Part shown: positions 1 to 64,000 of the stretch, piece after piece | How positions within the stretch are numbered: the stretch's first letter is position 1 | Layout of the letters: the number at the start of each line of letters is the position of its first letter | Source: Macrostomum lignano | Lineage: Eukaryota | Assembly: GCA_002269645.1 (NCBI GenBank) | Contig: NIVC01000215.1 | Location: 372,001-436,000, forward strand | Reading direction: 5' to 3' | DNA: 64,000 nt | Translations under genes and position numbers: made by a program | The notes under the pieces: generated by a model | Seen by the model: the letters and a program-made list of their open reading frames with translations, nothing else | Databases searched by the model: none | What the model was told of the DNA's origin: nothing

Positions 1-1580
1 TAGGCCGACCTCAGGTCTACTTTGGCGAACTTCTTGGCGTTTTTTAGTTTGGAAAATAGGTGCTCCACGCTAGGGATGGGATAGTCCTCTGATTTGATCT
101 TTGCGTTGACGTGAACGCTGTAGTCAGCGCACATCCTTAGGGTTCCATCTTTCTTTTTGACCCAGACGACAGGAGAAGCATTGCTCACCGGGCCGTCAAC
201 TGGTTCTATCACGCCCAGCTGCTGCAGCCTGTCCAATTCAGCGTTGATGGAGGATTCCAGGGCGACAGGCACGGGACGCGCACGGCAAAACCTCGGAGTG
301 GCACCAGCGATGGTCTCCATTTTGGCCTTGATGCCTTTAATCACGGGTAGGGCATCCACGCTGTTACCGATGCTAGTGGAGCATGTGCTGTGGACTTGCG
401 CTGAGTCCAATAAGTCACGGCCTAACAGACCGAATGTCTTAGAGGCCTGTACAACGATCAGTTCAGCAGGGTGAAACTTGCCGCGAAGCTCAATGGCGGT
501 TGATAACTTGCCGAGGACTTTAAGCGTGTGGCCATCGTAGGCTTGAAGACGGCGATGACACTTCTGGAGGGCCGGGCGGCGGAGTGACTCCCAGAGAGTG
601 CTTGAAATGACGCTCACCGCAGCACCGGTGTCTACTTGCATTGGGATTTGAGCACCATTGATGCCTATGTTTTCCAGTGTCGAGTCGATAGCGTGAATCG
701 TGTCCGCGTCCCCAAGGTGAAGAAGGGACGTGGTATCTGGTTGCGGCGTGTCTGCGTTTGAGAGCTCCTCGACGTTGTGGAGCTGGCGTGGTCGGGAGGA
801 TCGACATACTGATGCAAAGTGGTTTGGTTTTGAGCATTTGCTGCAGGTTTTTCCAAACGCTGGACACTTTCCAGCAACATGGACTTGACCGCAGTAGCCA
901 CAATGTCCAGTGCGTGGTCCAATCTTGCGCGGAGTGGTAAAGTTGTTCTTTGTAGCCAAAGAGCCATGGTGAATCTCCGGAACAGTTTCCTTTGGTGGGG
1001 AGGTCGTGAACGGCGTGGAGGCTTGTTTGGACACGAACTCTTTCACTTGCTTGATCTGGGCAACAAAATCTACGATTTCCTCGACCGACAGCTCCTTGAT
1101 CTGCATAGCTTCTAGAACTTTTTGCTGTGTTGTGGGACAGTGCATGCCAGCGACTAACGCCAGTTGAATCATGACCTCTTCTGGGCTTTCTGCCTCTTTC
1201 AGCGAGTCGAATTTGCAATGTTGGGCGGCCTTTCTTAGGCGCGAGAGGTAATCCGGAAGAGACTCGTCGTGCTGTTGCCGGATGGTGTAGAAGCGAGTTC
1301 GCTCGGCAATGGTGATGCGCGTCTTTGGTTGAAGGTAACTTTGAATGGCGGCCTCGATTGCAGAAAACTCCAATTCGTCGATCTTCTTTGGGGCCACCAG
1401 AGATGTTAGCTTTTCAAGTGCTGGCAATCCGCATAGTGCTAGAAAGTTATCCGCAATTTCTCTGTTGGTGCCTTCATCTTTCCATTTCTTGGCTCGAGCG
1501 AGCGCACGGAATGCTGTTAGCCATGTCAGGGCGCGCTCAGGTTCTGAGAGTTCGATGCGTCCAAGTGCTTGCGACGCCAT
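1..1580 (-). mobile_element. Ty3/gypsy LTR retrotransposon, single gag-pol ORF (gag, two CCHC knuckles, aspartic protease, start of RT), truncated by the window edge
   Basis: Manual minus-strand translation from ATG 1580 (MASQALGRIELSEPERALTWL...) stays open to base 1. It contains CGYCGQVHVAGKC and CSKCSKPNHFASVC knuckles, protease motif VDTGAAVSVI, and RT motifs SPVVWVKKKDGTLRMCADY and KFAKVDLRSAY. It is absent from the ORF track because no stop falls inside the window. Confidence 0.93.
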
Positions 1581-1604
1581 TGTGATGCTCTGCTGGCAAC
1601 TCTA

Positions 1605-1812
1605 GTGCTTGATGAATAACGAAGCTCGTATCTTGCTTTGCTTGTTTATTTGGCTTTAGGACCACATTAATGCTAGCGGGGCTTGTAACAAGATTATGAA
1701 ACTAGGACACTTATATATTAGGAAGGGATGAGGGAGGTGGCATTTGGGCGCAGCGGCCATAGACTATTGCACGAGCGTATGTCAGTTCCTGTCCTGAAGA
1801 AATATTTAACCT
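1605..1812 (-). repeat. Probable 5' LTR of the gypsy element (boundaries approximate)
   Basis: Lies directly upstream of gag. The minus strand carries a TATA-like AATATATAAG and an AATAAA. Canonical TG...CA ends and a TGG primer-binding site are not clear, and the partner LTR is outside the window. Confidence 0.35.
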
Positions 1813-1865
1813 GACCCAACTTCTAGCTAGCAAAACATGCACTCAAGTTTAAGTACTATCCGCTC

Positions 1866-2345
1866 TCCCAGATCCTCAGTTGCTGGGCCAGCCTCCCAGA
1901 TCCTCAGTTGCTGTGGGCCAGTCTCCCAGATCCTCAGTTGCGGGGCCAGCTTCCCAGATCCTCAGTTGCTGGGCCAGTCTCCCAGATCCTCAGTTGCGGG
2001 GCCAGCTTCCCAGATCCTCAGTTGCTGGGCCAGTCTCCCAGATCCTCAGTTGCGGGGCCAGCTTCCCAGATCCTCAGTTGCTGGGCCAGTCTCCGAGATC
2101 CTCAGTTGTTGGGCCAGCTTCCCAGATCCTCAGTTGCTGGGCCAGCATCCCAGGTCAGTTGCGGGGCCAGCCTCCCAGATCCTCAGTTGCTGGGCCAGCC
2201 TCCCAGATCCTCAGTTGCTGGGCCAGCCTCCCAGATCCTCAGTTGCTGTGCCAGCCTCCCAGATCCTCAGTTGCTGGGCCAGCCTCCCAGATCCTCAGTT
2301 GCTGGGCCAGCCTCCCAGATCCTCAGTTGCTGGGCCAGCCTCCCT
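1866..2345 (+). repeat. 28-bp minisatellite (CAGATCCTCAGTTGCTGGGCCAGCCTCC)n, array 1 of 3
   Basis: About 17 tandem copies read directly; the same unit recurs at 14790-15112 (+) and 15556-15918 (-). Confidence 0.95.
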
Positions 2346-3805
2346 TAGGTACCCAGCTGAAGCTATCCATTAAAAATAACTTGAATGCTCATTTTACTTT
2401 TTTAAGGCTAGTTAACCCAGATTCGCACAAAAACTCTACCTGTCACGCTATAGTATCGAGTATGAATCAATTTAAAATATGAAACTCTTCGTTGGAAAAA
2501 CACCACTAGCTGTTTTCTCAGTCTTTAGCTATGGGTATACAAATGTAGCAATTTACTTTGATGAATATTTCTGTATTTGTATCTGTATTCTCGTGCGCGA
2601 GTTTAGTTAAAGGCGTCCCTTCATCACTCTCTAATTGTTGCGACTTCTTAATAAATCTTTTTGTATCTATGAAAAGCAGATTGCACGACTCTACCCATTT
2701 AGACTACTGTTCAGTACACCATCACTATCAGTAGTGTTAGTTGCGCAGTTTCATCTAATTTAATTTAAAAAACAATAAAAATAATTTAGCTAGTAAACTT
2801 CATGCTTATAATACCAAATATACGTTTAAGAGTCTTCTTTCTGATTAAATGACAATCAATTAAAAAACTACAAAGCAGTTTTGCCCCTGTATACTTGAGT
2901 TTTGCATTGTTTTATCTGCAATATCTGCAATCCCAATTAATGCATTCAGTACCTAGCATTCAGTATTATAGAAAACTATTCTATACAGAACTTTAGAACC
3001 TCAACTTAACGCTTAAAAAGTTCAACTCAACTCCATATCGTGGCTGCATAGGACTCAAGGAATTAATTAATAATTTAAGAAGCCTATCCCGACGCGCATC
3101 AGACGGGAAAGTCAACACTGAAGTCAATGCAGTACCGCCTTAACACGTGTTTGCTGGAACTGCCAACAACTGAGAGCATACAAGAAATTCAATTAAACAA
3201 GCTGCGCTACCGTGTCGATGCGACTCAGTTCTGAGTCTACTCACTCTCACCTGCACTTCAAGTCAATTTTGCTTCCGGTTACCTCCCTCCTCAAGAGCTC
3301 ACCTCACCGCACGGCTCCTTCCCTTCTAGCTGTATGCCCTGCACTATATCGCCTAGCTGCTTTGGGGTTCGTCGCCCTTAGCAACAGAAACTGATTGAAG
3401 GGATGAGACTTGCAGAGAGAGAGAGAGAGAGAGAGGTTGAACAGGGAAAGGGATTTGAAGAGAAGAAACAGGAGAGAGAGAGGGGGGAGCAACGGAGGCG
3501 CGAGAGAGATGTACACTAAAGGTAGGCATGTGTCTGTCTGCTCAGCTAACCGTGTGCACTCCCATCATTCCCTCTATCCTAGCTATGCTCAGCTTCTGCC
3601 CCCAGCTCACCCGCCACCACCCAATAATCTGACACACACAAAAGAGAAACGCCCCGTGCTCTTCCCCTCCGCCAACAAAAAGTTGCAGTTGTCGCAGGCA
3701 AGGGAACGACACACGGAATCGCGGATCTACCAGGCAGTGCTCAGCTCAAAACTCCTCTTACTACTTTTTCCCAGTCTAAGCTGAGCTGTCGCAACAAAAT
3801 AATCG

Positions 3806-3825
3806 CAGCTTATATATATATAGCT
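3806..3825 (+). promoter_or_regulatory. TATA-like (TA)n element about 110 bp upstream of the intermediate filament start codon
   Basis: CTTATATATATATAGC upstream of ATG 3930; position only, no TSS data. Confidence 0.3.
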
Positions 3826-3929
3826 ATACAGAATCGGCCGCATCCAAAAACTCATTTCACCCAGTGGGGGATTAATCAGGCTACAGTCTAACTAAACTAA
3901 ACTACAAGCTGAAACAGTACTGAGCAACA

Positions 3930-6900
3930 ATGGAAGCTGAAAGCGAGTACAAGACCAGGCACACCTACACGAAGAGCAATCGAGTTGTTGAGCACTCTGG
4001 CATCAGTCAGGTGGCCTCAAACTACAGCGCCGTCGCTGAGCCGAGAAACCCCAGCCTCAGCCGCAGTCAGCCCAGCCTGCACGTGGCCGGCGGTGGCCGC
4101 TCATCGACCTCGATGTCGGTGACGCGAAGTCGACGCGGCTCCCTGGAGGCCGAAATTCCCGAAAACATTCGACAGGTTGTGGAGAATCGCAGCCGAAGTA
4201 AAAAAGAGATGCAAGGGCTGAATGAGAGGCTGGCTGGGTTCATTGAGAAGGTATGAATTTTTTGCCTGTGTAACGGTATGATTTCTAAATATATATTTTT
4301 TTCAGTAGCTAAAAATCAATGTAAGCTTCATCCGACATTGGCGACGCTTTGTCGTGCGATTCACAGCCCTGAGAGCCATGCAACCCCCAAGGCACAGGTA
4401 ATGCGTTTGTATCTTATGTGCTCATACAAAGAATGGTCAAAATTGCCTCACCGCTTGCTGGTTGTGTTGGACGATGTAGCCAGGTGCCCTCCTAAACCCG
4501 GCACATTTCAAGCCGACAGCGTCAAATGTTAGAAAGGCCTCACGCTGCTCAAAAACTCTCGCCAACGCCCCCGCAGACGCGCTACCTCCAAGCGCAGAAC
4601 AAAAAGCAGCGCGAAGAGCTCGACTATCTGAAGTCGCGCTGGGGCAAGGAGACCGAGAAGATCCGGCAGGCCTACGAGACTGAGCTGGCTCAAATGCGCC
4701 GGCTTCTTGATGAGGCCGAGAGGCTGAAGGGAGAGAAGGAGGCCAAGCTGGTCTCCGTGGACACACAGCTGCGAGATCTGCGCGATCTGTGAGAGCCTTA
4801 TTGGCTATTGGCTAAGCATAACTTTCATGAATCGTACAAATAACTCGTCAAACTTATGCAAAGAAAAATGCACATTGAAAGCGCATCAGATAGCGACGGC
4901 TCATATTTCTTCATGCGAACGTAAAATGATTAGCTTAGAAAAGTAGATCCTGAAAGTCATATCTGCGTTCCAAGAATAGATCATGTCGTCATTTGTGTTC
5001 CAAAAATAGATCGTGACGTCAGTATTTTAAGGTTATAAATATAGATCATGACGTCATTGTTGTAAGATCCTGAAAATAGATCAAACTGAGCCTTGTACAC
5101 CTTATTCAGAAACAAGAAACAGCTTTATGAACTACATAGAAACCAAAATCCCCCCCAGGTACAACAACTTGAACAGCCAGTTCGAGCACTGCGGCGAGAA
5201 AATGGACCGGATGCATCACGAATTGGCCGACCGGGACGGTGAAATCTCGCTGCTTCGCCGCCGTCTGGGTCAGCTCGAAGACGAGAAGTCGCGTGTGAAG
5301 CAGGTGATGACGAAGATGAAGGACGATATGGCCAGGATGCACACGGATTTGGAGTCCGAGACTGCCGGTCGAATTGCCGCCCAGACTGAGAATCAGACGC
5401 TGCGCGAGGAGCTGCTGTTCTTGAAGCAGGTGCACGAGCAGGTGAGTGTCCTAGCTTTATTCATTTAGCCCCTGAATTTTTCAGAGTCATTCAGTCCCTG
5501 AAGTTTTGAGATTCATCCCTGAAGTTTTGAGAGTAATTCAGCCCCTGACGTTTCGACATTCTTTCAGCCCCTGAAAGTTTGAGATTCATTCAGCCCCTGA
5601 AGTTTTGAGAGTCATTCAGCCCCTGAAGTTTTGAGATTCATTCAGCCCCTGAAGTTTTGACAGTAATTCAGCCCCTGAAGTTTTGAGATTCATTCAGCCC
5701 CTGAAGTTTTGAGATTCATCCCTGAAGTTTTGAGAGTAATTCAGCCCCTGAAGTTTCGACATTCATTCAGCACCTGAAGTTTTGACAGTAATTCAGCCCC
5801 TGAAGTTTTGATATTCATTAAGCCCCTAAAGTTTTGAGAGTAATTCAGCCCCTGAAGTTTCGAGATTCATTCAGCCCCTGAAGTTTCGAGATTCATTCAG
5901 CCCCTGAAGTTTCGACATTCATTCAGCACCTGAAGTTTCACTGCCCTCAGCCTCAAGTTACAGTTTGCATACCTTAAAAATCCTTCAGGAAATCATGGAG
6001 CTCAAGGCGCTAATCAAGGTGAACGCGGACGACAGTCGAGAGTTCTGGAAGTCCGAACTCAGCCAAGCCATTCACGAGATTCAGAAGGAATACGACGACA
6101 AGATTGATTCTGTGCGAGTTGAGCTGGAGGCGATCTACATGACTAAGGTTTGTGCAGACTATTCTGGAATTTTCAAGCATTTATCAATAGTTTTATACTT
6201 TCTAATATATTGAGGTTGTAGCCAAGCCCAGTGGTCAGAGCGTCGTACTTACGACTTGAAGGTCGAGGGTTCGATTCCCAATCCCACTGGAACAATTTGT
6301 GTCCTTGAGCAAGACACTTACCTCTGCATTGCTTCAGTTCACCCAGCTGTAAAATGGGTGCCAGCATTAGCTGGGGGTAATTGAGGGTGCGTGTGGTGAT
6401 CCCCCCCCCCCCCCCAGTCCTTGGACTGAACAGCCGTATGCAGCCTTCAGATGCGAAGGGGTGAGATTAGACAAAACGTGACACAATACAGCGAAGAGAC
6501 GAAGAGATAAAATTAGATGAAGACTAGCAATCTTCGCCCCCCGATGGGGGACATCTAGATAGAATCTCTGTTCTCTACCAGTATCAATAAGATGGCCAAA
6601 CAAAGTCTTCACATAGTCAATAGAAAAACTGCTCAGATGAAGTGCAATGCAAAAAGAAAACATCCTAAGACAGCAAGCATCCCCCCAGTTAGCAAGCACC
6701 CCCAGATAGCAAGCACCCCCCAGATAGCAGGCATCCCCAGTTAGCAAGCACCCCCAGATAGCAAGCACCCCCAGATAGCAGGCATCCCCAGTTAGCAAGC
6801 ACCCCCAGATAGCAAGCATCCCCCAGATAGCAAGCACCCCAGATAGCAAGCACCCCCAGATAGCAAGCACCCCCAGATAGCAAGCATCCCCCAGATAGCA

Positions 6901-9900
6901 AGCACCCCAGATAGCAAGCACCCCAGATAGCAAGCACCCCAGATAGCAAGCACCCCCAGATAGCAAGCACCCCAGATAGCAAGCACCCCCAGATAGCAAG
7001 CACCCCCAGATAGCAAGCAACCAATTGATAGCAAGTATTGATCTTTAAATAGCAAGCATCCACCGGATTGTAGCAAGTGCAACAATTTCCTTAGCTTTAT
7101 AATGGCTCCTTTGTGATTGGCATGACGCTTCTTTTTACGTTTAAAACTGCGTCTCCTATGTTCGACATGGCGGCTTTTTATTGTTAGACATGGTGGCTCT
7201 TCTATGTTTGACATGGTGGCTCTTCTATTTTTGACATGGTGGCTCTTTAATGTTCGACATGGTGGATCTTTAATGTTCGACATGGTGGCTCTTTAATGTT
7301 CGACATGGTGGCCCTTTATTGTTTGACATGGTGGCTCTTCTATGTTTGACATGGTGGCTCTTCTATTTTTGACATGGTGGCTCTTCTATTTTTGACATGG
7401 TGGCTCTTTAATGTTCGACATGGTGGATCTTTAATGTTTGACATGGTGGCTCTTTAATGTTCGACATAGTGGCTCTTTAATGTTCTACATGGTGGCCCTT
7501 TATTGTTCGACATGGTGGCTCTTCTATGTTTGACATGGTGGCTCTTCTATTTTTGACATGGTGGCTCTTTAATGTTCGACATGGTGGCTCTTTAATGTTT
7601 GACAATGTGGCTCTTTAATGTTTTACATGGTGGCTCTTTAATGTTCGACATGGTGGCTCTTTAATGTTCGACATGGTGGCTCTTAAATGTTCTACATGGT
7701 GGCTCTTTAATGTTTGACATAAAGTCACATATATGTTTGACATGGTGGCTCTTTAATGTTCGACATGGTGGCTCTTTAATATTCTACATGGTGGCTCTTT
7801 AATTTTCGAAATGGTGGCTCTTTAATGTTCGACATGGTGGCTCTTTTTAATATCTGACATGGTGGCTCTTTAATGTTTGACATGGTGGCTCTTTAATGTT
7901 TGACACAGTGGCTCTTTAATGTTCGACAATGTGGCTATTTAATGTTTGACAAGGTGGCTTTTAAATGTTTGACATGGTGGCTCCTTAATGATCGAAATGG
8001 TGGCTCTTTAATGTTTGACATAAAGACACATAAATAATTGACATGGTGGCTCTTTAATGATTGACATGGTGGCTCTTTAATGTTTGGCATGGTGGCTCTT
8101 TTATATTTGGCATGGTGGCTCTTTTATGTTCGACATTGTGGCTCTTTTATGTTCAAAATGGTGGCTCTTTTATGTTTGACATGGTGGCTCTTTTATGTTC
8201 GACATGGTGGCTCTTTAATGTTCATTCTACAGACATTCCCTCTTAAAAACAAAACATCCCAAGACAGCAAGCATCCTCAGACAACATTCAAGCATTGATC
8301 CCCAAATAGCAAGCATCCCCCAGACTGCAAGCATCCCCCAGATAGCAAGCATCCCCAGATAGCAAGCATCCCCCAGACTGCAAGCATCCCCCCGATAGCA
8401 AGCATTCCCCCAGACCCCAGATAGCAAGCATCCCCCAGATAGCAAGCATCCCGCAGATAGCAAGCATCCCCCAGATAGCAAGCATTCCTCAGATAGCAAG
8501 CATCCCCAGATCGCAAGCATCCCCAGATAGCAAGCATTCCCCAGACCCCAGATAGCAAGCGTCCCCCAGATGGCAAGCATCCCCAGATAGCAAGCATCCG
8601 CCAGACTGCAAGCATCCCCCCGATAGCAAGCATTCCCCAGACCCCAGATAGCAAGCATCCCCCAGATAGCAAGCATCCCGCAGATAGCAAGCATCCCCCA
8701 GATAGCAAGCATTCCTCAGATAGCAAGCATCCCCCAGATCGCAAGCATTTCCAGATAGCAAGCATTCCCCCAGACCCCAGATAGCAAGCGTCCCCCAGAT
8801 AGCAAGCATCCCGCAGATAGCAAGCATCCCCCAGATAGCAAGCATCCCGCAGATAGCAAGCATCCCCTAGATAGCAAGCATCCCCCCCCAGATAGCAAGC
8901 ATCCCCCAGACAGCAAGCAACCCCTGATAGCAAGCATAACCTGGATACAAAGATACCTTATAGATATCTAGCAACCCCCTCTCAGATAGCAAGTACTCTC
9001 CACCCCCAAGAGCAAGCATCCCCCTGATAGCAAGTATCCATCCTTAAATAGCAAGCATCCACCAGAGAACAAGTAGCTAGTGCAACAATTTCCTTAGCTT
9101 TATAATGGTTTCATTTTGTTTGGCATGACACTTCTTTTATGTTTGAAATGGTGTCTCTTTTTTGTTTAAAAAAGTGGCTTTTTAATGTTTGACATGGTAG
9201 CTCTTTTGTGTTTGACATGATAGCTCTTTAATGTTGGACGTGGTGGCCCTTTTGTGTTTGACATGGTAGCTCTTTAATGTTTGACATGGTGGCTCTTCTA
9301 TGTTTGCCATGGCGGCCCTTTTACGTTTGAAATGGTGTCTCTGTTATGTTTGACATGGTGGCTTAGTTGTTTGACATGGTGGCTCTTCTATGTTTGACAT
9401 GGTGGCTCTTCTATGTTTGACATGGCGGCCCTTTTACATTTGAAATTGTGTCTTTTTATATTGGGCACAAGCTGTTGAAACCCGCGGATTTTGAACCCGG
9501 GGAATTTCAATCCCTGGAACTATTTTGCATGTACTCATATTCTAAAATCTGAGGTCAAACTCAAACAAAAACTCGTTAATAGTTAGGTAAGAATTAAACA
9601 TAAAATAGAGTACATTCGTAAAAAATTAGGATTTGAGGCAAACATTTATATTGTTGGCTGGGGTGCTCCGAACAGGCAAACTCTGGCCTCTGCCTCTCCT
9701 TATGTCCCTTGGATCCTTAGAAACTTTGACCTTCTCTTCTGTTTCCTCTCCTCTCTCTCGTCTCTGTCTCTTCTCTCTCTCTCCTCTATCCCCTATTCTC
9801 TCGTCTATTCTCTCTCCCTTCTATTCTTTTATCCCTCCTCTCTACTCTCTCCTCTCTCTCCTCTCATCTCTTCTCTTCTTTCCTCTCTCCTCTCTCCTCT

Positions 9901-12900
9901 CTTCTATCGTCTCTTCCCTCACCTCTCTTCTCTCTCGTCTTTGCTCTCTTATCTATCTCTTCTTTCTCTTCTTTTATCTTTTCTCTCTTCTCTTTTCTCA
10001 TTCTTTCTGCATGTTCTCTCCTCTCTCTTTCCCTCTCTCTCTCCTCTCTCTCTCCTCTTATCTCTCTGCTCTCTCCTGTCCCATATCTCTTTCTCCTCTA
10101 ATCTCTCCCCTGTTTCATCTCCTCTCTCGTCCTTTCTACTCTTTCCCCTGTCCTCTCGTTTCTCTCCCCTCCCCTCCTCTCTCCTCACTCACTTCTCTCT
10201 CCCTTTGTCTTACCTCTCATCTCTTATTTCTATCCTTTTTTCTCTCCACTCTCCCATCTCTCGTCTGTTCACTCTCGTCTCTGGTCTCTCATCTCCCCTC
10301 TCTCATCTGCCATCTTTACTCTCTTATACTCGTATGTTTTCTCACCTCTCTCATCTGTACTCTTCTTTTTCCCCTCTTTTGACTCCTCTCTTTCCTTCTC
10401 CTTTTTCCCTTCTCTTCTCTTCCCTCTTCTATTCTCTCCCTCTCTTGTCTTCTCTCTTCTCTCTTCGCTCTCCTCTCTCCTCTCATATATCGCGTTCACT
10501 CTCATCTTTGCTCTCTACCCCCTCTCTCTTCTGTCATCTTTACTCTCCACTCTCCTGTGTACTCTTCTCTTTCCCCTCTACTGAATCCTCTCTTCTTACT
10601 CCTCTTCTCTTCCCTCTTCTATACTCTTCTCTTGTCTCTTTGCACTCTGCTCTCTCTTCCTTCATCTCTCATCTCTACTCTCTCGTCTCCACAATCTCAT
10701 CTCTTTCCTCTCTCCTCTTCTTCCCTTTACTCTATCATCTCTCCTTTCTCCTCTCTTCTTTCTCAACTCTCTCTCTCTCTCATCTCTTATCTCCTCTCTT
10801 CTCACTCCTCTCTCCCTCTCTCTCCCCTCCTATCTCCTCTCTGTTCTCTATTCTCTTCTCACTCTTCTCTACTCTCCTCTCTCATCGATCCTCTGTCTCA
10901 TCTCTCCCCTCTTCTCTCTTCCTCTTCTCACCTCTACTCTTTCCTCTCCCTCCTGTCTCCCCTCCTCTCGCTTCCTCCTCCCATATTCTCTGCTCTCTCC
11001 TCGTCCTCACCCCACTCGTCTTTCCTGTTATCTTATATCTTTTCTCTTACCCCCTCTCACCCTTCCTCTCTTTCTAATAGTCTATTCCTTTTCTTTTTTA
11101 CTCTCATCTGGCCCGCAGCCATGAGCTGGATTCTTTATCTGGCCTTTGAGTTAAAAATCTACCGATCCCTGCTTTGAAAGCCAGTTTGTGGGACGTCGTA
11201 CTATCATGGTTATCATTTCTTATGCTTTAAACACGTCACCTTTCTGGCCAATTAGCAGCCCTGAGAGGAATTTGTGTATCTCCAGCTCCACCACCACAGT
11301 CTGCACTCTGCAGCAGTCTAACAACCAAGGAAATGCGCATTTCTTAGGAGTCATTTAAATTTTAAAGTTACTCTATGCGAAAATTAATGTTAAAAGCTTC
11401 ATGGTGTAACTAATTTAGTAGGATTGCATTGTAATAAGTTATTCATTAATTTTTCGCTATTTTTATAAACCATCCCACATCGCCTTGATTTGCCATCCTT
11501 GTTTAACTGCTGCGACTTGTCTATACAGAGGACAGTAGTTTGAATCTCTCGCTAAACTTTCTCCTCTCCACGCCTCTCCACTCGCGGGGTACAGAGACGG
11601 CTATTAAAAAGTTATTCCAAAACACTGTACATTTGCTATGTACATTCAGTCCTATCGCCTGACCCTTCGTCTGGCTCTGGGGGAATGAGTGAGTGAGTGG
11701 CACAAACAACAAAAAAAGCAGACAAACTTCACATGCTTACAGTTTCTTTTTCGGTTGAGTTACAGAGTTGAAACTTTACATTTAGATAGAGAATGAGTCA
11801 ATGAAGAATTGTGTCAAGTTTGAAGTCAATCGCTTTACGTGGAGCAAACTTATGGCAGCTGAAAGTTAGTCAATTTTGAAACCCTTATACACATCTGGGC
11901 CCAGATCAGGATCGGGAAAGAGAGGCAGGCGGGCGGAGGTTGGGGTGGTTGCTACGCTGAAAAAACAGCCTAACTTTAAAAGTGCACAGCACCGCTCAGG
12001 ATTAACTTTGAGACTCGAAATTTTACACAATTGTGCCAAAATAGTTAAAGATTATCTGTGTCAAATTTGAAGAGAATCGGTAGAAGTGGAGCGGCGCTAT
12101 GGAGGATTAAGTGAAAAAATCGCGCATTTTGAGCAGTTTTTTGTACTTTTAGGTAGGAAGACTCAAATTTAGAAATTAAAAGGTAGCCTAAGACATTCTC
12201 CGTAGTAAGTTTAGGGTGGGTGTAAAGTTTGGTGTAATTTGGTTGAGCGGTTTGGGAGTCCATAGCGAAGTAATTTGTCCACAGACAGACAGAGTTTTGA
12301 TTTTTATAGGTAGAGATAATGGCTCAATAATGTTTTGACATGGTAGCTCTTTTATGTTTGATATGGTGGCTCCCTTATGTGTGACATGGTGTCTTTTTTA
12401 TTTTTAATGTTTGACATGGAGTCATATATGTTTGACATGGAGTCATATATGTTTGACATGGAGTCATATATGTTTGACATGGTGGCTCTTTAATGTTTGA
12501 CATGGAGTCACGTATATGTTTGACATGGTGGCTCTTTAATGTTTGACATTGAGTCACGTATATGTTTCACATGATGGCTCTTTTATGTTTGACATGATGG
12601 CTCTTTTATGTTTGACATGGTAGCTCTTTTATATTTTACATGGTGGCTCTTTTATGTTCGACATGGCTGATCTTGAATGTTTGACATGGTGGCTCTTTAA
12701 TGTTTGACATGGTGGCTCTTTAATGTTTGACATGGTGGCTCTTTTATGTTTGACATGGTGGCTCCTTAATGTTGAACATGGTGGCTCTTTAATGTTCGAC
12801 ATGGTGGCTCTTTTATGTTTGACATGATGGCTCTTTTATGTTTGACATGGTAGATCTTTTATGTTTGACATGGTGGCTCTTAAATGTTTGAAATGTTGTC

Positions 12901-15900
12901 TCTGTTATGTTCGACATGGTGTCTCTTGAATGTTTGACATGGTGGCTCTTTAATGTTTGACATGGTGGCTCTTTTATGTTCGACATGGTGGCTCTTTTAT
13001 GCTCGACATGGTGGCTCTTTAATGTTTGACATGGTGGCTCTTTAATGTTCAACATGGTGGCTATTTTATGCTCGACATGGTGGCTCTTTTATGTTTGACA
13101 TGGTGGCTCTTAAATGTTTGAAATGTTGTCTCTGTTATGTTCGACATGGTTTCTCTTGAATGTTTGACATGGTGGCTCTTTAATGTTTGACATGGTGGCT
13201 CTTTTATGTTTGACATGGTGGCTCTTTTATGCTCGACATGGTGGCTCTTTTATGTTTGACATGGTGGCTCTTAAATGTTTGAAATGTTGTCTCTGTTATG
13301 TTCGACATGGTGGCTCTTTTATGTTTGACATGGTAGCTCTTTTATATTTTACTTGGTGGCTCTTTAATGTTTGACATGGTGGCTCTTCAATGTTCAACAT
13401 GGTGGCTCTTTAATGTTCGACATGGTGGCTCTTTAATGTTTGACATGATGGCTCTTTTATGTTTGAAATGTTGTCTCTGTTATGTTTGACATAGTGGCTC
13501 TTTAATGTTCGACATGGTGGCTCTTTTATGTTTGACATGATGGCTCTTTTATGTTTGAAATGTTGTCTCTGTTATGTTCGACATGGTGGCTCTTTAATGT
13601 TTGACATGGTGGCTCTTTAATGTTTGACATTGAGTCACGTATATGTTTCACATGGTGGCTCTTTTATGTTTGAAATGGTGGCTCTTTTATGTTTGACATG
13701 GTGTCTCTTCTGTGTTCTACATGGTGGCACTTTTTTTTGTTTGGCATGGTGGCTCTTTTATATTTGACATTGCGCTTCTTTTATGTTTAGCATTTTGTGT
13801 TTTAAAGTGTTTTAATAAAAAAATGTTTTTGCACTACTAAGATTCGAACCCAGGTCGCTACATTAGCAGTCCAGTCTGTTCCCATCTTGGCTATCTCTTT
13901 TCAATTGGAGAACATGTATTGTGGCCCTTATAATTCAATTCTTATAGCAAGTCAGTTAGAGTAAAAAGTTATGACATAATCAATTTCTCAGTCAGCCAGT
14001 ATCAGTCTCAATTCAAGTTAGCAATATGGTTACGCAATTACAATCAAGTCTTGTGTGCATTTTTTCGACACTGTTTTCATCTTGTTGTGATGCAATCTTT
14101 ATCACAATTGAAATTCAGTCAGTCAGTTTTTTCTTTCGCATTTTTACAATTCATTTCAGGTCGAAAGAGCTGCTTGACCTTTGCAAAAAAAGCATGTTTT
14201 TCGAATATTTAATCCCTTTAAAATTGAGCAATTTCTTAGCCAAGATGCATGTACCGTCCCAGGAAAATTTCTGATCAAATGGTGCAAGTTTGAAGAAAAT
14301 CGGTTGAGCCACTTTTTCTGAAATCTATCGCATAGCTAGATAGTTACAGACATTTCATTTTTAGTATATATGATGAGATGAAAATGAAAATGAGCTAATA
14401 GAGAGAGTGAGATGAGACGTAGTATGAGATAAGAGCCGCTGAGCCGTAAAACCCAGGGAGAGATTAGAGACCAGCCCAAGAAGAGAACAGCCCAAAGTCA
14501 GAAAGGCGACGCTGGTTGGACAGTGAATAAGTAAACAGGATCTCATAATACGCCTTCTAAAAGGGTTTCTGGGGCAGCTCGTAAAATCAGATATTGCCGG
14601 ACCAGCACCGAAATTTCAGCTGCGAGAGATGGCCAAGAACCAGGCCCACGGGTCCACCGAGTCCACCTACCTGAAGGAGGAGAACAAGAAGCAGAAAGAC
14701 AGCATCGCCGACCTCAGGAATCGCATTGCTGAGCTTCAGGCTCGGGTGAGCTGCATGGCTGACTTCATATCTGATCCTCGGGATTCCGCTTCCCAGATCC
14801 CCAGTTACTGGGCCAGCCTCCCAGATCCTCAGTTGCTGGGCCAGCCTCCCAGATCCTCAGTTGCTGGGCCAGCCTCCCAGATCCTCAGTTACTGGGCCAG
14901 CTTCCCAGATCCTCTGTTGCTGGGCCAGCCTCTCAGATCCTCAGTTACTGGGCCAGCCTCCCAGATCCTCAGTTGCTGGGCCAGCCTCTCAGATACTCAG
15001 TTGCTGGGCCAGCCTCCCAGATCCTCAGTTGCTGTGCCAGCTTCCCAGATCCTCAGTTGCTGTGCCAGCCTCCCAGATCCCCAGTTGCTGGGCCAGCCTC
15101 CCAGATCCTCAGTTCTCCTCCCAAACCTCCCAGATTATCAATTAAAATAAGAGCCATAGCCAACTCACGATCAACTGCCCCCCCCAAACCTCGCCTCCAG
15201 AACGACCAGCTGGAGCGCCAGATTGAAGATGTTCGCCGAGACGCGGAGTCGGAGCGGCGTCGCTACGAGGAGGAGCTGGACCAGATGGATGCCCTGCGGC
15301 GGGCCATCGAGGACGACCTTCGCAGGGTCCTGCAGGAGATGCAGGGCCTGCTGGACGCGAAGATCAGCCTGGAGCTGGAGATCGCCGCCTACAGGAAACT
15401 GCTGGACGCCGAGGGCAGCGCAATTGAAAGTCGGGAGGGCAGCTTTCGCAGCCAGGAAAAACCCAGCGTGGTGATGGAGCAGCGGGTTGAGAGGCGCACG
15501 GAGGTTCACAGCAGCAGTAAGTATTCTTCTGATATCCTTGAGGGCCGCCCGCGGGGAGGATCTGGGAGGCTGGCCTAGCAACTGAGGTTGTGGGAGGCTG
15601 GCAGCCCAGCAACAGAGGATCTGGGAGGCTGGCCCAGCAACTGAGGATCTGGGAGGCTGGCCCAGCAACTGCAAGGATCTGGGAGGCTGGCCCAGCAACT
15701 GAGGATCTGGGAGGCTGGCCCAGCAACTGAGGATCTGGGAGGCTGGCCCAGCAACTGAGGATCTGGGAGGCTGGCCTAGCAACTGAGGATCTGGGAGGCT
15801 GGCCTAGCAACTGAGGATCTGGGAGGCTGGCCTAGCAACTGAGGATCTGGGAGGCTGGCCCAGCAACTGAGGATCTGGGAGGCTTGCCCAGCAACTGAGG

Positions 15901-16266
15901 ATCTGGGAGGCTGGCCTAGCCAGTACCAAGGCATCGCAGTCCCACCCCGAGACCACTGTCCCTATGACACTCCCAGGAGGCGCGCACAGCGGTCACAGCG
16001 GCCCAGGCCTGCAGTCCAGCAGCCGCACTGTGACCTACAGCTCCAACACGAGCGGCGGTGGTGGCGGCGGCAGCGGCGCGGTGACCTACGAAGCGAGGCC
16101 GGTCAGCACAGCGGATCCTCAGCAGCAGCAGCAGCAGCCGCCACCGCTGCCTCCAGCGCAGACTCGTTCGCGGGCCACTCCGGCCGCCGGACTTCCTGGA
16201 GGCGGCGGCGGTGGCGCCGGCGGAGGCGGAGGCGGAATTCTCAGGCAGCACGTGGCGAATGCTTGA
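3930..16266 (+). CDS. Cytoplasmic intermediate filament protein, long coil-1b (protostome/lamin-type rod), about 568 aa, 7 exons
   Basis: Exons 3930-4250, 4577-4788, 5159-5441, 5989-6147, 14620-14745, 15201-15516 and 15977-16266, all with GT/AG ends and consistent phases. Ser/Arg-rich head, coil-1A start KKEMQGLNERLAGFIEK, and helix-termination motif LELEIAAYRKLLDAEG. Confidence 0.93.
5470..5940 (+). repeat. 26-bp minisatellite (CAGCCCCTGAAGTTTTGAGATTCATT)n in IF intron 3
   Basis: About 18 tandem copies fill almost the whole intron. Confidence 0.92.
6212..6449 (+). mobile_element. tRNA-derived SINE with CORE-like central domain, copy 1
   Basis: A-box-like AGCCCAGTGG and B-box GGTTCGATTCC, then GTGTCCTTGAGCAAGACACTTACCTCTGCATTGCTTCAGTTCACCCAGCTGTAAAATGGG, which aligns by eye to the MIR CORE consensus. 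A second copy lies at 30910-31108 (-). Confidence 0.75.
6657..9460 (+). repeat. Composite satellite: [16-17 bp GATAGCAAGCA(C/T)CCCCA array + linker + 23-bp GACATGGTGGCTCTTTAATGTTT array] x2
   Basis: Arrays at about 6672-7030, 7155-8225, 8255-9060 and 9090-9450. Each module has the shared leader AAAACATCCYAAGACAGCAAGCATCC and the shared linker GTGCAACAATTTCCTTAGCTTTATAATGG. Confidence 0.9.
9735..11105 (+). repeat. CT-rich polypyrimidine low-complexity tract in IF intron 4
   Basis: About 1.4 kb composed almost entirely of C/T; the overlapping Leu/Ser ORFs are compositional artefacts. Confidence 0.9.
12040..12317 (+). mobile_element. Helitron/Helentron-associated (Lep1/HINE-like) non-autonomous repeat remnant; similar end at 14270-14372
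   Basis: Both loci end with AAT(C/T)GGTTGAGC ... ACAGAC(AGAC) ... TTT(T)A ... GAT, a layout typical of Lep1/HINE 3' ends. Recognised from memory only. Confidence 0.4.
12335..13790 (+). repeat. 23-bp minisatellite (GACATGGTGGCTCTTTAATGTTT)n, third array in IF intron 4
   Basis: About 60 degenerate tandem copies; same unit as 7155-8225. Confidence 0.93.
14790..15112 (+). repeat. 28-bp minisatellite, array 2 (IF intron 5)
   Basis: About 11 copies of CCCAGATCCTCAGTTGCTGGGCCAGCCT. Confidence 0.95.
15556..15918 (-). repeat. 28-bp minisatellite, array 3, inverted orientation (IF intron 6)
   Basis: About 13 copies of GATCTGGGAGGCTGGCCCAGCAACTGAG, the exact reverse complement of the array 2 unit. 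Confidence 0.95.
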
Positions 16267-16544
16267 GTAGAAGTTAAAAAAGTCAAATGTAAACTTGGAC
16301 CACGCTATAAGCAGGCTTGCCCAATGGATTACAATTAACTACATGTACCTGGAACAATCGGATATAAATATTTATTAAAATGTTTTCTAAAGAAAAAGCA
16401 GGTCTTTTAATTTTCCGTTTGCTTTTTTTACTTTTTCTCGACATTCCCGCACGGTTTATCGTTGGCAATTATCATTACGTCGTTTTGTGACACTTTTTTG
16501 TTTTAAAAAGGCTTCTTTTAGGCTGTTTATATCATCTAGTTTAG

Positions 16545-17545
16545 GCTTTTTACATCATCCAGTTCAAGATGTTTATATCATCTAGTTTATAATGTTTATA
16601 TCGTCCTGTTTAGGGTGTTTATATCATCCTGTTTAGGGTGTTTAAATCATCCTATTTATGGTGTTTATACCATCCTATTTAGGGTGTTTATATCATCCTA
16701 TTTATGGTGTTTATACCATCCTATTTAGGGTGTTTATATCATCCTATTTATGGTGTTTATACCATCCTATTTAGGGTGTTTATATCATCCTGTTTAGGGT
16801 GTTTATATCATCCTGTTTAGGGTGTTTATATCATCCTGTTTAGGGTGTTTATATCATCCTGTTTAGGGTGTTTACATCATCCTGTTTAGGGTGTTTATAT
16901 CATCCTGTTTAGGGTGTTTATATCATTCTGTTTAGGGTGTTTATATCATCCTGTTTAGGGTGTTTAAATCATCCTATTTATGGTGTTTATACCATCCTAT
17001 TTAGGGTGTTTATATCATCCTGTTTAGGGTGTTTATATCATCATGTTTAGGGTGTTTATATCGTCCTGTTTAGGGTGTTTATATCATCCTATTTAGGGTG
17101 TTTATATCATCCTGTTTAGGGTGTTTATATCATCCTGTTTAGGGTGTTTATATCGTCCTGTTTAGGGTGTTTATATCGTCCTGTTTAGGGTGTTTATATC
17201 GTCCTGTTTAGGGTGTTTATATCATCCTGTTTAGGGTGTTTATATCATCCTGTTTAGGGTGTTTATATCGTCCTATTTAGGGTGTTTATATCATCCTGTT
17301 TAGAGTGTTTATATCGTCCTGTTTAGAGTGTTTATATCATCCTGTTTAGGGTGTTTATATCGTCCTATTTAGGGTGTTTATATCGTCCTGTTTAGGGTGT
17401 TTACATCATCCTGTTTAGGGTATTATATCGTCCTGTTTAGGGTGTTTACATCGTCCTGTTTAGGGTGTTTATATCGTCCTGTTTAGGGTGTTTATATCGT
17501 CCTGTTTAGGGTGTTTACATCGTCCTGTTTAGGGTGTTTATATAA
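16545..17545 (+). repeat. 23-bp minisatellite (TCATCCTGTTTAGGGTGTTTATA)n
   Basis: About 43 tandem copies downstream of the IF stop; degenerate units also at about 18390-18520 and 27295-27425. Confidence 0.93.
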
Positions 17546-18036
17546 CTCCAATTTTCGAATATTAGTTTTACTTCTCATGAAACAAACAAAGGAGTCGTTG
17601 TTGAGTTGCTCCTTAACAATTTTTAACCGCTGCAATAAAATGTGAGATCAAGTGTTTGTTTGTTTATCTTTTTCGCTTTATTTGAATTCTTAAAAGCTGT
17701 CAGAGAAATTCATTTCATTTCGCCTGCCTTAACCTCGAAACACAGAACGCACAAAACTCAGTCGCTACTTACTTAGTAGTTCCGATTGTATAATTTAAAC
17801 CAAATTTTGTAACTTTGTGTTCATTTTTAAGACCATAGCGTTTTTACTTTTCTATAGTTGTTTTAATAGTCTCATATATTAATGTAAGAACGCCTTCAAA
17901 TTTCGTTCAAATTGTGTTTTATCTCCACAAAAATGACTCACTCAATCCATGTCTAAAACTTTTGCCTTATCATGCCAATTTTTGAAAGCAACAAAAATAG
18001 CTTTTAAATAGCGCCTGTTTTATTTACCAGAAAATT

Positions 18037-18645
18037 TAGACCGCTTAGCAAATGCTTAAATGCACGCGCAACCGCTTTTCCTGCTCTACTTATAGTAGTC
18101 TGTGTCAGACTCATTAGCACCAAATAATTATATTTTATGCTCTAAATATTAAACGATTTCTTGGAAAAAAACTAATAAAAAATAACAATTACAGGAATGC
18201 TTGACGCATTCTACAATGATTATTCTTAGCGATATTACTAATCTGGCCGGCATCTGTCTCCTTGTCATTATTTTAGTCAATATGATTATTTTTATAAAAC
18301 AAATTTGAAAGAGTGAAACAGGTTGCTTGTAGTAGTAGTAGTAGTATGTAGGGGCATTTTGTGAAGTTTTTTGTATTAAAAAGGCTTATTTCTAGGCCGT
18401 TTATATGTTTAGTGTAGGCTGTTTATATCCTCCTGGTTAGTGTGTTTATTAAGTCCAATTTTGAATATTTATATCGTATAGGGTGTTTACATCGTCAAGT
18501 TTAAGGTGTTCATATCATCCAGCTTAGAGTCCAGATTTACTGGATAAGTAGTAATGGCAGTAGTAGTAGTAGAGGCAGTAGTAATAGTAGTAGTGGCAGT
18601 AGTAGCAGTAGTAGTAGCAGTAGTAGTAGTAGTAGTAGAAGTAGC

Positions 18646-18689
<44 letters not shown>

Positions 18690-18786
18690 CAGTAGTAGTA
18701 GTAGTAGTAGTAGCAGTAGTAGTAGTAGTAGCAGCAGTAGTAGTAGTAGTAGTAGTAGTAGCAGTAGTAGTAGTAGTAGTAGTAGC

Positions 18787-18818
<32 letters not shown>

Positions 18819-18983
18819 CAGTAGTAGTAGTAGGAGTAGTAGCATTAGTAGTAGTAGTAGTAGTAGCAGTAGTAGTAGTAGTAGCAGCAGTAGTAGTAGT
18901 AGTAGTAGTAGTAGTAGCAGTAGTAGTAGTAGTAGTAGCAGTAGCAGTAGTAGTAGTAGCAGTAGTAGTAGTAGTATAGTAGC

Positions 18984-19015
<32 letters not shown>

Positions 19016-19055
19016 CAGTAGTAGTAGTAGTAGCAGCAGTAGTAGTAGTAGCAGC

Positions 19056-19093
<38 letters not shown>

Positions 19094-19094
19094 C

Positions 19095-19132
<38 letters not shown>

Positions 19133-19244
19133 CAGTAGTAGTAGTAGTAGCAGCAGTAGTAGTAGTAGCAGTAGTAGTAGTAGTAGTAGTAGTAGTAGCA
19201 GTAGTAGTAGTAGTAGTAGCAGTAGTAGTAGTAGTAGTAGTAGC

Positions 19245-19276
<32 letters not shown>

Positions 19277-19550
19277 CAGTAGTAGTAGTAGTAGCAGCAG
19301 CAGTAGTAGTAGTTGTAGTAGTAGTAGTAGTAGTAGTAGCAGTAGTAGTAGTAGTAGTAGCAGTAGTAGTAGTAGTAGCAGTAGTAGTAGTAGTAGCAGT
19401 AGTAGTAGTAGCAGTAGTAGTAGTAGTAGCAGTAGTAGTAGTAGTAGTAGTAGCAGTAGTAGTAGTAGTAGTAGCAGTAGTAGTAGTAGTAGTAGTAGCA
19501 GTAGTAGTAGTAGTAGTAGTAGTAGCAGTAGTAGTAGTAGTAGTAGTAGC

Positions 19551-19585
<35 letters not shown>

Positions 19586-21040
19586 CAGTAGTAGTAGTAG
19601 TAGCAGCAGTAGTAGTAGTAGTAGTAGTAGCAGTAGTAGTAGTAGTAGTAGTAGTAGCAGTAGTAGTAGTAGTAGTAGCAGTAGTAGTAGTAGTAGTAGT
19701 AGTAGCAGTAGTAATAGTAGTAGTAGTAGTAGTAATAGTAGTAGTAGTAGTGGCAATAGTAGCAGTAGTGGTAGTAGTCGTAGAAGTAGTAGAAGTAGTA
19801 CGAGCTAGTAGTAGTACTAGTGGTAGTAATACATGTAGTTTTAATAGCAGCAATAGTAACTCACAAGCCAATAAAAAGTAAGAGTAAACCGTACGTGCAA
19901 ACGACCATCTTCCTCAATTTCTTTAATTGAACAGCTGCCTGTTAACACAACACAGCCGTCTTCAGTTCCATAGTTTACGATTAAAAGTATACAAACTTGC
20001 AATTATATTTGACCTAACAATTTACAAACTGAAACATAATCAACTAATTTTAGAATCGAAAAATGATATTTTTTCTTTAAAGCAAACAGCATATCGATGG
20101 GTTACAAAAGCAGTAAAAATGCATTAGAAATTGGATTGCAAACTTTTATTCATAGCCTCGCGAAACGCAATTTATTAAAATATTTTCACTGACCCTAATG
20201 CACCTATAGACCTGACCCCAAAACTCCTACAGACCTGACCCCAAAACCCCTACAGACCTGACCCCAAACCCCTACAGACCTGACCCCAAACCCCTACAGA
20301 CCTGACCCCAAAACCCCTACAGGCCTGACCCCAAAACCCCTACAGACCTGACCCCAAACCCCTACAGACCTGACCACAAAACCCCTACAGACCTGACCCC
20401 AACCAATACCACTAGACCTGACCCCAAAACCCCTACAGACCTGACCCCAAAACCCCTACAGACCTGACCCCAAAAACCCTACAGACCTGAGCCCAAACCC
20501 CTACAGACCTGACCCCAAACCCCTACAGACCTGATCCCAAAACCCCTACAGACCTGAACCCAAAACCCCTACAGACCTGACCCCAAAACCCCTACAGACC
20601 TGACCCCAAAACCCCTACAGACCTGACCCCAAACCCCTACAGACCTGACCACAAAACCCCTACAGACCTGACCCCAACCAATACCACTAGACCTGACCCC
20701 AAAACCCCTACAGACCTGACCCCAAAACCCCTACAGACTTGACCCTAAAACCCCTACAGACCTGACCCCAAAACCCCTACAGACCTGACCCCAAAACCCC
20801 TACAGACCTGACCCCAAAACCCCTACAGACCTGACCCCAAAACCCCTACAGACTTGACCCCAAAACCCCTACAGACCTGACCCCAAAACCCCTACAGACC
20901 TGACCTCAACCCCCTGATCAGCTCAAGCTGATCACACAGCACTACAATTCAAATGCAAAAAGCGCAGAAAGGCACCCGTTTGCTGCCGTCAGCACTCAGC
21001 AGAGCCACTCTGCAACAGTCAATACAAGCGCACATGGTCT
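18037..21040. repeat. Direct duplication copy B (3004 bp) flanking the retrotransposon 3' end
   Basis: Starts TAGACCGCTTAGCAAATGC and ends AATACAAGCGCACATGGTCT, as does 26940-29904. Unique parts are near-identical. It includes a (GTA)n tract (about 18550-19870), a 22-23 bp array (about 20205-20915) and the last 30 codons of SNAPC3. Confidence 0.95.
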
Positions 21041-21132
21041 TGACTTGACTTAGCTGCAGGGCTGTCCCGGAGGGGACACAGCGGGAAGGCGCGGGCGCCC
21101 ATTCCGCTAGTCCCTGAACGGCCGACGCGTCG

Positions 21133-24100
21133 CTATGGACGGAGGGTTGGCGCCGCCCAGGGAGGTCCCCCAGTGTCGCCAGCAGCTATGGTGCTCTCTG
21201 GAAAGGAGAGTTCAGCCCTGCGGGTGGCCCGAAGGTAGCGCATGAGCTGATTAAAGTTTTCGGGTTTGCACGCTTCAGTAATAGATGTGTGTGGCCCGAG
21301 GGAAGTGAGTCTGGCCCGCGTGAAGGCGGGACAGATGCTGACGAAATGCTCAGCGGTTTCGTCACCTGAATTGCAGAAACTACAGGTGGCGTTGGTGGCG
21401 TTGCCCTGCAGGTACTGGTGCCTGGAGAAGCAGCCGTGACCAGAGAGGGTCATGGTGGCAGCCCGGATGTCTCTGCGCGAGAGGCGCAAGAGGAGCTTCC
21501 GGAGCTGGTGAGAGGGCTGAGGGACAGCGCCTCTGGATTGCCTGCAGTTCGTGCGGTTCGCCCAAGTCGAGCGGTGCTGAGTCCTGATCCACGCTTTGAT
21601 GCGCGAGTCGATGACACAGCCAGGAATCGGGACAAGAGGTTCGGGGCCGAGAGAGGAGCCGGAGGCACCAACTTTTGCAAGGGTGTCAGCCAACTCATTT
21701 CCTCGGATCCCCACATGCCCCGGAACCAACTTAAGGGTAATTTTGTTGGCGGAACCCAACACATTGAGGAGTTTGATACAGTCAAGGACTGTAGCAGAGT
21801 TGGTGCTGCAGCCACTGATGGCGTGCAAGGCAGCTTGGCTGTCCGAATGGAAAATGATGTTCTTACCAGTAACGCCAGTGGCGAGAAGCTCTGCAGTGCA
21901 GGAGCTGATGGCCAGAACTTCATTTTGGAAAACACTGGAGTTGACCCCAGTGTATTGAGCGTGGGTAGCGATGACCCTCCCGTTCAAAAGATTCCAACAC
22001 CAAAGCCGGTGTTGGCTGACTGCTTAGAACCGTCGGTGTAGCAATGAAGCTCACCAGGGTTCCAATGGTCATTGATGTTATCGCGCGAGTCGATAGCTAC
22101 GGAGTAGCGCTGTCTCAGGTTGAGCGTTGAGGCAATGCCATCGGTGAAGACGCGATTGGCCTGACACTCGTTGAGAAAGTTGAGGCACAGATCGCTATGC
22201 GGGACAAGGTTCCGCTTAGCAGGTGCTCTCATGTAAATGAATTTGACGCCGGCATCAATTAGACGCCGCGTCGTTCTAGCCGCCTCACCCCTGATGAAGA
22301 GGTCAAGAGGCGGAAGATTAAGAAAGGCCCCCATGCCAGCAAAGGGCGTGGACCTGGTGGCGTTGCAGATGAGCCTACACGCTCTGCCTTGGATCGTGTT
22401 GAGCAGGTCTGCATGGCTTTTGACCTGGGTAGCGCTAACCCAGACAACAGAGGCGTACGTAATGGCAGGTCTAACTACGGAAGTATAGATCCACCAAAGC
22501 CGCTTTGGGGATAGACCCCAAGAAGTGCCAAGTGCTCGTCGGAGCTGGGCCAGGATGGCTGAGGCACGCTTAGCTTTTGCTTTCACGTGGAAGGACCAGT
22601 TGAGCCGGTGGTCAAGTGTGACCCCGAGACATCTGGTCTGGTGCGCGAAGGCAATATCTCTGCCGTAGAGCTGCAGAGGACGTATGTTCCAGCGTAGTCT
22701 GCTGGTAAACATAATGGCAACGGTTTTGGGCTCAGAGAGTTCCAAACCATTGTCATTGGCCTAGGATTCTGCTTTGCGGATAAAGCTCTGCATCAGATCC
22801 CTGAGCGTGCTGGGAGACGGTCCTGCCACAATGGCCGTGACGTCATCAGCATACCCGACTTTGAAGACGGGGTCAGGTCGGGAGTCACTCAGAAGAGCGT
22901 CCATGACCAGGTTCCAGAGCGTCGGGGTGAGGACTCCGCCTTGGGGTCCACCCTTACAGACTCTGGTGGAGGCGTTTGCCCAAGAAGTTGGGCAGTGGCC
23001 GTACGGTTGGAGATCATGTACATGATCCACCGTATGAGGGTAGCATGAGCTTTGCGATTTTGAAGGGCCCTCTGAAACGCTTCAAAGATAACGTTGTCGA
23101 AGGCGCCAACAATGTCAAGAAAGAGAGCCAGGGCGTAACCGTCACCCAGTACCGCCCGTTCAATCTTTTCGACAATCGCATGCAGGGCGCTGTCAGTCGA
23201 CCTCCCGGTACGGAAGGCGTGCTGATTATTGCTGAGGGGCATCGCTGTCAGCTCGCAGGAGAGCAGCCGCCAGAGAATAAGCCTCTCAGTGAGCTTAAGC
23301 ATTGCTGACGTTAAGCTAATTGGCCGGAAGGCCTTGACGCTTTGGTAGTCACCCTTCCCAGGTTTGGGAATAAAGACTACTCGAGCTTCAGTCCAGCTTT
23401 TGGGAACGTATCCCAGCTGGATAGAGGCCCGCATAAGATTGCGGGTGAGTCTCAGGAACGAGGGTATCTTGGCTGCTTCACGAAGGAGAACAGGGTAGAT
23501 ACCATCAGGTCCAGGAGATTTGAAGGGTTTGAAGGTTCTGACCGCACGAGCGATTAGGTCTTCAGTGACAATGCCCGCCGCTAGGGTGGCTCCATCCATC
23601 GAATGGTTGGGCTCCGGTCTAGCAGTAGGTACCCTCGGGAAGAATGTGCTAAGCATATGCTGAAGCACTTCTTCAGGGTCTTTAGTAAGAGAGCCATCAT
23701 CTTTTTTGATCATGGCTAATTTGGACATTTTGTCCATTGTAAGGGCCTTGACAAGCCTAGAAGTAGGTCTGTCTTGATCCAATTCATTGCAGAATTGGCG
23801 CCACTTACATTCCTTGGCCTTGTGCACTTCAGATTTGAAATTGCGGGAGGCTTGCCGGAAAAGCTCCATGTCCTCCGGGTTTCCGGTCTTCATGGCACGG
23901 CGATGAAGGCTTTTGGCCTTCCGCCTGAGTTTCCCCAGCTCCGGGTTCCACCACGGCGCCGAGGTCTTGCCTTTGTAGGCGCGAGCAGGACAAGCCGCTT
24001 CGTAGGCTTCAATAATGCAACCTGTCAGCGTCTCAGCCATATGATCCACATCCTCGCAGGTCTCAATCGGACGTAAGTCCGTGAGTTCCTGCAGGTGCAG

Positions 24101-24871
24101 ATCAAGGGCAGCCTTGTAGGCCGCCCAATCAGTGTTGCGGATATTGCGTCTCCAAGTGATCGGAGACTGGGTTTTAGTGTCCGCGATGTTAAAGGCGATA
24201 AAGCAGTGGTCAGACAGGGAGGGCTCCTCAGACCAGACTCTCCACTCCTCAACTCTGTCAAAGAGTCTTGGGGTAACGAGTGTGGCGTCGAGGACCTCGG
24301 TCCATCTGCCATTATTAAAGGTAGGAGTGCTGCCGCGGTTGCAGAGCATGAGGTTTGTGTTAGAGATGAGGGCCAGAAGCTCCTCTCCTCTAGTGTTGGT
24401 ATCTTTGCTGCCCCAGTGCTTGTGGTGCGCGTTGAGGTCGCCCCCTAAGCACAGCTCAGCGTTCTGGGACTCGCAGTACTGCGCAAGGCGCAGTAAACTC
24501 TCGGGAGCAGGGTCTCTGTCGCCTGGGATATAAACCGAGGCAACAAGACACGTACGCGGAGAGAAATGATTAGATTGGATGACGCAAAGGTCTCCATCAG
24601 AGAGATCAGTCCTCAGCCAAGCCTGGAGATGGCTAGCAGCGAGGATAGCCGCTCTAGGGCGGCTGTTCCCCGGGCCACACACATAAAAATCAGAGTAGCC
24701 AGAGGGAATGTTGGGCAACTTACCGTTGCGCATCCAGGGTTCCTGGATCAGGATGAGGCCTGGCTTGTACAGCTCAGCAATCTTCATCAGATTTACTGAC
24801 GCAGATACGCAATGCTGTAAATTTATTTGCAGACAGAATGTCGCTCCTTTGGCAGCGTGGAGCTTAGTCAT
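21133..24871 (-). pseudogene. ORF2 of the non-LTR element (endonuclease, reverse transcriptase, RNase H, CCHC-like finger) with three lesions
   Basis: APE motifs CLQINLQH, IQEPW, GDLNAHH and SDH; RT motifs PISLTS, LDIVGAFDNV, PQGGVLTPTLW and YADDV; RNase H motifs YTDGSK, SDSQAA and VPGHVGIRGNELAD; C-terminal CSFC...EHFVSIC. Lesions are a 1-bp frameshift near 22975, an in-frame TAG at 22761-22763 (likely from TGG), and a 1-bp frameshift in a T run near 21988. Confidence 0.9.
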
Positions 24872-24910
24872 ACTGTATTAAATGCAATATCTGGCTAGAG
24901 CCCAGGGCCA

Positions 24911-26420
24911 TCAAGGAGACTTGGACAACAGATCGTCCTCGTCCCAGGCCGCTGGGGCTTGACTGGGAGATGGGAGTTGGTCGACGTCCATGGCCTCCTC
25001 ACCCCACCGGCCCCCCCCCCCAGCAGAGTCCTCAGGCTCCGATGACAGGATGGAGGAAGCTTCCTCACCTGCATCTTTACCTTCAGACCCCACCAAGGTG
25101 GCCGAGGAGAGCTCGGATTCCGAAGACCCGGCCTCGTCCTCAACTCCTTCTCCGACTGGCAGGTTTGGTTCCCGGGGCTTGGCCGGAGCCGTTACCGCGG
25201 TCGCCGAACTGCTGCTAGCAGAGGGGCGAGATGCAGCTTTGGCTTTGGGATCGGCTTGCGCCTTTCCTTGGGCCTTAGACTGCGCCCCGCTCTTGCCGGA
25301 GATGCCGGGGTTGGCAGTAGCCTTCCCTTTGGCAGACTTTCCTCGGCGCAACTTGAGCTTGAGGGCACCCAGCTGGAAAGAGGATCCATTAGGGTACCGA
25401 CTCGCCCAAGTGCTGGAAAGGCCGAGGACAATTGAGTTGCCCGTCTCCCCCCTGCGGACTTTACGGTGATACACCAGTCCACTAGCAGGGAGGTCGGGGT
25501 TCAGACGCAGTAGGACCCGGCGAATAACGTCTGGTCCAGCTGCGGTGCTCTTAGCAGGGACGAAAACCACATAGGGTATCGTCTTTGGACGCTGGCCCTC
25601 ACGAAGAAAAAGAGCTCCGCCAAGGTCAGCATCCAAGGAGACCGTCGGTAGCCGCTGGAGCAGCCGCCGAGCGTCCTCCTCGCTGCTAGGAGCAATAAGA
25701 ACGAATGTGCTTCGCAGCACCATCCGCTCAACGCCGATGGAGATTCCCTCCTCGACAGTCAGCTCAATCAGATAGGAGTCAACAGCACTCCACACTTTTT
25801 GAAGCTGATCAGTGGTCCAGTCCTGGTCGCGACCTTGGATGATCACTCCCGGGATTTTGGCCTTGGCCTTCGCCGCAAAGGTAGCTCCCGAAGGAACCTC
25901 CTTGTTGGCAGTGGCCATTTGTTGCGCCGTGGTTTCGGCCTCAGCAGCCGCGGCAGCAGCTCCAGGGAGCGCCGCCGCTGAACTACTGGAGCTTCCACCG
26001 GCCGGCCCGCCTGGTTGCCTTGGGACTCCAGTCGCTTCAGCATCCATGGTGGACGCCGCCGCTTTGGCCCCCGCAGCTCCCTTCTTGGCCTGCCTTTTGG
26101 CGCGTTGTTTAGCGCGTTTGCGCTCAAGCCGAGCCCGCTGAGCTTCATCGGATCTGCCAGATTTGGCCGGTCCTTTAGGCTCAGAGCTCGCGGTTCCCTT
26201 AGATCCACCAGCGGAGCTGGCAGGTCTTAGGGTATTTTGAGTTTGGTAGCTCTGGTCGGATCTGCCAGCAGAGCCAGCCGGTCCTTCCTTTGCCACAGTT
26301 GAATCAGTCGGTTGGGATCTGCCAGCAGGGCCGGCCGGTCCTTCGGACTGAGGTTGGGGTTTAGAAGGGTCCCCGTCCCTGGAAATAGCTTGTTTATCCA
26401 TAGTCGGCTCGAAGGCCATG
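24911..26420 (-). CDS. ORF1 of the non-LTR element (basic/Ala-rich N-terminus, central globular domain, acidic tail; no CCHC knuckle)
   Basis: Intact ORF from the first ATG at 26420 (MAFEPTMDKQ) to 24911, 40 bp before ORF2. The central region resembles LOA-clade ORF1 (DUF4780-like) by recollection, not by search. Confidence 0.8.
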
Positions 26421-26939
26421 ATAAAAGGTTGGTGGGCTACCCTCAAAGGGGCGCGGTACCCACCCGGCCGCTCCACCTGACCGGGCAGTAGGCCAATAGC
26501 ACCCTCAAGGCTGGCCCGACACCAGGAGGGGGACCGCTTGCGACCGGACTACTCCCCGGCCTTCCAGCCCATCGGCACGGTCAACACCTTAGGCATTAGA
26601 GAGTACGTTGAGCAGTACCACGGCCTTCAGGTTGGCGAGCCAGACCCGCATACCCAAATTCGGCCGAAGCCACTGGATAGGGTCGCCAGCGCCGGAGCCC
26701 AGTCTGTCCAGCAGCCCTAGGGACTGCCTTGAACACACGCGGGGACGAGTACCCTGGGTCGACTTGCGAGACAGCGTGGGGGGGGGGTCTGCGGCTGCCA
26801 GAGGCAAATAGAGGGTGCAGACCTCCCACCAGCCTTGACCTGCTGAAGATAGGGGCAGGCGTGAAGCATCGCAGACCTTAGCCCATGGGCCTAGTCTGTC
26901 TCATACTTCACTGGCATGCTGAATACGCCTTCGCGTGAA

Positions 26940-27549
26940 TAGACCGCTTAGCAAATGCTTAAATGCACGCGCAACCGCTTTTCCTGCTCTACTTGTAGTA
27001 GTCTGTGTCAGACTCATTAGCACCAAATAATTATATTTTATGCTCTAAATATTAAACGATTTCTTGGAAAAAAACTAATAAAAAATAACAATTACAGGAA
27101 TGCTTGACGCATTCTACAATGATTATTCTTAGCGATATTACTAATCTGGCCGGCATCTGTCTCCTTGTCATTATTTTAGTCAATATGATTATTTTTATAA
27201 AACAAATTTGAAAGAGTGAAACAGGTTGCTTGTAGTAGTAGTAGTAGTAGTATGTAGGGGCATTTTGTGAAGTTTTTTGTATTAAAAAGGCTTATTTCTA
27301 GGCCGTTTATATGTTTAGTGTAGGCTGTTTATATCCCTGGTTAGTGTGTTTATTAAGTCCAATTTTGAATATTTATATCGTATAGGGTGTTTACATCGTC
27401 AAGTTTAAGGTGTTCATATCATCCAGCTTAGAGTCCAGATTTACTGGATAAGTAGTAATGGCAGTAGTAGTAGTAGAGGCAGTAGTAATAGTAGTAGTGG
27501 CAGTAGTAGCAGTAGTAGTAGCAGTAGTAGTAGTAGTAGTAGAAGTAGC

Positions 27550-27587
<38 letters not shown>

Positions 27588-27738
27588 CAGTAGTAGTAGT
27601 AGTAGTAGTAGTAGCAGTAGTAGTAGTAGTAGTAGTAGTAGCAGTAGTAGTAGTAGTAGTAGCAGTAGTAGTAGTAGTAGTAGTAGTAGTAGCAGTAGTA
27701 GTAGTAGTAGTAGTAGCAGTAGTAGTAGTAGTAGTAGC

Positions 27739-27770
<32 letters not shown>

Positions 27771-27795
27771 CAGTAGTAGTAGTAGTAGTAGTAGC

Positions 27796-27851
<56 letters not shown>

Positions 27852-29904
27852 CAGTAGTAGTAGTAGTAGCAGCAGTAGTAGTAGTAGTAGTAGTAGTAGC
27901 AGTAGTAATAGTAGTAGTAGTAGTAGTAATAGTAGTAGTAGTAGTGGCAATAGTAGCAGTAGTGGTAGTAGTCGTAGAAGTAGTAGAAGTAGTACGAGCT
28001 AGTAGTAGTACTAGTGGTAGTAATACATGTAGTTTTAATAGCAGCAATAGTAACTCACAAGCCAATAAAAAGTAAGAGTAAACCGTACGTGCAAACGACC
28101 ATCTTCCTCAATTTCTTTAATTGAACAGCTGCCTGTTAACACAACACAGCCGTCTTCAGTTCCATAGTTTACGATTAAAAGTATACAAACTTGCAATTAT
28201 ATTTGACCTAACAATTTACAAACTGAAACATAATCAACTAATTTTAGAATCGAAAAATGACGTTTTTTTCTTTAAAGCAAACAGCATATCGATGGGTTAC
28301 AAAAGCAGTAAAAATGCATTAGAAATTGGATTGCAAACTTTTATTCATAGCCTCGCGAAACGCAATTTATTAAAATATTTTCACTGACCCTAATGCACCT
28401 ATAGACCTGACCCCAAAACTCCTACAGACCTGACCCCAAAACCCCTACAGACCTGACCCCAAACCCCTACAGACCTGACCCCAAACCCCTACAGACCTGA
28501 TCCCAAAACCCCTACAGACCTGATCCCAAAACCCCTACAGACCTGAACCCAAAACCCCTACAGACCTGACCCCAAAACCCCTACAGACCTGACCCCAAAA
28601 CCCCTACAGACCTGACCACAAAACCCCTACAGACCTGACCCCAACCAATACCACTAGACCTGACCCCAAAACCCCTACAGACCTGACCCCAAACCCCTAC
28701 AGACCTGACCCCAACCAATACCACTAGACCTGACCCCAAACCCCTACAGACCTGACCCCAACCAATACCACTAGACCTGACCCCAAACCCCTACAGACCT
28801 GACCACAAAACCCCTACAGACCTGACCCCAACCAATACCACTAGACCTGACCCCAAAACCCCTACAGACCTGACCCCAAAACCCCTACAGACCTGACCCC
28901 AAAACCCCTACAGACCTGACCCCAAACCCCTACAGACCTGACCCCAAACCCCTACAGACCTGATCCCAAAACCCCTACAGACCTGAACCCAAAACCCCTA
29001 CAGACCTGACCCCAAAACCCCTACAGACCTGACCCCAAAACCCCTACAGACCTGACCCCAAACCCCTACAGACCTGACCACAAAACCCCTACAGACCTGA
29101 CCCCAACCAATACCACTAGACCTGACCCCAAAACCCCTACAGACCTGACCCCAAACCCCTACAGACCTGAACCCAAAACCCCTACAGACCTGACCCCAAA
29201 ACCCCTACAGGCCTGACCCCAAAACCCCTACAGACCTGACCCCAAACCCCTACAGACCTGACCACAAAACCCCTACAGACCTGACCCCAACCAATACCAC
29301 TAGACCTGACCCCAAAACCCCTACAGACCTGAACCCAAAACCCCTACAGACCTGACCCCAAAACCCCTACAGACCTGACCCCAAACCCCTACAGACCTGA
29401 CCCCAAACCCCTACAGACCTGATCCCAAAACCCCTACAGACCTGAACCCAAAACCCCTACAGACCTGACCCCAAAACCCCTACAGACCTGACCCCAAAAC
29501 CCCTACAGACCTGACCCCAAACCCCTACAGACCTGACCACAAAACCCCTACAGACCTGACCCCAACCAATACCACTAGACCTGACCCCAAAACCCCTACA
29601 GACCTGACCCCAAAACCCCTACAGACTTGACCCTAAAACCCCTACAGACCTGACCCCAAACCCCTACAGACCTGACCCCAAAACCCCTACAGACCTGACC
29701 CCAAAACCCCTACAGACTTGACCCCAAAACCCCTACAGACCTGACCCCAAAACCCCTACAGACCTGACCTCAACCCCCTGATCAGCTCAAGCTGATCACA
29801 CAGCACTACAATTCAAATGCAAAAAGCGCAGAAAGGCACCCGTTTGCTGCCGTCAGCACTCAGCAGAGCCACTCTGCAACAGTCAATACAAGCGCACATG
29901 GTCT
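26940..29904. repeat. Direct duplication copy A (2965 bp) flanking the retrotransposon 5' end; native 3' end of SNAPC3
   Basis: Matches 18037-21040 but has a shorter (GTA)n tract (about 27450-28010), a longer ACAGACCTGACCCCAAAACCCCT array (about 28400-29775) and a few substitutions. Confidence 0.95.
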
Positions 29905-32900
29905 CGTCAAACAGCTCGTCGCAATCTGAAATCAAAAGTTCAGCCCGAGCCGAGCGGCACAGCTGGCAGTCTCGGTAGGCAAAAGTCAACGAGGAGAAGC
30001 CGTGACTGAATCTGGCTAACGGCAGATTCTCGGGATCGGTCGCTGGATGCTTCAAGCTGACGTCAGAGAACACTATGATGTGCTCGCAGTTGGCCGCGTG
30101 CTGGTACAGGTAAAGCTCTCCTAGTCTCAAGGTTAGCGACGAGATTCTCGTAGATTCCATCGTGTGAGCAGTTAGTGATTCGCCAAATTCTTGTCTGGCT
30201 TTGGAGTTTTCCGACAGCCACTTCAACACCGTGGCGCTGAGTCGTCGGTTAAATGGTAATCGACAATCGTCATAGAGGCCAAGGCCGATGTGAAACATTG
30301 ACGAGGTGTACACGTCGCGACTGCGGGAGCAGCGCTCCGACATGGCCTGGCGAGGGTTGTCGCTGGACAGCTGGCGGTGGGGTTGCATGGTGAGGCGATT
30401 CTTAGAGTTAAGAGTGGTCTATAGGCGATTGCTAAAGACATTTAGAGACGATTCTTAGAGTGGTCTATAGGCGATTGCTAAAGACATTTAGAGGCGATTC
30501 TCAGGGTGGTTTAGGAGCGATTTCTTAAGACATTTATAGGCGATTCTCAGGGTGGTCTAAAGGCGATTGCTAAAGACATTTAGAGGCGATTCTCAGGGTG
30601 GTTAAGGAGCGATTTCTTAAGACATTTAGAGGCGATTCTTAGAGTTATTTAGGAGCGATTTCTAAAAAGCATACTACGAGTAGGTACTTTGCCTTTGGCA
30701 TAAAAGGAAGCAATAAGGCCATTGTTTTCCGATTCGAGATTAAATAATCCGTGCAGTTGTCCAGCTAAATTCTAAATAGCGGCATTCCTGCTACATTTAC
30801 TCATATGTTAATAAATTTCATAGGTAAGTTTTTGCAGTGCCCTATTCCGACCCTTTGTCAGTAGATGAATGCTGTTCAATAAGGCTGAATACATATAATG
30901 TAGCTGATGTAGAAGGCTGCGTACGGCTGTTCAGCCCAAGGACTGGGGGGTCGCCACACACCCACCAATTTTACAGCTGGGTGAACTGAAGCAATGCAGA
31001 GTTAAGTGTCTTGCTCAAGGACACTAATTGTTCCGAGTGGGATCCGGAATCGAACCCACGACCTTTAAGTCGTGAGTCCGATGCTCTGACCACTAGGCTA
31101 CCATCCCCCTCCTTCCCAGCATGGTCAATAGATACAGTCCCAGCACTGTCCCTTAAAATGGGCAATGACTTCAAGTTTTACATCTAAAATACACTACTAT
31201 GCTAGATGCTCCGAGCCCCCCGATAACCAAAGGCTAAAATGCCGGATTTTATCAATGAAAACTGAACAAAGAAAATTGCATGCAAGCTGCAGCCGGTAGA
31301 AATTGAATTCGAATGAAATACGTTCTTTATTAATATTCGTTTAGACCGTTAGAATTTTTGTATTGAAGTTATCATAAGTTTGTTATCGTGTCTGGAGTCT
31401 CACTGCAGCACAAACTTCACCCAGTCGTCGCTGTTCTCGATCTCCTGCTCAACCTGGGCGTCACTGAACTGCAGCAGTCGGCACTGGCCGAGGGCTTTGT
31501 TGTACAGCACGCTCCTGGTGTTCGGGACTTTGCCCAGTGCAGCCATGAGGCATTCAAGCACTTGGGTGACTTTATGCAGGTCGGTGTAACAGTACTGAGT
31601 GTTGTAATTAGTGCGTTTGAATGGCACCTTCACCCAGGTGGCAACTGGCGACTGGACGCGGTGAGGTGGAGCGAATTCGCAGGCGAATCCCTTGGCATCA
31701 AAGCAGCGCTGATCCACAAGCCGGTGGCTGTTGTCGTTCGCCTGTAACACGCAGTCCTGATTCCCGTTGCTGCTTGGCATTGAGCCGTACCACAGCGCAT
31801 TGTCCATCGGCAGCTTTCTGCCCATTTCAATAATCGAGATCTTTTGTTTTGCGTCGGGCCAACAAAAAAACTGCCATATCCCAATGCCACTGCCTGGCAT
31901 AACAGACAGAATTTCATTAGCTGAAAATCAACGAAGCTCTTTTCATCTTTGCCGACAGTGAATTATATCTACCGGTAGCTATTTATGTTTACATTTAGCA
32001 TGAAAGAACTGGCTTTTAGTGATCAGTCAAGACTGAGGAGTCATTTAGGGCTCCAATTGTTCGGCTTCCCTTTTTGACTATGCTGAGATGAAAAGAAAAA
32101 ATACTCATAATGAGATGCAGTTTTCCCTGAAAATATGTTTTCAAAAGAAGACATTGTTTTTAAGACAATAAATGTTGGTTGCCATGACAACTAAAATTCC
32201 ATTTTTATTACGTTTCCCCCCAAAATTGAATCGTAAAAATAAGTATTCATTATAACTGGACGTTAAATTATTATAGTTATTAAGCTGATTCTTAATGTGG
32301 TTCAGGGAAATTCTCAGGGTGGTTCAGGGGCGATTCTCAGGGTGTTTAGCGGCGATTCTCAAAGTAGTTTAGGGACGATTCTCAAGGTGGTTTGAAGGCG
32401 ATTCTCAGGATGGTTTAGGGGCGATTCTCAGGGTGTTTAGCGGCGATTCTCAAAGTAGTTTAGGGACGATTCTCAAGGTGGTTTGAAGGCGATTCTCAGG
32501 ATGGTTTAGGGGCGATTCTCAGGATGGTTTAGGGGCGATTCTCAAGGTGGTTTGAAGGCGATTCTCAGGATGGGTTGAAGGCGATTCTCAGGATGGGTTG
32601 AAGGTGATTCTCAGGATGGTTTGAAGGCGACTCTCAGGATGGTTTGAAGGCGATTCTCAGGATGGTTTAGGGGCGATTCTCAGGATGGTTTAGGGGTGAC
32701 TCTCAGGATGGTTTAAAGGCGATTCTCAGGATGGTTTAGGGGCGATTCTCAGGATGGTTTAGGGGTGATTCTCAGGATGGTTTGAAGGCGATTCTCAGGA
32801 TGGTTTAGGGGCGATTCTCAGGGTGGTTTGAAGGCGATTCTCAGGATGGTTTGAAGGCGACTCTCAGGATGGTTTGAAGGCGACTCTCATGATGGTTTGA

Positions 32901-35900
32901 AGGCGATTCTCAGGATGGTTTTAACAGTAGAACTACCAAGAGGGGGGGGGGAATCCCCCCCCTGACAATTTTTTGCTGCGCCGGAACGGAGCAACGCATG
33001 CACACGAAATTCAAAAACACAGGCTAACTTTTTGTTGCGCACCTTCTCAAACAAGAATCAAGTCGCCAGCCCTACGGACCGTTGAGATATTCGACGATTC
33101 TGCCAGAAGGTCGGATTTTTCCCATAACTGCTAGTGTATTCAGTACACCCCTGTGCGCCAAACAGCACTGCGCCTCAGTGCAGCCTTGCCAAGTCTCCAA
33201 ATTTCATCAGCACGTCGACCACATGTGTTTGCATCAGCTCTGACTTCGTTGGTCACTAGCCTTCACCAAGGTGGAGCTTCTGGACCCTCAACAGCTGTGG
33301 CATCAGGTGACTATGGACACCCTGATGCGGAATTCTCTAGTTTTGCCAATCAAGCCTCAGCAGTGGGCAAGAATCAACCGCCAGACATTCTCAGCTAGTC
33401 TCTCAAGCATTCCGTCATCATTTCGACGCCGTCGGCTCCTTCAACGGATTACACCAGGTGACTATGGACAGCCTGATAAGAATTTCTCTAGTTTCGCCGA
33501 TCCAGCCTCGACAGCGGGCAAAAATCAACCGCCAGACATTCTCAGCTAGTTTCTCAAGCATTCCGTCATCATTTCGACGCCGTCGGCTCCTTCAACGGAT
33601 TACACCAGGTGACTATGGACAGCCTGATAAGAATTTCTCTAGTTTCGCTGATCAAGCCTCGACAGCGGGCAAGAATCAACCGCCAGACATTCTCAGCTAG
33701 TCTCTCAAGCATTCCGTCATCATTTCGACGCCGTCGGCTCCTTCAACAGATTACACCAGTTGACTATGGACAGCCTGATAAGAATTTCTCTAGTTTCGCT
33801 GATCAAGCCTCGACAGCGGGCAAAAATCAACTGCTGGACATCCTCAGCTAGTCAGTCAAGCATTCAGCCATCACCCCGACGCCGTCGGCACCTTCAACAG
33901 ATTACACCAGGTGACTATGGACATCCTGTTGGAACTATGTCAGATTTTTCTTATTAAGCTTCAATAATGGGCAAACCTCAACTGCCGGACATTCTCAGCT
34001 AGTATCTCGAGCCTTCAGTCATCACCCCGACGCCGTCGGCACCTTCAACAGGTGGAACCAGGTGAGTAAGGACACCTGAGCGTGATTTTTCATCATGCTC
34101 TTAACATTTCTAAAGCTCTCAAAATTTTTTAAGCACTGGACATTGCTATAGTTAAGCTTGAACTCAAATTGGGTTCAATATTATAGTTGAATAAACTAAA
34201 CAGTTTGTCAAATAAAATATGTATGTAGCTCGCATGTATAAAAGTATGTGTAATAATAATATAAATATACAGCAACATGAGTTATGTATATTATTATCAG
34301 GATGGCTGGCTAAAAGGTAGACAAGAAGCAACATGACTGCAAGAAACCCACCAGTTCAGACACGTCGCCAACAATGACATCGTCCTGGCGGCAGCAGATC
34401 TGATCCTTCAGATCAGCCAGAGTGTGCCGGCCTTGCAGCAGAATGAGCTGACTGCAGCGCAGGTAGTTAGCAAAGGACCTGGCCACACCGCGCCCTCCAA
34501 CATCTGGCAGGGGAACGTACACCCGAACGGTCACTAGAAGGTCGTCCATCTCGCTAGGCGACAGAGGCTTAGCGAACTGCTTGACTGGCAGACTGGCTCT
34601 GTCGTGAGCGCACAGCAGTTCTATAGCGGGAAGCCGATCCCTGTTGTTGAGGAATCCTGACGCTGCTTTGGACAGCGGCTCCGAGTTTTGGCGCAACCTT
34701 CTCAGCGTTGCCAATGTTGAAATTTGATGGCGCGGATTGCGCAGAGAATTTGGGCTGAGGAAGCTGCACAGACCTGCGGGATTCGGGATGGCGCTGTGGG
34801 ATTAAATATGAGGGATTTTGAAAGGCTTCAGATACAATGGGATTTGGGAAGAAATAGGATTTTAGAATAGGATTTGAAAAAGATGGATTTTTACAATGGG
34901 ATTAGGGAAAAAATGGGATTAAACAATGGGATTAAGGAAGAAATGGGATTTTACAATGGGATTTGGGAAGAAATTGGATTTTACAATGGAATTTGGGAAG
35001 AAATGGGACTCTACAATGGGATTTGGGAAGAAATGGGACTTTACAATACAATGGGATTTGGGAAGAAATGGGATTCTATAATGGAATTTGGGAAGAAATG
35101 GGATTCTACAATGGAATTTGGGAAGAAATGGGATTCTACAATGGAATTTGGGAAGAAATGGGATTCTACAATGGAATTTGGGAAGAAATGGGATTCTACA
35201 ATGGAATTTGGGAAAAAATGGGATTTTACAATAGGATTTGGGAAGAAATGGGATTCTACAATGGGATTTGGGAAGAAATGGGATTTTACAATAATTTTTG
35301 GGAAGAAATGGGATTCTACAATGGGATTTGGGAAGAAATGGGATTTTACAATAGGATTTGGGAAGAAATGGGATTCTACAATGGGATTTGGGAAGAAATG
35401 GGATTCTACAATGGAATTTGGGAAGAAATGGGATTCTACAATGGAATTTGGGAAGAAATGGGATTCTACAATGGAATTTGGGAAGAAATGGGATTCTACA
35501 ATGGAATTTGGGAAGAAATGGGATTCTACAATGGAATTTGGGAAGAAATGGGATTCTACAATGGAATTTGGGAAGAAATAGGATTCTACAATGGAATTTG
35601 GGAAGAAATGGGATTCTACAATGGAATTTGGGAAGAAATGGGATTCTACAATGGAATTTGGGAAGAAATGGGACTCTACAATGGGATTTGGGAAGAAATG
35701 GGATTTTACAATACAATGGGATTTGGGAATAAATGGGATTTTACAATAGGATTTGGGAAGAAATGGGATTCTACAATGGAATTTGGGAAGAAATGGGATT
35801 CTACAATGGAATTTGGGAAGAAATGGGACTCTACAATGGAATTTGGGAAGAAAGGGACTCTACAATGGAATTTGGGAAGAAATGGGATTCTACAATGGAA

Positions 35901-36875
35901 TTTGGGAAGAAATGGGATTTTACAATGGAATTTGGGAAGAAATGGGATTTTACAATGGAATTTGGGAAGAAATGGGACTTTACAATGGTATTTGAGAAGA
36001 AATGGGATTTTACAATGGAATTTGGGAAGAAATGGGATTTTACAATGGGATTTGGGAAGAAAATGGGACTTAACAATGGGATTTGGGAAGAAATGGGACT
36101 CTACAATGGGATTTGGGAAGAAAATGGAACTCTACAATGGGATTTGGGAAGAAATGGGACTCTACAATGGGATTTGGGAAGAAATGGGACTTTATAATGG
36201 GATTTGAGAAACGGGATTCGACATGGAAGGGGATTTTATTCTACAATGGGATTGAGGATGAGATGGGATTTTTACGGTGGGACGAGAAATGGGAAGAAAT
36301 TATGGCTCTTCACCCAATAATACATGTACATGCAATATTTGCGAGCACCCTGGAGCAAAGCCTTTGGCGACCTCGTCACACAACCAGCTAGCGGTGAGGC
36401 AGTTCTGCCCATTCCACAGACTCCTTAGCACATACAAGCGCCCCAATACTGTACGCAGGCACGAGCTCACACCGGGTGTAGTTTAATTTGGGAAGTAGAG
36501 ACTTTAGACTGAGCAGAGACGGAAACAGTGATGAAGCATAGATCCAGTCTCACCCGTCAGGGGGGCATGGTTACTAGCGTCATCACCCTCGGCAGCGGCA
36601 TCGAGCAGGTCCCGCCTGACGGCATCCGGGTTGCACTCGGCAGCCAGGGCAGTCACGTCAACGTCGGGAAATTCTCGAGTCAGCTCCGTGAGCAGCTGAG
36701 ATTGCACAGCCGCTTCAGCTGTCGCCGTTGCAGTCTCCGTCGCCGTAGACGAAGTGGTTGAATCTGGAAACACCTCAGAGGCGGCATTCTGCATAGCCAA
36801 TAGTAGTTGACGAAGGTTCAACCAATCGGAATGAGGATGAATTGAGGTTTCGTCCTGAGGCTTAGTGTCAGACAT
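29813..36875 (-). CDS. SNAPC3: snRNA-activating protein complex subunit 3 (SNAP50/Pbp49), about 433 aa, 3 exons
   Basis: Exons 36875-36554, 34773-34352 and 30370-29813 with matching phases. Motifs ILLQGRHTLADLKDQICC, VYTSSMFHI, LRLGELYLYQHAANCEHIIVFSDV, CQLC and CIDC parallel the SNAP50 family pattern (LG.PYLY.H.G.CEH plus C-terminal zinc fingers). Confidence 0.9.
30395..30660 (+). repeat. GGCGATT-core tandem repeat next to the SNAPC3 exon 3 acceptor; same family as 32290-32920
   Basis: Alternating GGCGATTCTCAGGGTGGTTTA and GCGATTGCTAAAGACATTTAGA units. Confidence 0.8.
30910..31108 (-). mobile_element. tRNA-derived SINE with CORE-like domain, copy 2
   Basis: The minus strand shows A-box TAGCCTAGTGG, B-box GGTTCGATTCC, the same CORE-like block, and the same AGTCCTTGG(G/A)CTGAACAGCCGTA(C/T)GCAGCCTTC tail as copy 1. 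Confidence 0.8.
31400..31920 (-). CDS. C-type lectin domain (C-terminal half) plus degenerate PAN/apple-like domain; terminal exon or gene fragment nested in SNAPC3 intron 2
   Basis: LWYGSMPSSNGNQDCV...LVDQRC...FACE matches the CTLD pattern; ECLMAA...RSVLYNKALGQCRL is PAN-like. There is a TTTTCAG acceptor ending at 31921; upstream exons were not found. Confidence 0.65.
32290..32920 (+). repeat. 23-bp minisatellite (GGCGATTCTCAGGATGGTTTGAA)n
   Basis: About 27 tandem copies in SNAPC3 intron 2. Confidence 0.92.
33200..34075 (+). repeat. 151-bp tandem repeat, about 5-6 copies
   Basis: CACCAG(G/T)TGACTATGGACA recurs at 33453, 33604, 33755 and 33906 (period 151), with degenerate outer copies. Confidence 0.92.
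34830..36300 (+). repeat. 30-bp minisatellite (GGATTCTACAATGGAATTTGGGAAGAAATG)n in SNAPC3 intron 1
   Basis: About 47 tandem copies; explains the KKWDSTMEFG-type ORFs. Confidence 0.95.
36345..36480 (-). mobile_element. Degenerate antisense fragment of the 50990-51351 SINE
   Basis: CTGCCCATTCC..ACTCC..AGCAC..ACAAGCGC..CAATACTG matches the reverse complement of 51190-51320. Confidence 0.6.
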
Positions 36876-37049
36876 TGTTGCGTTGAGATTGATACAGTTC
36901 TTCTTTGCATGAAATATTGTAAATGCAAAATAAATATTGAACATATTTAGGAATTACAAAGACAAATTACTGTTGCGCATTCTTTGGGACTTCTTAGAAT
37001 GGTTTGGTTCGTATGTACATTTGGGTTGGGTAGGGTATTATATGTACAT

Positions 37050-37290
37050 AGGAGTAGAGATAGAATTGGCCTTAAGTGTATACATTGGGGTAGGGATAGG
37101 GTTGGCCTCGAGTGTACATCGGGGTAGGGATGGGGTTGGCCTCGACTGTACATTAGGTAGCGATGGATGAGTGTACATCGGGGTAGGGATGGGGTTGGCC
37201 TCGACTGTACATTAGGTAGCGATGGATGAGTGTACATCGGGGTAAGGATGGGGTTGGCTTCGACTGTACATTCGGGTAGCGATGGGGTGG
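37050..37290 (+). repeat. 59-bp tandem repeat between SNAPC4 and SNAPC3
   Basis: GTGTACATCGGGGTA recurs at 37112, 37171 and 37230; its core is shared with the 43670-44150 array. Confidence 0.85.
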
Positions 37291-38020
37291 GTCTTGGGTT
37301 TTTTGGCCTGTTTTATGACAAATAATTCAACCAGTAATAAAATTTACGATTGCTATATTATATAAAAAAATTATGACTGTGACTGCATCTCAGATTAATT
37401 TGTGCTTGTGATCAAACACACTGAATACAGATGGAGATTGTTAAAATGCCTTTATTATATGGGAGAAACAATGCAAGGTAAAAAATAATTTTTTTTACCC
37501 CTCTCTAAATTTTTTTGAGAGGAAAACAGCGACGCCACGATAGAAAACAAATTACAACACGAACAAATACTATTAGCGCTGGCATAAACTACGCATTTAA
37601 TAATATTACGCTAATAGTAAATAGAAAATTAACTTGCAATTTAATGAATTTGGACAGAAACTGTTAGTCTGCTATGCCTTATCTTAAAATTTACACTGTT
37701 GGAAGTCGCTAGGAAAAACTTGAAACCTCCTTACTAGACTGTACTTTTAGAAAACCCAATAGAAAACACTTGCAGCTTTTATCTAATATGTACTTTTCTA
37801 ATAATTGGTAGAAAAAGTCGCAACCTTCTTTTAATTAAAATTTTCCATTTGAAGAAACCCAGAACATACTTGCAAGCACAATCAAATGAGAATGTACTTT
37901 TTAAGGTAATAAACAAGCTTAAATATAAGTCTTGGGGCATATAAAACTTTGCAATGTCCCTGCCCCCAGTATACAAAGAATTGTTTTCAATATCCATTAA
38001 ATTCACTTTAACAGTCAGAG

Positions 38021-39558
38021 TTAGGAGTCAATAGCAGCTTCATCTTTTTGATCAGCGTCATGTCCAGCGGCAGCAGCCTCAGACTGTGGCAGCAGGCAAG
38101 ACTGAGGCCGATAGCCCATAGCAACCAGTTGCAACAGTTCGCTAGGCACAGTAATCAATTCACCGTTGCCAAGAGCAACGTTAACTAATGAATCTAATCG
38201 ATAATCTCCAACAACGCATTCGGTTTTGAATTGTTGCAGGTCTTTAGCTGTTAATCGTTTGCGGTTCAACTGATTTGGGCTCAGCTCCTGCTGCAGTTGA
38301 TTCTTCTTTTCTCTTCGAAGTCGCCGTTCGCTCATTTTGCCGACGCAACGCGCGTGAGACGAGTTGGCCGGCACCAAGTGTTTGGGTTTGGGCAGCAGGA
38401 AATGCCGCGGATCAAGTAGGGAGCGCATGCTGCTGACCGCGACGCCGCGGGAGGCGTTGCCGCCGCCGCCGCGGTTCAACTCGGACCGGTCGGCTCGGGC
38501 AGTCAAATGCGACGCAGGCCGATGCTCAACCAGCTGTTGTTGTCGAGTTTCGCTAGCCGCGACATCGTCGTCAAACGATTCTAATTGCAGCTCCTCTTGG
38601 CTGAGAAAGTCCGGAGCTCGAGCCCGACAATCGGCGAAGCTCATGCCGGACAGCACAGCTGGCCAAGCGAATAGCCGGTGAAACTTGTCGCCTAATTCTT
38701 GCCAGCCCCTGTCAACATCGTTGTCGTCGTCGTCACCTGCGTCTATCGACTGTCGGAGCAGCCGCTCGCGACTGCTCAACAGGCGCCGAAACGCCGACGC
38801 TGTTGACATATTTAACGGCATCGGCGGCGCGTCGGTGTCGGCCAGATAGACGCGGAAGAATTCCGACACTCGCTGGGCGCAGTTGCGACGCCGTTTTAGC
38901 AGGTCGCCGCCCGACGAATCGCCGAGAATGCGACAGACAGGCGGCAGGCGGTAGCGACGAACTGGCAGGTCGAGTAGGCGAGTTTTTGTTGCCAGGCGGC
39001 TGGCTATTCGATTAGCTAGAGCTCGCTTGGCGACAGCGTCAGGCGTGTCGTCCTTCGGAGCATCGATCAATTCTGCGGCGGTGACGTCACCGTCTTCTTC
39101 GACATCGTTGTCGTCGTCTACCAGCATGGTGACGTCATCCGTCTCTTTTTCAACAAATGCGCTATCAGAAACGTCATCGTCGGCGTCCAAATCGACGTTT
39201 GGCTCGACGGCGGGGTCAGGTCGGTGTCGCTTCTTCGGTCGAGTCGATTCGTCGCCCTCGAAAGTCGCTGAGGCCGTTGCTGCCGTTAAGCGCCGTTTTT
39301 TAGCGGCCTGCGCCGATTTTAAAGACGCTGGCAAGGTCGGCGGCGGCTCCTTTGGCGCTGCTGTGGACGTCAAGGCCACATCGGGATGGGCGGCGTTAGT
39401 TGCGGCCCCGGACGACTGCTTGGATGGCGATGAGGCGAGCGACTGCAAAGGAAGCAGATTATGATAGGGTGCACGTTTTTTCCACTGATTGCTTACCTAA
39501 GGCAGACAAAGCAGTGCGGGCCTGACACTAAGACAGACACTGAGACAGACAGACACTA

Positions 39559-39645
<87 letters not shown>

Positions 39646-39692
39646 TAGACAGACACTAAGACAGACAGACAGACAGACAGACAGACACAGAC

Positions 39693-39743
<51 letters not shown>

Positions 39744-39842
39744 CTAAGACAGACAGACAGACAGACAGACAGACACTAAGACAGACAGACAGACAGACAG
39801 ACAGACACTAAGACAGACAGACAGACGGACAGACAGACACTA

Positions 39843-39895
<53 letters not shown>

Positions 39896-42800
39896 CTAAG
39901 ACAGACACTAAGACAGACAGCCAGATTCCAAGCTAATTAAACAAAAGAGCCTCACCAGAATGGACTGAACAATCTGGGGCACCATAGCCCTGTACTGGCG
40001 CACGGTTTTGCACCGATCGAAGCGAGTTTTCAGCTGCGGAGCCTCCATAGCCGTCTGCAAAGTGAGCCACAGTCGGTCCTCAGACTCCGGCAGCAGTAGT
40101 TCGCGCAAGCGCAGTCGAGTTGCCTCGTCGAAATTTTGCCGATTTACCGACTGCGTCAAAGCGGAAACAATCGGCCGCCACAGGGCCGCCTTCGCAGTGG
40201 CGTCTCGTCGGAGTTTTTCAAGTTTGAAACGACTGTTGGTGACCTTGCCGGGCAGAGGGCGCGGCAGGAGAAAGCCTTCGTCAGCGTCCATAAGAAGCTG
40301 CGGGTGTTGTTCAGAACAGCCAGTAAAGAATGTGCAGTGTTTTTCTTCCTAGGTGTACACTATTTATGGTTGTAGTGGTAAGGTACTGCCTGATAACTCT
40401 GTGCCCCAGATGTGCATTATCGGGGGGTTGTGGGGGAAAGGGGTTTGACTGATAACTCTCTGCCCCAGATGTGCATTATCGGGGGGTTGTGGGGGAAAGG
40501 GGTCTGACTGATAACTCTCTGCCCCAGATGTGCATTATCGGGGGTTGTGGGGGGAAGGGGTCTCGCTGATAACTCTCTGCCCCAGATGTGCATTATCGGG
40601 GGTTGTGGGGGGAAGGGGTCTCGCTGATAACTCTCTGCCCCAGATGTGCATTATCGGGGGTGTAGGGGGGAAGGGGTCTCGCTGATAACTCTCTGCCCCA
40701 GATGTGCATTATCGGGGGTTGTGGGGGGAAGGGGTCTCGCTGATAACTCTCTGCCCTAGATGTGCATTATCGGGGGTTGTGGGGGGAAGGGGTCTCGCTG
40801 ATAACTCTCTGCCCCAGATGTGCATTATCGGGGGTGTAGGGGGGAGGCGTCTGGCTGAAAATTCCTAGCTCCCCTAAGTAACAGACCAACCTGCGACAGC
40901 TCCTCCTTTGACGCAGCAGTTGGCTCCTGTTTTAATGTAGCTGCCACCTGCTGCTGCTGTTGGTCCCCTCCACTTCCGCCAGAGTTGCAGTCGAGAAAGC
41001 CGCCACTAGCCAGCAGTTTAGCCATCAACGGCGTCCTTAGCAACAATCGCCGAGTGTCATCGCCAACTCCAACAGAGGCTTTGACGCGTTCCCACACTAG
41101 GCTAGACAGCACCAGCTGGCGCCAACGCCAGGCTAAACCGGGCGCGCTTCTACCGGGAAACATTGACAATAAATCAGTCCAGCAGATATTATAAACTTGA
41201 AGATCGATAAATTTTTGTACCGCCAATCGTATCGATTTTTGACTATGACCCTGGGCAATGTTCCGCTTGACGAGGTCTTGCAGACTGGTTGGCTGCGGCA
41301 CCAGCAGGAAGAGGCGGCGGTCGTCTGCGTAGCTCCAAGGCGGCTGGTCTCGGGTGAGCAAGTGATCCACGGCTTTGCGGCAGGCCAGGTCGGTGCTGCG
41401 CAGTGTCAGAAGGGGGGGGGGTAATGAGAGGCTTGGCGTGCGGGTCAGGGGAGAGGGAGATGGGGAAGAGCGAGATGGGGAGGAATAGGGAGAGGGAGAA
41501 GGAGAGGGGTGTTGATGGGGAGAGGGAGAGTAGGGAGAGAGACAAGGGAGAGGGAGACAAGAAAGATGAAGAGAAGGGAGAGGGATAGAAGGAGGGATAA
41601 AGGAGGAGAGATAGAAGGAGGGATAAAGGAGGAGGGATAGGAGGGATAAAGGAGGAGGGATATGAGGGATAAAGGAGGGATAGGAGGAGGGATAAAGGAG
41701 GAGGGATTGGAAGAGGAGAAATAGATGGAGGAGGAGGGAGACAAGGGAGAGGGAGAGGAGAGGGAGACGGAGGGAGATGGGGGAGGGAAGAGTGTAAATC
41801 GGGGATGTGGTACAAAGAGAGAAGTGACAGGTGATGGAGTACAATTGCGGGCACATTAACAAACGATAAGTTATAAACAGAGCCTCAGAATAGAAAATGC
41901 AGTCAAACGATCTGGCAAAATTAAAGAGTAAAAATTCAATTTAAGAAACACCCATAACCATGCCCAGCCGACTCACCGAGTGCCGACGTATTGAGCAATT
42001 CGAAAAAATCGAAACGGCCCGAACTGGTCAACTGCCATCAACAGTCGCAGCCGATCGCTAGCAGGCCAATCATAACCCAAATCTGGAGCCAATGAGCGCC
42101 ACAGCTCTGATGCAGCTCGATGCGATTTCGGGTACAGCTTGAGTTGCATCGACACCTGACGCCAGTCAATTCTGCCGGTGGCCTGGATGAATGGAAGCAG
42201 AATCTTTCTACACTGAGTGACCTAAGTCTGTTATTTGGAGGGTTCTATTGCGGGGGCGTCAGAGGCTCCAGCACCAGAGGCGCCAGCACCAGAGGCGCCA
42301 GCACCAGAGGCGCCAGCACCAGAGGCGCCAGCACCAGAGGCGCCAGCACCAGAGGCGCCAGCACCAGAGGCGCCAGCACCAGAGGCGCCAGCACCAGAGG
42401 CGCCAGCACCAGAGGCGCCAGCACCAGAGGCGCCAGCACCAGAGGCGCCAGCACCAGAGGCGCCAGCACCAGAGGCGCCAGCACCAGAGGCGCCAGCACC
42501 AGAGGCGCCAGCACCAGAGGCGCCAGCACCAGAGGCGCCAGCACCAGAGGCGCCAGCACCATGGACATCCCATCTTGTCCCGCACTGCACACAAAACCGC
42601 ACCTGAGTAGCAATGGACTCGTTAACAGCGGACACCACAGACGCCGCGGCCACCGTCTCACTGCTGGCTTCGGCCGGCGCTGGCAACTGCTGCTCCTGAA
42701 TGCGCGACCTGCGATGCCGGGACAGCCAGCGTTGGGCGCAGGCCAGCGGAGGTCGCACCTTGCCCTGGGATGAACTCAGTGCCGCTGACACGGCGCCCCA

Positions 42801-45199
42801 GTTGCGTTCGCCCAGCTCATCAACCAGAGCGATTAGACGAGCATCCTCTGCACGTTTCCATGCCGACCTGGTTGATGGGTGGATTGAGTTATTAGCAGCG
42901 ATTTTTGACGGATTTTAAGGATTTTTAATTGGACATTGGTGACTTAGGACTAGGGATTAGCAATCAGGGACTACAGATTAGCGATTAGGGACAATGGATT
43001 AGCGACTAAGGACAATGTATTAGCGATTAGGAACTAGGGATTAGTGGTTAGGGACAAGGGATTAGTGATTAGTGACTAGAGATTAGTGCTAAGGGTGTAG
43101 TGATTAGTGATTAGGCAGTCAGTCAAATGAATCACTCACGAGTCAATGCCAGGCCTGAGCACATTGGCGTACGCCAGTCTCAAACTCCGAGCGGTGAGCT
43201 GCACAATGCCGGTGCTTGGTCTCTGCCCTTCTAAGTCCGACAATACCGCGTCGAAATTGATGAGGCCAGCACCGCCACTTGGTCCTTCGGCAGCCAGTCT
43301 GCCCAGCAACTGATCTGTGCTAGAATTTTGCAATCGTTTAATCTCCGAGTCCAGCTCGGCCGCGGCTATTCGAGTGGACTTAATGGCCGACGATACAGCG
43401 GCCGAGCTGCGCATCCGTTCGGCCAGTCCGGCCTGACGGGACAGCAGAGGCCGGAGTCGAGTCTCCCGATAAAATTCTGCCACTAATTGCAGAAGTTTTT
43501 TCAGACATCCCTGCCTGTTTGACAGACTGGAAACTTTGCCGGTGTACAGCGCCGAGCTGCCAGCAAAGGTGGCCAGATTGGCCAGACACAGCTCCGCCCG
43601 GTTGCGCTTTTGAAGGCCGTCAGCGTTTGGCGGGCAAACAATTCTGGGTGTGCGGTGGCGAGCGGGGAGGCCAAGTGTACATTGGGAAAGGGGTAAGATT
43701 TTTTAAAGCTAGTGTACATTGGGGGTGGAGATTTATTGAAGCTAGTGTACATTCAGAGTAGAGATTTTTTGAAGCTAGTGTACATTGGGGTAAGAGATTT
43801 TTTAAGCTAGTGTACTTGGGATAGAGATTTTTTAAGCAAGTGTACATTGGGGGTAGAGATCTTTAAAGCTAGTGTACGTTGGGGGTAGAGATTTTTCAGC
43901 TAACGTACATTGAGGGTAGAGATTGTTTGAAGCTAGTGTACATTGAGGGTAGAGATTGTTTGAAGCTAGTGTACATTGGGGGTAGAGATTTTTAAAGCTA
44001 GTGCACATAGGAGGCGTAGAGATTTTTTAAAGCTAGTATACATTGGGGGTGATTTTTAAAAGCTAGTGCACATTGGAGGCGTAGAGATTTTTTAAAGCTA
44101 GTGTACATTGGGGGTAGAGATTTTTTAAGGCTAGTGTACACTGATAGTGTACATTAGGGATAGAGATTCTTTAAGGTTCACCAACCTTGAGTTTCCTGAA
44201 TCGTAGACGGAGAAAAACGGCGACCTAATCAGACCCCGTCTGGCCAGTCGCAGCTGCGGCAGCCGGCCGCCACCCAGCAGCATCGAAGCTGAGGCCGCCC
44301 CGGCAGCAGCTTCGTGATCGTCGCTAGCGGCTACACCCGGTGCTCCAGCACCATAGCCCAGCGACAGCATCAACTGACAGCTGGTGCCAACGTCCCCGAG
44401 TTTCTCGGCGTCGCCTTCCAACGCCGACTTGCCTGCGGCCACTTCGCTGATGCGAGATTCTACTCGGCGAAGGCACTCGGCAACGAGCTCCTAGGAGGTT
44501 GAAAATATGGAAGATATGGAGGATACTATCGCGGGATATTAATTCCCCCTACAATGGGATAAAAGTTCCCTCTACAATGGGATAGTGATTCCCCCTACAG
44601 TGGGATAATAATTCCCCTACGATGGGATAATGATTCACTCTACCATGGGATAGTGATTTCCCCTACTATCGGATAAGAATTCACCCCTCTAATGGGATAA
44701 TGAAATGATCCCCCCTATAATAGTATAATGATTCCCCTCTACAATGGGACAATGATCCACCACAATGGAATAATGATTCCCCCTACAATGAAATTATTTC
44801 CTACAATTGGAGAATGATTCCCCTTACAATGGGATGATGATTCCCCCTAAAATTGGATAATGATTCCCCTACAATGAGATAATAATTATGCTACACTGGG
44901 GCAATGATTCTCCCACAAAGAGCTAATGTCTTCACACCATGAAACACGAATTGCTGTCATACACATACCTGCAAAGTCTGATTGATAACCAGCACAGTCT
45001 CAGCATCGCAGGGAATTTCCCCATCCTCGGCATTGCGCAAAGCAATCAACAGGCTGGAGGCTTTGAAGTCAACCTCATCTTCTGGATTGTCAAAATATTC
45101 CTCTGGATTTTGATTGCCACTGTCTATGGCATTATTGCCTTCTATTGGTGCAGCCTTCTCACACTTGGCTGTGACCAAGTGATTTTCAGGGTTGATGTC
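38021..45199 (-). CDS. SNAPC4: snRNA-activating protein complex subunit 4 (SNAP190/Pbp95), multi-Myb protein, about 1272 codons over 8 exons; no in-frame ATG in the first exon
   Basis: Exons 45199-44969, 44490-44186, 43643-43140, 42867-42603, 42221-41977, 41395-40891, 40297-39956 and 39442-38021, all phase-consistent. N-terminal motifs [17 protein letters not shown]...CPPNAD and [15 protein letters not shown] parallel SNAP190. These are followed by serial Myb repeats ([10 protein letters not shown]...NWGAV...CAQRW; [18 protein letters not shown]...GTRTDLACR; [10 protein letters not shown]...[12 protein letters not shown]...WRW) and basic NLS-like KKRR clusters. Confidence 0.87.
39530..39920 (+). 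repeat. (GACA)n microsatellite in the last SNAPC4 intron
   Basis: Read directly. Confidence 0.95.
40385..40845 (+). repeat. 58-59 bp G-rich tandem repeat in a SNAPC4 intron
   Basis: CTGATAACTCTCTGCCCCAGATGTGCATTATCGGGGG... about 8 copies. Confidence 0.92.
42270..42560 (+). repeat. 15-bp minisatellite (GCACCAGAGGCGCCA)n in a SNAPC4 intron
   Basis: About 19 perfect copies between donor 42602 and acceptor 42222. Confidence 0.95.
43670..44150 (+). repeat. About 32-bp minisatellite (AAGCTAGTGTACATTGGGGGTAGAGATTTTTT)n in a SNAPC4 intron
   Basis: About 14 degenerate copies. Confidence 0.88.
44530..44905 (+). repeat. 23-bp minisatellite (GATTCCCCCTACAATGGGATAAT)n in the first SNAPC4 intron
   Basis: About 16 degenerate copies; shares the CTACAATGGGAT core with the 30-bp array. 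Confidence 0.85.
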
Positions 45200-48100
45200 C
45201 TGCAGTTATTTTTGATACATATTGGATCATTTAGTTTCTAATTAGGACATACCAAGACATTTTTTCTGCCTTACATTGACAATGTTTTGCTACACCAGAA
45301 TAGAGCAATGCAGGTACATAAAATTTAAGAACATAAGCTAACTTTTTGATGCACACCTTTTTAAACAAGAATCAAGTCACCAGACCCCCAGAGTGTGACA
45401 CTTCTGCCAAATCAACAATCAACAATTCTGCCAAAAGAACAGATTTTTTCTATAAGTGCTAGTGTATTTACAATGTATCCTTCTGTGCCAAATAGCAGTG
45501 TCTTAGTATAGCCTCAAGATACCCAACTGCAAAATTTTTTCCAATATCACTAAATAAGCATCAATGATTGGAAAACCTAAATTATTGTAAATATTTAGTT
45601 AATCTCTTAAGCATTCATTCATCAGATGGCAGAATTATGGGTATCCAAAGAAGATTTTACCATTAAATTCATGTATACATAATAGTTTTATAACTATATA
45701 ATAGAGGCTATAGTACTTTAATGCTAATATATAGAGATGGGAAAAAAAAGAAACAAAAAGTCTATTAGTCAAAGGCTAAGCAATAAATATTAGAAAATTT
45801 AAATAAATTCATATAAAGATATAAATATTCATTTAAATCAAATATACAATATATATAGTATATATATTTCTATAAAACAAGCCAATTAATACAATTTCTA
45901 TTAGTATCAATATAATTATCATACAAATAGGAAGTCCAAAAAATTCCTTTTTTATTATGAACTTAAAACTTAATATAAATATTATTATTAAGTAAAGTCC
46001 CAATTTAAAGATGGAATATTTAAGTGAGTGATTATTCAGTTTTCATAGTTAATGATAGCATAAAAAAACATGTTGCCAATTATGAGTTAGATAGGTCACT
46101 ATAAAAATTATAAATATAAGGTTTAAACTTTTAAATGTTAGCTTGCCAAACATTTTTAGAGCCAAATAAAATTCAAATCATAGGACATAGCTACAACCTG
46201 CAAGCTGAGATGAAAAGAAGAGAATGAATAGGTCTAAAGACAAAGGGAAAGATAAGAGATAATAAAAGAAAAATATGTAGAAAATAGGGGTTAGACAATA
46301 TACATTTTTGAGATTTATGCTTTCAAGGTAATTGAGATTTGATAGAGATTAAAGATTAAGCCAAATTAGTATCTAATAGGCCTATGTTGCTATCTAGCAA
46401 TAGAATATATTCTATCTAGCAATACTAATATTAGGCCTATTATTTGTTAAATATATATGCCTCCTGTCTATAATGATAAGCCTAATAATAAAAGGAAAAT
46501 CAACTTATATAATATTGAGCTTATTGCTATGTCAGTAACTTGGTGTATATCAAATATAAATATAATAATATTGTAGTCACCAATAGTTATATAGTCACAA
46601 ATATTGACTTTTTTAGATCTTAAAACTGAGATCAAGATTGAAAAAGTGCTTAGATCTTGACAATCAAGATCAATATCTTGTTTGACCTTTAGTGAGAAAA
46701 GAGACATGGTCATGAGAGGATTTATAAATTATAATAAAATAATGTTTGGGTTTTTTGCTGGCAACAAGATGCAAAAGGCTACAGGTCAGAAGACAATAGA
46801 TCAAAAAGGTGATCCTAGTCAAAAGGGCAATAGTCACAAAGATAATTAGTCAAAAAGGCGACAGGTAGTAGATTTATTGAAATTATAAGTTCCGTGCATT
46901 AGAAGCTTATATTGGTTAAAATTTACAAGTAGTAAATTGTTAAATTTTATTTGTTATATTTGTTGAAAGCATAAGCAGTTAAAATGTATTTGACTTGTAT
47001 TTATTGAGATGTATTTGTTAAAATGTGGTTAAGTGAGGTCTATTTATTTTACTAACTGCCTTCAGTAGATCATCCACTGAGTGTAAAGGGCAGCTTTCTT
47101 TAATTTAGATGTAGTAACCATTTAGCACTTGTATGGTCTTATGAGAGTAATGAATTAAATAAAATCCCACTAAACTAACCATGTTTTTATGTACATTAAT
47201 GTACATATATATGCAGAATACCAACATGTACAATTCTAATACATCAAACTATTGTATATTTTAACAAATACATATACAAGTACAAATAGGCCTACATAAA
47301 CAAATACAAGTCTAATACCTTATTGCCCTTATGACTGTGGCCCTTTTGATCTGTCGCCTTTTGATTGGTTCCTGATGCAAAATTGCATTCAAGACCATAA
47401 GGTCCAATTTCAAGATGTTATTTGGAAAGTCAATTCTAAATGCACTTCCTAGTACAGCTGGGGCTTGGACTTGTTGGGCCCACAGTCTCCTGCGCTACCA
47501 GGTAGAACCGATTGGATAGGGGCCAGGTCAAGCAAACCTGCAGACTTGCGAAGACAACCTTTCAGCCATCCTCGCCTGTTGCACTCACGCCGCTGCTGGA
47601 TACGCTGGTGGAGACTTCCGGTAGAGACATCCCTCAGACCCTGGATGAAATTCTTGCAGAAAAATCACAACGCATTATGCAATTGCGCGAAAAAATGCAA
47701 TTTTGCGTCAAAAAATCCAGAAAAAATGTGTTGCAGAATTTCAGACAAAATTGCTAATTTTTAATATATGCAAAAGTGCGCTTGAGATATTGGATTTTGC
47801 AAAAAAGATAATCCTACTAGCTAAGATCACAAAGAAAAAAAGAATAAAAACTAAAAACTGAAAAAGGCACAAAAGTAAAAATTTGAAAAAATTCCATAAA
47901 AGTAGAAACTTGTAACATTTGATATCTAACATATATATTTAAATGAAAATTCAAATCACTACATTTTCTTAGAATGCATTTTTGTTATTGTCTTATTGAT
48001 TACTTTTAGGCCCTACCATTTTGCGACGTGCTAAGTACCAAAATAAAAAATGCAACCAATAAAAAGTATTTTGCGTGCCATAAAAAAATTGCATAATTCC

Positions 48101-49954
48101 ATTTGACTTAAGAAATACAAGAATTCCATCCTGGGCTCGGACCAAGCAAGGGGATAAGACTTCCTGAGGGCGATGGCCCAGAGACACACTTTCTGACTGC
48201 TCCCCCCTTTCTGGCTACTGCATGGCTGGCAGGAGCAGTACCTTATTGTTCTTGTTGTTGTTGGAAAGTCAGGATATTATAGGGCCTATAGCATTCCTAT
48301 AGCATAAAAATAAGCCTGGTTTTTTCACTGGAGACTGGTAGGTACTAAGATGCAAAATCGCATTCAAGGTCTAATTCTAGGATGCGATTTTGAAAGTCAG
48401 GATGCTATAGCTATGAACTAATAGCATCATAGCTATCATAGCTAGCATCTTAGCTATAGCATCATATGCTATAATGCTATAAACCTATAATTATAAAGAT
48501 AAAAGGATAGACAATAGTAAAGGAGATGAGATAAGAGGAGAGAGGAGAGCGAAGAGAAATGAGCTGAGAGGAGATAAAAACTTGAACCAGCAAGCAAGCT
48601 GGATTGCTACGCCTATTGTTACATTGTAAACTTTTAAATCATTAAGAGGGTCGCAGCGGATGGAGATTTTGCGGGCGGGCTGGCTGCTGGCCCGCTGGTG
48701 ACTAGCGTTCGTTTGCCGAGCCCCGGTTTAAACTTAAGCATCATTCAAGTGTTTTCAGCTTTCCAAAGCTTTTACCCCTTACCCATAGGCATAGCTTAAT
48801 CTGACTGAAACTCAAACAAGAAGCGAGCAAGAACAACTCCGGCTAAAACAGAACTGTTCTTAGAAAAACTGCAGGTTAAGGGTCATTTAAGTTTTCTATA
48901 AAGTTTTAACAAATAGACTAAAGAAAACAACTTTCTTAGGTTTTAAAGTTAACTTTAACTACAAGGTGTTTTTGCAAAAGAGCTATTAGTCGCATAAATA
49001 TAATTTATAAGATTTTTCGATGACTGCGAAAAATCTTAGGTACCGTTTCAGTTTTCCTCGCATTCCAAGAACAGGTTGACTAATCTATAAACATCGTGTG
49101 GGATTTACCCTATTGATTCTTACATTGTGCTATTCAGTTAGCGACTAATTTTGTATTGAACCAGTAAACACTAATTACTTTTTTAAATTGAAAGGGTTCA
49201 GTTGTGTCTAATTGTATTTGAAGTAATTTCTAGTTTTTACTTGATATATATTATGCATGTATCAAACTCGAGAGCAGATGGCTTCCATCAAGACTTCAGA
49301 CTCAGGGCCTAGAAACAGAATATTTTGAGTAGTCATTTACTGTATGTTATAAAATTTCTGCCAAATTTCATTATTATGTTATGCTTCATAAAAATTTTAT
49401 GTGATTTGACTATAGCTTAGTTTTTAGTTTATTTTTAAAATTATACCAAAATTTAGAAAGAAAAAAAAACTAAATTGGCAATATCATAATTTTCTGACCA
49501 AATAAGTAAACCATATATTTTTTGCTGGTTTAGTCCAATCAACCATTCTGGTTTCTTTTCAACAACATAAATAGTTTAAATTCATTTGTGTCACAACCAC
49601 TTCACATGGCAATAAATATTTTGTTTTGTATATTAGCCATGCTTTAAAACTTCTTAGACTTTTGGTTCCATTAAGATGGTCTGTGCATTAGGGCGTAAAT
49701 AATAAAATGTTTTAACTATTATGCACTTTAAAACAAAAGCTCCATAAAAGATATGCTAAGGCCAAACAGATCCAAAATATGAGTACAAAAGGTTTCCTAT
49801 GAAAAGACAGAGCTACTATTTAAAAAGTAATTAAAATACACTGCATGTCATCCCTAGTCATCTAACAAATAAGGAAAATTCAAAGTTCAAATGAGGTTTC
49901 TAAATGAAAAATCAATTTGAATTAGTTTAAATTCAATGTGCTCAGACTTAGTTG

Positions 49955-52037
49955 TCAGATATTATACCAGTCGAGTTGAGTCATGTCGTATGACCACTGA
50001 TTGGTGCGCATTATGTCTCCAAGCAGTCGGCACAGGTGTCCATAGTCTGGCTCGTCCATGTAGCGTAGGTTCAAAGTGTAGTCAAGGAACTGCACCTGAA
50101 TGATTGTATTAGGCTGCATTATTGTATTTAGCTCACTGAACTTGATGAAAAACTTGTTCATGAACTAGCTATGCCCATTCTGCTGGCACCTGAGCACGCA
50201 CAAGCGCGCAGAGACTTACGCTGAGCTGTTTACTGACTGAGCTACTCTGCTTATAAATACTCACCATCTGATGGCAGAGATCTTTGCGCAGTTCAGCAGC
50301 CTTCGGTCCCGACGTGTAATCAGTTTTGACCTGTCTAACCGCTTCGTCCAAGCTCAGCCCCATCTCTTTGTACTTTAAGCCCTGCCAGGGTAGGTGACCT
50401 TTGATAAAGTAGATCAGTATGTAAGCCAAGGAGATGAGGTCATCTCGGCGTGACAAAGATAGTTTGTTGTGCGCGTTCAAACTGCAGTAGCGAGGCGTGC
50501 CGACCAAACTGCGCTCCTTCAGCATGGGGTTGTGCTGGCCATTCGGCATCCGATAGGTGATGGCCAGGCCAAAGTCGATGATGTACAGCGTGTTGGACGT
50601 TTTACCGACGCCCATTAGGAAATTGTCGGGTTTGATGTCTCTGCCAATGGAATGCAACACATATAATCAGATAGTTAGACAACATTGGCAAGTAGGTAGA
50701 TAGTTAGGTAGGTATAAGGCAGGGAGGTAAGTTAATTTGCAAATCGATATGTAGGTAAACAGGTGTCCCACACCAGAGCTAACGGCAATTCTGCCCATTC
50801 CGCGGACTCCTGAGCAGGCACACAAGCGCGCCAATACTGCACGCATGGGCATGCACGCACTCATACACTCGCTCACACAGGGTGTACAACGGCACTGACT
50901 TTCTAATCGTCAGGCAGTCTCCAGGTAGGTAGGCACATGTAGGCAATCAGTTAGACAGACAGCTTGTTCTAAAGCTAGGCCTAATAAGAAGGGGGGCCGT
51001 AGCCCAGCGGTAGCGCAGCTGCTCTGGTGTGCCAGCGACCCAGGCTTGATTCCAAGCGCAGTCACATTAATTTGGGGCTGAATTGGAATCTCGGCTTGGC
51101 TCTGCTCGTGCAATTAACGGCCTTGAGAGCCAACCCCCCAAGGCGCAGTGAAGTGTACATGACTAACGATAAATAAAGTTAGGGCCGCTGTACACTCCTG
51201 TGTGAGTGTGTGCCTGCGTACGTATCCGCGCGCTTGTGTGCCTGCTCAGGGGAGTCGGCGGAATGGGCAGTAATGCCTCTTGCCGGTTGTGTGCCAATGT
51301 CGCTCAAAGTGCGCCAGGGTGCACACAACCCCCCCTGCCTCTAATAAAAAATAGGCCTAATAAGATCTCTTAAGTATCGTTTAATCAGCACACTACGCTG
51401 TCTCACCTATGCAGGCACAGCTGCGAGTGTAGCGCTCTTAGTCGCACAATCATCTGCAGTCCCAGAATGCAGGCCGTTCTCAAGCAGAATCTGCCGCCGC
51501 AATAAGATTTGAGCTCTTCCAGATCCGGACCGAGCAGATCCATCACCAGCAGGGTGTAGGTGTTCAGCTTAGTGTAGAAATGCACGGCCGGAATACCTGT
51601 GACACTGCGAAGTTTCAACAGGTAGCCCTTCTCTCTGGACAGAGTTCTCTCTTTGCCGTGACTGTGGGTCTCCCGCTTCACCGCCACCGATTGCGTCTCG
51701 CATTTGATGTCGACAGCTCTGTAGACGTCGCCAAAAGTTCCGGAGCCGAGTCGCTCAATAATTCGCCATCTGTCGTTGACCATCTCTTTGAGCATGCAGT
51801 TTTGCTGCTGATGCTGCTGCTGCTGATGCTGCTGCTGCATCTGCAGCTGCTGTTGCTGCTCATGGATATTGTCAACTGCGATCGACATTCCAACAGCTGC
51901 TGGGCTATTATTAGCCAAAATATTTTTGCCGCCGCCGCCGCTATTAGAAGGAAGATTTGTTGCGTCTCGATGTTGCTTCTGCTTTTGTTGGCTTTCAAAA
52001 TTTCTTCTTTTGCCGGCGGCGCTTTTAGCGGAGCGCA
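49955..52037 (-). CDS. Casein kinase 1-family Ser/Thr kinase, divergent, poly-Gln N-terminus, no C-terminal tail
   Basis: Exons 52037-51407 (first in-frame ATG 51888; a further 5' exon is possible), 50640-50265 and 50095-49955. Motifs LGSGTFGDVY, VAVKRE, MDLLGPDLEEL, HRDIKPDNFL, IIDFGLA, GTPRYCSLNAH, SRRDDL and PDYGHL. Confidence 0.92.
50990..51351 (+). mobile_element. Full-length tRNA-derived SINE (second family), 362 bp, with 14-bp target-site duplication
   Basis: A-box TAGCCCAGCGG, B-box-like GGCTTGATTCC and an A-rich tail, flanked by TAGGCCTAATAAGA at 50976-50989 and 51352-51365. Confidence 0.8.
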
Positions 52038-52474
52038 CTGGGAGTAGACTTATTTTCCCTATTTGAGCTGGGCTGACTTTTAATTCCCTAAATCTATGGT
52101 GGCAATAGAAAACTAATCTACAGTATAGCTTACAGATAACTTATTTTGGCAAGACTTTCTTGCTTCGTTTGGAATATAATATAAAATATAAGCTGGATTT
52201 TGCCTACTGCAGAAGCTGCTACTGCGTTAGTCAGTTGGACTCAACTTAAATAAAGTCTTTGCCAATTAGTCAGTGCGTTCAATGGGAATCGCTTGCCTAG
52301 GGGGAAAACTTAGTATGATATTATATTATGCTTTTGTCTATGGCCGAATGGTGCGAATGTCTCACACAGCATATGGAAACATCTTTCTTCAACTTGATAA
52401 TTTAAATTAATTTGCAAAAGTACATGAGAATATTCTAGAACTATATTACAGTATATATTTTGTAACTAATGAAC

Positions 52475-53075
<601 letters not shown>

Positions 53076-53163
53076 GCCTGCCTGTCACCTATCAATACTT
53101 CACCCTATTCCCACTAAAAGCCGATTTGCAGGCCCCAGCACCGCCGCCAGCACACCAACTCGC

Positions 53164-56100
53164 ATGGGCAGTCGTTACTCGCACCTGCCAGCAGCTCCGG
53201 CCAGCCTGCAGAGCCGCTACTTCTGTCTGACATTCCGAGCGCCAGACAGGATCAGCCTGATCGCCAGCAGCCAGGACACTCTGGAACTGATTCGGTCAGC
53301 CATTGCTGAAGCCTACAAACCCGGCATCCGGTTTGAATACGACGACCACGGCTCGTGGAGCATCATCCTGGCCGGCTGTCCGTTCAAAATTGGTTCCAGT
53401 CGAAGCGAGGCAATCGCTGGCAAACTGGCTGGCATTGCAATTCTGCGCAGGTTGCTCAGCAGAGGCTGGCGAGCCGTTGTGAGCTCCGATCTCTGCCGGT
53501 CAAACGATTTAGGCACCTGGTTCTTTTCCCGAACTGAACCAGGTGTAGACTTTGCCGATGAGAGCGACAGAACCAGCTCCATCTGCTGCTTGGCCTTGTC
53601 AAGCAGCGATCGACTCCAGCTGATCGGTTTCCCGGCCAGTTTAACACCCAGAGTAGTCGAGCGCATCCGTCAGGAGTGGAGCTGCGGTGTGCAGCGCGGA
53701 CCCGAGGCTGTGTGCAATGGACAGGCTGTGGAATTGAAATTGCACGGCAATCCATGGTTAGCAACTAACTTATTGTGGAGCTGATGTGTCCGATTTCAGT
53801 TTAGATAAAGTACAGATGGATTAGGGCAGCAGTGTGAGATGAGGGTTCTTGCTGTGTGACAGTTGAGAGTCCCAGCTGTGTGACACTACGAGCTAGAGAG
53901 TCCAAGCTGTGTGACAGTAGAGAGTCCCAGCTGTGTGACACTACGAGCTAGAGAGTCCAAGCTGTGTGACAGTTGAGAGTCCCAGCTGTGTGACACTAGA
54001 GAGTCTCAGCTGTGTGACACTAGAGAGTCTCAGCTGTGTGACACTAGAGAGTCCTAGCTGTGTGACACTAGAGAGTCCTAGCTGTGTGACACTAGAGAGT
54101 CCCAGCTGTGTGACAGTTGAGAGTCCCAGCTGTGTGACACTAGAGAGTCCTAGCTGTGTGACACTAGAGAGTCCCAACTGTGTGACAGTTGAGAGTCCCA
54201 GCTGTGTGACAGTTGAGAGTCCCAGCTGTGTGACACTAGAGAGTCCTAGCTGTGTGACACTAGAGAGTCTCAGCTGTGTGACACTAGAGAGTCCCAGCTG
54301 TGTGACACTAGAGAGTCCCAGCTGTGTGACACTAGAGAGTCCCAGCTGTGTGACACTAGAGAGTCCTAGCTGTGTGACACTAGAGAGCCCAGCTGTGTGA
54401 CACTAGAGAGTCCTAGCTGTGTGACACTAGAGAGTCCCAGCTGTGTGACAGTTGAGAGTCCCAGCTGTGTGACACTAGAGAGTCCCACTGTGTGACACTA
54501 GAGAGTCCCAGCTGTGTGACACTAGAGAGTCCCAGCTGTGTGACACTAGAGAGTCCCAGCTGTGTGACACTAGAGAGTCCTAGCTGTGTGACACTAGAGA
54601 GTCCCAGCTGTGTGACACTAGAGAGTCCCAGCTGTGTGACACTAGAGAGTCCCAGCTGTGTGACACTAGAGAGTCCCAGCTGTGTGACACTAGAGAGTCC
54701 CAGCTGTGTGACACTAGAGAGTCCCAGCTGTGTGACACTAGAGAGTCCCAGCTGTGTGACACTAGAGAGTCCCAGCTGTGTGACACTAGAGAGTCCCAGC
54801 TGTGTGACAGTTGAGAGTCCCAGCTGTGTGACATTTGAGAGAGTTCCAGCTGTGTGACACTAGAGAGTCCCAGCTGTGTGACACTAGAGAGCCCCAGCTG
54901 TGTGACAGTTGAGAGTCCCAGCTGTGTGACAGTTGAGAGTCCTAGCTGTGTGACACTAGAGAGTCCTAGCTGTGTGACACTAGAGAGCCCCAGCTGTGTG
55001 ACAGTTGAGAGTCCCAGCTGTGTGACACTAGAGAGTCCTAGCTGTGTGACACTAGAGAGTCCTAGCTGTGTGACACTAGAGAGTCCTAGCTGTGTGACAC
55101 TAGAGAGTCCCAGCTGTGTGACACTAGAGAGTCCCAGCTGTGTGACAGTTGAGAGTCCCAGCTGTGTGACACTAGAGAGTCCCAGCTGTGTGACACTAGA
55201 GAGTCCTAGCTGTGTGACACTAGAGAGTCCCAGCTGTGTGACACTAGAGAGTCCCAGCTGTGTGACACTAGAGAGTCCCAGCTGTGTGACACTAGAGAGT
55301 CCCAGCTGTGTGACACTAGAGAGTCCCAGCTGTGTGACAGTTGAGAGTCCCAGCTGTGTGACAGTTGAGAGTCGTAGCTGTGTGACATTTGAGAGAGTTC
55401 CAGCTGTGTGACACTAGAGAGTCCCAGCTGTGTGACACTAGAGAGCCCCAGCTGTGTGACAGTTGAGAGTCCCAGCTGTGTGACAGTTGAGAGTCCCAGC
55501 TGTGTGACACTAGAGAGTCCTAGCTGTGTGACACTAGAGAGCCCCAGCTGTGTGACAGTTGAGAGTCCCAGCTGTGTGACACTAGAGAGTCCTAGCTGTG
55601 TGACACTAGAGAGTCCCAGCTGTGTGACACTAGAGAGTCCTAGCTGTGTGACACTAGAGAGTCCCAGCTGTGTGACACTAGAGAGTCCCAGCTGTGTGAC
55701 ACTAGAGAGTCTCAGCTGTGTGACACTAGAGAGTCCTAGCTGTGTGACACTAGAGAGTCCCAGCTGTGTGACAGTTGAGAGTCCCAGCTGTGTGACACTA
55801 GAGAGTCCCAGCTGTGTGACACTAGAGAGCCCCAGCTGTGTGACAGTTGAGAGTCCCAGCTGTGTGACACTAGAGAGTCCCAGCTGTGTGACACTAGAGA
55901 GTCCTAGCTGTGTGACACTAGAGAGTCCTAGCTGTGTGACACTAGAGAGTCCCAGCTGTGTGACACTAGAGAGTCCCAGCTGTGTGACAGTTGAGAGTCC
56001 TAGCTGTGTGACACTAGAGAGTCCCAGCTGTGTGACACTAGAGAGTCCCAGCTGTGTGACACTAGAGAGTCCCAGCTGTGTGACACTAGAGAGTCCCAGC

Positions 56101-59100
56101 TGTGTGACACTAGAGAGTCCCAGCTGTGTGACACTAGAGAGTCCCAGCTGTGTGACACTAGAGAGTCCCAGCTGTGTGACAGTTGAGAGTCCCAGCTGTG
56201 TGACATTTGAGAGAGTTCCAGCTGTGTGACATTTGAGAGAGTTCCAGCTGTGTGACATTTGAGAGAGTTCCAGCTGTGTGACAGTTGAGACTCCCAGCTG
56301 TGTGACAGTTGAGAGTCCCAGCTGTGTGACAGTTGAGAGTCCAAGCTGTGTGACATTTGAGAGAGTTCCAGCTGTGTGACAGTTGAGAGTCCCAGCTGTG
56401 TGACACTAGAGAGTTCCAGCTGTGTGAGACTAGAGAGTCCTAGCTGTGTGAGACTAGAGAGTCTCAGCTGTGTGGCACTAGAGAGTCCTAGTTATGTGAC
56501 ACTAGAGAGTCCCAGCTGTGTGACAGTTGAGAGTCCCAGCCGTGTGACACTAGAGAGTCCCAGCTGTGTGACACTAGAGAGTCCCAGTTGTGTGACACTA
56601 GAGAGTCCCAGCTGTGTGACACTAGAGAGTCCTAGCTGTGTGACACTAGAGAGTCCCAGCTGTGTGACACTAGAGAGTCCCAGCTGTGTGACACTAGAGA
56701 GTCCTAGCTGTGTGACACTAGAGAGTCCCAGCTGTGTGACACTAGAGAGTTCCAGCTGTGTGACACTAGAGAGTCCTAGCTGTGTGACTATATAGCCAGC
56801 CATCTTACTCAGATCCTCAACCTAACCACTAAATTTCAAGGCTGGCTTCCGAGCAGGAAGCGGTGGAGGCCCGGCAAATGCTTCTTGCCATTGTTCGCGA
56901 GATGCACAGGTGGGGTTGCCGGCTGTACCTGTCTAGCAGTCTGAAGGATACAACCGACAGTTTGTTTTTTCTGTGCCCACGGCGACTCAAGCCGCCAGTT
57001 GAGCAGCTGCAGGCTACCGAGATGTTCGTGCTCAGCCTCAACAGGCGTGATCGGTTGAGACTGATGGGCACTTCGGAGCAGTCAGAGGTTGAAGACAAAG
57101 ACTGCAACCAACTGATGGACGTCATTAGAGAGTGTGTGCTAAACTACTGGCCTAAGGGTGAGTCTACGATCAATATTGATTTGAATATTTATTTAATTAT
57201 TTTGTTTAAATACTTTGTCTAGAAGATCAGATTTTAATTGGCTGAAAAAGTTATGTAAATTTTAGAAAGATTAATTGGGTTGGGCGATATTCTCATATGC
57301 GATCTTATACATCATCTCATAGGAGATTTCAGATCTCATAGTTAATCTTATAGCCAACCTGATTGGAAATCTTACAGGTGATCTCATAGCAAATCTCACA
57401 GGTGGTCTCATAGCAAATCTCATAGCAAATCTCACAGGTGGTCTCATAGCAAATCTCACAGATGGTCTCATAGCAAGTCTCATAGCAAATCTCACAGGTG
57501 GTCTCATAGCAAATCTCACGGGTGGTCTCATAGCAAATCTCACAGGTGGTCTCATAGCAAATCTCACGGGTGGTCTCATAGCAAATCTCATAGCAAATCT
57601 CACAGGTGGTCTCATAGCAAATCAAACGCACTAACGCCGCAGGGCTCCGTCAAGAGCGCGACTGGTACGGAGCTCGAGAACTGCACCTGACCGGCTCGCC
57701 CTGGTGGACCGAAGGCTCCGACTCGGTGCACAGCCGCCTTCTGATCACCCTGCTGCTGCAGCGACTTCGCCAAATCGGCTGGCGAGTTGTCGAAACTGTC
57801 GACGTTTGTCGCCGACTGAGCGACAAGTCGATTCTGCTGTTCGAGAGGTCGCCGCCCAGATCGACGCTACACTGCTGCATATCGTTGAACGGCACCTCCT
57901 TGTTGCGGTTCATCAACGCTCCGGAGGATGTCGTATCGGCGATGCAGCAGGTTGTGTCCGACAACTATGCCAGGGGAATTAAAAGCGAGAAGATTTACGC
58001 CGGCTATCATCAGGTAACCGTTTCTGTAACTGTCTGTAATGGTTTCTGTAATTGTCTGTAATGGTTTCTGTAATTGTCTGTAATGGTTTCTGTAATTGTC
58101 TGTAATGGTTTCTGTAACTCTCTGTAATGGTTTCTGTAACTGTCTGTAATGGTTTCTGTAACTGTCTGTAATGGTTTCTGTAATTGTCTGTAATGGTTTC
58201 TGTAATTGTCTGTAATGGTTTCTGTAATTGTCTGTAATGGTTTCTGTAATTGTCTGTAATGGTTTCTGTAATTGTCTGTCATGGCTTCTGTAATTGTCTG
58301 TAATGGTTTCTGTAATTGTCTGTAATGGTTTCTGTAATTGTCTGTCATGGCTTCTGTAATTGTCTGTAATGGTTTCTGTAATTGTCTGTAATGGTTTCTG
58401 TAATTGTGTGTAATGGTTTCTGTAATTGTCTGTAATGGTTTCTGTAATTGTGTGTAATGGTTTCTGTAATTGTCTGTAATGGTTTCTGTAATTGTCTGTA
58501 ATGGTTTCTGTAATTGTGTGTAATGGTTTCTGTAATTGTCTGTAATGGTTTCTGTAATTGTGTGTAATGGTTTCTGTAATTGTCTGTAATGGTTTCTGTA
58601 ACTGTCTGTCATGGTTTCTGTAATTGTCTGTATTGGCTTCTGTAATTGTCTGTAATTGTTTCTGTAATTGTCTGTAATGGTTTCTGTAATTGTGTGTAAT
58701 GGTTTCTGTAATTGTCTGTAATGGTTTCTGTAATTGTCTGTAATGGTTTCTGTAATTGTCTGTATTGGTTTCTGTATTTGTCTGTAATGGTTTCTGTAAT
58801 TGTCTGTAATGGTTTCTGTAATTGTCTGTAATGGTTTCTGTAATTGTCTGTATTGGTTTCTGTAATTGTCTGTATTGGTTTCTGTAATTGTCTGTATTGG
58901 TTTCTGTATTTGTCTGTAATGGTTTCTGTAATTGTCTGTAATGGTTTCTGTAATTGTCTGTAATGGTTTCTGTAATTGTCTGTATTGGTTTCTGTAATTG
59001 TCTGTAATGGTTTTTGTAATTGTCTAATGGTTTCTGTAATTGTCTGTAATAGTTTCTGTAATTGTGTGTAATGGTTTCTGTAATTGTCTGTAATGGTTTT

Positions 59101-59671
59101 TCTAATTATCTGTAAACGTTTCTGTAATTGTCTGTAATGGTTTCTGTAATTGTCTGTAATGGTTTCTGTAATTGTCTGTATTGGTTTTTGTAATTGTCTG
59201 TAATGGTTTCTGTAATTGTCTGTAATAGTTTCTGTAATTGTGTGCAATGGTTTCTGTAATTGTCTGTAATGGTTTTTGTAATTATCTGTAAACGTTTCTG
59301 TAATTTTTCGTAATCCTTTCTGTAATTGTCTTCAATCGCCTCTGTAATCGTCTGTTACCATGTCTGTAATTGTCTGTAATATTCTGTAACCGTCACTTCA
59401 CCTCTCTCACTCGCTTCTCGCCACCCGGCAGATTCACCTCCGAGGGCAGCCCTGGTCGGCCTTCAGCGGCAACGATCACATGCTCGGCCGACACCTCATG
59501 CTGGCCGTGCTCAGCGCCATGCGCCAGGACCTCGGCTGGTCTCTGGTCTGCTCTGCCGACGTGTCCGCAAAGTACCATCACTCGGACAGCGGGCAGGACT
59601 ATCCACTGGACGTTCACAGCTGGTGGTTTGCTGCACCTGCGGCCAGCTTGGGGAATAACTGCGTTGGTTAG
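53164..59671 (+). CDS. Uncharacterised protein built from four ~120-aa internal repeats, about 506 aa, 4 exons (a further 5' exon is possible)
   Basis: Exons 53164-53756, 56841-57157, 57643-58013 and 59432-59671 are phase-consistent. Recurring motifs are DR(I/L)xL, (W/Y)xxG(I/V/L), LxGxP(W/F), GWxxxxSxD and (W/L)(F/W)F, ending in [10 protein letters not shown]. An acceptor at 53131 precedes the ATG. Confidence 0.85.
53850..56790 (+). repeat. 24-bp minisatellite (GAGAGTCCCAGCTGTGTGACACTA)n, about 2.9 kb
   Basis: About 120 copies filling intron 1 of the repeat-protein gene. Confidence 0.97.
57320..57620 (+). repeat. 24-bp minisatellite (CTCATAGCAAATCTCACAGGTGGT)n
   Basis: About 12 copies in intron 2. 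Confidence 0.9.
58015..59390 (+). repeat. 22-bp minisatellite (TAATGGTTTCTGTAATTGTCTG)n, a dimer of 11-mers
   Basis: About 60 copies, beginning at the donor GT of intron 3. Confidence 0.95.
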
Positions 59672-59729
59672 GGTCGGATTTTGGCGAGTTAGAGTTGGTC
59701 CCGAATTCCCACGGATGAGCTGAGATCAT

Positions 59730-60745
59730 GAGACTTTTACCTGGTCACTGATCATTTCTGGAGATTTTACCTGGTCACTGATCATTTCTGAAGATTCTAC
59801 CTGGTCACTGATCATTTCTGAAGATTCTACCTGGTCACTGATCATTTCTGAAGATTTTACCTGGTCACTGATCATTTCTGGAGATTCTACCTGGTCACTG
59901 ATCATTTCTGGAGATTCTACCTGGTCACTGATCATTTCTGAAGATTCTACCTGGTCACTGATCATTTCTAGAGATTTTACCTGGTCACTGATCATTTCTG
60001 GAGATTCTACCTGGTCACTGATCATTTCTGATATTTTATCTGGTCACTGATCATTTCTGGAGATTCTACCTGGTCACTGATCATTTCTGATATTTTATCT
60101 GGTCACTGATCATTTCTGGAGATTCTACCTGGTCACTGATCATTTCTGAAGATTTTACCTGGTCACTGATCATTTCTGATATTTTACCTGGTCACTGATC
60201 ATTTCTGAAGATTCTACCTGGTCACTGATCATTTCTGAAGATTCTACCTGGTCACTGATCATTTCTGAAGATTCTACCTGGTCACTGATCATTTCTGAAG
60301 ATTTTACCTGGTCACTGATCATTTCTGGAGATTCTACCTGGTCACTGATCATTTCTGAAGATTCTACCTGGTCACTGATCATTTCTGGAGATTCTACCTG
60401 GTCACTGATCATTTCTGATATTTTATCTGGTCACTGATCATTTCTGGAGATTCTACCTGGTCACTGATCATTTCTGATATTTTATCTGGTCACTGATCAT
60501 TTCTGGAGATTCTACCTGGTCACTGATCATTTCTGAAGATTTTACCTGGTCACTGATCATTTCTGGAGATTTTACCTGGTCACTGATCATTTCTGAAGAT
60601 TTTACCTGGTCACTGATCATTTCTGGAGATTTTACCTGGTCACTGATCATTTCTGGAGATTCTACCTGGTCACTGATCATTTCTGGAGATTCTACCTGGT
60701 CACTGATCATTTCTGATATTTTATCTGGTCACTGATCATTTCTGA
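59730..60745 (+). repeat. 30-bp minisatellite (CTGGTCACTGATCATTTCTGAAGATTCTAC)n
   Basis: About 34 copies starting about 60 bp after the stop codon. Confidence 0.95.
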
Positions 60746-61384
60746 TTAAGTCTTACTCTAAACGATATAGTCACTTTGTCGTTTTTACGTGAGTAAAGCC
60801 TTTTTAATGGCGCAGGTAATTATTAATATTAAAATGTTTAAAGAGATTATTTTAGTAACAAGTATTGATAATATGTATTGATGTAAAATCATTTTTGCTT
60901 GAACCAATATTTTATTCAAATTTGAGGCTTTTTCTTTCGCTTTAGCAAAACAAATCGAGAACCGATTATTATTTTTACTATTTTCACTTCAGAATTTCCA
61001 CCCTCATTCCGAATGGCATATAGATGCAAGGTTTTGTTTTAAAACAATTTTTATAATTTTGTTCTGACATAATAAAATGTTGTTTTCTTTTATCAGTTTG
61101 CTTTCTTCTGGATTTTTCAATTTTTAACAATATTTTTTTCTGCTTTTATGGCAACCGTATTTATGCTTTATTAGCTTTTGCTGCTCTGCACTGCACTTTA
61201 AAATATATAATCAACGCAATTTCAATCTTAGCTAGCATAGCGTTATAACAAAATGTATTTAGTGGCTGAAATTTTGGTTAATATATTTTAAATTGCTTTT
61301 TTCTTCATCGCAAACCGAGTGTTTTTTCTTGTTTATTTATTTACTTGGTTTAATAGGTATTTACGCGTTGTTATGACAATGTGA

Positions 61385-61765
61385 AACTCACTCAAAAACT
61401 CACTCATGAACTCACTCATGAACTCACTCATAAACTCACTCACGAACTCACTCAAAAACTCACTCATGAACTCACTCATGAACTCACTCATGAGCTCACT
61501 CATGAACTCACTCATAAACTCACTCATGAACTCACTCATAAACTCACTCATGAACTCACTTAAAAACTCACTCATGAACTCACTCATAAACTCACTCATA
61601 AACTCACTCATGAGCTCACTCATAAACTCACTCATAAAATCACTCATAAAATCACTCATAAACTCACTCATGAACTCACCCATAAACTCACTCATAAACT
61701 TAACTCATGAACTCACTCATGAACTCATAAACTCACTCATAAACTCACCCATGAACTCAGTCATG
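61385..61765 (+). repeat. 12-bp minisatellite (AACTCACTCATG/A)n
   Basis: About 31 copies upstream of PPIP5K. Confidence 0.92.
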
Positions 61766-61918
61766 AATTGAGTTTAGCGCAACAATACTAGCAGGATAAA
61801 TCTAACAATTATTGAATACTACAGATTCATAGTTTATTATCCTGATTCTCCTCCGCATTTCCTAGAAAGCACTGCCCGCAACGCCGTACTGATCGTACAA
61901 GCATCTCAGTCGACGTAC

Positions 61919-62403
61919 ATGGCGTCAGCGGAGGCCGGCAGTCCTCGGTCGCCAATTCGCCTGGGCCTATGCGCCATGGCCAAGAAGGCCAAGTCGAAAC
62001 CCATGACTGCCATTCTCACTCGATTGAGCAGGAAATTTGGACATATTCGAATACTGGTATTCGAAGAGCGCGATATTCTTGAGCAACCGGTTGAGGCTTG
62101 GCCAGTTGTGGATGCCCTGATATCGTTCTATTCTCACGGCTTCCCGCTGGAGAAGGTGGCTCAGTATGCGGAACTGAGAAAACCATTTCTGGTCAACGAT
62201 TTGATATCGCAGCGACTGCTCATGAATAGGCAGAAGGTATGATTGTTGTCAATTGAGGGTCTAATCGATTGATTGTTTGATTGATTGATTGATTGATTGA
62301 CTGATGACTGACTGACTGACTGATTGATAGACTTATGATTGGTTGATTGACTGACTGACTGACTGATTGATTGATTGATTGATTGTTTAACTGACTGACA
62401 GAC

Positions 62404-62457
<54 letters not shown>

Positions 62458-63076
62458 TTTGATTTACTGATTGATTGATTAGTTGATTTGGATTATCAAT
62501 TGGTTAGAATTATCGATCGGTTGAATTATCGATTGGTTGAATTATCGATTGGTTGAATTATCGATTGTTTGAATTATCGATTGGTTGAATAAATTACTGA
62601 TTGGTTTCAGTTATCGATTAGTTGAATTATTGATTGGTTCGTTAGATGGTTAATTGATTGATTTATTGATTGGTTAAACCCCGAGACCGCAGATTAGCAA
62701 TCCTATCATGTAAAAGTACCTCAAAAATTCCCTTCAACAGGTGTACGAACGACTTCGCGAACGGGAAATCCCAGTCGTTCGCTACGCCGTCTGTCATCGA
62801 GGCGACGCCGGCGACGATGACGCTCTATTGGAAGCCGAAGATCACATCGTACTAAACGGCGTCACCTTCAACAAGCCGTTTGTTGAGAAGCCGCTGGACG
62901 CGGACGATCACAATATTCGAATTTATTTTCCCAGCACGGCTGGCGGCGGCTCCGTCCGGCTGTTCCGCAAGGTGGGCAACTGCAGCAGCGTCTACCATCA
63001 GCAGGAGAGCCGCGTGCGGCGGCTGGGCAGCTTCGTGTATGAGGAGTTCATGGCTACGGATGGCGCTGACATCAAG
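61919..63076 (+). CDS. PPIP5K: Inositol hexakisphosphate/diphosphoinositol-pentakisphosphate kinase (PPIP5K/VIP1), first two coding exons; continues beyond the window
   Basis: Exons 61919-62236 and 62741-63076. Motifs [70 protein letters not shown] and [13 protein letters not shown] match the N-terminal ATP-grasp kinase domain. Confidence 0.96.
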
Positions 63077-63084
63077 GTAATGCG

Positions 63085-63790
63085 TCTGTGTGCCTGTCTG
63101 TGTGTCCGGCTGTGTGTCTTCCTGTGTGTCTGCGTGTCTGGCTGTGTGTCCGGCTGTGTCTGTGTGTCTTCCTGTGTGTCTGTGTGTCTTCCTGTGCGTC
63201 TGTGTGCCTGTCTGTGTGTCCGGCTGTGTCTGTGTGTCTGTGTGTCTTCCTGTGTGTCCGTGTGTCCGACTGTGTGTCTGTGTGTCTTCCTGTGTGTCTG
63301 TGTGTCTTCCTGTGTGTCTGTGTGTCTGCCTGTGTGTCTGTGTGTTTGCCTGTGTGACTGTCTGTGTCTGGCTGTGTGTCTGTGTGTCTTCCTGTGTGTC
63401 TGTGTGTCTTCCTGTGTGTCTGTGTGTCTTCCTGTGTGTCTGTGTGTCTGACTGTGTGTCTGTGTGTCTGGCTGTGTGTCTGTGTGTCTTCCTGTGTGTC
63501 TGTGTGTCTGCCTGTGTGACTGTATGTGTGATTCTGTGTGCCTGTCTGTGGGTCTGCCTGTATGTCTGTGTGTCTGGCTGTGTGTCTGTGTGTCTTCCTG
63601 TGTGTCTGTGTGTCTGGCTGTGTTGTCTGTGTGTTTGCCTGTGTGACTGTCTGTGTCTTCCTGTGTGACTGTCTATGTGTGATTCTGTGTGCCTGAGTGT
63701 CTGGCTGTGTCTGTGCATCTGTGTGTCCTTTTGTCTGCCTGTCTGTGTCTGTATTTGTGCCTGTAATTGTGTCTCTGTGTCTGTGTACGT
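63085..63790 (+). repeat. TG/TC-rich low-complexity tract in PPIP5K intron 2; (GATT)n tract at 62270-62480 in intron 1
   Basis: Read directly. Confidence 0.9.
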
Positions 63791-64000
63791 GCCAAATCCG
63801 TTGGTCTATCTTTAGTATCTGTCTCTCTGTCGATCTGTACCAGCTTATTAAGGCAGCAATTTGGAGTTACGCTAATGCTAGCATTTCGCGTCTGGAAAAG
63901 TCTCGGCTATTGACGCAAAGCATATAGCATACATGGAGTGGTTTCCGGTTCTTTGCAACTATATAGGCATGTATCGACTTTGAATAACATCAGTTACTAC

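What the first reader, a model, noticed from the sequence alone, without database searches (positions are those of the whole stretch)
18037..29904. A ~3-kb target-site-like duplication around a LINE that spares SNAPC3
Seen: the 5.9-kb element is flanked by direct repeats of 3004 and 2965 bp whose ends coincide to the base with the element's 5' and 3' ends (X-element-X). The 3' junction lies inside the last coding exon of SNAPC3 (29904, at ...DETMCACIDCC), and the tail AAGTC-AAGTC runs into target AGAC. Because X is duplicated, the gene keeps its C-terminal zinc finger, stop codon and 3' region, while an orphan 30-codon copy sits at about 20949-21040. Established: non-LTR TSDs are normally a few to tens of bp. 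Inference: second-strand cleavage 3 kb away, or replication/repair-coupled insertion, and the event survived selection because it rescued a probably essential gene. A simple two-haplotype misjoin cannot create both novel junctions. The copies differ in opposite directions in their (GTA)n and 23-bp array lengths and by a few SNPs.
Basis: partly seen in the sequence, partly recalled or inferred. Interest (0 to 1): 0.8.

Follow-up and report, generated by a model that had tools for sequence, protein, structure and literature searches.

The report
LINE insertion with 3-kb target duplication

Summary
X1 (18037-21040) and X2 (26940-29904) are direct repeats with sharp ends, and they flank a 5,899-bp minus-strand LINE (21041-26939).

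The window is 100% identical to M. lignano assembly Mlig_3_7, contig NIVC01000215.1. Two paralogous (subgenome) SNAPC3 loci in that assembly carry the empty site. There A|X and X|B are contiguous, X is single-copy and no LINE is present. X is therefore host DNA, not part of the element.

Two sister elements share the LINE's 3'UTR stem-loop, its ...CCCTGCAGCTAAGTCAA end and a 5'UTR block. The element's ends are therefore genuine.

Both inferred nick sites read GGTCT^ on opposite strands.

The best explanation is one target-primed insertion with a 3.0-kb target-site duplication. Kilobase-scale duplications of this kind are documented for human L1 (cultured cells, cancers) and for Dualen in Chlamydomonas. 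This is a new example, not a new kind.

Three intact SNAPC3 copies exist, and the animal is an inbred laboratory line.

No reads could be examined. The assembly is a 2017 PacBio/Canu draft, so an artefact is unlikely but not excluded.

The parts
18037..21040 (-). X1, the distal copy of the duplicated target (3,004 bp), joined to the LINE 3' tail at 21040|21041 and continuous with native downstream DNA (B) at 18036|18037
   Evidence: At 4 of the 5 sites where X1 and X2 differ, X1 has the state shared with the paralogous loci.
20949..21040 (-). Orphan copy of the SNAPC3 C-terminus: 2 nt of the split GAG codon, then 29 codons (TMCACIDCC...FCAFCI) and the stop
   Evidence: Identical to 29813-29904.
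21041..26939 (-). Full-length or nearly full-length LOA-like LINE (5,899 bp): 5'UTR, ORF1, APE-RT-RNase H ORF2, 3'UTR
   Evidence: No second copy in the window. Absent from the paralogous loci.
21041..21051 (-). 3' tail AAGTCAAGTCA, the last part of the conserved end ...CCCTGCAGCTAAGTCAA
   Evidence: Sister elements L004 and L005 share the motif, then carry variable AAGTCA-like repeats, then unrelated flanks.
21073..21114 (-). Conserved 3'UTR stem-loop (GGGACUAGCGG-AAU-GGGCG-loop-CGCCU-..-CCGCUG..CCC)
   Evidence: The stems are conserved in three elements and the 4-nt loop varies. One compensatory pair.
21133..21987 (-). ORF2 C-terminal piece with the RNase H domain and a Cys-rich tail
21984..22745 (-). 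ORF2 middle piece (C-terminal half of RT). A 1-nt frameshift in a T run (T4 here, T5 needed) separates it from the RNase H piece at 21984-21987.
22889..24871 (-). ORF2 N-terminal piece (APE endonuclease and N-terminal half of RT). A frameshift relative to relatives lies at about 22952-22988.
24911..26476 (-). ORF1 (521 aa as listed; no Pfam match)
   Evidence: The sister element L004 has a 525-aa ORF1 in the same position.
26477..26939 (-). 5'UTR. A block conserved with L004 starts about 30 nt from the element's 5' end.
26940..29904 (-). X2, the gene-side copy of the duplicated target (2,965 bp). It supplies the SNAPC3 C-terminus, the stop codon and about 2.9 kb of 3' flank, and is joined to the LINE 5' end at 26939|26940.
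   Evidence: It carries the derived state at 4 of the 5 sites that differ.
29813..30370 (-). Last coding exon of SNAPC3 (BOX15_Mlig020528g2). The A|X2 boundary at 29904|29905 lies inside it.
34310..34714 (-). ORF holding the upstream SNAPC3 coding exon (...LLVTVRVYVPL...DLKDQICC...GDVSEL)
29900..29909 (+). Inferred first-strand (primer-strand) nick site, GGTCT^CGTCA on the window + strand
   Evidence: Inference from the position of the 3' junction.
18032..18042 (-). Inferred second-strand nick site, GGTCT(A)^AATTT on the window - strand (element-sense strand)
   Evidence: Inference from the position of the 5' junction. One base (A) is ambiguous.
20189..20915 (.). 23-bp minisatellite in X1 (31 copies). 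The element-sense strand reads GTCTGTAGGGGTTTTGGGGTCAG.
28384..29773 (.). The same 23-bp minisatellite in X2 (60 copies)
18547..19828 (.). (AGT)n array in X1 (about 1.28 kb). The X2 counterpart at 27451-28022 is about 0.57 kb.

Best explanation
One retrotransposition event of a young LOA-like LINE (APE, RT, RNase H) produced a 3.0-kb target-site duplication.

Shown:
- The paralogous loci show the pre-insertion arrangement A-X-B.
- The window locus is A-X2-LINE-X1-B, with nothing added or lost at any junction.
- The LINE's 3' tail abuts X1 and its 5' end abuts X2.

Inferred steps:
1. The element's endonuclease nicked the strand complementary to SNAPC3 at GGTCT^CGTCA, inside the last coding exon.
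2. That 3'-OH primed reverse transcription of the LINE RNA from its AAGUCA-repeat tail.
3. The 5' end of the insertion was completed from a 3'-OH on the other strand, 3.0 kb downstream, at GGTCT(A)^AATTT.
4. X was then copied on both sides by long fill-in or strand-displacement synthesis.

I favour a second cut by the element's own endonuclease at an inverted cognate site. The close variant is that the gene-side broken end copied 3 kb from a sister or homologous chromosome (break-induced, replication-like synthesis) before joining the cDNA.

Because X starts inside the exon, the gene-side copy X2 restores the complete SNAPC3 reading frame and 3' flank automatically. No selection is needed for that outcome.
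For: - Exact X-LINE-X structure.
- Empty sites in two paralogous loci, to the base: L001 22034|22035 and 24052|24053; L003 19047|19048 and 20728|20729.
- Both X copies are of the window type. They are 98-99% identical to each other and 89-92% identical to the paralogs.
- The LINE domains are present.
- The 3'UTR stem-loop and terminal motif are shared with sister elements L004 and L005, after which the flanks diverge.
- The 5'UTR block is shared with L004, whose contig starts 1 nt from the equivalent of the element's first base.
- The family is multi-copy and young. M. lignano gene models carry pieces at 92-99% identity.
- GGTCT lies immediately 5' of both inferred nicks, on opposite strands. 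AGACC occurs once in X, as its first 5 nt. The background frequency is about 0.0007 per position per strand. The L004 tail is also followed by GACC.
- Precedent for kilobase-scale duplications.
Against: - No reads, read depth or second individual could be examined. Mlig_3_7 is a Canu assembly of PacBio CLR reads with only 64% error-free bases by REAPR.
- No other genomic copy of this family could be fetched. The family's usual duplication length and target motif are unknown.
- The GGTCT coincidence was noticed after the fact. It rests on one event plus one sister element, and L005 does not show it.
- The element-sense strand of X holds 29-58 closer GGTCT sites in the minisatellite that were not used.
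- Unwinding 3 kb between two nicks needs help that is not demonstrated (helicase, replication fork or strand displacement).
- X2 carries 4 of the 5 derived differences. This fits the break-induced-synthesis variant better than a symmetric fill-in, but it is not statistically significant.
Confidence: 0.65

Rival explanations
1. Assembly artefact. The contig walks into the 5.9-kb multi-copy LINE from one place and out at another, or duplicates X from reads with different minisatellite lengths. The real locus would then hold one X.
For: - Mlig_3_7 is a draft with many flagged errors and a hidden-polyploid, repeat-rich genome.
- The LINE family has near-identical copies elsewhere.
- The X1/X2 differences (a few SNPs and array lengths) look like allelic differences.
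Against: - Both junctions join an exact end of X to an exact end of the LINE, with no shared sequence that could seed a false overlap.
- Both X copies are of the window type, and the other two subgenome copies are accounted for.
- The line is inbred with negligible within-subgenome heterozygosity.
- A chimeric path through the LINE would still need two real insertions, one at each end of X.
Confidence: 0.1
2. Two steps: an older tandem duplication X-X, followed by a LINE insertion exactly at the X|X joint with a target-site duplication of 0-1 bp.
For: - The hypothetical joint GGTCTA|AGACC would be a near-palindrome carrying the candidate target motif on both strands.
- One base (A) at the junctions is ambiguous.
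Against: - It needs the insertion to hit one position in about 6 kb.
- The paralogs show no X-X duplication.
- The X copies are nearly identical, so the duplication is as young as the insertion.
- It does not explain why the duplication starts exactly where the LINE tail is.
Confidence: 0.05
3. RNA-mediated copy. After reaching the 5' end of the LINE RNA, the reverse transcriptase switched to the 3' end of a SNAPC3 read-through transcript and copied X as RNA back into the exon. The break was then healed by homology with the exon, as in U6-L1 type chimeric retrocopies.
For: - X2, the gene-side copy this model makes anew, carries 4 of the 5 derived differences and large changes in repeat length.
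- The LINE and SNAPC3 have the same orientation.
Against: - There is no poly(A) or other tail between X2 and the LINE 5' end.
- The end of X lies 12 nt upstream of an AATAAA, not at a cleavage site.
- X has no intron that could test the model.
- The model does not explain GGTCT at the end of X.
Confidence: 0.05
4. Two independent same-orientation insertions of the family, one at A|X and one at X|B on different chromatids or alleles, followed by unequal crossing-over within the LINE.
For: The family is active and multi-copy. The product would have this structure.
Against: - It needs two rare hits 3 kb apart.
- No short target-site duplications are visible at either junction.
- The motif at X|B is on the wrong strand for a same-orientation first-strand nick.
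Confidence: 0.03

Closest known systems
Large target-site duplications of human L1 in cultured cells (Gilbert 2002/2005 and Symer 2002, as cited in Servant et al., Genetics 2017, PMC5223499)
   Same: A de novo LINE insertion is flanked by direct duplication of the target, from over 100 bp up to the size range of copy-number variants. The explanation offered is a second nick or 3' end far from the first nick.
   Different: - L1 clade: poly(A) tail, no RNase H.
- Somatic cell culture, frequent only when nucleotide excision repair is defective.
- Here the element is LOA-like with a short-repeat tail, and the event sits in an assembled animal genome.
1-10 kb tandem duplications at L1 insertions in cancers and experimental clones (bioRxiv 10.1101/2024.12.14.628481)
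   Same: Same size class. [quoted passage not shown]
   Different: Those are somatic events in p53-null or tumour cells, and no germline transmission is involved. The reciprocal-end model predicts no sequence motif at the distal boundary, whereas one is seen here.
Dualen-4b_cRei insertions in Chlamydomonas mutation-accumulation lines (Genome Res 2023, PMC9977147)
   Same: Heritable de novo LINE insertions outside mammals, with duplications of median 900 bp flanking the element.
   Different: - Dualen carries two endonucleases (RLE and APE), which the authors invoke as the cause. Only an APE domain was found here.
- In Dualen the long duplication is a family-wide habit. Here only one event is known.
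R9 elements of bdelloid rotifers (126-bp duplication; Gladyshev and Arkhipova 2009, as cited in PMC9977147)
   Same: A non-LTR element with an unusually long duplication set by a distant second cut.
   Different: R9 is site-specific in rDNA with a fixed 126 bp. Here the duplication is 25 times longer and lies in a protein-coding gene.
Tandem duplications from paired nicks on opposite strands (nickase experiments; recalled from memory, not checked here)
   Same: Two nicks on opposite strands that leave 5' overhangs, plus fill-in, duplicate the sequence between them.
   Different: The distances tested are tens to about a hundred bp, and no reverse-transcribed insert is involved.

Membership tests
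Non-LTR retrotransposon (LINE), APE type with RNase H (LOA-like) | Apurinic-type endonuclease domain N-terminal to the reverse transcriptase in ORF2 | tested here: met
   Pfam Exo_endo_phos_2 5.6e-21, Exo_endo_phos 9.8e-14 and RVT_1 5.9e-12 in 22889-24871
Non-LTR retrotransposon (LINE), APE type with RNase H (LOA-like) | RNase H domain C-terminal to the RT | tested here: met
   Pfam RNase_H 9.2e-06, 26.3 bits against a cut-off of 25.8. Relatives with intact ORF2 have APE, RT and RNase H.
Non-LTR retrotransposon (LINE), APE type with RNase H (LOA-like) | Placement in the LOA clade by RT phylogeny | tested here: inconclusive
   The best named hits are Lian-Aa1-type proteins at 37% identity. No phylogeny with reference elements was built.
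Non-LTR retrotransposon (LINE), APE type with RNase H (LOA-like) | Defined 3' end shared by family members, no LTRs, ORF1 upstream | tested here: met
   3'UTR stem-loop and CCCTGCAGCTAAGTCAA end shared with L004 and L005. ORF1 of 521 aa against 525 aa in L004.
Non-LTR retrotransposon (LINE), APE type with RNase H (LOA-like) | Intact coding capacity (autonomous copy) | tested here: not met
   As assembled, ORF2 has two frameshifts. One is a T4/T5 run and could be a PacBio consensus error.
Target-primed insertion with target-site duplication | Direct repeats of target DNA abut both element ends exactly, and the empty site holds one copy | tested here: met
Target-primed insertion with target-site duplication | Duplication of a few to tens of bp (canonical length) | tested here: not met
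   3,004 and 2,965 bp. This places the event in the documented 'large TSD' subclass.
Target-primed insertion with target-site duplication | Family-specific endonuclease motif at the first nick | tested here: inconclusive
   GGTCT^ here and GGTC^ in L004, but not in L005. No other copies were available.
LINE-associated kilobase-scale duplication (large TSD) | The event arose in one step with the insertion | not testable with these tools
   This needs a population or pedigree sample, or de novo events.
Composite or LTR-like element in which X belongs to the element | X travels with the element and is absent from empty sites | tested here: not met
   X is present once at both LINE-free paralogous loci, in the same A-X-B context. 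It starts inside the conserved SNAPC3 domain.
3' or 5' transduction by a LINE | The extra sequence derives from the flank of the source copy and lies inside the duplication, with the tail after it for 3' transduction | tested here: not met
   X is the local target sequence. The tail lies between the LINE and X1, and there is no tail after X.
SNAPC3 (snRNA-activating protein complex subunit 3) | Match to the Pfam SNAPC3 domain, including the C-terminal Cys-rich part encoded in X2 | tested here: met
   PF12251 3.6e-30, profile positions 25-196 of 199 over residues 10-189 of 191. The annotated protein PAA87834.1 ends at the X2 stop codon.

The most novel reading that the evidence does not exclude
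In this LINE family the element's own endonuclease makes the second-strand cut at a cognate GGTC(T)^ site in inverted orientation. The length of the target-site duplication is then set by the distance to the next accessible inverted site. The family would therefore regularly produce duplications of hundreds of bp to kilobases that copy exons and gene ends in M. lignano. That would be an APE-only counterpart of the Dualen behaviour, and a natural system for studying second-strand cleavage.
Probability: 0.15. Interest if true: 0.65.

Novelty: new member of a known kind. Interest (0 to 1): 0.42.

Why it matters
How LINEs cut and synthesise the second strand is the least understood step of their integration. 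A cleanly resolved natural event is a useful data point here. It has base-exact junctions, paralogous empty sites and the same 5-mer at both inferred nicks. If reads confirm it, it suggests that second-strand cleavage by the element's own nuclease can occur kilobases away. It also shows how a LINE hit inside a coding exon can leave the gene intact and create a duplicated gene end, which is one route to segmental duplication. For users of the M. lignano genome, it flags a structure at NIVC01000215.1:390037-401904 that needs read-level validation.

Tried and rejected
- Other copies of the LINE in the window: none. No LINE RT homologue elsewhere in the window or in L001/L003.
- Exact-protein look-ups for the window's ORF2 piece and for the M. 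lignano gene models P0022 and P0033: nothing on record. DNA of other family copies, and hence the family's usual duplication length, could not be obtained.
- The third protein search used a chimeric query: ORFs spanning both junctions, the middle of ORF1, and the C-terminal RT and RNase H pieces. It found many UniRef-only M. lignano models with LINE pieces. None had DNA, and no listed hit looked junction-spanning.
- P0061 (sister element): the DNA was not retrievable.
- ML2-based SNAPC3 models gave no independent view of the junctions. P0052 and P0056 (window type) stop before the last exon. P0055 is a paralog-type model fused to the upstream gene.
- Rfam scan of 17000-31000: no family matched.
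- Considered and rejected:
  - X as part of a composite or LTR-like element, because the empty sites contain X.
  - Transduction, because X is the local target.
  - A misjoin between subgenome copies, because both X copies are of the window type.
  - GCTAAG shared by the end of X and the LINE 3' end as a mechanistic signal, because no geometry makes it useful and it may be chance.

Full report
**Source of the window.** Window 19813-46899 is 100% identical to a stretch of Macrostomum lignano assembly Mlig_3_7 (GCA_002269645.1), contig NIVC01000215.1. Record coordinate equals window coordinate + 372000. That assembly was made from PacBio RSII reads of the inbred DV1 line with Canu 1.4 and polished with Pilon. 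REAPR rated 64% of its bases error-free (PMC5730564). The genome is a neopolyploid with three subgenome copies (S, L1, L2) and negligible heterozygosity within each (PMC10733133).

**The observation.** The repeat finder and BLAST give direct repeats X1 = 18037-21040 and X2 = 26940-29904. The bases just outside differ at all four edges, so the boundaries are exact.
- X consists of about 390 bp unique sequence, an (AGT)n array, about 360 bp unique sequence, a 23-bp minisatellite and 126 bp unique sequence.
- The (AGT)n array is about 1.28 kb in X1 and 0.57 kb in X2. The minisatellite has 31 copies in X1 and 60 in X2.
- The unique parts differ at only five sites.
This includes the orphan 29 codons plus stop at 20949-21040 and the junction inside ...CDELFDE|TMCACIDCC.

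**The element.** The 5,899 bp between the copies (21041-26939, minus strand) holds:
- a 521-aa ORF1;
- an ORF2 with APE endonuclease, reverse transcriptase and RNase H domains;
- a 92-nt 3'UTR ending in AAGTCAAGTCA;
- a 463-nt 5'UTR.

The best named relatives are Lian-Aa1-type (LOA-like) proteins at 37% identity. As assembled, ORF2 has two frameshifts. One is a T4-for-T5 run and may be a consensus error.

Many M. lignano gene models in UniRef contain pieces of the element at 92-99% identity, so the family is young and multi-copy.

Two sister elements with DNA were fetched: L004 (a Logan contig with intact ORF1 and a 1,232-aa ORF2, 56% identity) and L005. They share a 3'UTR stem-loop with conserved stems and a variable loop. 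They also share the terminal motif CCCTGCAGCTAAGTCAA, followed by a few AAGTCA-like repeats and then unrelated flanks. The window element's 3' end at 21041 is therefore a genuine LINE 3' end.

A 5'UTR block starts about 30 nt from the element's 5' end. The L004 contig begins 1 nt from the equivalent of the element's first base. The copy is therefore full-length or very nearly so.

**X is host DNA, and the empty site exists.**
- The SNAPC3 gene of the window is BOX15_Mlig020528g2 (PAA87834.1). Its last exon (29813-30370) matches the Pfam SNAPC3 domain to profile position 196 of 199, so the 29 codons in X2 are native SNAPC3.
- The assembly has two further copies, g3 (L001) and g1 (L003), on other contigs.
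- In both, the exon runs straight into X (L001 22034|22035; L003 19047|19048), and X runs straight into the downstream flank B (L001 24052|24053; L003 20728|20729).
- In both, X is present once (2.0 and 1.7 kb) and no LINE sequence is present.
- This is the pre-insertion arrangement A-X-B. The window locus is A-X2-LINE-X1-B, with no base added or lost.
- This refutes the idea that X belongs to the element. It also refutes transduction.

**Real or artefact.**
- Both X copies are of the window type. They are 98-99% identical to each other and 89-92% identical to the paralogs, so the structure is not a join between subgenome copies.
- There is no sequence shared between the end of X and the LINE's 5' end, or between the LINE's tail and the start of X, that could seed a false overlap.
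- A chimeric path through the repeated LINE would still need two real insertions, one at each end of X, on a haplotype that is effectively unique in an inbred line.
- I therefore rate an artefact as unlikely (about 0.1).
- No reads or depth could be examined. The older ML2-based gene models give no view of the junctions.

**Mechanism.** In element-sense orientation the target was ...TTTGACG|AGACCATG...[X]...GCGGTCTA|AATTTTC....
- The 3' junction places the first nick on the complementary strand at GGTCT^CGTCA.
- The 5' junction places the other 3'-OH on the element-sense strand at GGTCT(A)^AATTT. One A is ambiguous.
- The same 5-mer therefore sits immediately 5' of both inferred nicks, on opposite strands.
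- AGACC occurs once in X, as its first five bases. The background frequency of the 5-mer is about 0.0007 per position per strand. In L004 the tail is also followed by GACC, but not in L005.
- This favours a second cut by the element's own endonuclease at an inverted cognate site, followed by long fill-in.
- Two points count against this reading. The motif was noticed after the fact. The 23-bp repeat also offers 29-58 closer GGTCT sites on the right strand that were not used.

That repeat reads GGGGTTTTGGGG on the SNAPC3 sense strand and matches G-quadruplex patterns. That this could make those sites inaccessible, or stall replication, is my inference.

A second clue points the other way. When the five X1/X2 differences are polarised with the paralogs, X2 is derived at four of them: a 2-nt deletion, +TAC, T>C and TA>CG. 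X1 is derived only at one A-run indel. X2 is the copy that would be newly made if the gene-side broken end copied 3 kb from a sister or homologous chromosome before joining the cDNA. This is the model proposed for 1-10 kb L1-associated duplications. The asymmetry is not statistically significant.

An RNA template-switch origin of X2 is disfavoured. There is no tail at the X2|LINE joint, and X ends 12 nt upstream of an AATAAA rather than at a cleavage site.

**Comparison with what is known.** Target-site duplications of LINEs are normally under 30 bp.
- Duplications over 100 bp occur in under 10% of L1 insertions in HeLa cells. They occur in 57-91% of insertions in cells deficient in nucleotide excision repair, where they reach copy-number-variant size (PMC5223499).
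- Tandem duplications of 1-10 kb at L1 insertions in cancers and experimental clones are explicitly called large target-site duplications.
- Dualen-4b in Chlamydomonas mutation-accumulation lines gives heritable duplications of median 900 bp (PMC9977147).
- The present case is a new example in a different LINE clade and phylum, at the upper end of the size range. It is not a new kind of event.

**The selection claim.** All three SNAPC3 copies are intact and 98-99.5% identical in protein. The window copy shows 12 synonymous against 2-4 non-synonymous codon differences from the others in the last exon. The gene was under constraint long before the insertion, but it is redundant now. The duplication is very young and sits in an inbred laboratory line. 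That the gene is spared follows mechanically from the geometry of a long duplication. Survival by selection is neither needed nor shown.

**Verdict.** The structural interpretation is supported by empty sites and by genuine element ends. The event belongs to a known though rare class. Read-level validation and a family-wide survey of duplication lengths and nick motifs are the decisive missing steps.

Noticed in passing
window 20189-20915 and 28384-29773 (also shorter arrays in L001 and L003): The 23-bp minisatellite just downstream of the SNAPC3 stop codon reads GTCTGTAGGGGTTTTGGGGTCAG on the gene's sense strand. There are 9 G-quadruplex-type matches in X1 and 13 in X2. Copy number differs twofold between the two X copies.
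   Followed up: partly
window 21073-21114 (-); L004 about 5875-5925; L005 about 2440-2480: A conserved 3'UTR stem-loop with a variable 4-nt loop is shared by three LOA-like elements, 22 nt upstream of the shared CCCTGCAGCTAAGTCAA end. It is probably the RT recognition signal of this group. There is no Rfam match.
   Followed up: partly
window 18037-18049 (-) and 21041-21054 (-): The last 13 nt of X (GCTAAGCGGTCTA; GCTAAGTGCTCTA in the paralogs) and the LINE's last 14 nt (GCTAAGTCAAGTCA) both start with GCTAAG. I found no geometry in which this helps the insertion, and it may be chance.
   Followed up: no
window 18037-18440 and 19829-20190 against 26940-27345 and 28023-28385: When polarised with the paralogous loci, the gene-side copy X2 carries 4 of the 5 derived differences, including T>C and TA>CG. 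X1 carries only an A-run indel.
   Followed up: partly
window 21984-21987 and about 22952-22988 (-): The LINE's ORF2 has two frameshifts as assembled. One is a T4 run where relatives need T5, which suggests a residual PacBio homopolymer error rather than a dead copy.
   Followed up: partly
window 38021-45196 (-) = L002 1704-8879: A gene for a protein of about 1,258 aa with faint Myb-domain hits lies directly upstream of SNAPC3 in all three subgenome copies. A UniRef model (P0055) fuses it to SNAPC3. A SNAPC4-like identity is my guess and was not tested.
   Followed up: no
proteins P0022, P0033, P0057, P0063, P0091, P0094, P0101, P0116, P0136 (UniRef, M. lignano): Older M. lignano gene models splice pieces of this LINE into host proteins (ABC transporter, annexin, fibrinogen-domain protein, GPCRs). 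These are annotation chimeras that inflate domain combinations.
   Followed up: partly
window 14791-15114 and 15556-15920: Two arrays of a 28-bp repeat lie in inverted orientation about 440 bp apart, with arms 94-95% complementary.
   Followed up: no
window 34874-36207: A tandem array translates in several frames as MGFYNGIWEE / FGKKWDSTME-type repeats, just upstream of the SNAPC3 exon at 34310-34714. It is probably a non-coding minisatellite.
   Followed up: no
window 55206-56258 (-): An ORF with a weak Peptidase_M41 (FtsH-type) match, 1.1e-07.
   Followed up: no

Follow-up and report, generated by a model that had tools for sequence, protein, structure and literature searches.

[quoted passage not shown] The stretch analysed (the window, 64,000 nucleotides) was assigned to contig NIVC01000215.1 by comparison with the GenBank record (100% identity over 27,176 bp), the annotation of which places a kinase, a Myb protein and SNAPC3 in that order on one strand. 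An earlier note on this DNA had supposed a flatworm host with SL trans-splicing, and M. lignano is such a host, with many operons (PMC8629364, PMC5730564). The 8-exon multi-Myb gene (PAA87835.1) occupies 45199–38021, and the 3-exon SNAPC3 gene (PAA87834.1) runs from an ATG at 36875 to a stop codon ending at 29813, both on the minus strand; on re-reading of the sequence, the coordinates given earlier (stop at 38021, SNAPC3 ATG at 36875, 1145-bp spacing, minus strand) proved correct. Translation of the SNAPC3 exon model reproduces PAA87834.1 exactly, and that of the SNAPC4-like model reproduces PAA87835.1 bar the first residue of the latter, giving a protein of 1259 residues with a Myb array at approximately residues 300–620. 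The exons of the SNAPC4-like gene, in order of transcription, are:

44969–45199, minus strand: exon A, frame open from the first base, no in-frame ATG
44186–44490, minus strand: exon B, containing the first in-frame Met (model codon 118)
43140–43643, minus strand: exon C, with a half Myb repeat (Rh-like) at its end
42603–42867, minus strand: exon D, with a canonical Myb repeat (Ra-like; Pfam Myb_DNA-binding)
41977–42182, minus strand: exon E, with an Rb-like repeat and the beginning of an Rc-like repeat
40891–41395, minus strand: exon F, with the remainder of the Rc-like repeat and an Rd-like repeat
39956–40297, minus strand: exon G
38021–39442, minus strand: exon H, the last, with the stop codon TAA at 38023–38021

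Those of the SNAPC3 gene are:

36554–36899, minus strand: exon 1, with the ATG at 36875–36873 and the frame open from 36899
34352–34773, minus strand: exon 2
29813–30370, minus strand: exon 3, with the bulk of the Pfam SNAPC3 domain, its Cys/His residues and the stop codon ending at 29813

Assignment of the downstream gene as a SNAPC3 orthologue is solid on sequence comparison, and the SNAP50-like identity first proposed for it is borne out by profile score, human match, flatworm relatives and invariant residues alike. The SNAPC3 domain (Pfam accession: PF12251) scores 105.6 bits against a gathering cut-off of 23.8 (E = 3.6e-30), with profile positions 24–196 of 199 encoded in the last exon and 3–23 in exon 2, and human SNAPC3 (7xur_B) is the only PDB match to the product (E = 1.4e-17; query residues 215–431 against chain residues 201–402). 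The top non-self matches are SNAPC3 of Paragonimus, Taenia/Echinococcus and Thrips, the nearest being flatworm SNAPC3 proteins. Fifteen of the 17 columns invariant among 25 orthologues are kept, every Cys and His included (among the kept residues are C189, H284, C288, H290, C325, C328, C352 and C355); both the domain and the Cys/His residues of the human SNAPc subunit are shared by the M. lignano protein.

Both genes begin, in their annotated form, at AG splice acceptors:

45200–45205, minus strand: CTGCAG splice acceptor ahead of SNAPC4-like exon A, fitting the [T/C]TNCAG motif, with a TAA at 45208–45206
36900–36904, minus strand: AG acceptors AAAG|AAG|AAC, candidate SL trans-splice site; 36899, the base right after the second AG, is the first of the SNAPC3 coding sequence in GenBank

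The motif [T/C]TNCAG is enriched at M. lignano SL acceptors (PMC8629364). Position 45199 is not a start codon but the first base after the CTGCAG acceptor, which is in phase with the reading frame (TAA, then CTGCAG|GAC); across exons A and B this frame is free of stops, whereas the other two contain 7 and 9. The SNAPC4-like coding sequence is marked partial in each of its three GenBank copies and begins at the CTGCAG acceptor or one codon later. The 35-nt M. lignano SL ends in AUG (3′ end ...TTGCATG), and exon A, in phase 0, opens a run of 117 codons that lacks any ATG; the AUG starting the SNAPC4-like reading frame is therefore probably that of the SL. Donation of an AUG by the SL is a known flatworm mechanism (Cheng et al. 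2006, as cited in PMC9851317), and the phase of exon A, the stop just upstream and the long ATG-free run resemble such reading frames, with the difference that SL AUG use is here read from annotation and sequence. An upstream mini-exon (ATGTCTTGGTAT|GT, ~45260) was rejected as a source of the SNAPC4-like ATG, its good donor being out of frame and its sequence not conserved in the paralogous locus.

At the SNAPC3 gene, the T-rich tract with an AG 24–27 nt before the ATG was confirmed: AGs at 36904–36903 and 36901–36900 lie 27 and 24 nt upstream of the ATG, after an AT/T-rich tract, and the acceptor predicted earlier at 36899–36902 falls where the GenBank coding sequence has its 5′ end. In each of the three copies, the SNAPC3 coding sequence is 5′-partial, beginning no more than 6 nt from the AG acceptors; as the frame is open from 36899 onwards, an SL-terminal AUG would be in frame. 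An exact look-up of full-length SNAPC3 starting from the SL AUG (442 and 443 aa) or from an upstream ATG (456 aa) found none of these forms in the protein collection. The M. lignano assembly pipeline trimmed the SL and cut transcripts at SL sites (PMC5730564), and coding sequences that are 5′-partial and start at an AG acceptor in both genes fit SL trans-splicing. A scan of the whole window for YTNCAG was uninformative, the motif being too degenerate; the SL sequence was absent from the window at up to 3 mismatches, and Rfam returned no RNA family there, so no SL RNA or snRNA gene lies within it.

The sequence between the two genes comprises the following features:

36876–38020, minus strand: gap between the coding sequences, 1145 bp, 35.8% GC, no annotated gene on either strand
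37451–37456, minus strand: AATAAA, conserved in each of the three genomic copies; no other canonical poly(A) hexamer lies in the gap
37043–37288, no strand assigned: minisatellite of 246 bp with a 59-bp unit, identified by TRF

The AT-rich gap with a minus-strand AATAAA near 37455 was thus found as described, the hexamer reading from 37456 to 37451, where it is likely to be the 3′-end signal of the SNAPC4-like mRNA; three ATTAAA hexamers also occur in the gap. The description of the gap as having no obvious upstream donor was nearly right, save for a single GT[AG]AG match at 37734. From stop to annotated coding start, the gap measures 1121, 1571 and 1630 bp in the three copies because minisatellite copy number differs. 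Adjusted for repeats, it comes to at most ~875–900 bp (875 bp once the 246-bp TRF repeat is taken off 1121 bp), or ~285 bp counted from the AATAAA, and both distances, taken from the stop codon or the AATAAA and not from mapped UTR ends, fall below the 1-kb repeat-adjusted intergenic distance used as the operon cut-off in M. lignano (PMC8629364).

On the operon reading, which we favour with modest confidence, transcription would start at some point within the unique, AT-rich 4.75 kb upstream of 45199, the 5′ outron would be replaced by the 35-nt SL at the CTGCAG acceptor, with the SL AUG probably serving as the SNAPC4-like start codon, and the polymerase would read through past the SNAPC4-like poly(A) signal, probably the AATAAA at 37456. 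A second SL trans-splicing event, at the AG acceptors 36904–36900, would then free the SNAPC3 cistron and give it a cap, so that expression would be coupled for two subunits that contact one another and jointly bind the PSE promoter element; SL addition at both sites, SL AUG use, the poly(A) site and co-transcription are all steps that we infer. In the SL2-type operons of Caenorhabditis elegans, which sometimes contain functionally related genes, a polycistronic precursor is resolved by upstream 3′-end formation and downstream SL trans-splicing, as predicted for the M. lignano pair, whereas M. lignano has a single SL with no specialised SL2, and longer, repeat-filled spacers. With the SL operons described in M. 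lignano itself (Wudarski et al. 2017, PMC5730564; Ustyantsev and Berezikov 2021, PMC8629364), the locus shares adjacent same-strand genes, a downstream 5′ end at an AG acceptor (that of SNAPC3), a repeat-laden spacer of less than 1 kb after adjustment, and a two-gene size, the commonest class (75% of operons); it differs in a spacer of ~285–900 bp adjusted against a mode of ~100 bp, and in a SNAPC3 acceptor (AAG) without the [T/C]TNCAG motif.

In parasitic flatworms, operons have been called where genes lie ≤300 bp apart or a gene model is chimeric (PMC12582326); the M. lignano pair exceeds that distance (1121–1630 bp), and SNAPC4-like and SNAPC3 are run together as one gene in two UniProt models (A0A1I8ILV2 and A0A1I8IV96), although the chimeric junction is non-canonical (GT..TG) and the fused models may therefore be artefacts. 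A gap far over the M. lignano mode and over the 300-bp distance counts against an operon, as do the AAG acceptor together with the complete lack of YTNCAG in the gap, a TATA-like element (TATATAA at 37364), the low divergence of the non-repeat gap sequence considered below, and the lack of the pairing in four parasitic flatworms. An operon as such would not be exceptional, since ~15% of M. lignano genes are assigned to operons, and the pair belongs to this known arrangement; it was not singled out in the literature searched on M. lignano operons, and SNAPC genes were not mentioned in the supplements of M. lignano and flatworm papers, nor did a search for the gene identifiers turn up any mention of them.

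Whether or not the pair is an operon, its adjacency may be a lineage-specific accident that arose without selection for subunit balance, a reading compatible with co-transcription and to which we give about even chances. Where ~15% of genes lie in operons and protein complexes are numerous, chance is expected to place a few partners side by side, and a look-elsewhere effect may apply to a pair picked from a scan of many windows. The order SNAPC4-like then SNAPC3 and its strand are kept in all three M. lignano genomic copies (GenBank gene tables), but the loci are 97–98% identical, recent duplicates and therefore give no independent evidence of retained gene order. The human SNAPC4 and SNAPC3 genes, at 9q34 and 9p22, are unlinked in practice and monocistronic. 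Conserved adjacency, which the earlier note had proposed to look for in related genomes, was not found in four parasitic flatworms (Taenia, Anoplocephala, Paragonimus and Schistosoma japonicum), where SNAPC3 is followed by the functionally unrelated MOZART1 and nothing SNAPC4-like lies within 10 kb. That pair is itself tight and same-strand (141–213 bp spacing in tapeworms, fused models in at least five species), with SNAPC3 upstream of an unrelated partner, in contrast to its position downstream of the SNAPC4-like gene in M. lignano; a search of the M. lignano window for MOZART1 was negative. Set against an accidental origin, human SNAP190 and SNAP50 are in direct contact, as the earlier note had stated, and jointly bind the PSE (PMC9652321), and coupled dosage is plausible for partners of this kind.

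A less probable reading, which we consider possible but doubtful, holds that the genes are two separate units, SNAPC3 having its own promoter within the 1.1-kb gap and a short outron removed by SL trans-splicing, in which case adjacency would give a shared chromatin context at most. Only ~40% of SL trans-spliced M. lignano genes are assigned to operons, the majority being non-operonic, and the gap is ~10 times the modal intercistronic distance (PMC8629364), but the repeat-adjusted distance lies below the published cut-off and the genes are fused in two gene models. The TATA-like element would suit such a promoter, and the 19 ATGs in the gap would be removed by outron trans-splicing. Between paralogous loci, the non-repeat gap diverges by 1.2–1.8%, versus 3.0% at third codon positions and 3.9–7.4% in an intron and the region upstream of the SNAPC4-like gene, which would fit a promoter in the gap, or a gene-conversion tract; the low divergence extends over SNAPC3 exons 1–2 at all three codon positions, and may therefore reflect gene conversion, not promoter constraint.

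The operon reading as a link between SNAPc subunits further depends on the upstream gene being a SNAPC4 orthologue, which is probable but not proven. Of the SNAP190-like identity first given to it, the multi-Myb character and a collinear SNAPC4 match stood, and orthology did not become more than probable, c-Myb scoring equally in one search. The human SNAPC4 Myb domain aligns collinearly over 171–190 residues and three or more repeats, and is the sole long collinear match among solved structures; by HMMER and BLASTP, Ra–Rb–Rc is collinear with human residues 289–464, a likeness to human SNAPc (SNAP190/SNAPC4, SNAP50/SNAPC3, SNAP43/SNAPC1), with Rb degenerate and Rh and Rd recognised by eye only. 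One search of solved structures gave SNAPC4 E = 4.9e-6 against 9.6e-5 for c-Myb; with the correctly spliced model the two tie (c-Myb E = 1.5e-4, human SNAPC4 E = 2.1e-4). An NCBIfam search found nothing. Unlike the Myb array, the N-terminus has no detectable similarity to the human protein, and possible resemblances to the SNAP43/SNAP19-binding region are only a lead. That the gene encodes some other multi-Myb protein, leaving no SNAPc subunit pair here, is improbable: the tie with c-Myb, the first 299 residues without a PDB match at E ≤ 10, just two significant Pfam Myb stretches, residues differing from the human ones at aligned Rc base-contacting positions (by eye, from the alignment) and a poor AlphaFold prediction for the Myb region (pLDDT 44.5, insufficient for searching by fold) speak for it, but c-Myb matches span a single repeat, and the protein length and position of the array follow the SNAP190 layout, 4.5 Myb repeats being known only in SNAP190-like proteins (PMC9652321).

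A positive feedback loop, in which SNAPc expression would depend on its own product and trans-splicing capacity would be coupled to SNAPc dosage, appears improbable. It would require, speculatively, that both subunit mRNAs come from one precursor matured only by the SL, with SNAPC4-like initiation needing the SL AUG, and, also speculatively, that SNAPc transcribes SL RNA genes in M. lignano as in nematodes and trypanosomes, so that an extrapolation from those organisms is stacked on another inference.

Given how common operons are in M. lignano, and that parasitic flatworms lack the pairing, the pair is best regarded as an illustrative case rather than a new principle. Should its genes be co-transcribed, it would offer a clean case, in an animal, of an operon coupling two directly interacting basal transcription factor subunits, and a role of the operon in balancing subunit stoichiometry would be testable in M. 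lignano since this species can be made transgenic. The SNAPC4-like gene is, in addition, a concrete candidate for an essential protein with an SL-supplied start codon.

Positions 28021-55196 of the window correspond without gaps, at 100% identity, to GenBank NIVC01000215.1:400021-427196 (assembly GCA_002269645.1, Mlig_3_7; record coordinates equal window coordinates plus 372,000), and the source, Macrostomum lignano, is a flatworm, as had been guessed in the earlier note. The region is eukaryotic, featuring GC-rich exons and AT-rich introns full of minisatellites. A kinase gene, PAA87835.1 and PAA87834.1 follow each other in this order on the minus strand of the record, and independently made exon models give exact translations of the latter two, the head-to-tail pair that had been claimed; the pair is real and was correctly located (TAA 38023-38021, ATG 36875-36873, minus strand). 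The features of the window are as follows.

1-1601, minus strand: gag/aspartyl-protease retroelement fragment
3900-16000, plus strand: intermediate-filament/lamin-like gene with repeat-filled introns, recognised by eye
36899-29813, minus strand: PAA87834.1 (BOX15_Mlig020528g2, 'partial', 441 aa), SNAPC3, GenBank annotation
45196-38021, minus strand: PAA87835.1 (BOX15_Mlig029422g1, 'partial', 1258 aa), SNAPC4-like gene, GenBank annotation
51888-49955, minus strand: protein kinase, 332 aa, on the same strand as the SNAPC4-like gene and 4.75 kb 5' of it, GenBank annotation
53134-55196, plus strand: annotated 516-aa product, largely tandem repeat
61800-63450, plus strand: exons resembling a PPIP5K/VIP1-type inositol pyrophosphate kinase, recognised by eye

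On its sequence, the downstream gene is SNAPC3, as the SNAP50-like identity first proposed for it had anticipated: the Pfam SNAPC3 domain reaches 105.6 bits (gathering cut-off 23.8), human SNAPC3 is the sole PDB match (E=1.4e-17, 217 residues), and 15 of the 17 columns invariant among 25 orthologues are kept, including all Cys and His. Its nearest non-self relatives among 1.8 billion representative proteins are SNAPC3 of flatworms and insects, and exons 1-2 are matched at 100% by a protein in a Macrostomum lignano cluster. The upstream gene is probably a SNAPC4 orthologue. Its 1259-residue product contains Pfam Myb domains, and ∼170-190 of its residues align collinearly (HMMER, BLASTP) to the Ra-Rc part of the Myb domain in human SNAPC4, whereas c-Myb matches cover one repeat only; by eye, this stretch is flanked by a half repeat resembling Rh and a repeat resembling Rd, and no class other than SNAP190-like proteins is known to have 4.5 Myb repeats (PMC9652321). 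The E-values to SNAPC4 are modest, with c-Myb scoring equally in one search, and a PDB search with the N-terminus gave no match.

M. lignano uses a single 35-nt spliced leader (SL) with the 3' end ...TTGCATG, and [T/C]TNCAG is enriched at its SL acceptors (PMC8629364). The pipeline that annotated Mlig_3_7 trimmed off the SL and split transcripts at SL and poly(A) sites (PMC5730564). Position 45199, formerly taken as the start of the SNAPC4-like gene, carries no start codon and is instead the first base 3' of a CTGCAG acceptor; the coding sequences of all three GenBank copies, each flagged partial, start at this acceptor or one codon later. Exons A and B have no stops in the frame from the acceptor, whereas the other two frames contain 7 and 9; a TAA stands just 5' of the acceptor, and Met first occurs at codon 118. 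Together with the partial coding sequences, this makes joining of the SL at 45199, with its terminal AUG initiating the protein, the simplest reading. The 5' junction of the mRNA would then read ...TTGCATG joined directly to GACATCAAC. Initiation at the SL 3'-terminal AUG is on record in Schistosoma (Cheng et al. 2006, as cited in PMC9851317), whereas for the M. lignano gene it is proposed here from sequence and annotation.

The SNAPC3 coding sequence is likewise 5'-partial in 3/3 copies, starting no more than 6 nt from AG acceptors at 36904-36900; the AG sites noticed earlier (36904-36903 and 36901-36900, 27 and 24 nt from the ATG) are both present. Since an in-frame stop lies at ∼36956, the annotated SNAPC3 transcripts must start at the acceptor; an AUG supplied by the SL would share the SNAPC3 frame, the gene's own ATG lying eight codons downstream. 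Indirectly, the annotation points to SL acceptors at the 5' ends of both genes.

Operons are assigned in M. lignano to same-strand neighbours with a repeat-adjusted distance below 1 kb and a trans-spliced downstream gene; ∼30% of genes are trans-spliced and ∼15% lie in assigned operons, with a modal spacing of ∼100 bp (PMC8629364). The gap between the SNAPC4-like stop and the SNAPC3 ATG is 1145 bp long (GC 35.8%) and contains the minus-strand AATAAA reported earlier (37456-37451), three ATTAAA hexamers, a 246-bp minisatellite and one consensus donor, GTAAG at 37734, so that the description 'no obvious upstream donor' needs this one exception. Measured to the annotated SNAPC3 coding start, gap lengths across copies are 1121, 1571 and 1630 bp, a difference due almost wholly to minisatellite copy number; the distance is at most ∼875-900 bp without repeats and ∼285 bp from the conserved AATAAA, both below the species-specific cut-off, and the pair falls within the positional operon definition used for M. 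lignano.

Co-transcription of the two genes is favoured, with some reserve. No gene lies between them on either strand, and the order kinase, SNAPC4-like, SNAPC3 is common to all three assembly copies. The SNAPC4-like gene is preceded by 4.75 kb of unique, AT-rich sequence almost without tandem repeats, plausibly a promoter and outron. Two UniProt models from an earlier assembly, A0A1I8ILV2 and A0A1I8IV96, derived from different paralogous loci, fuse SNAPC4-like exons to SNAPC3 at an identical junction (38165 to 36908), chimeric models being treated as operon indicators in parasitic flatworms (PMC12582326). The junction runs from a GTGAAT donor-like site in the last SNAPC4-like exon to just 5' of the SNAPC3 acceptor (protein VALGN followed by AKKNC). 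However, it implies a non-canonical GT..TG intron, and may stem from a genuine rare RNA, a cDNA artefact or a difference in assembly; the long spacer and the AAG acceptor of SNAPC3, which lacks YTNCAG, also weigh against co-transcription. The chimeric exon boundary near 36908 also suits the coding starts in two of the GenBank SNAPC3 models (of three), and the 9 nt just 5' of it (region 36908-36925, minus strand), TATTTCATG, match the SL 3' end, TATTGCATG, at 8/9 positions, a likeness that chance could produce in an AT-rich stretch or that may account for the imprecise 5'-end calls.

A separate SNAPC3 promoter within the gap is the less likely alternative; it would fit the unusual conservation of the gap, which weighs against co-transcription and for which a promoter is among the possible causes. 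Compared with paralogous M. lignano loci L003 and L004, the non-minisatellite sequence of 36900-38020 diverges by 1.2-1.8%, lower than at SNAPC4-like third codon positions (3.0%), in SNAPC3 intron 2 (3.9-4.7%) or 5' of the SNAPC4-like gene (4.4-7.4%); this may come from constraint on a promoter, on intercistronic signals or on a UTR, or from a tract of gene conversion.

Sharing 97-98% identity, the three M. lignano copies are duplicates and so no independent evidence of conservation. The adjacency, which the earlier note had proposed to check in related genomes, was not found there: neither annotation nor tblastn placed a SNAPC4-like sequence within 10-kb flanks of SNAPC3 in the four parasitic flatworms compared, so that the pairing either is confined to the Macrostomum lineage or was lost in parasitic flatworms. 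Their SNAPC3 is instead followed directly 3', on the same strand, by MOZART1 (PF12554; SNAPC3/MOZART1 regions L001:10001-12792, L006:10001-11883, L007:10001-18695 and L002:9947-25782 of the parasite loci), for which the M. lignano window was searched without a match.

Anoplocephala perfoliata: 141 bp between SNAPC3 and MOZART1, same strand, MOZART1 unannotated
Taenia solium: 213 bp, same strand
Schistosoma japonicum: about 1.4 kb, same strand
Paragonimus skrjabini miyazakii: fused in a single gene model

Fused models exist in at least five species, and SNAPC3-MOZART1 appears to be a candidate for an operon conserved in tapeworms and flukes; no mention of it was found in the 2025 paper on flatworm operons, supplements included.

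Operons are common in M. lignano, and the SNAPC4-SNAPC3 pairing may be chance, the pair having been picked from a scan; no earlier mention of a pairing of two contacting SNAPc subunits was found in the literature as far as searchable. The idea of a SNAPc/SL RNA feedback loop in M. lignano rests on SNAPc-driven SL RNA transcription, which to our knowledge has been described in nematodes and trypanosomes only. Of the testable elements, the newest is the start codon that the SL putatively donates to the SNAPC4-like gene.

Across 29000-45000, nearly all introns of the two genes, as well as the gap, contain a distinct minisatellite each (units of 12-151 bp, the longest arrays reaching 1.4 kb); one of them, a 15-bp array at 42260-42561, would be in frame with exon D if read through. 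Just downstream of SNAPC3, a minus-strand non-LTR retrotransposon (21100-26500; endonuclease, reverse transcriptase, RNase H) lies between two copies of a ∼2.6-kb segment (18400-21040 and 27263-29904, identity 94-95%), the duplication extending into SNAPC3 and covering the final 91 nt of its coding sequence (29813-29904, matching ∼20950-21040).

Follow-up and report, generated by a model that had tools for sequence, protein, structure and literature searches.

The SNAPC4 gene of Macrostomum lignano, a free-living flatworm, very probably lacks a genomic start codon and obtains its initiator AUG from a trans-spliced leader. SNAPC4 is the largest component of SNAPc, a transcription factor for snRNA genes. 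The gene resides on the minus strand of a 64,000-nucleotide stretch of DNA, called the window here, that is identical (100%) to M. lignano scaffold NIVC01000215.1. The whole coding region (Mlig029422.g1, 38021–45199, minus strand) specifies a protein of 1258–1259 amino acids, with Myb repeats and a C-terminal region. Macrostomum lignano has a single 35-nt spliced leader, CGGTCTCTTACTGCGAAGACTCAATTTATTGCATG, with a 3′-terminal ATG (PMC8629364), and 30–39% of its genes are trans-spliced (PMC8629364; PMC5730564) at sites enriched for the motif [T/C]TNCAG (PMC8629364). The terminal ATG of the leader is mentioned merely as a “translation start codon” in PMC10468722. The earlier sequence-only reading of this DNA supposed a flatworm whose leader ends in AUG, and that supposition is borne out by the identity of the scaffold for the species and by PMC8629364 for the leader sequence.

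The 5′ end of SNAPC4 is organized as follows. The first coding exon (44969–45199, minus strand; 231 nt, 77 codons) starts with GAC ATC AAC, encodes DINPEN..., and terminates at the donor CAG/gtatgt, with 44969 as its last base. The exon is preceded by the acceptor CTGCAG (45200–45205, minus strand), which fits [T/C]TNCAG and has the same sequence in both L001 and L003, the other homeologs. The genomic sequence spanning the unspliced 45199 acceptor is AATAACTGCAGGACATC; no obvious polypyrimidine tract lies before the acceptor, which counts against the leader model. An in-frame TAA (45206–45208, minus strand) occurs 9 nt 5′ of the exon, where the upstream frame reads ...NMYQK, stop, LQ. Thus, an in-frame start is impossible from unspliced RNA. 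The only nearby in-frame ATG, at 45220, reads ATG TAT CAA AAA TAA and is closed by the same TAA. Exon 1 contains no Met codon, and its GC content is 46% versus 26% in the 1 kb upstream. Exon 1 provides 65 residues ahead of the conserved N-terminal motif, including 16 D/E and 4 K/R. The first genome-encoded in-frame ATG (44370–44368) is located in exon 2 (44186–44490, minus strand; ELVAECLRR...) and corresponds to codon 119, Met119, when the leader Met is counted as the first residue. The sequence-only reading had placed the exon start at 45199, in phase 0 after CTGCAG, with an in-frame TAA shortly 5′ of it, no in-frame ATG before the motif, and about 65 residues ahead of that motif; all of these features were recovered.

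The proposed mechanism is that SNAPC4 pre-mRNA would be transcribed from some point in the AT-rich upstream region and trans-spliced at CTGCAG (exon start 45199) to the 35-nt leader. The predicted junction joins the leader end, ...ATTTATTGCATG, to GACATCAACCC; the exon-side sequence expected directly after the leader ATTTATTGCATG is GACATCAACCCTGAAAATC, and GACATCAAC likewise denotes the exon side. The final AUG of the leader would be in frame with GAC ATC AAC, the protein would begin M-D-I-N-P-E-N..., and the mature mRNA would possess a 32-nt 5′ UTR derived wholly from the leader. The leader Met would, as a consequence, be the initiator of full-length SNAPC4. Were trans-splicing not to occur, the frame would be shut by the TAA, and the sole alternative would be Met119, with loss of the conserved N-terminal motif. 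When modelled, the leader-plus-exon mRNA translates as MDINPEN... and is open through exons 1 and 2 with no intervening stop, as anticipated from placing the leader AUG before GAC (M-D-I-N-P-E). The first AUG of the modelled mRNA is that of the leader; it is in frame and has G at +4. An acceptor falls in frame by chance in one case in three, so frame by itself is no evidence. Rather, the weight of the case lies in a reading frame that continues unbroken between the acceptor and the conserved motif, together with there being no genomic ATG available.

Public gene models end at this same acceptor. Specifically, all three GenBank SNAPC4 homeologs, PAA87835.1, PAA83365.1, and PAA61182.1, are 5′-partial, and their coding sequences begin 0–3 nt past the acceptor: 0 nt in PAA83365.1 and PAA61182.1, which start DINPEN, and 3 nt in PAA87835.1, the window copy, which starts INPEN. 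Two components of the annotation procedure define what these ends mean. TransDecoder reports a 5′-partial open reading frame only if the frame is open up to the 5′ end of the transcript, and the TBONE pipeline cuts transcripts, or places their 5′ ends, at peaks of leader-containing reads. Given the TAA at −9, the 5′-partial call means that the transcript models must start at the acceptor. From how the annotation was built, we infer that trans-splicing takes place at 45199. Leader-bearing reads would be expected at this position, as would ribosome start at the leader AUG of the SNAPC4 mRNA. SNAPC4 and its gene identifiers have no entry in the searched supplements of M. lignano papers, nor were they found by full-text search.

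One could imagine that these 5′ ends mark an ordinary transcription start, or that the models are truncated and initiation occurs at a non-AUG codon, or, alternatively, that the gene is decaying. Compatible with such ideas, annotated 5′ ends vary by 3–6 nt between copies: the end of the window SNAPC4 is 3 nt off the acceptor, and that of SNAPC3 differs by 6 nt between copies. However, the SNAPC4 ends lie directly past a trans-splice-type AG in all three copies, unlike a coverage drop-off. Moreover, an open frame of 1258–1263 codons is retained by every copy (three of three), and the adjoining SNAPC3 gene has the same type of 5′ end. We consider this set of explanations highly improbable. Homeolog conservation was tried as a way to locate the exon boundary and set aside as uninformative because the copies resemble one another too closely: identity is ~96% over the 400 nt upstream and ~99% in intron 1, whose conservation equals that of the exon, and no sharp conservation boundary exists at the acceptor. 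Since the upstream sequence and intron 1 are nearly identical between copies, conservation is neutral with respect to the leader model.

SNAPC4 and SNAPC3 are arranged in tandem on one strand, ~1.1 kb apart, and acceptor-type 5′ ends are present on both. At the SNAPC3 5′ end (36873–36902, minus strand; Pfam PF12251), the acceptors read aaAG/AAG/AAC, giving exon starts at 36902 or 36899. These starts lie 27 or 24 nt, respectively, upstream of SNAPC3’s own ATG (36875–36873), in frame and with no stop between, in agreement with what the sequence-only reading had stated for the two candidate acceptors. For the window copy, GenBank places the start of the SNAPC3 coding sequence at 36899 (NCINLNATMSDTK), again in a 5′-partial model.

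The start codon could instead come from an upstream genomic exon with an ATG in frame, cis-spliced to 45199; truncation of the transcript at a leader peak would then account for its absence from the gene models. In favor of this idea, dual cis/trans acceptors occur in flatworms, and, in parasitic flatworms, cis- and trans-splicing often use common acceptors (PMC12582326). The region in which an exon of this type would reside is the presumed outron and intergenic sequence (45200–49954, minus strand), 4755 AT-rich nucleotides between the acceptor and the stop codon (TGA, 49957–49955) of the upstream neighbor, a CK1-like kinase gene. This region harbors 71 phase-0 strings that run from an ATG to a GT, versus 56 ± 12 in simulated sequence. 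Nineteen of the strings are common to the homeologs, but their donors are poor (6 of 9 consensus positions at best) and they translate to AT-rich junk. A single string, present in the window copy (47589–47630, minus strand), has a perfect consensus donor: MSLPEVSTSVSSSG followed by GTGAGT. We rejected it as a first exon. It lies inside a segment, 48257 to ~47432, that is missing from L001 and L003; it is at chance level, with one such string expected and at least one occurring in 66% of simulations; and it features in no GenBank model. Indeed, none of the three GenBank models has an upstream exon of any kind, and the N-terminus that begins with the leader Met already equals in length that of a homolog with a genomic Met. 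A cis-spliced upstream exon is, in our judgment, quite unlikely. The earlier impression, formed by eye, that no phase-0 ATG exon lies in the nearest few hundred bases upstream extends to the 4755 nt: the string search yielded no credible candidate, only strings at chance level and not conserved. A search of the window with the 3′ half of the leader, allowing up to 3 mismatches, revealed no leader-like sequence, which excludes a cis-encoded leader-like exon. An Rfam scan of the whole window matched no family, and thus, no leader RNA or snRNA gene is present there.

The probable assignment of the gene as SNAPC4 draws on several features. Like human SNAPC4 (7XUR chain A) and Caenorhabditis elegans SNPC-4, the M. 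lignano protein has a Myb-repeat core, a putative N-terminal ETxLxxN motif, and an extended C-terminal part of low conservation, and the neighboring SNAPC3 gene (Pfam PF12251) adds to its likeness to SNAP190. It is very divergent: its best PDB match is human SNAPC4 (7xur_A) at E=1.4e-4, with c-Myb next at 1.6e-4, and Pfam PF00249 and PF13921 are above cut-off on the first Myb repeat only. The Myb region aligns to residues 293–459 of 7xur_A. Further support for the assignment comes from the N-terminal motif alignment, from an SNPC4-named bird match to the homolog P0018, and from overall architecture. With respect to the N-terminus, the subunit-binding motif (human residues about 84–133) is represented by a local alignment to PKDKTLPEDPETCLQLNMVYQEVIQEKL that scores only 1.3 bits alone, and this weak local alignment would place the counterpart of human residues 91–122 5′ of Met119. 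Human SNAPC4 has ~34 extra residues before the motif and has its own ATG. The match of the motif to P0018 (Logan DRR639838) is clear (BLASTP 1e-11). P0018 possesses a genome-encoded Met, and its FKASSLL sequence begins at residue 44, versus 46 in M. lignano SNAPC4 counted from the leader Met. By this measure, the N-terminus predicted from the leader Met seems complete in coding sequence. When the first 398 residues were searched exhaustively with HMMER, matches were mostly to Myb repeats only, and P0018 was the one N-terminal homolog retrieved. The 178-residue N-terminus used alone as a protein query gave no matches, a consequence of a word-index limit; the full-length query retrieved the GenBank proteins.

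This N-terminal motif also bears on the idea that the mRNA is trans-spliced while translation begins mostly at Met119 (44370), generating a truncated SNAPC4 like UniProt entry A0A1I8ILG4 (P0002). That entry starts at Met119, the codon selected by an ATG-requiring gene predictor, and thus does not include the conserved N-terminal motif. With T at −3, the context of the leader AUG is weak, making some leaky scanning past it possible, and this AUG is 32 nt from an unusual cap. Nonetheless, to arrive at Met119, ribosomes would have to skip five out-of-frame AUGs (45132, 45078, 45033, 45024, and 45006; 45006–45132, minus strand), all in frame +1 and opening reading frames of 2–31 codons in the modelled mRNA composed of the leader, exon 1, and exon 2. 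One of the five is in a strong context, GAGGATGG. Initiation at Met119 would also forfeit the motif FKASSLL...ETxLxIN.TLQE, common to P0018 and, by the weak alignment, to human SNAPC4. Finally, all three copies keep the 118 codons upstream of Met119 open, and exon 1 shows just 2 amino-acid changes among them. Predominant initiation at Met119 is therefore, we believe, very unlikely, and initiation at the leader AUG is the reading that we favor.

SNAPC4 is very probably one further gene of a flatworm leader-AUG mechanism that is already known. Leader-AUG initiation in flatworms has been on record since 2006, according to the citations in PMC9851317 and PMC12582326. Specifically, as cited in PMC9851317, Cheng, Cohen, Ndegwa and Davis 2006 (J Biol Chem) reported Schistosoma cDNAs, more than 40 of them, that depend on the AUG of the leader. 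For Schistosoma mansoni, 28% of trans-spliced transcripts have the leader AUG in frame (PMC9851317). As modelled, SNAPC4 resembles the Schistosoma leader-AUG mRNAs and “slORFs” (Song et al. 2023, PMC9851317) in combining an AUG-ending leader, an open reading frame with no genomic start, and a 5′ UTR made entirely of leader. It differs from the documented flatworm class in belonging to a free-living macrostomid and in being known here from sequence alone. Nematode and trypanosome trans-splicing are similar in that an outron is removed, a short uniform leader is added, and operons are resolved. Unlike the flatworm leader, nematode and trypanosome leaders have no terminal AUG and so donate no initiator codon in the standard case. 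Among free-living macrostomids, no single gene dependent on the leader AUG is, to our knowledge, on record.

The identity of the gene suggests a connection between the leader and the machinery that could produce it. In C. elegans, SL RNA genes are occupied by SNPC-4. In trypanosomatids, transcription of the leader RNA gene is driven by SNAPc (PMC5829719). SNAPc dependence of the M. lignano leader RNA gene is proposed by analogy with these organisms and because the gene is of the Sm-class snRNA type. If so, SNAPC4 would be made only from leader-bearing mRNA, and SNAPc would be required in turn for transcription of the leader RNA gene, forming a closed positive loop, and SNAPC4 and SNAPC3 might belong to one operon; we put this proposal forward tentatively and regard it as possible rather than probable. 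The SNAPC4–SNAPC3 tandem may be a single operon resolved by the same leader, in which case SNAPc output would be gated directly by leader supply.

The SNAPC4 case does not overturn current understanding. Regarding annotation, gene predictors that require an ATG miscall genes of this type, as in A0A1I8ILG4, which loses the conserved N-terminus, and the GenBank SNAPC4 proteins are left “partial,” whereas a leader Met would complete them. Transgenesis works in M. lignano, and SNAPC4 is thus a gene with which leader-AUG initiation could conveniently be tested in vivo in a free-living flatworm. Finally, the loop provides a testable feedback hypothesis: a transcription factor, probably the driver of the leader RNA gene, would need the leader for its own translation.

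SNAPC4, encoded on the minus strand, is likely to be trans-spliced at position 45199, with the AUG that ends the spliced leader as its initiator codon. Read on the minus strand, the gene's 5′ end is ...aaaaa TAA CTG CAG / GAC ATC AAC CCT GAA AAT.... The ctgcag acceptor (45205-45200), the exon start at 45199, and the in-frame TAA just upstream (45208-45206) are as the sequence-only reading had described. An in-frame ATG at 45220 yields only ATG TAT CAA AAA TAA, where the frame closes. Exon 1 (45199-44969, 231 nt, donor CAG/gtatgt) encodes 77 residues, none of them Met. The 65 residues ahead of the conserved N-terminal motif (16 D/E, 4 K/R) match the approximate count proposed earlier. Within the coding sequence, no in-frame genomic ATG occurs until 44370, in exon 2 (44490-44186, minus strand, ELVAECLRR...), so indeed none precedes the motif.

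M. lignano possesses a single 35-nt leader, CGGTCTCTTACTGCGAAGACTCAATTTATTGCATG. Among motifs at its trans-splice acceptors, [T/C]TNCAG ranks first (PMC8629364), and the SNAPC4 acceptor CTGCAG matches it. The premise that this organism's leader ends in AUG is thus borne out. We modeled an mRNA in which the leader, exon 1, and exon 2 are joined. Its first AUG is that of the leader (nt 33-35, with G at +4), and the frame is open from there through GAC into SNAPC4, as predicted. Joined at 45199, the leader would supply the SNAPC4 initiator AUG. Translation could instead initiate mainly at Met119, the first genome-encoded in-frame Met, numbered from the leader Met. Five AUGs precede Met119 out of frame in the modeled mRNA, each of them in frame +1 and one in GAGGATGG context, so initiation at Met119 would be inefficient. 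Moreover, a start at Met119 would remove the conserved motif, and we regard this alternative as quite unlikely.

Public gene models bear on the position of the 5′ end. Specifically, PAA83365.1 and PAA61182.1 start DINPEN, with the CDS running from the first base after the AG, and PAA87835.1, the window's copy, starts INPEN, 3 nt further in. For the GenBank annotation, TBONE placed transcript ends where reads containing the leader peak, and ORFs were called with TransDecoder (PMC5730564); for a 5′-partial call, the open frame has to extend as far as the end of the transcript. Given the TAA at -9 and the 5′-partial call, the transcript models must start at the acceptor. By this annotation logic, leader reads probably map at the SNAPC4 acceptor, an indirect but fairly specific indication. 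Model 5′ ends jitter by a few bases and thus are not base-exact; the SNAPC3 copies likewise differ by 6 nt. That the transcript has a non-leader 5′ end, or that the gene is decaying, appears very improbable. There is also an annotation issue: the SNAPC4 CDS is left “partial” in GenBank, and the UniProt model A0A1I8ILG4, of UniProt/WormBase type, begins at internal Met119 (window 44370) and is grouped under the title “Reverse transcriptase domain-containing protein.” Neither that start nor that name looks genuine; automatic prediction appears to have introduced both.

Another alternative is a cis-spliced upstream exon that carries an ATG and was missed by the models. The upstream neighbor is a CK1-like kinase gene on the same strand, with its own ATG and a stop codon at 49957-49955. 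The 4755 nt from that stop to the SNAPC4 acceptor were scanned for open strings that begin with ATG and reach a GT in phase 0. Such strings number 71, a single one having a GT[AG]AG donor (47630-47589, minus strand, MSLPEVSTSVSSSG followed by GTGAGT). In first-order Markov simulations, 56 +/- 12 strings are expected, on average 1.3 of them carrying that donor; 66% of the simulated sequences contain one or more of the latter. We rejected 47630-47589 as a first exon, given this chance-level count and its location in a stretch (48257 to ~47432) without counterpart in the two other homeologous loci. Those loci have their own single strong-donor candidate elsewhere, absent from the window. The 19 candidates common to the copies have donors that match at most 6/9 consensus positions, and their translations are AT-rich nonsense. 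The window as a whole encodes nothing that resembles the leader. The scan agrees with the by-eye reading, which saw no phase-0 ATG exon in the nearest few hundred bases upstream; it yielded only chance-level, copy-specific, or poor-donor strings, and a missed exon is unlikely. The ~47432-48257 stretch itself (~0.8 kb) contains GC-rich islands and probably represents an insertion or the remnant of a repeat.

The length of the N terminus also argues against a missed exon. When the first 398 residues were used in an exhaustive HMMER search, a single protein matched in the N-terminal region: P0018, a 793-aa intron-free ORF on Logan contig L004 (run DRR639838; stretch of interest, 820-1100). No other N-terminal homolog turned up outside M. 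lignano. BLASTP aligns P0018 across residues 23-203 (1e-11). In P0018, FKASSLL begins at residue 44, versus 46 in the model comprising the leader Met plus exon 1, and INxTLQE at 69 versus 73. These near-equal distances suggest that leader Met plus exon 1 is already a full-length N terminus. The P0018 ATG is genome-encoded, 17 nt past ttttacag; a leader AUG joined there would fall out of frame with it.

A search with the assembled-exon protein recovered BOX15_Mlig017142g2, “hypothetical protein, partial [Macrostomum lignano]” (95% identity, full length), whose cluster holds two further GenBank entries, Mlig017142g1 and Mlig029422g1, each also “partial.” The Mlig029422g1 locus (NIVC01000215.1, Mlig_3_7 assembly) is 100% identical to the window across 27,176 nt. 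L001 and L003, the other two loci, are near-identical as a pair, and their intergenic DNA shares ~93% identity with that of the window; these copies fit the known duplicated genome structure (PMC8629364). We judge the protein SNAPC4-like from Pfam matches to the Myb domain, a top PDB match to human SNAPC4 (7xur_A), which includes a weak local alignment of the N-terminal segment to human residues 91-122, and an adjoining SNAPC3 gene (PF12251) in all three copies.

SNAPC4 intron 1 (44540-44900) is filled by a minisatellite of ~23-nt GGGGAATCATTATCCCATTGTAG-like units, whose copy number varies among homeologs. In a later SNAPC4 intron (42260-42560), an 18-nt unit (GGTGCTGGCGCCTCT...) recurs perfectly ~17 times; this array is open in all frames and could pass for coding sequence, but GenBank models splice it out. 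Micro- and minisatellite arrays span several kb between genes, some open in all six frames (52440-53100, 53940-56800, 57270-59330, and 18500-19900), and a retrotransposon gag-pol-like open frame occupies 3-1601, minus strand.

To our knowledge, flatworm leaders reported so far all end in AUG. As summarized in PMC9851317 and PMC12582326, Cheng et al. [quoted passage not shown] One figure legend calls the terminal ATG of the Macrostomum leader a “translation start codon” (PMC10468722). A full-text literature search turned up no publication that names SNAPC4 or the gene ids concerned. As read here, SNAPC4 is a further case of this already documented flatworm mechanism.

SNAPC4 and SNAPC3 lie head-to-tail on the minus strand (36873-45199) in all three homeologs, both with acceptor-type 5′ ends. 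From the SNAPC4 stop codon to the SNAPC3 acceptor is 1,121 nt, including a 246-nt tandem repeat (37043-37288). Under the repeat-adjusted 1-kb rule of PMC8629364, the pair would count as an operon. In GenBank the SNAPC3 CDS is 5′-partial as well: the window copy begins with NCINLNATM... at 36899, and the other two begin 6 nt further upstream, with KKNCINLNATM.... The acceptors proposed for SNAPC3 (36902 or 36899) do place the leader AUG in frame with its own ATG (36875-36873), and a start there would add 9-10 residues. SNAPC3 may thus have two possible starts, the leader AUG and its own ATG.

In C. elegans, SNPC-4 occupies the SL RNA genes. In trypanosomatids, SNAPc drives transcription of leader RNA genes (e.g., PMC5829719). 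If SNAPc plays this part in flatworms too, production of SNAPC4 and of leader RNA would, by analogy, be mutually dependent.
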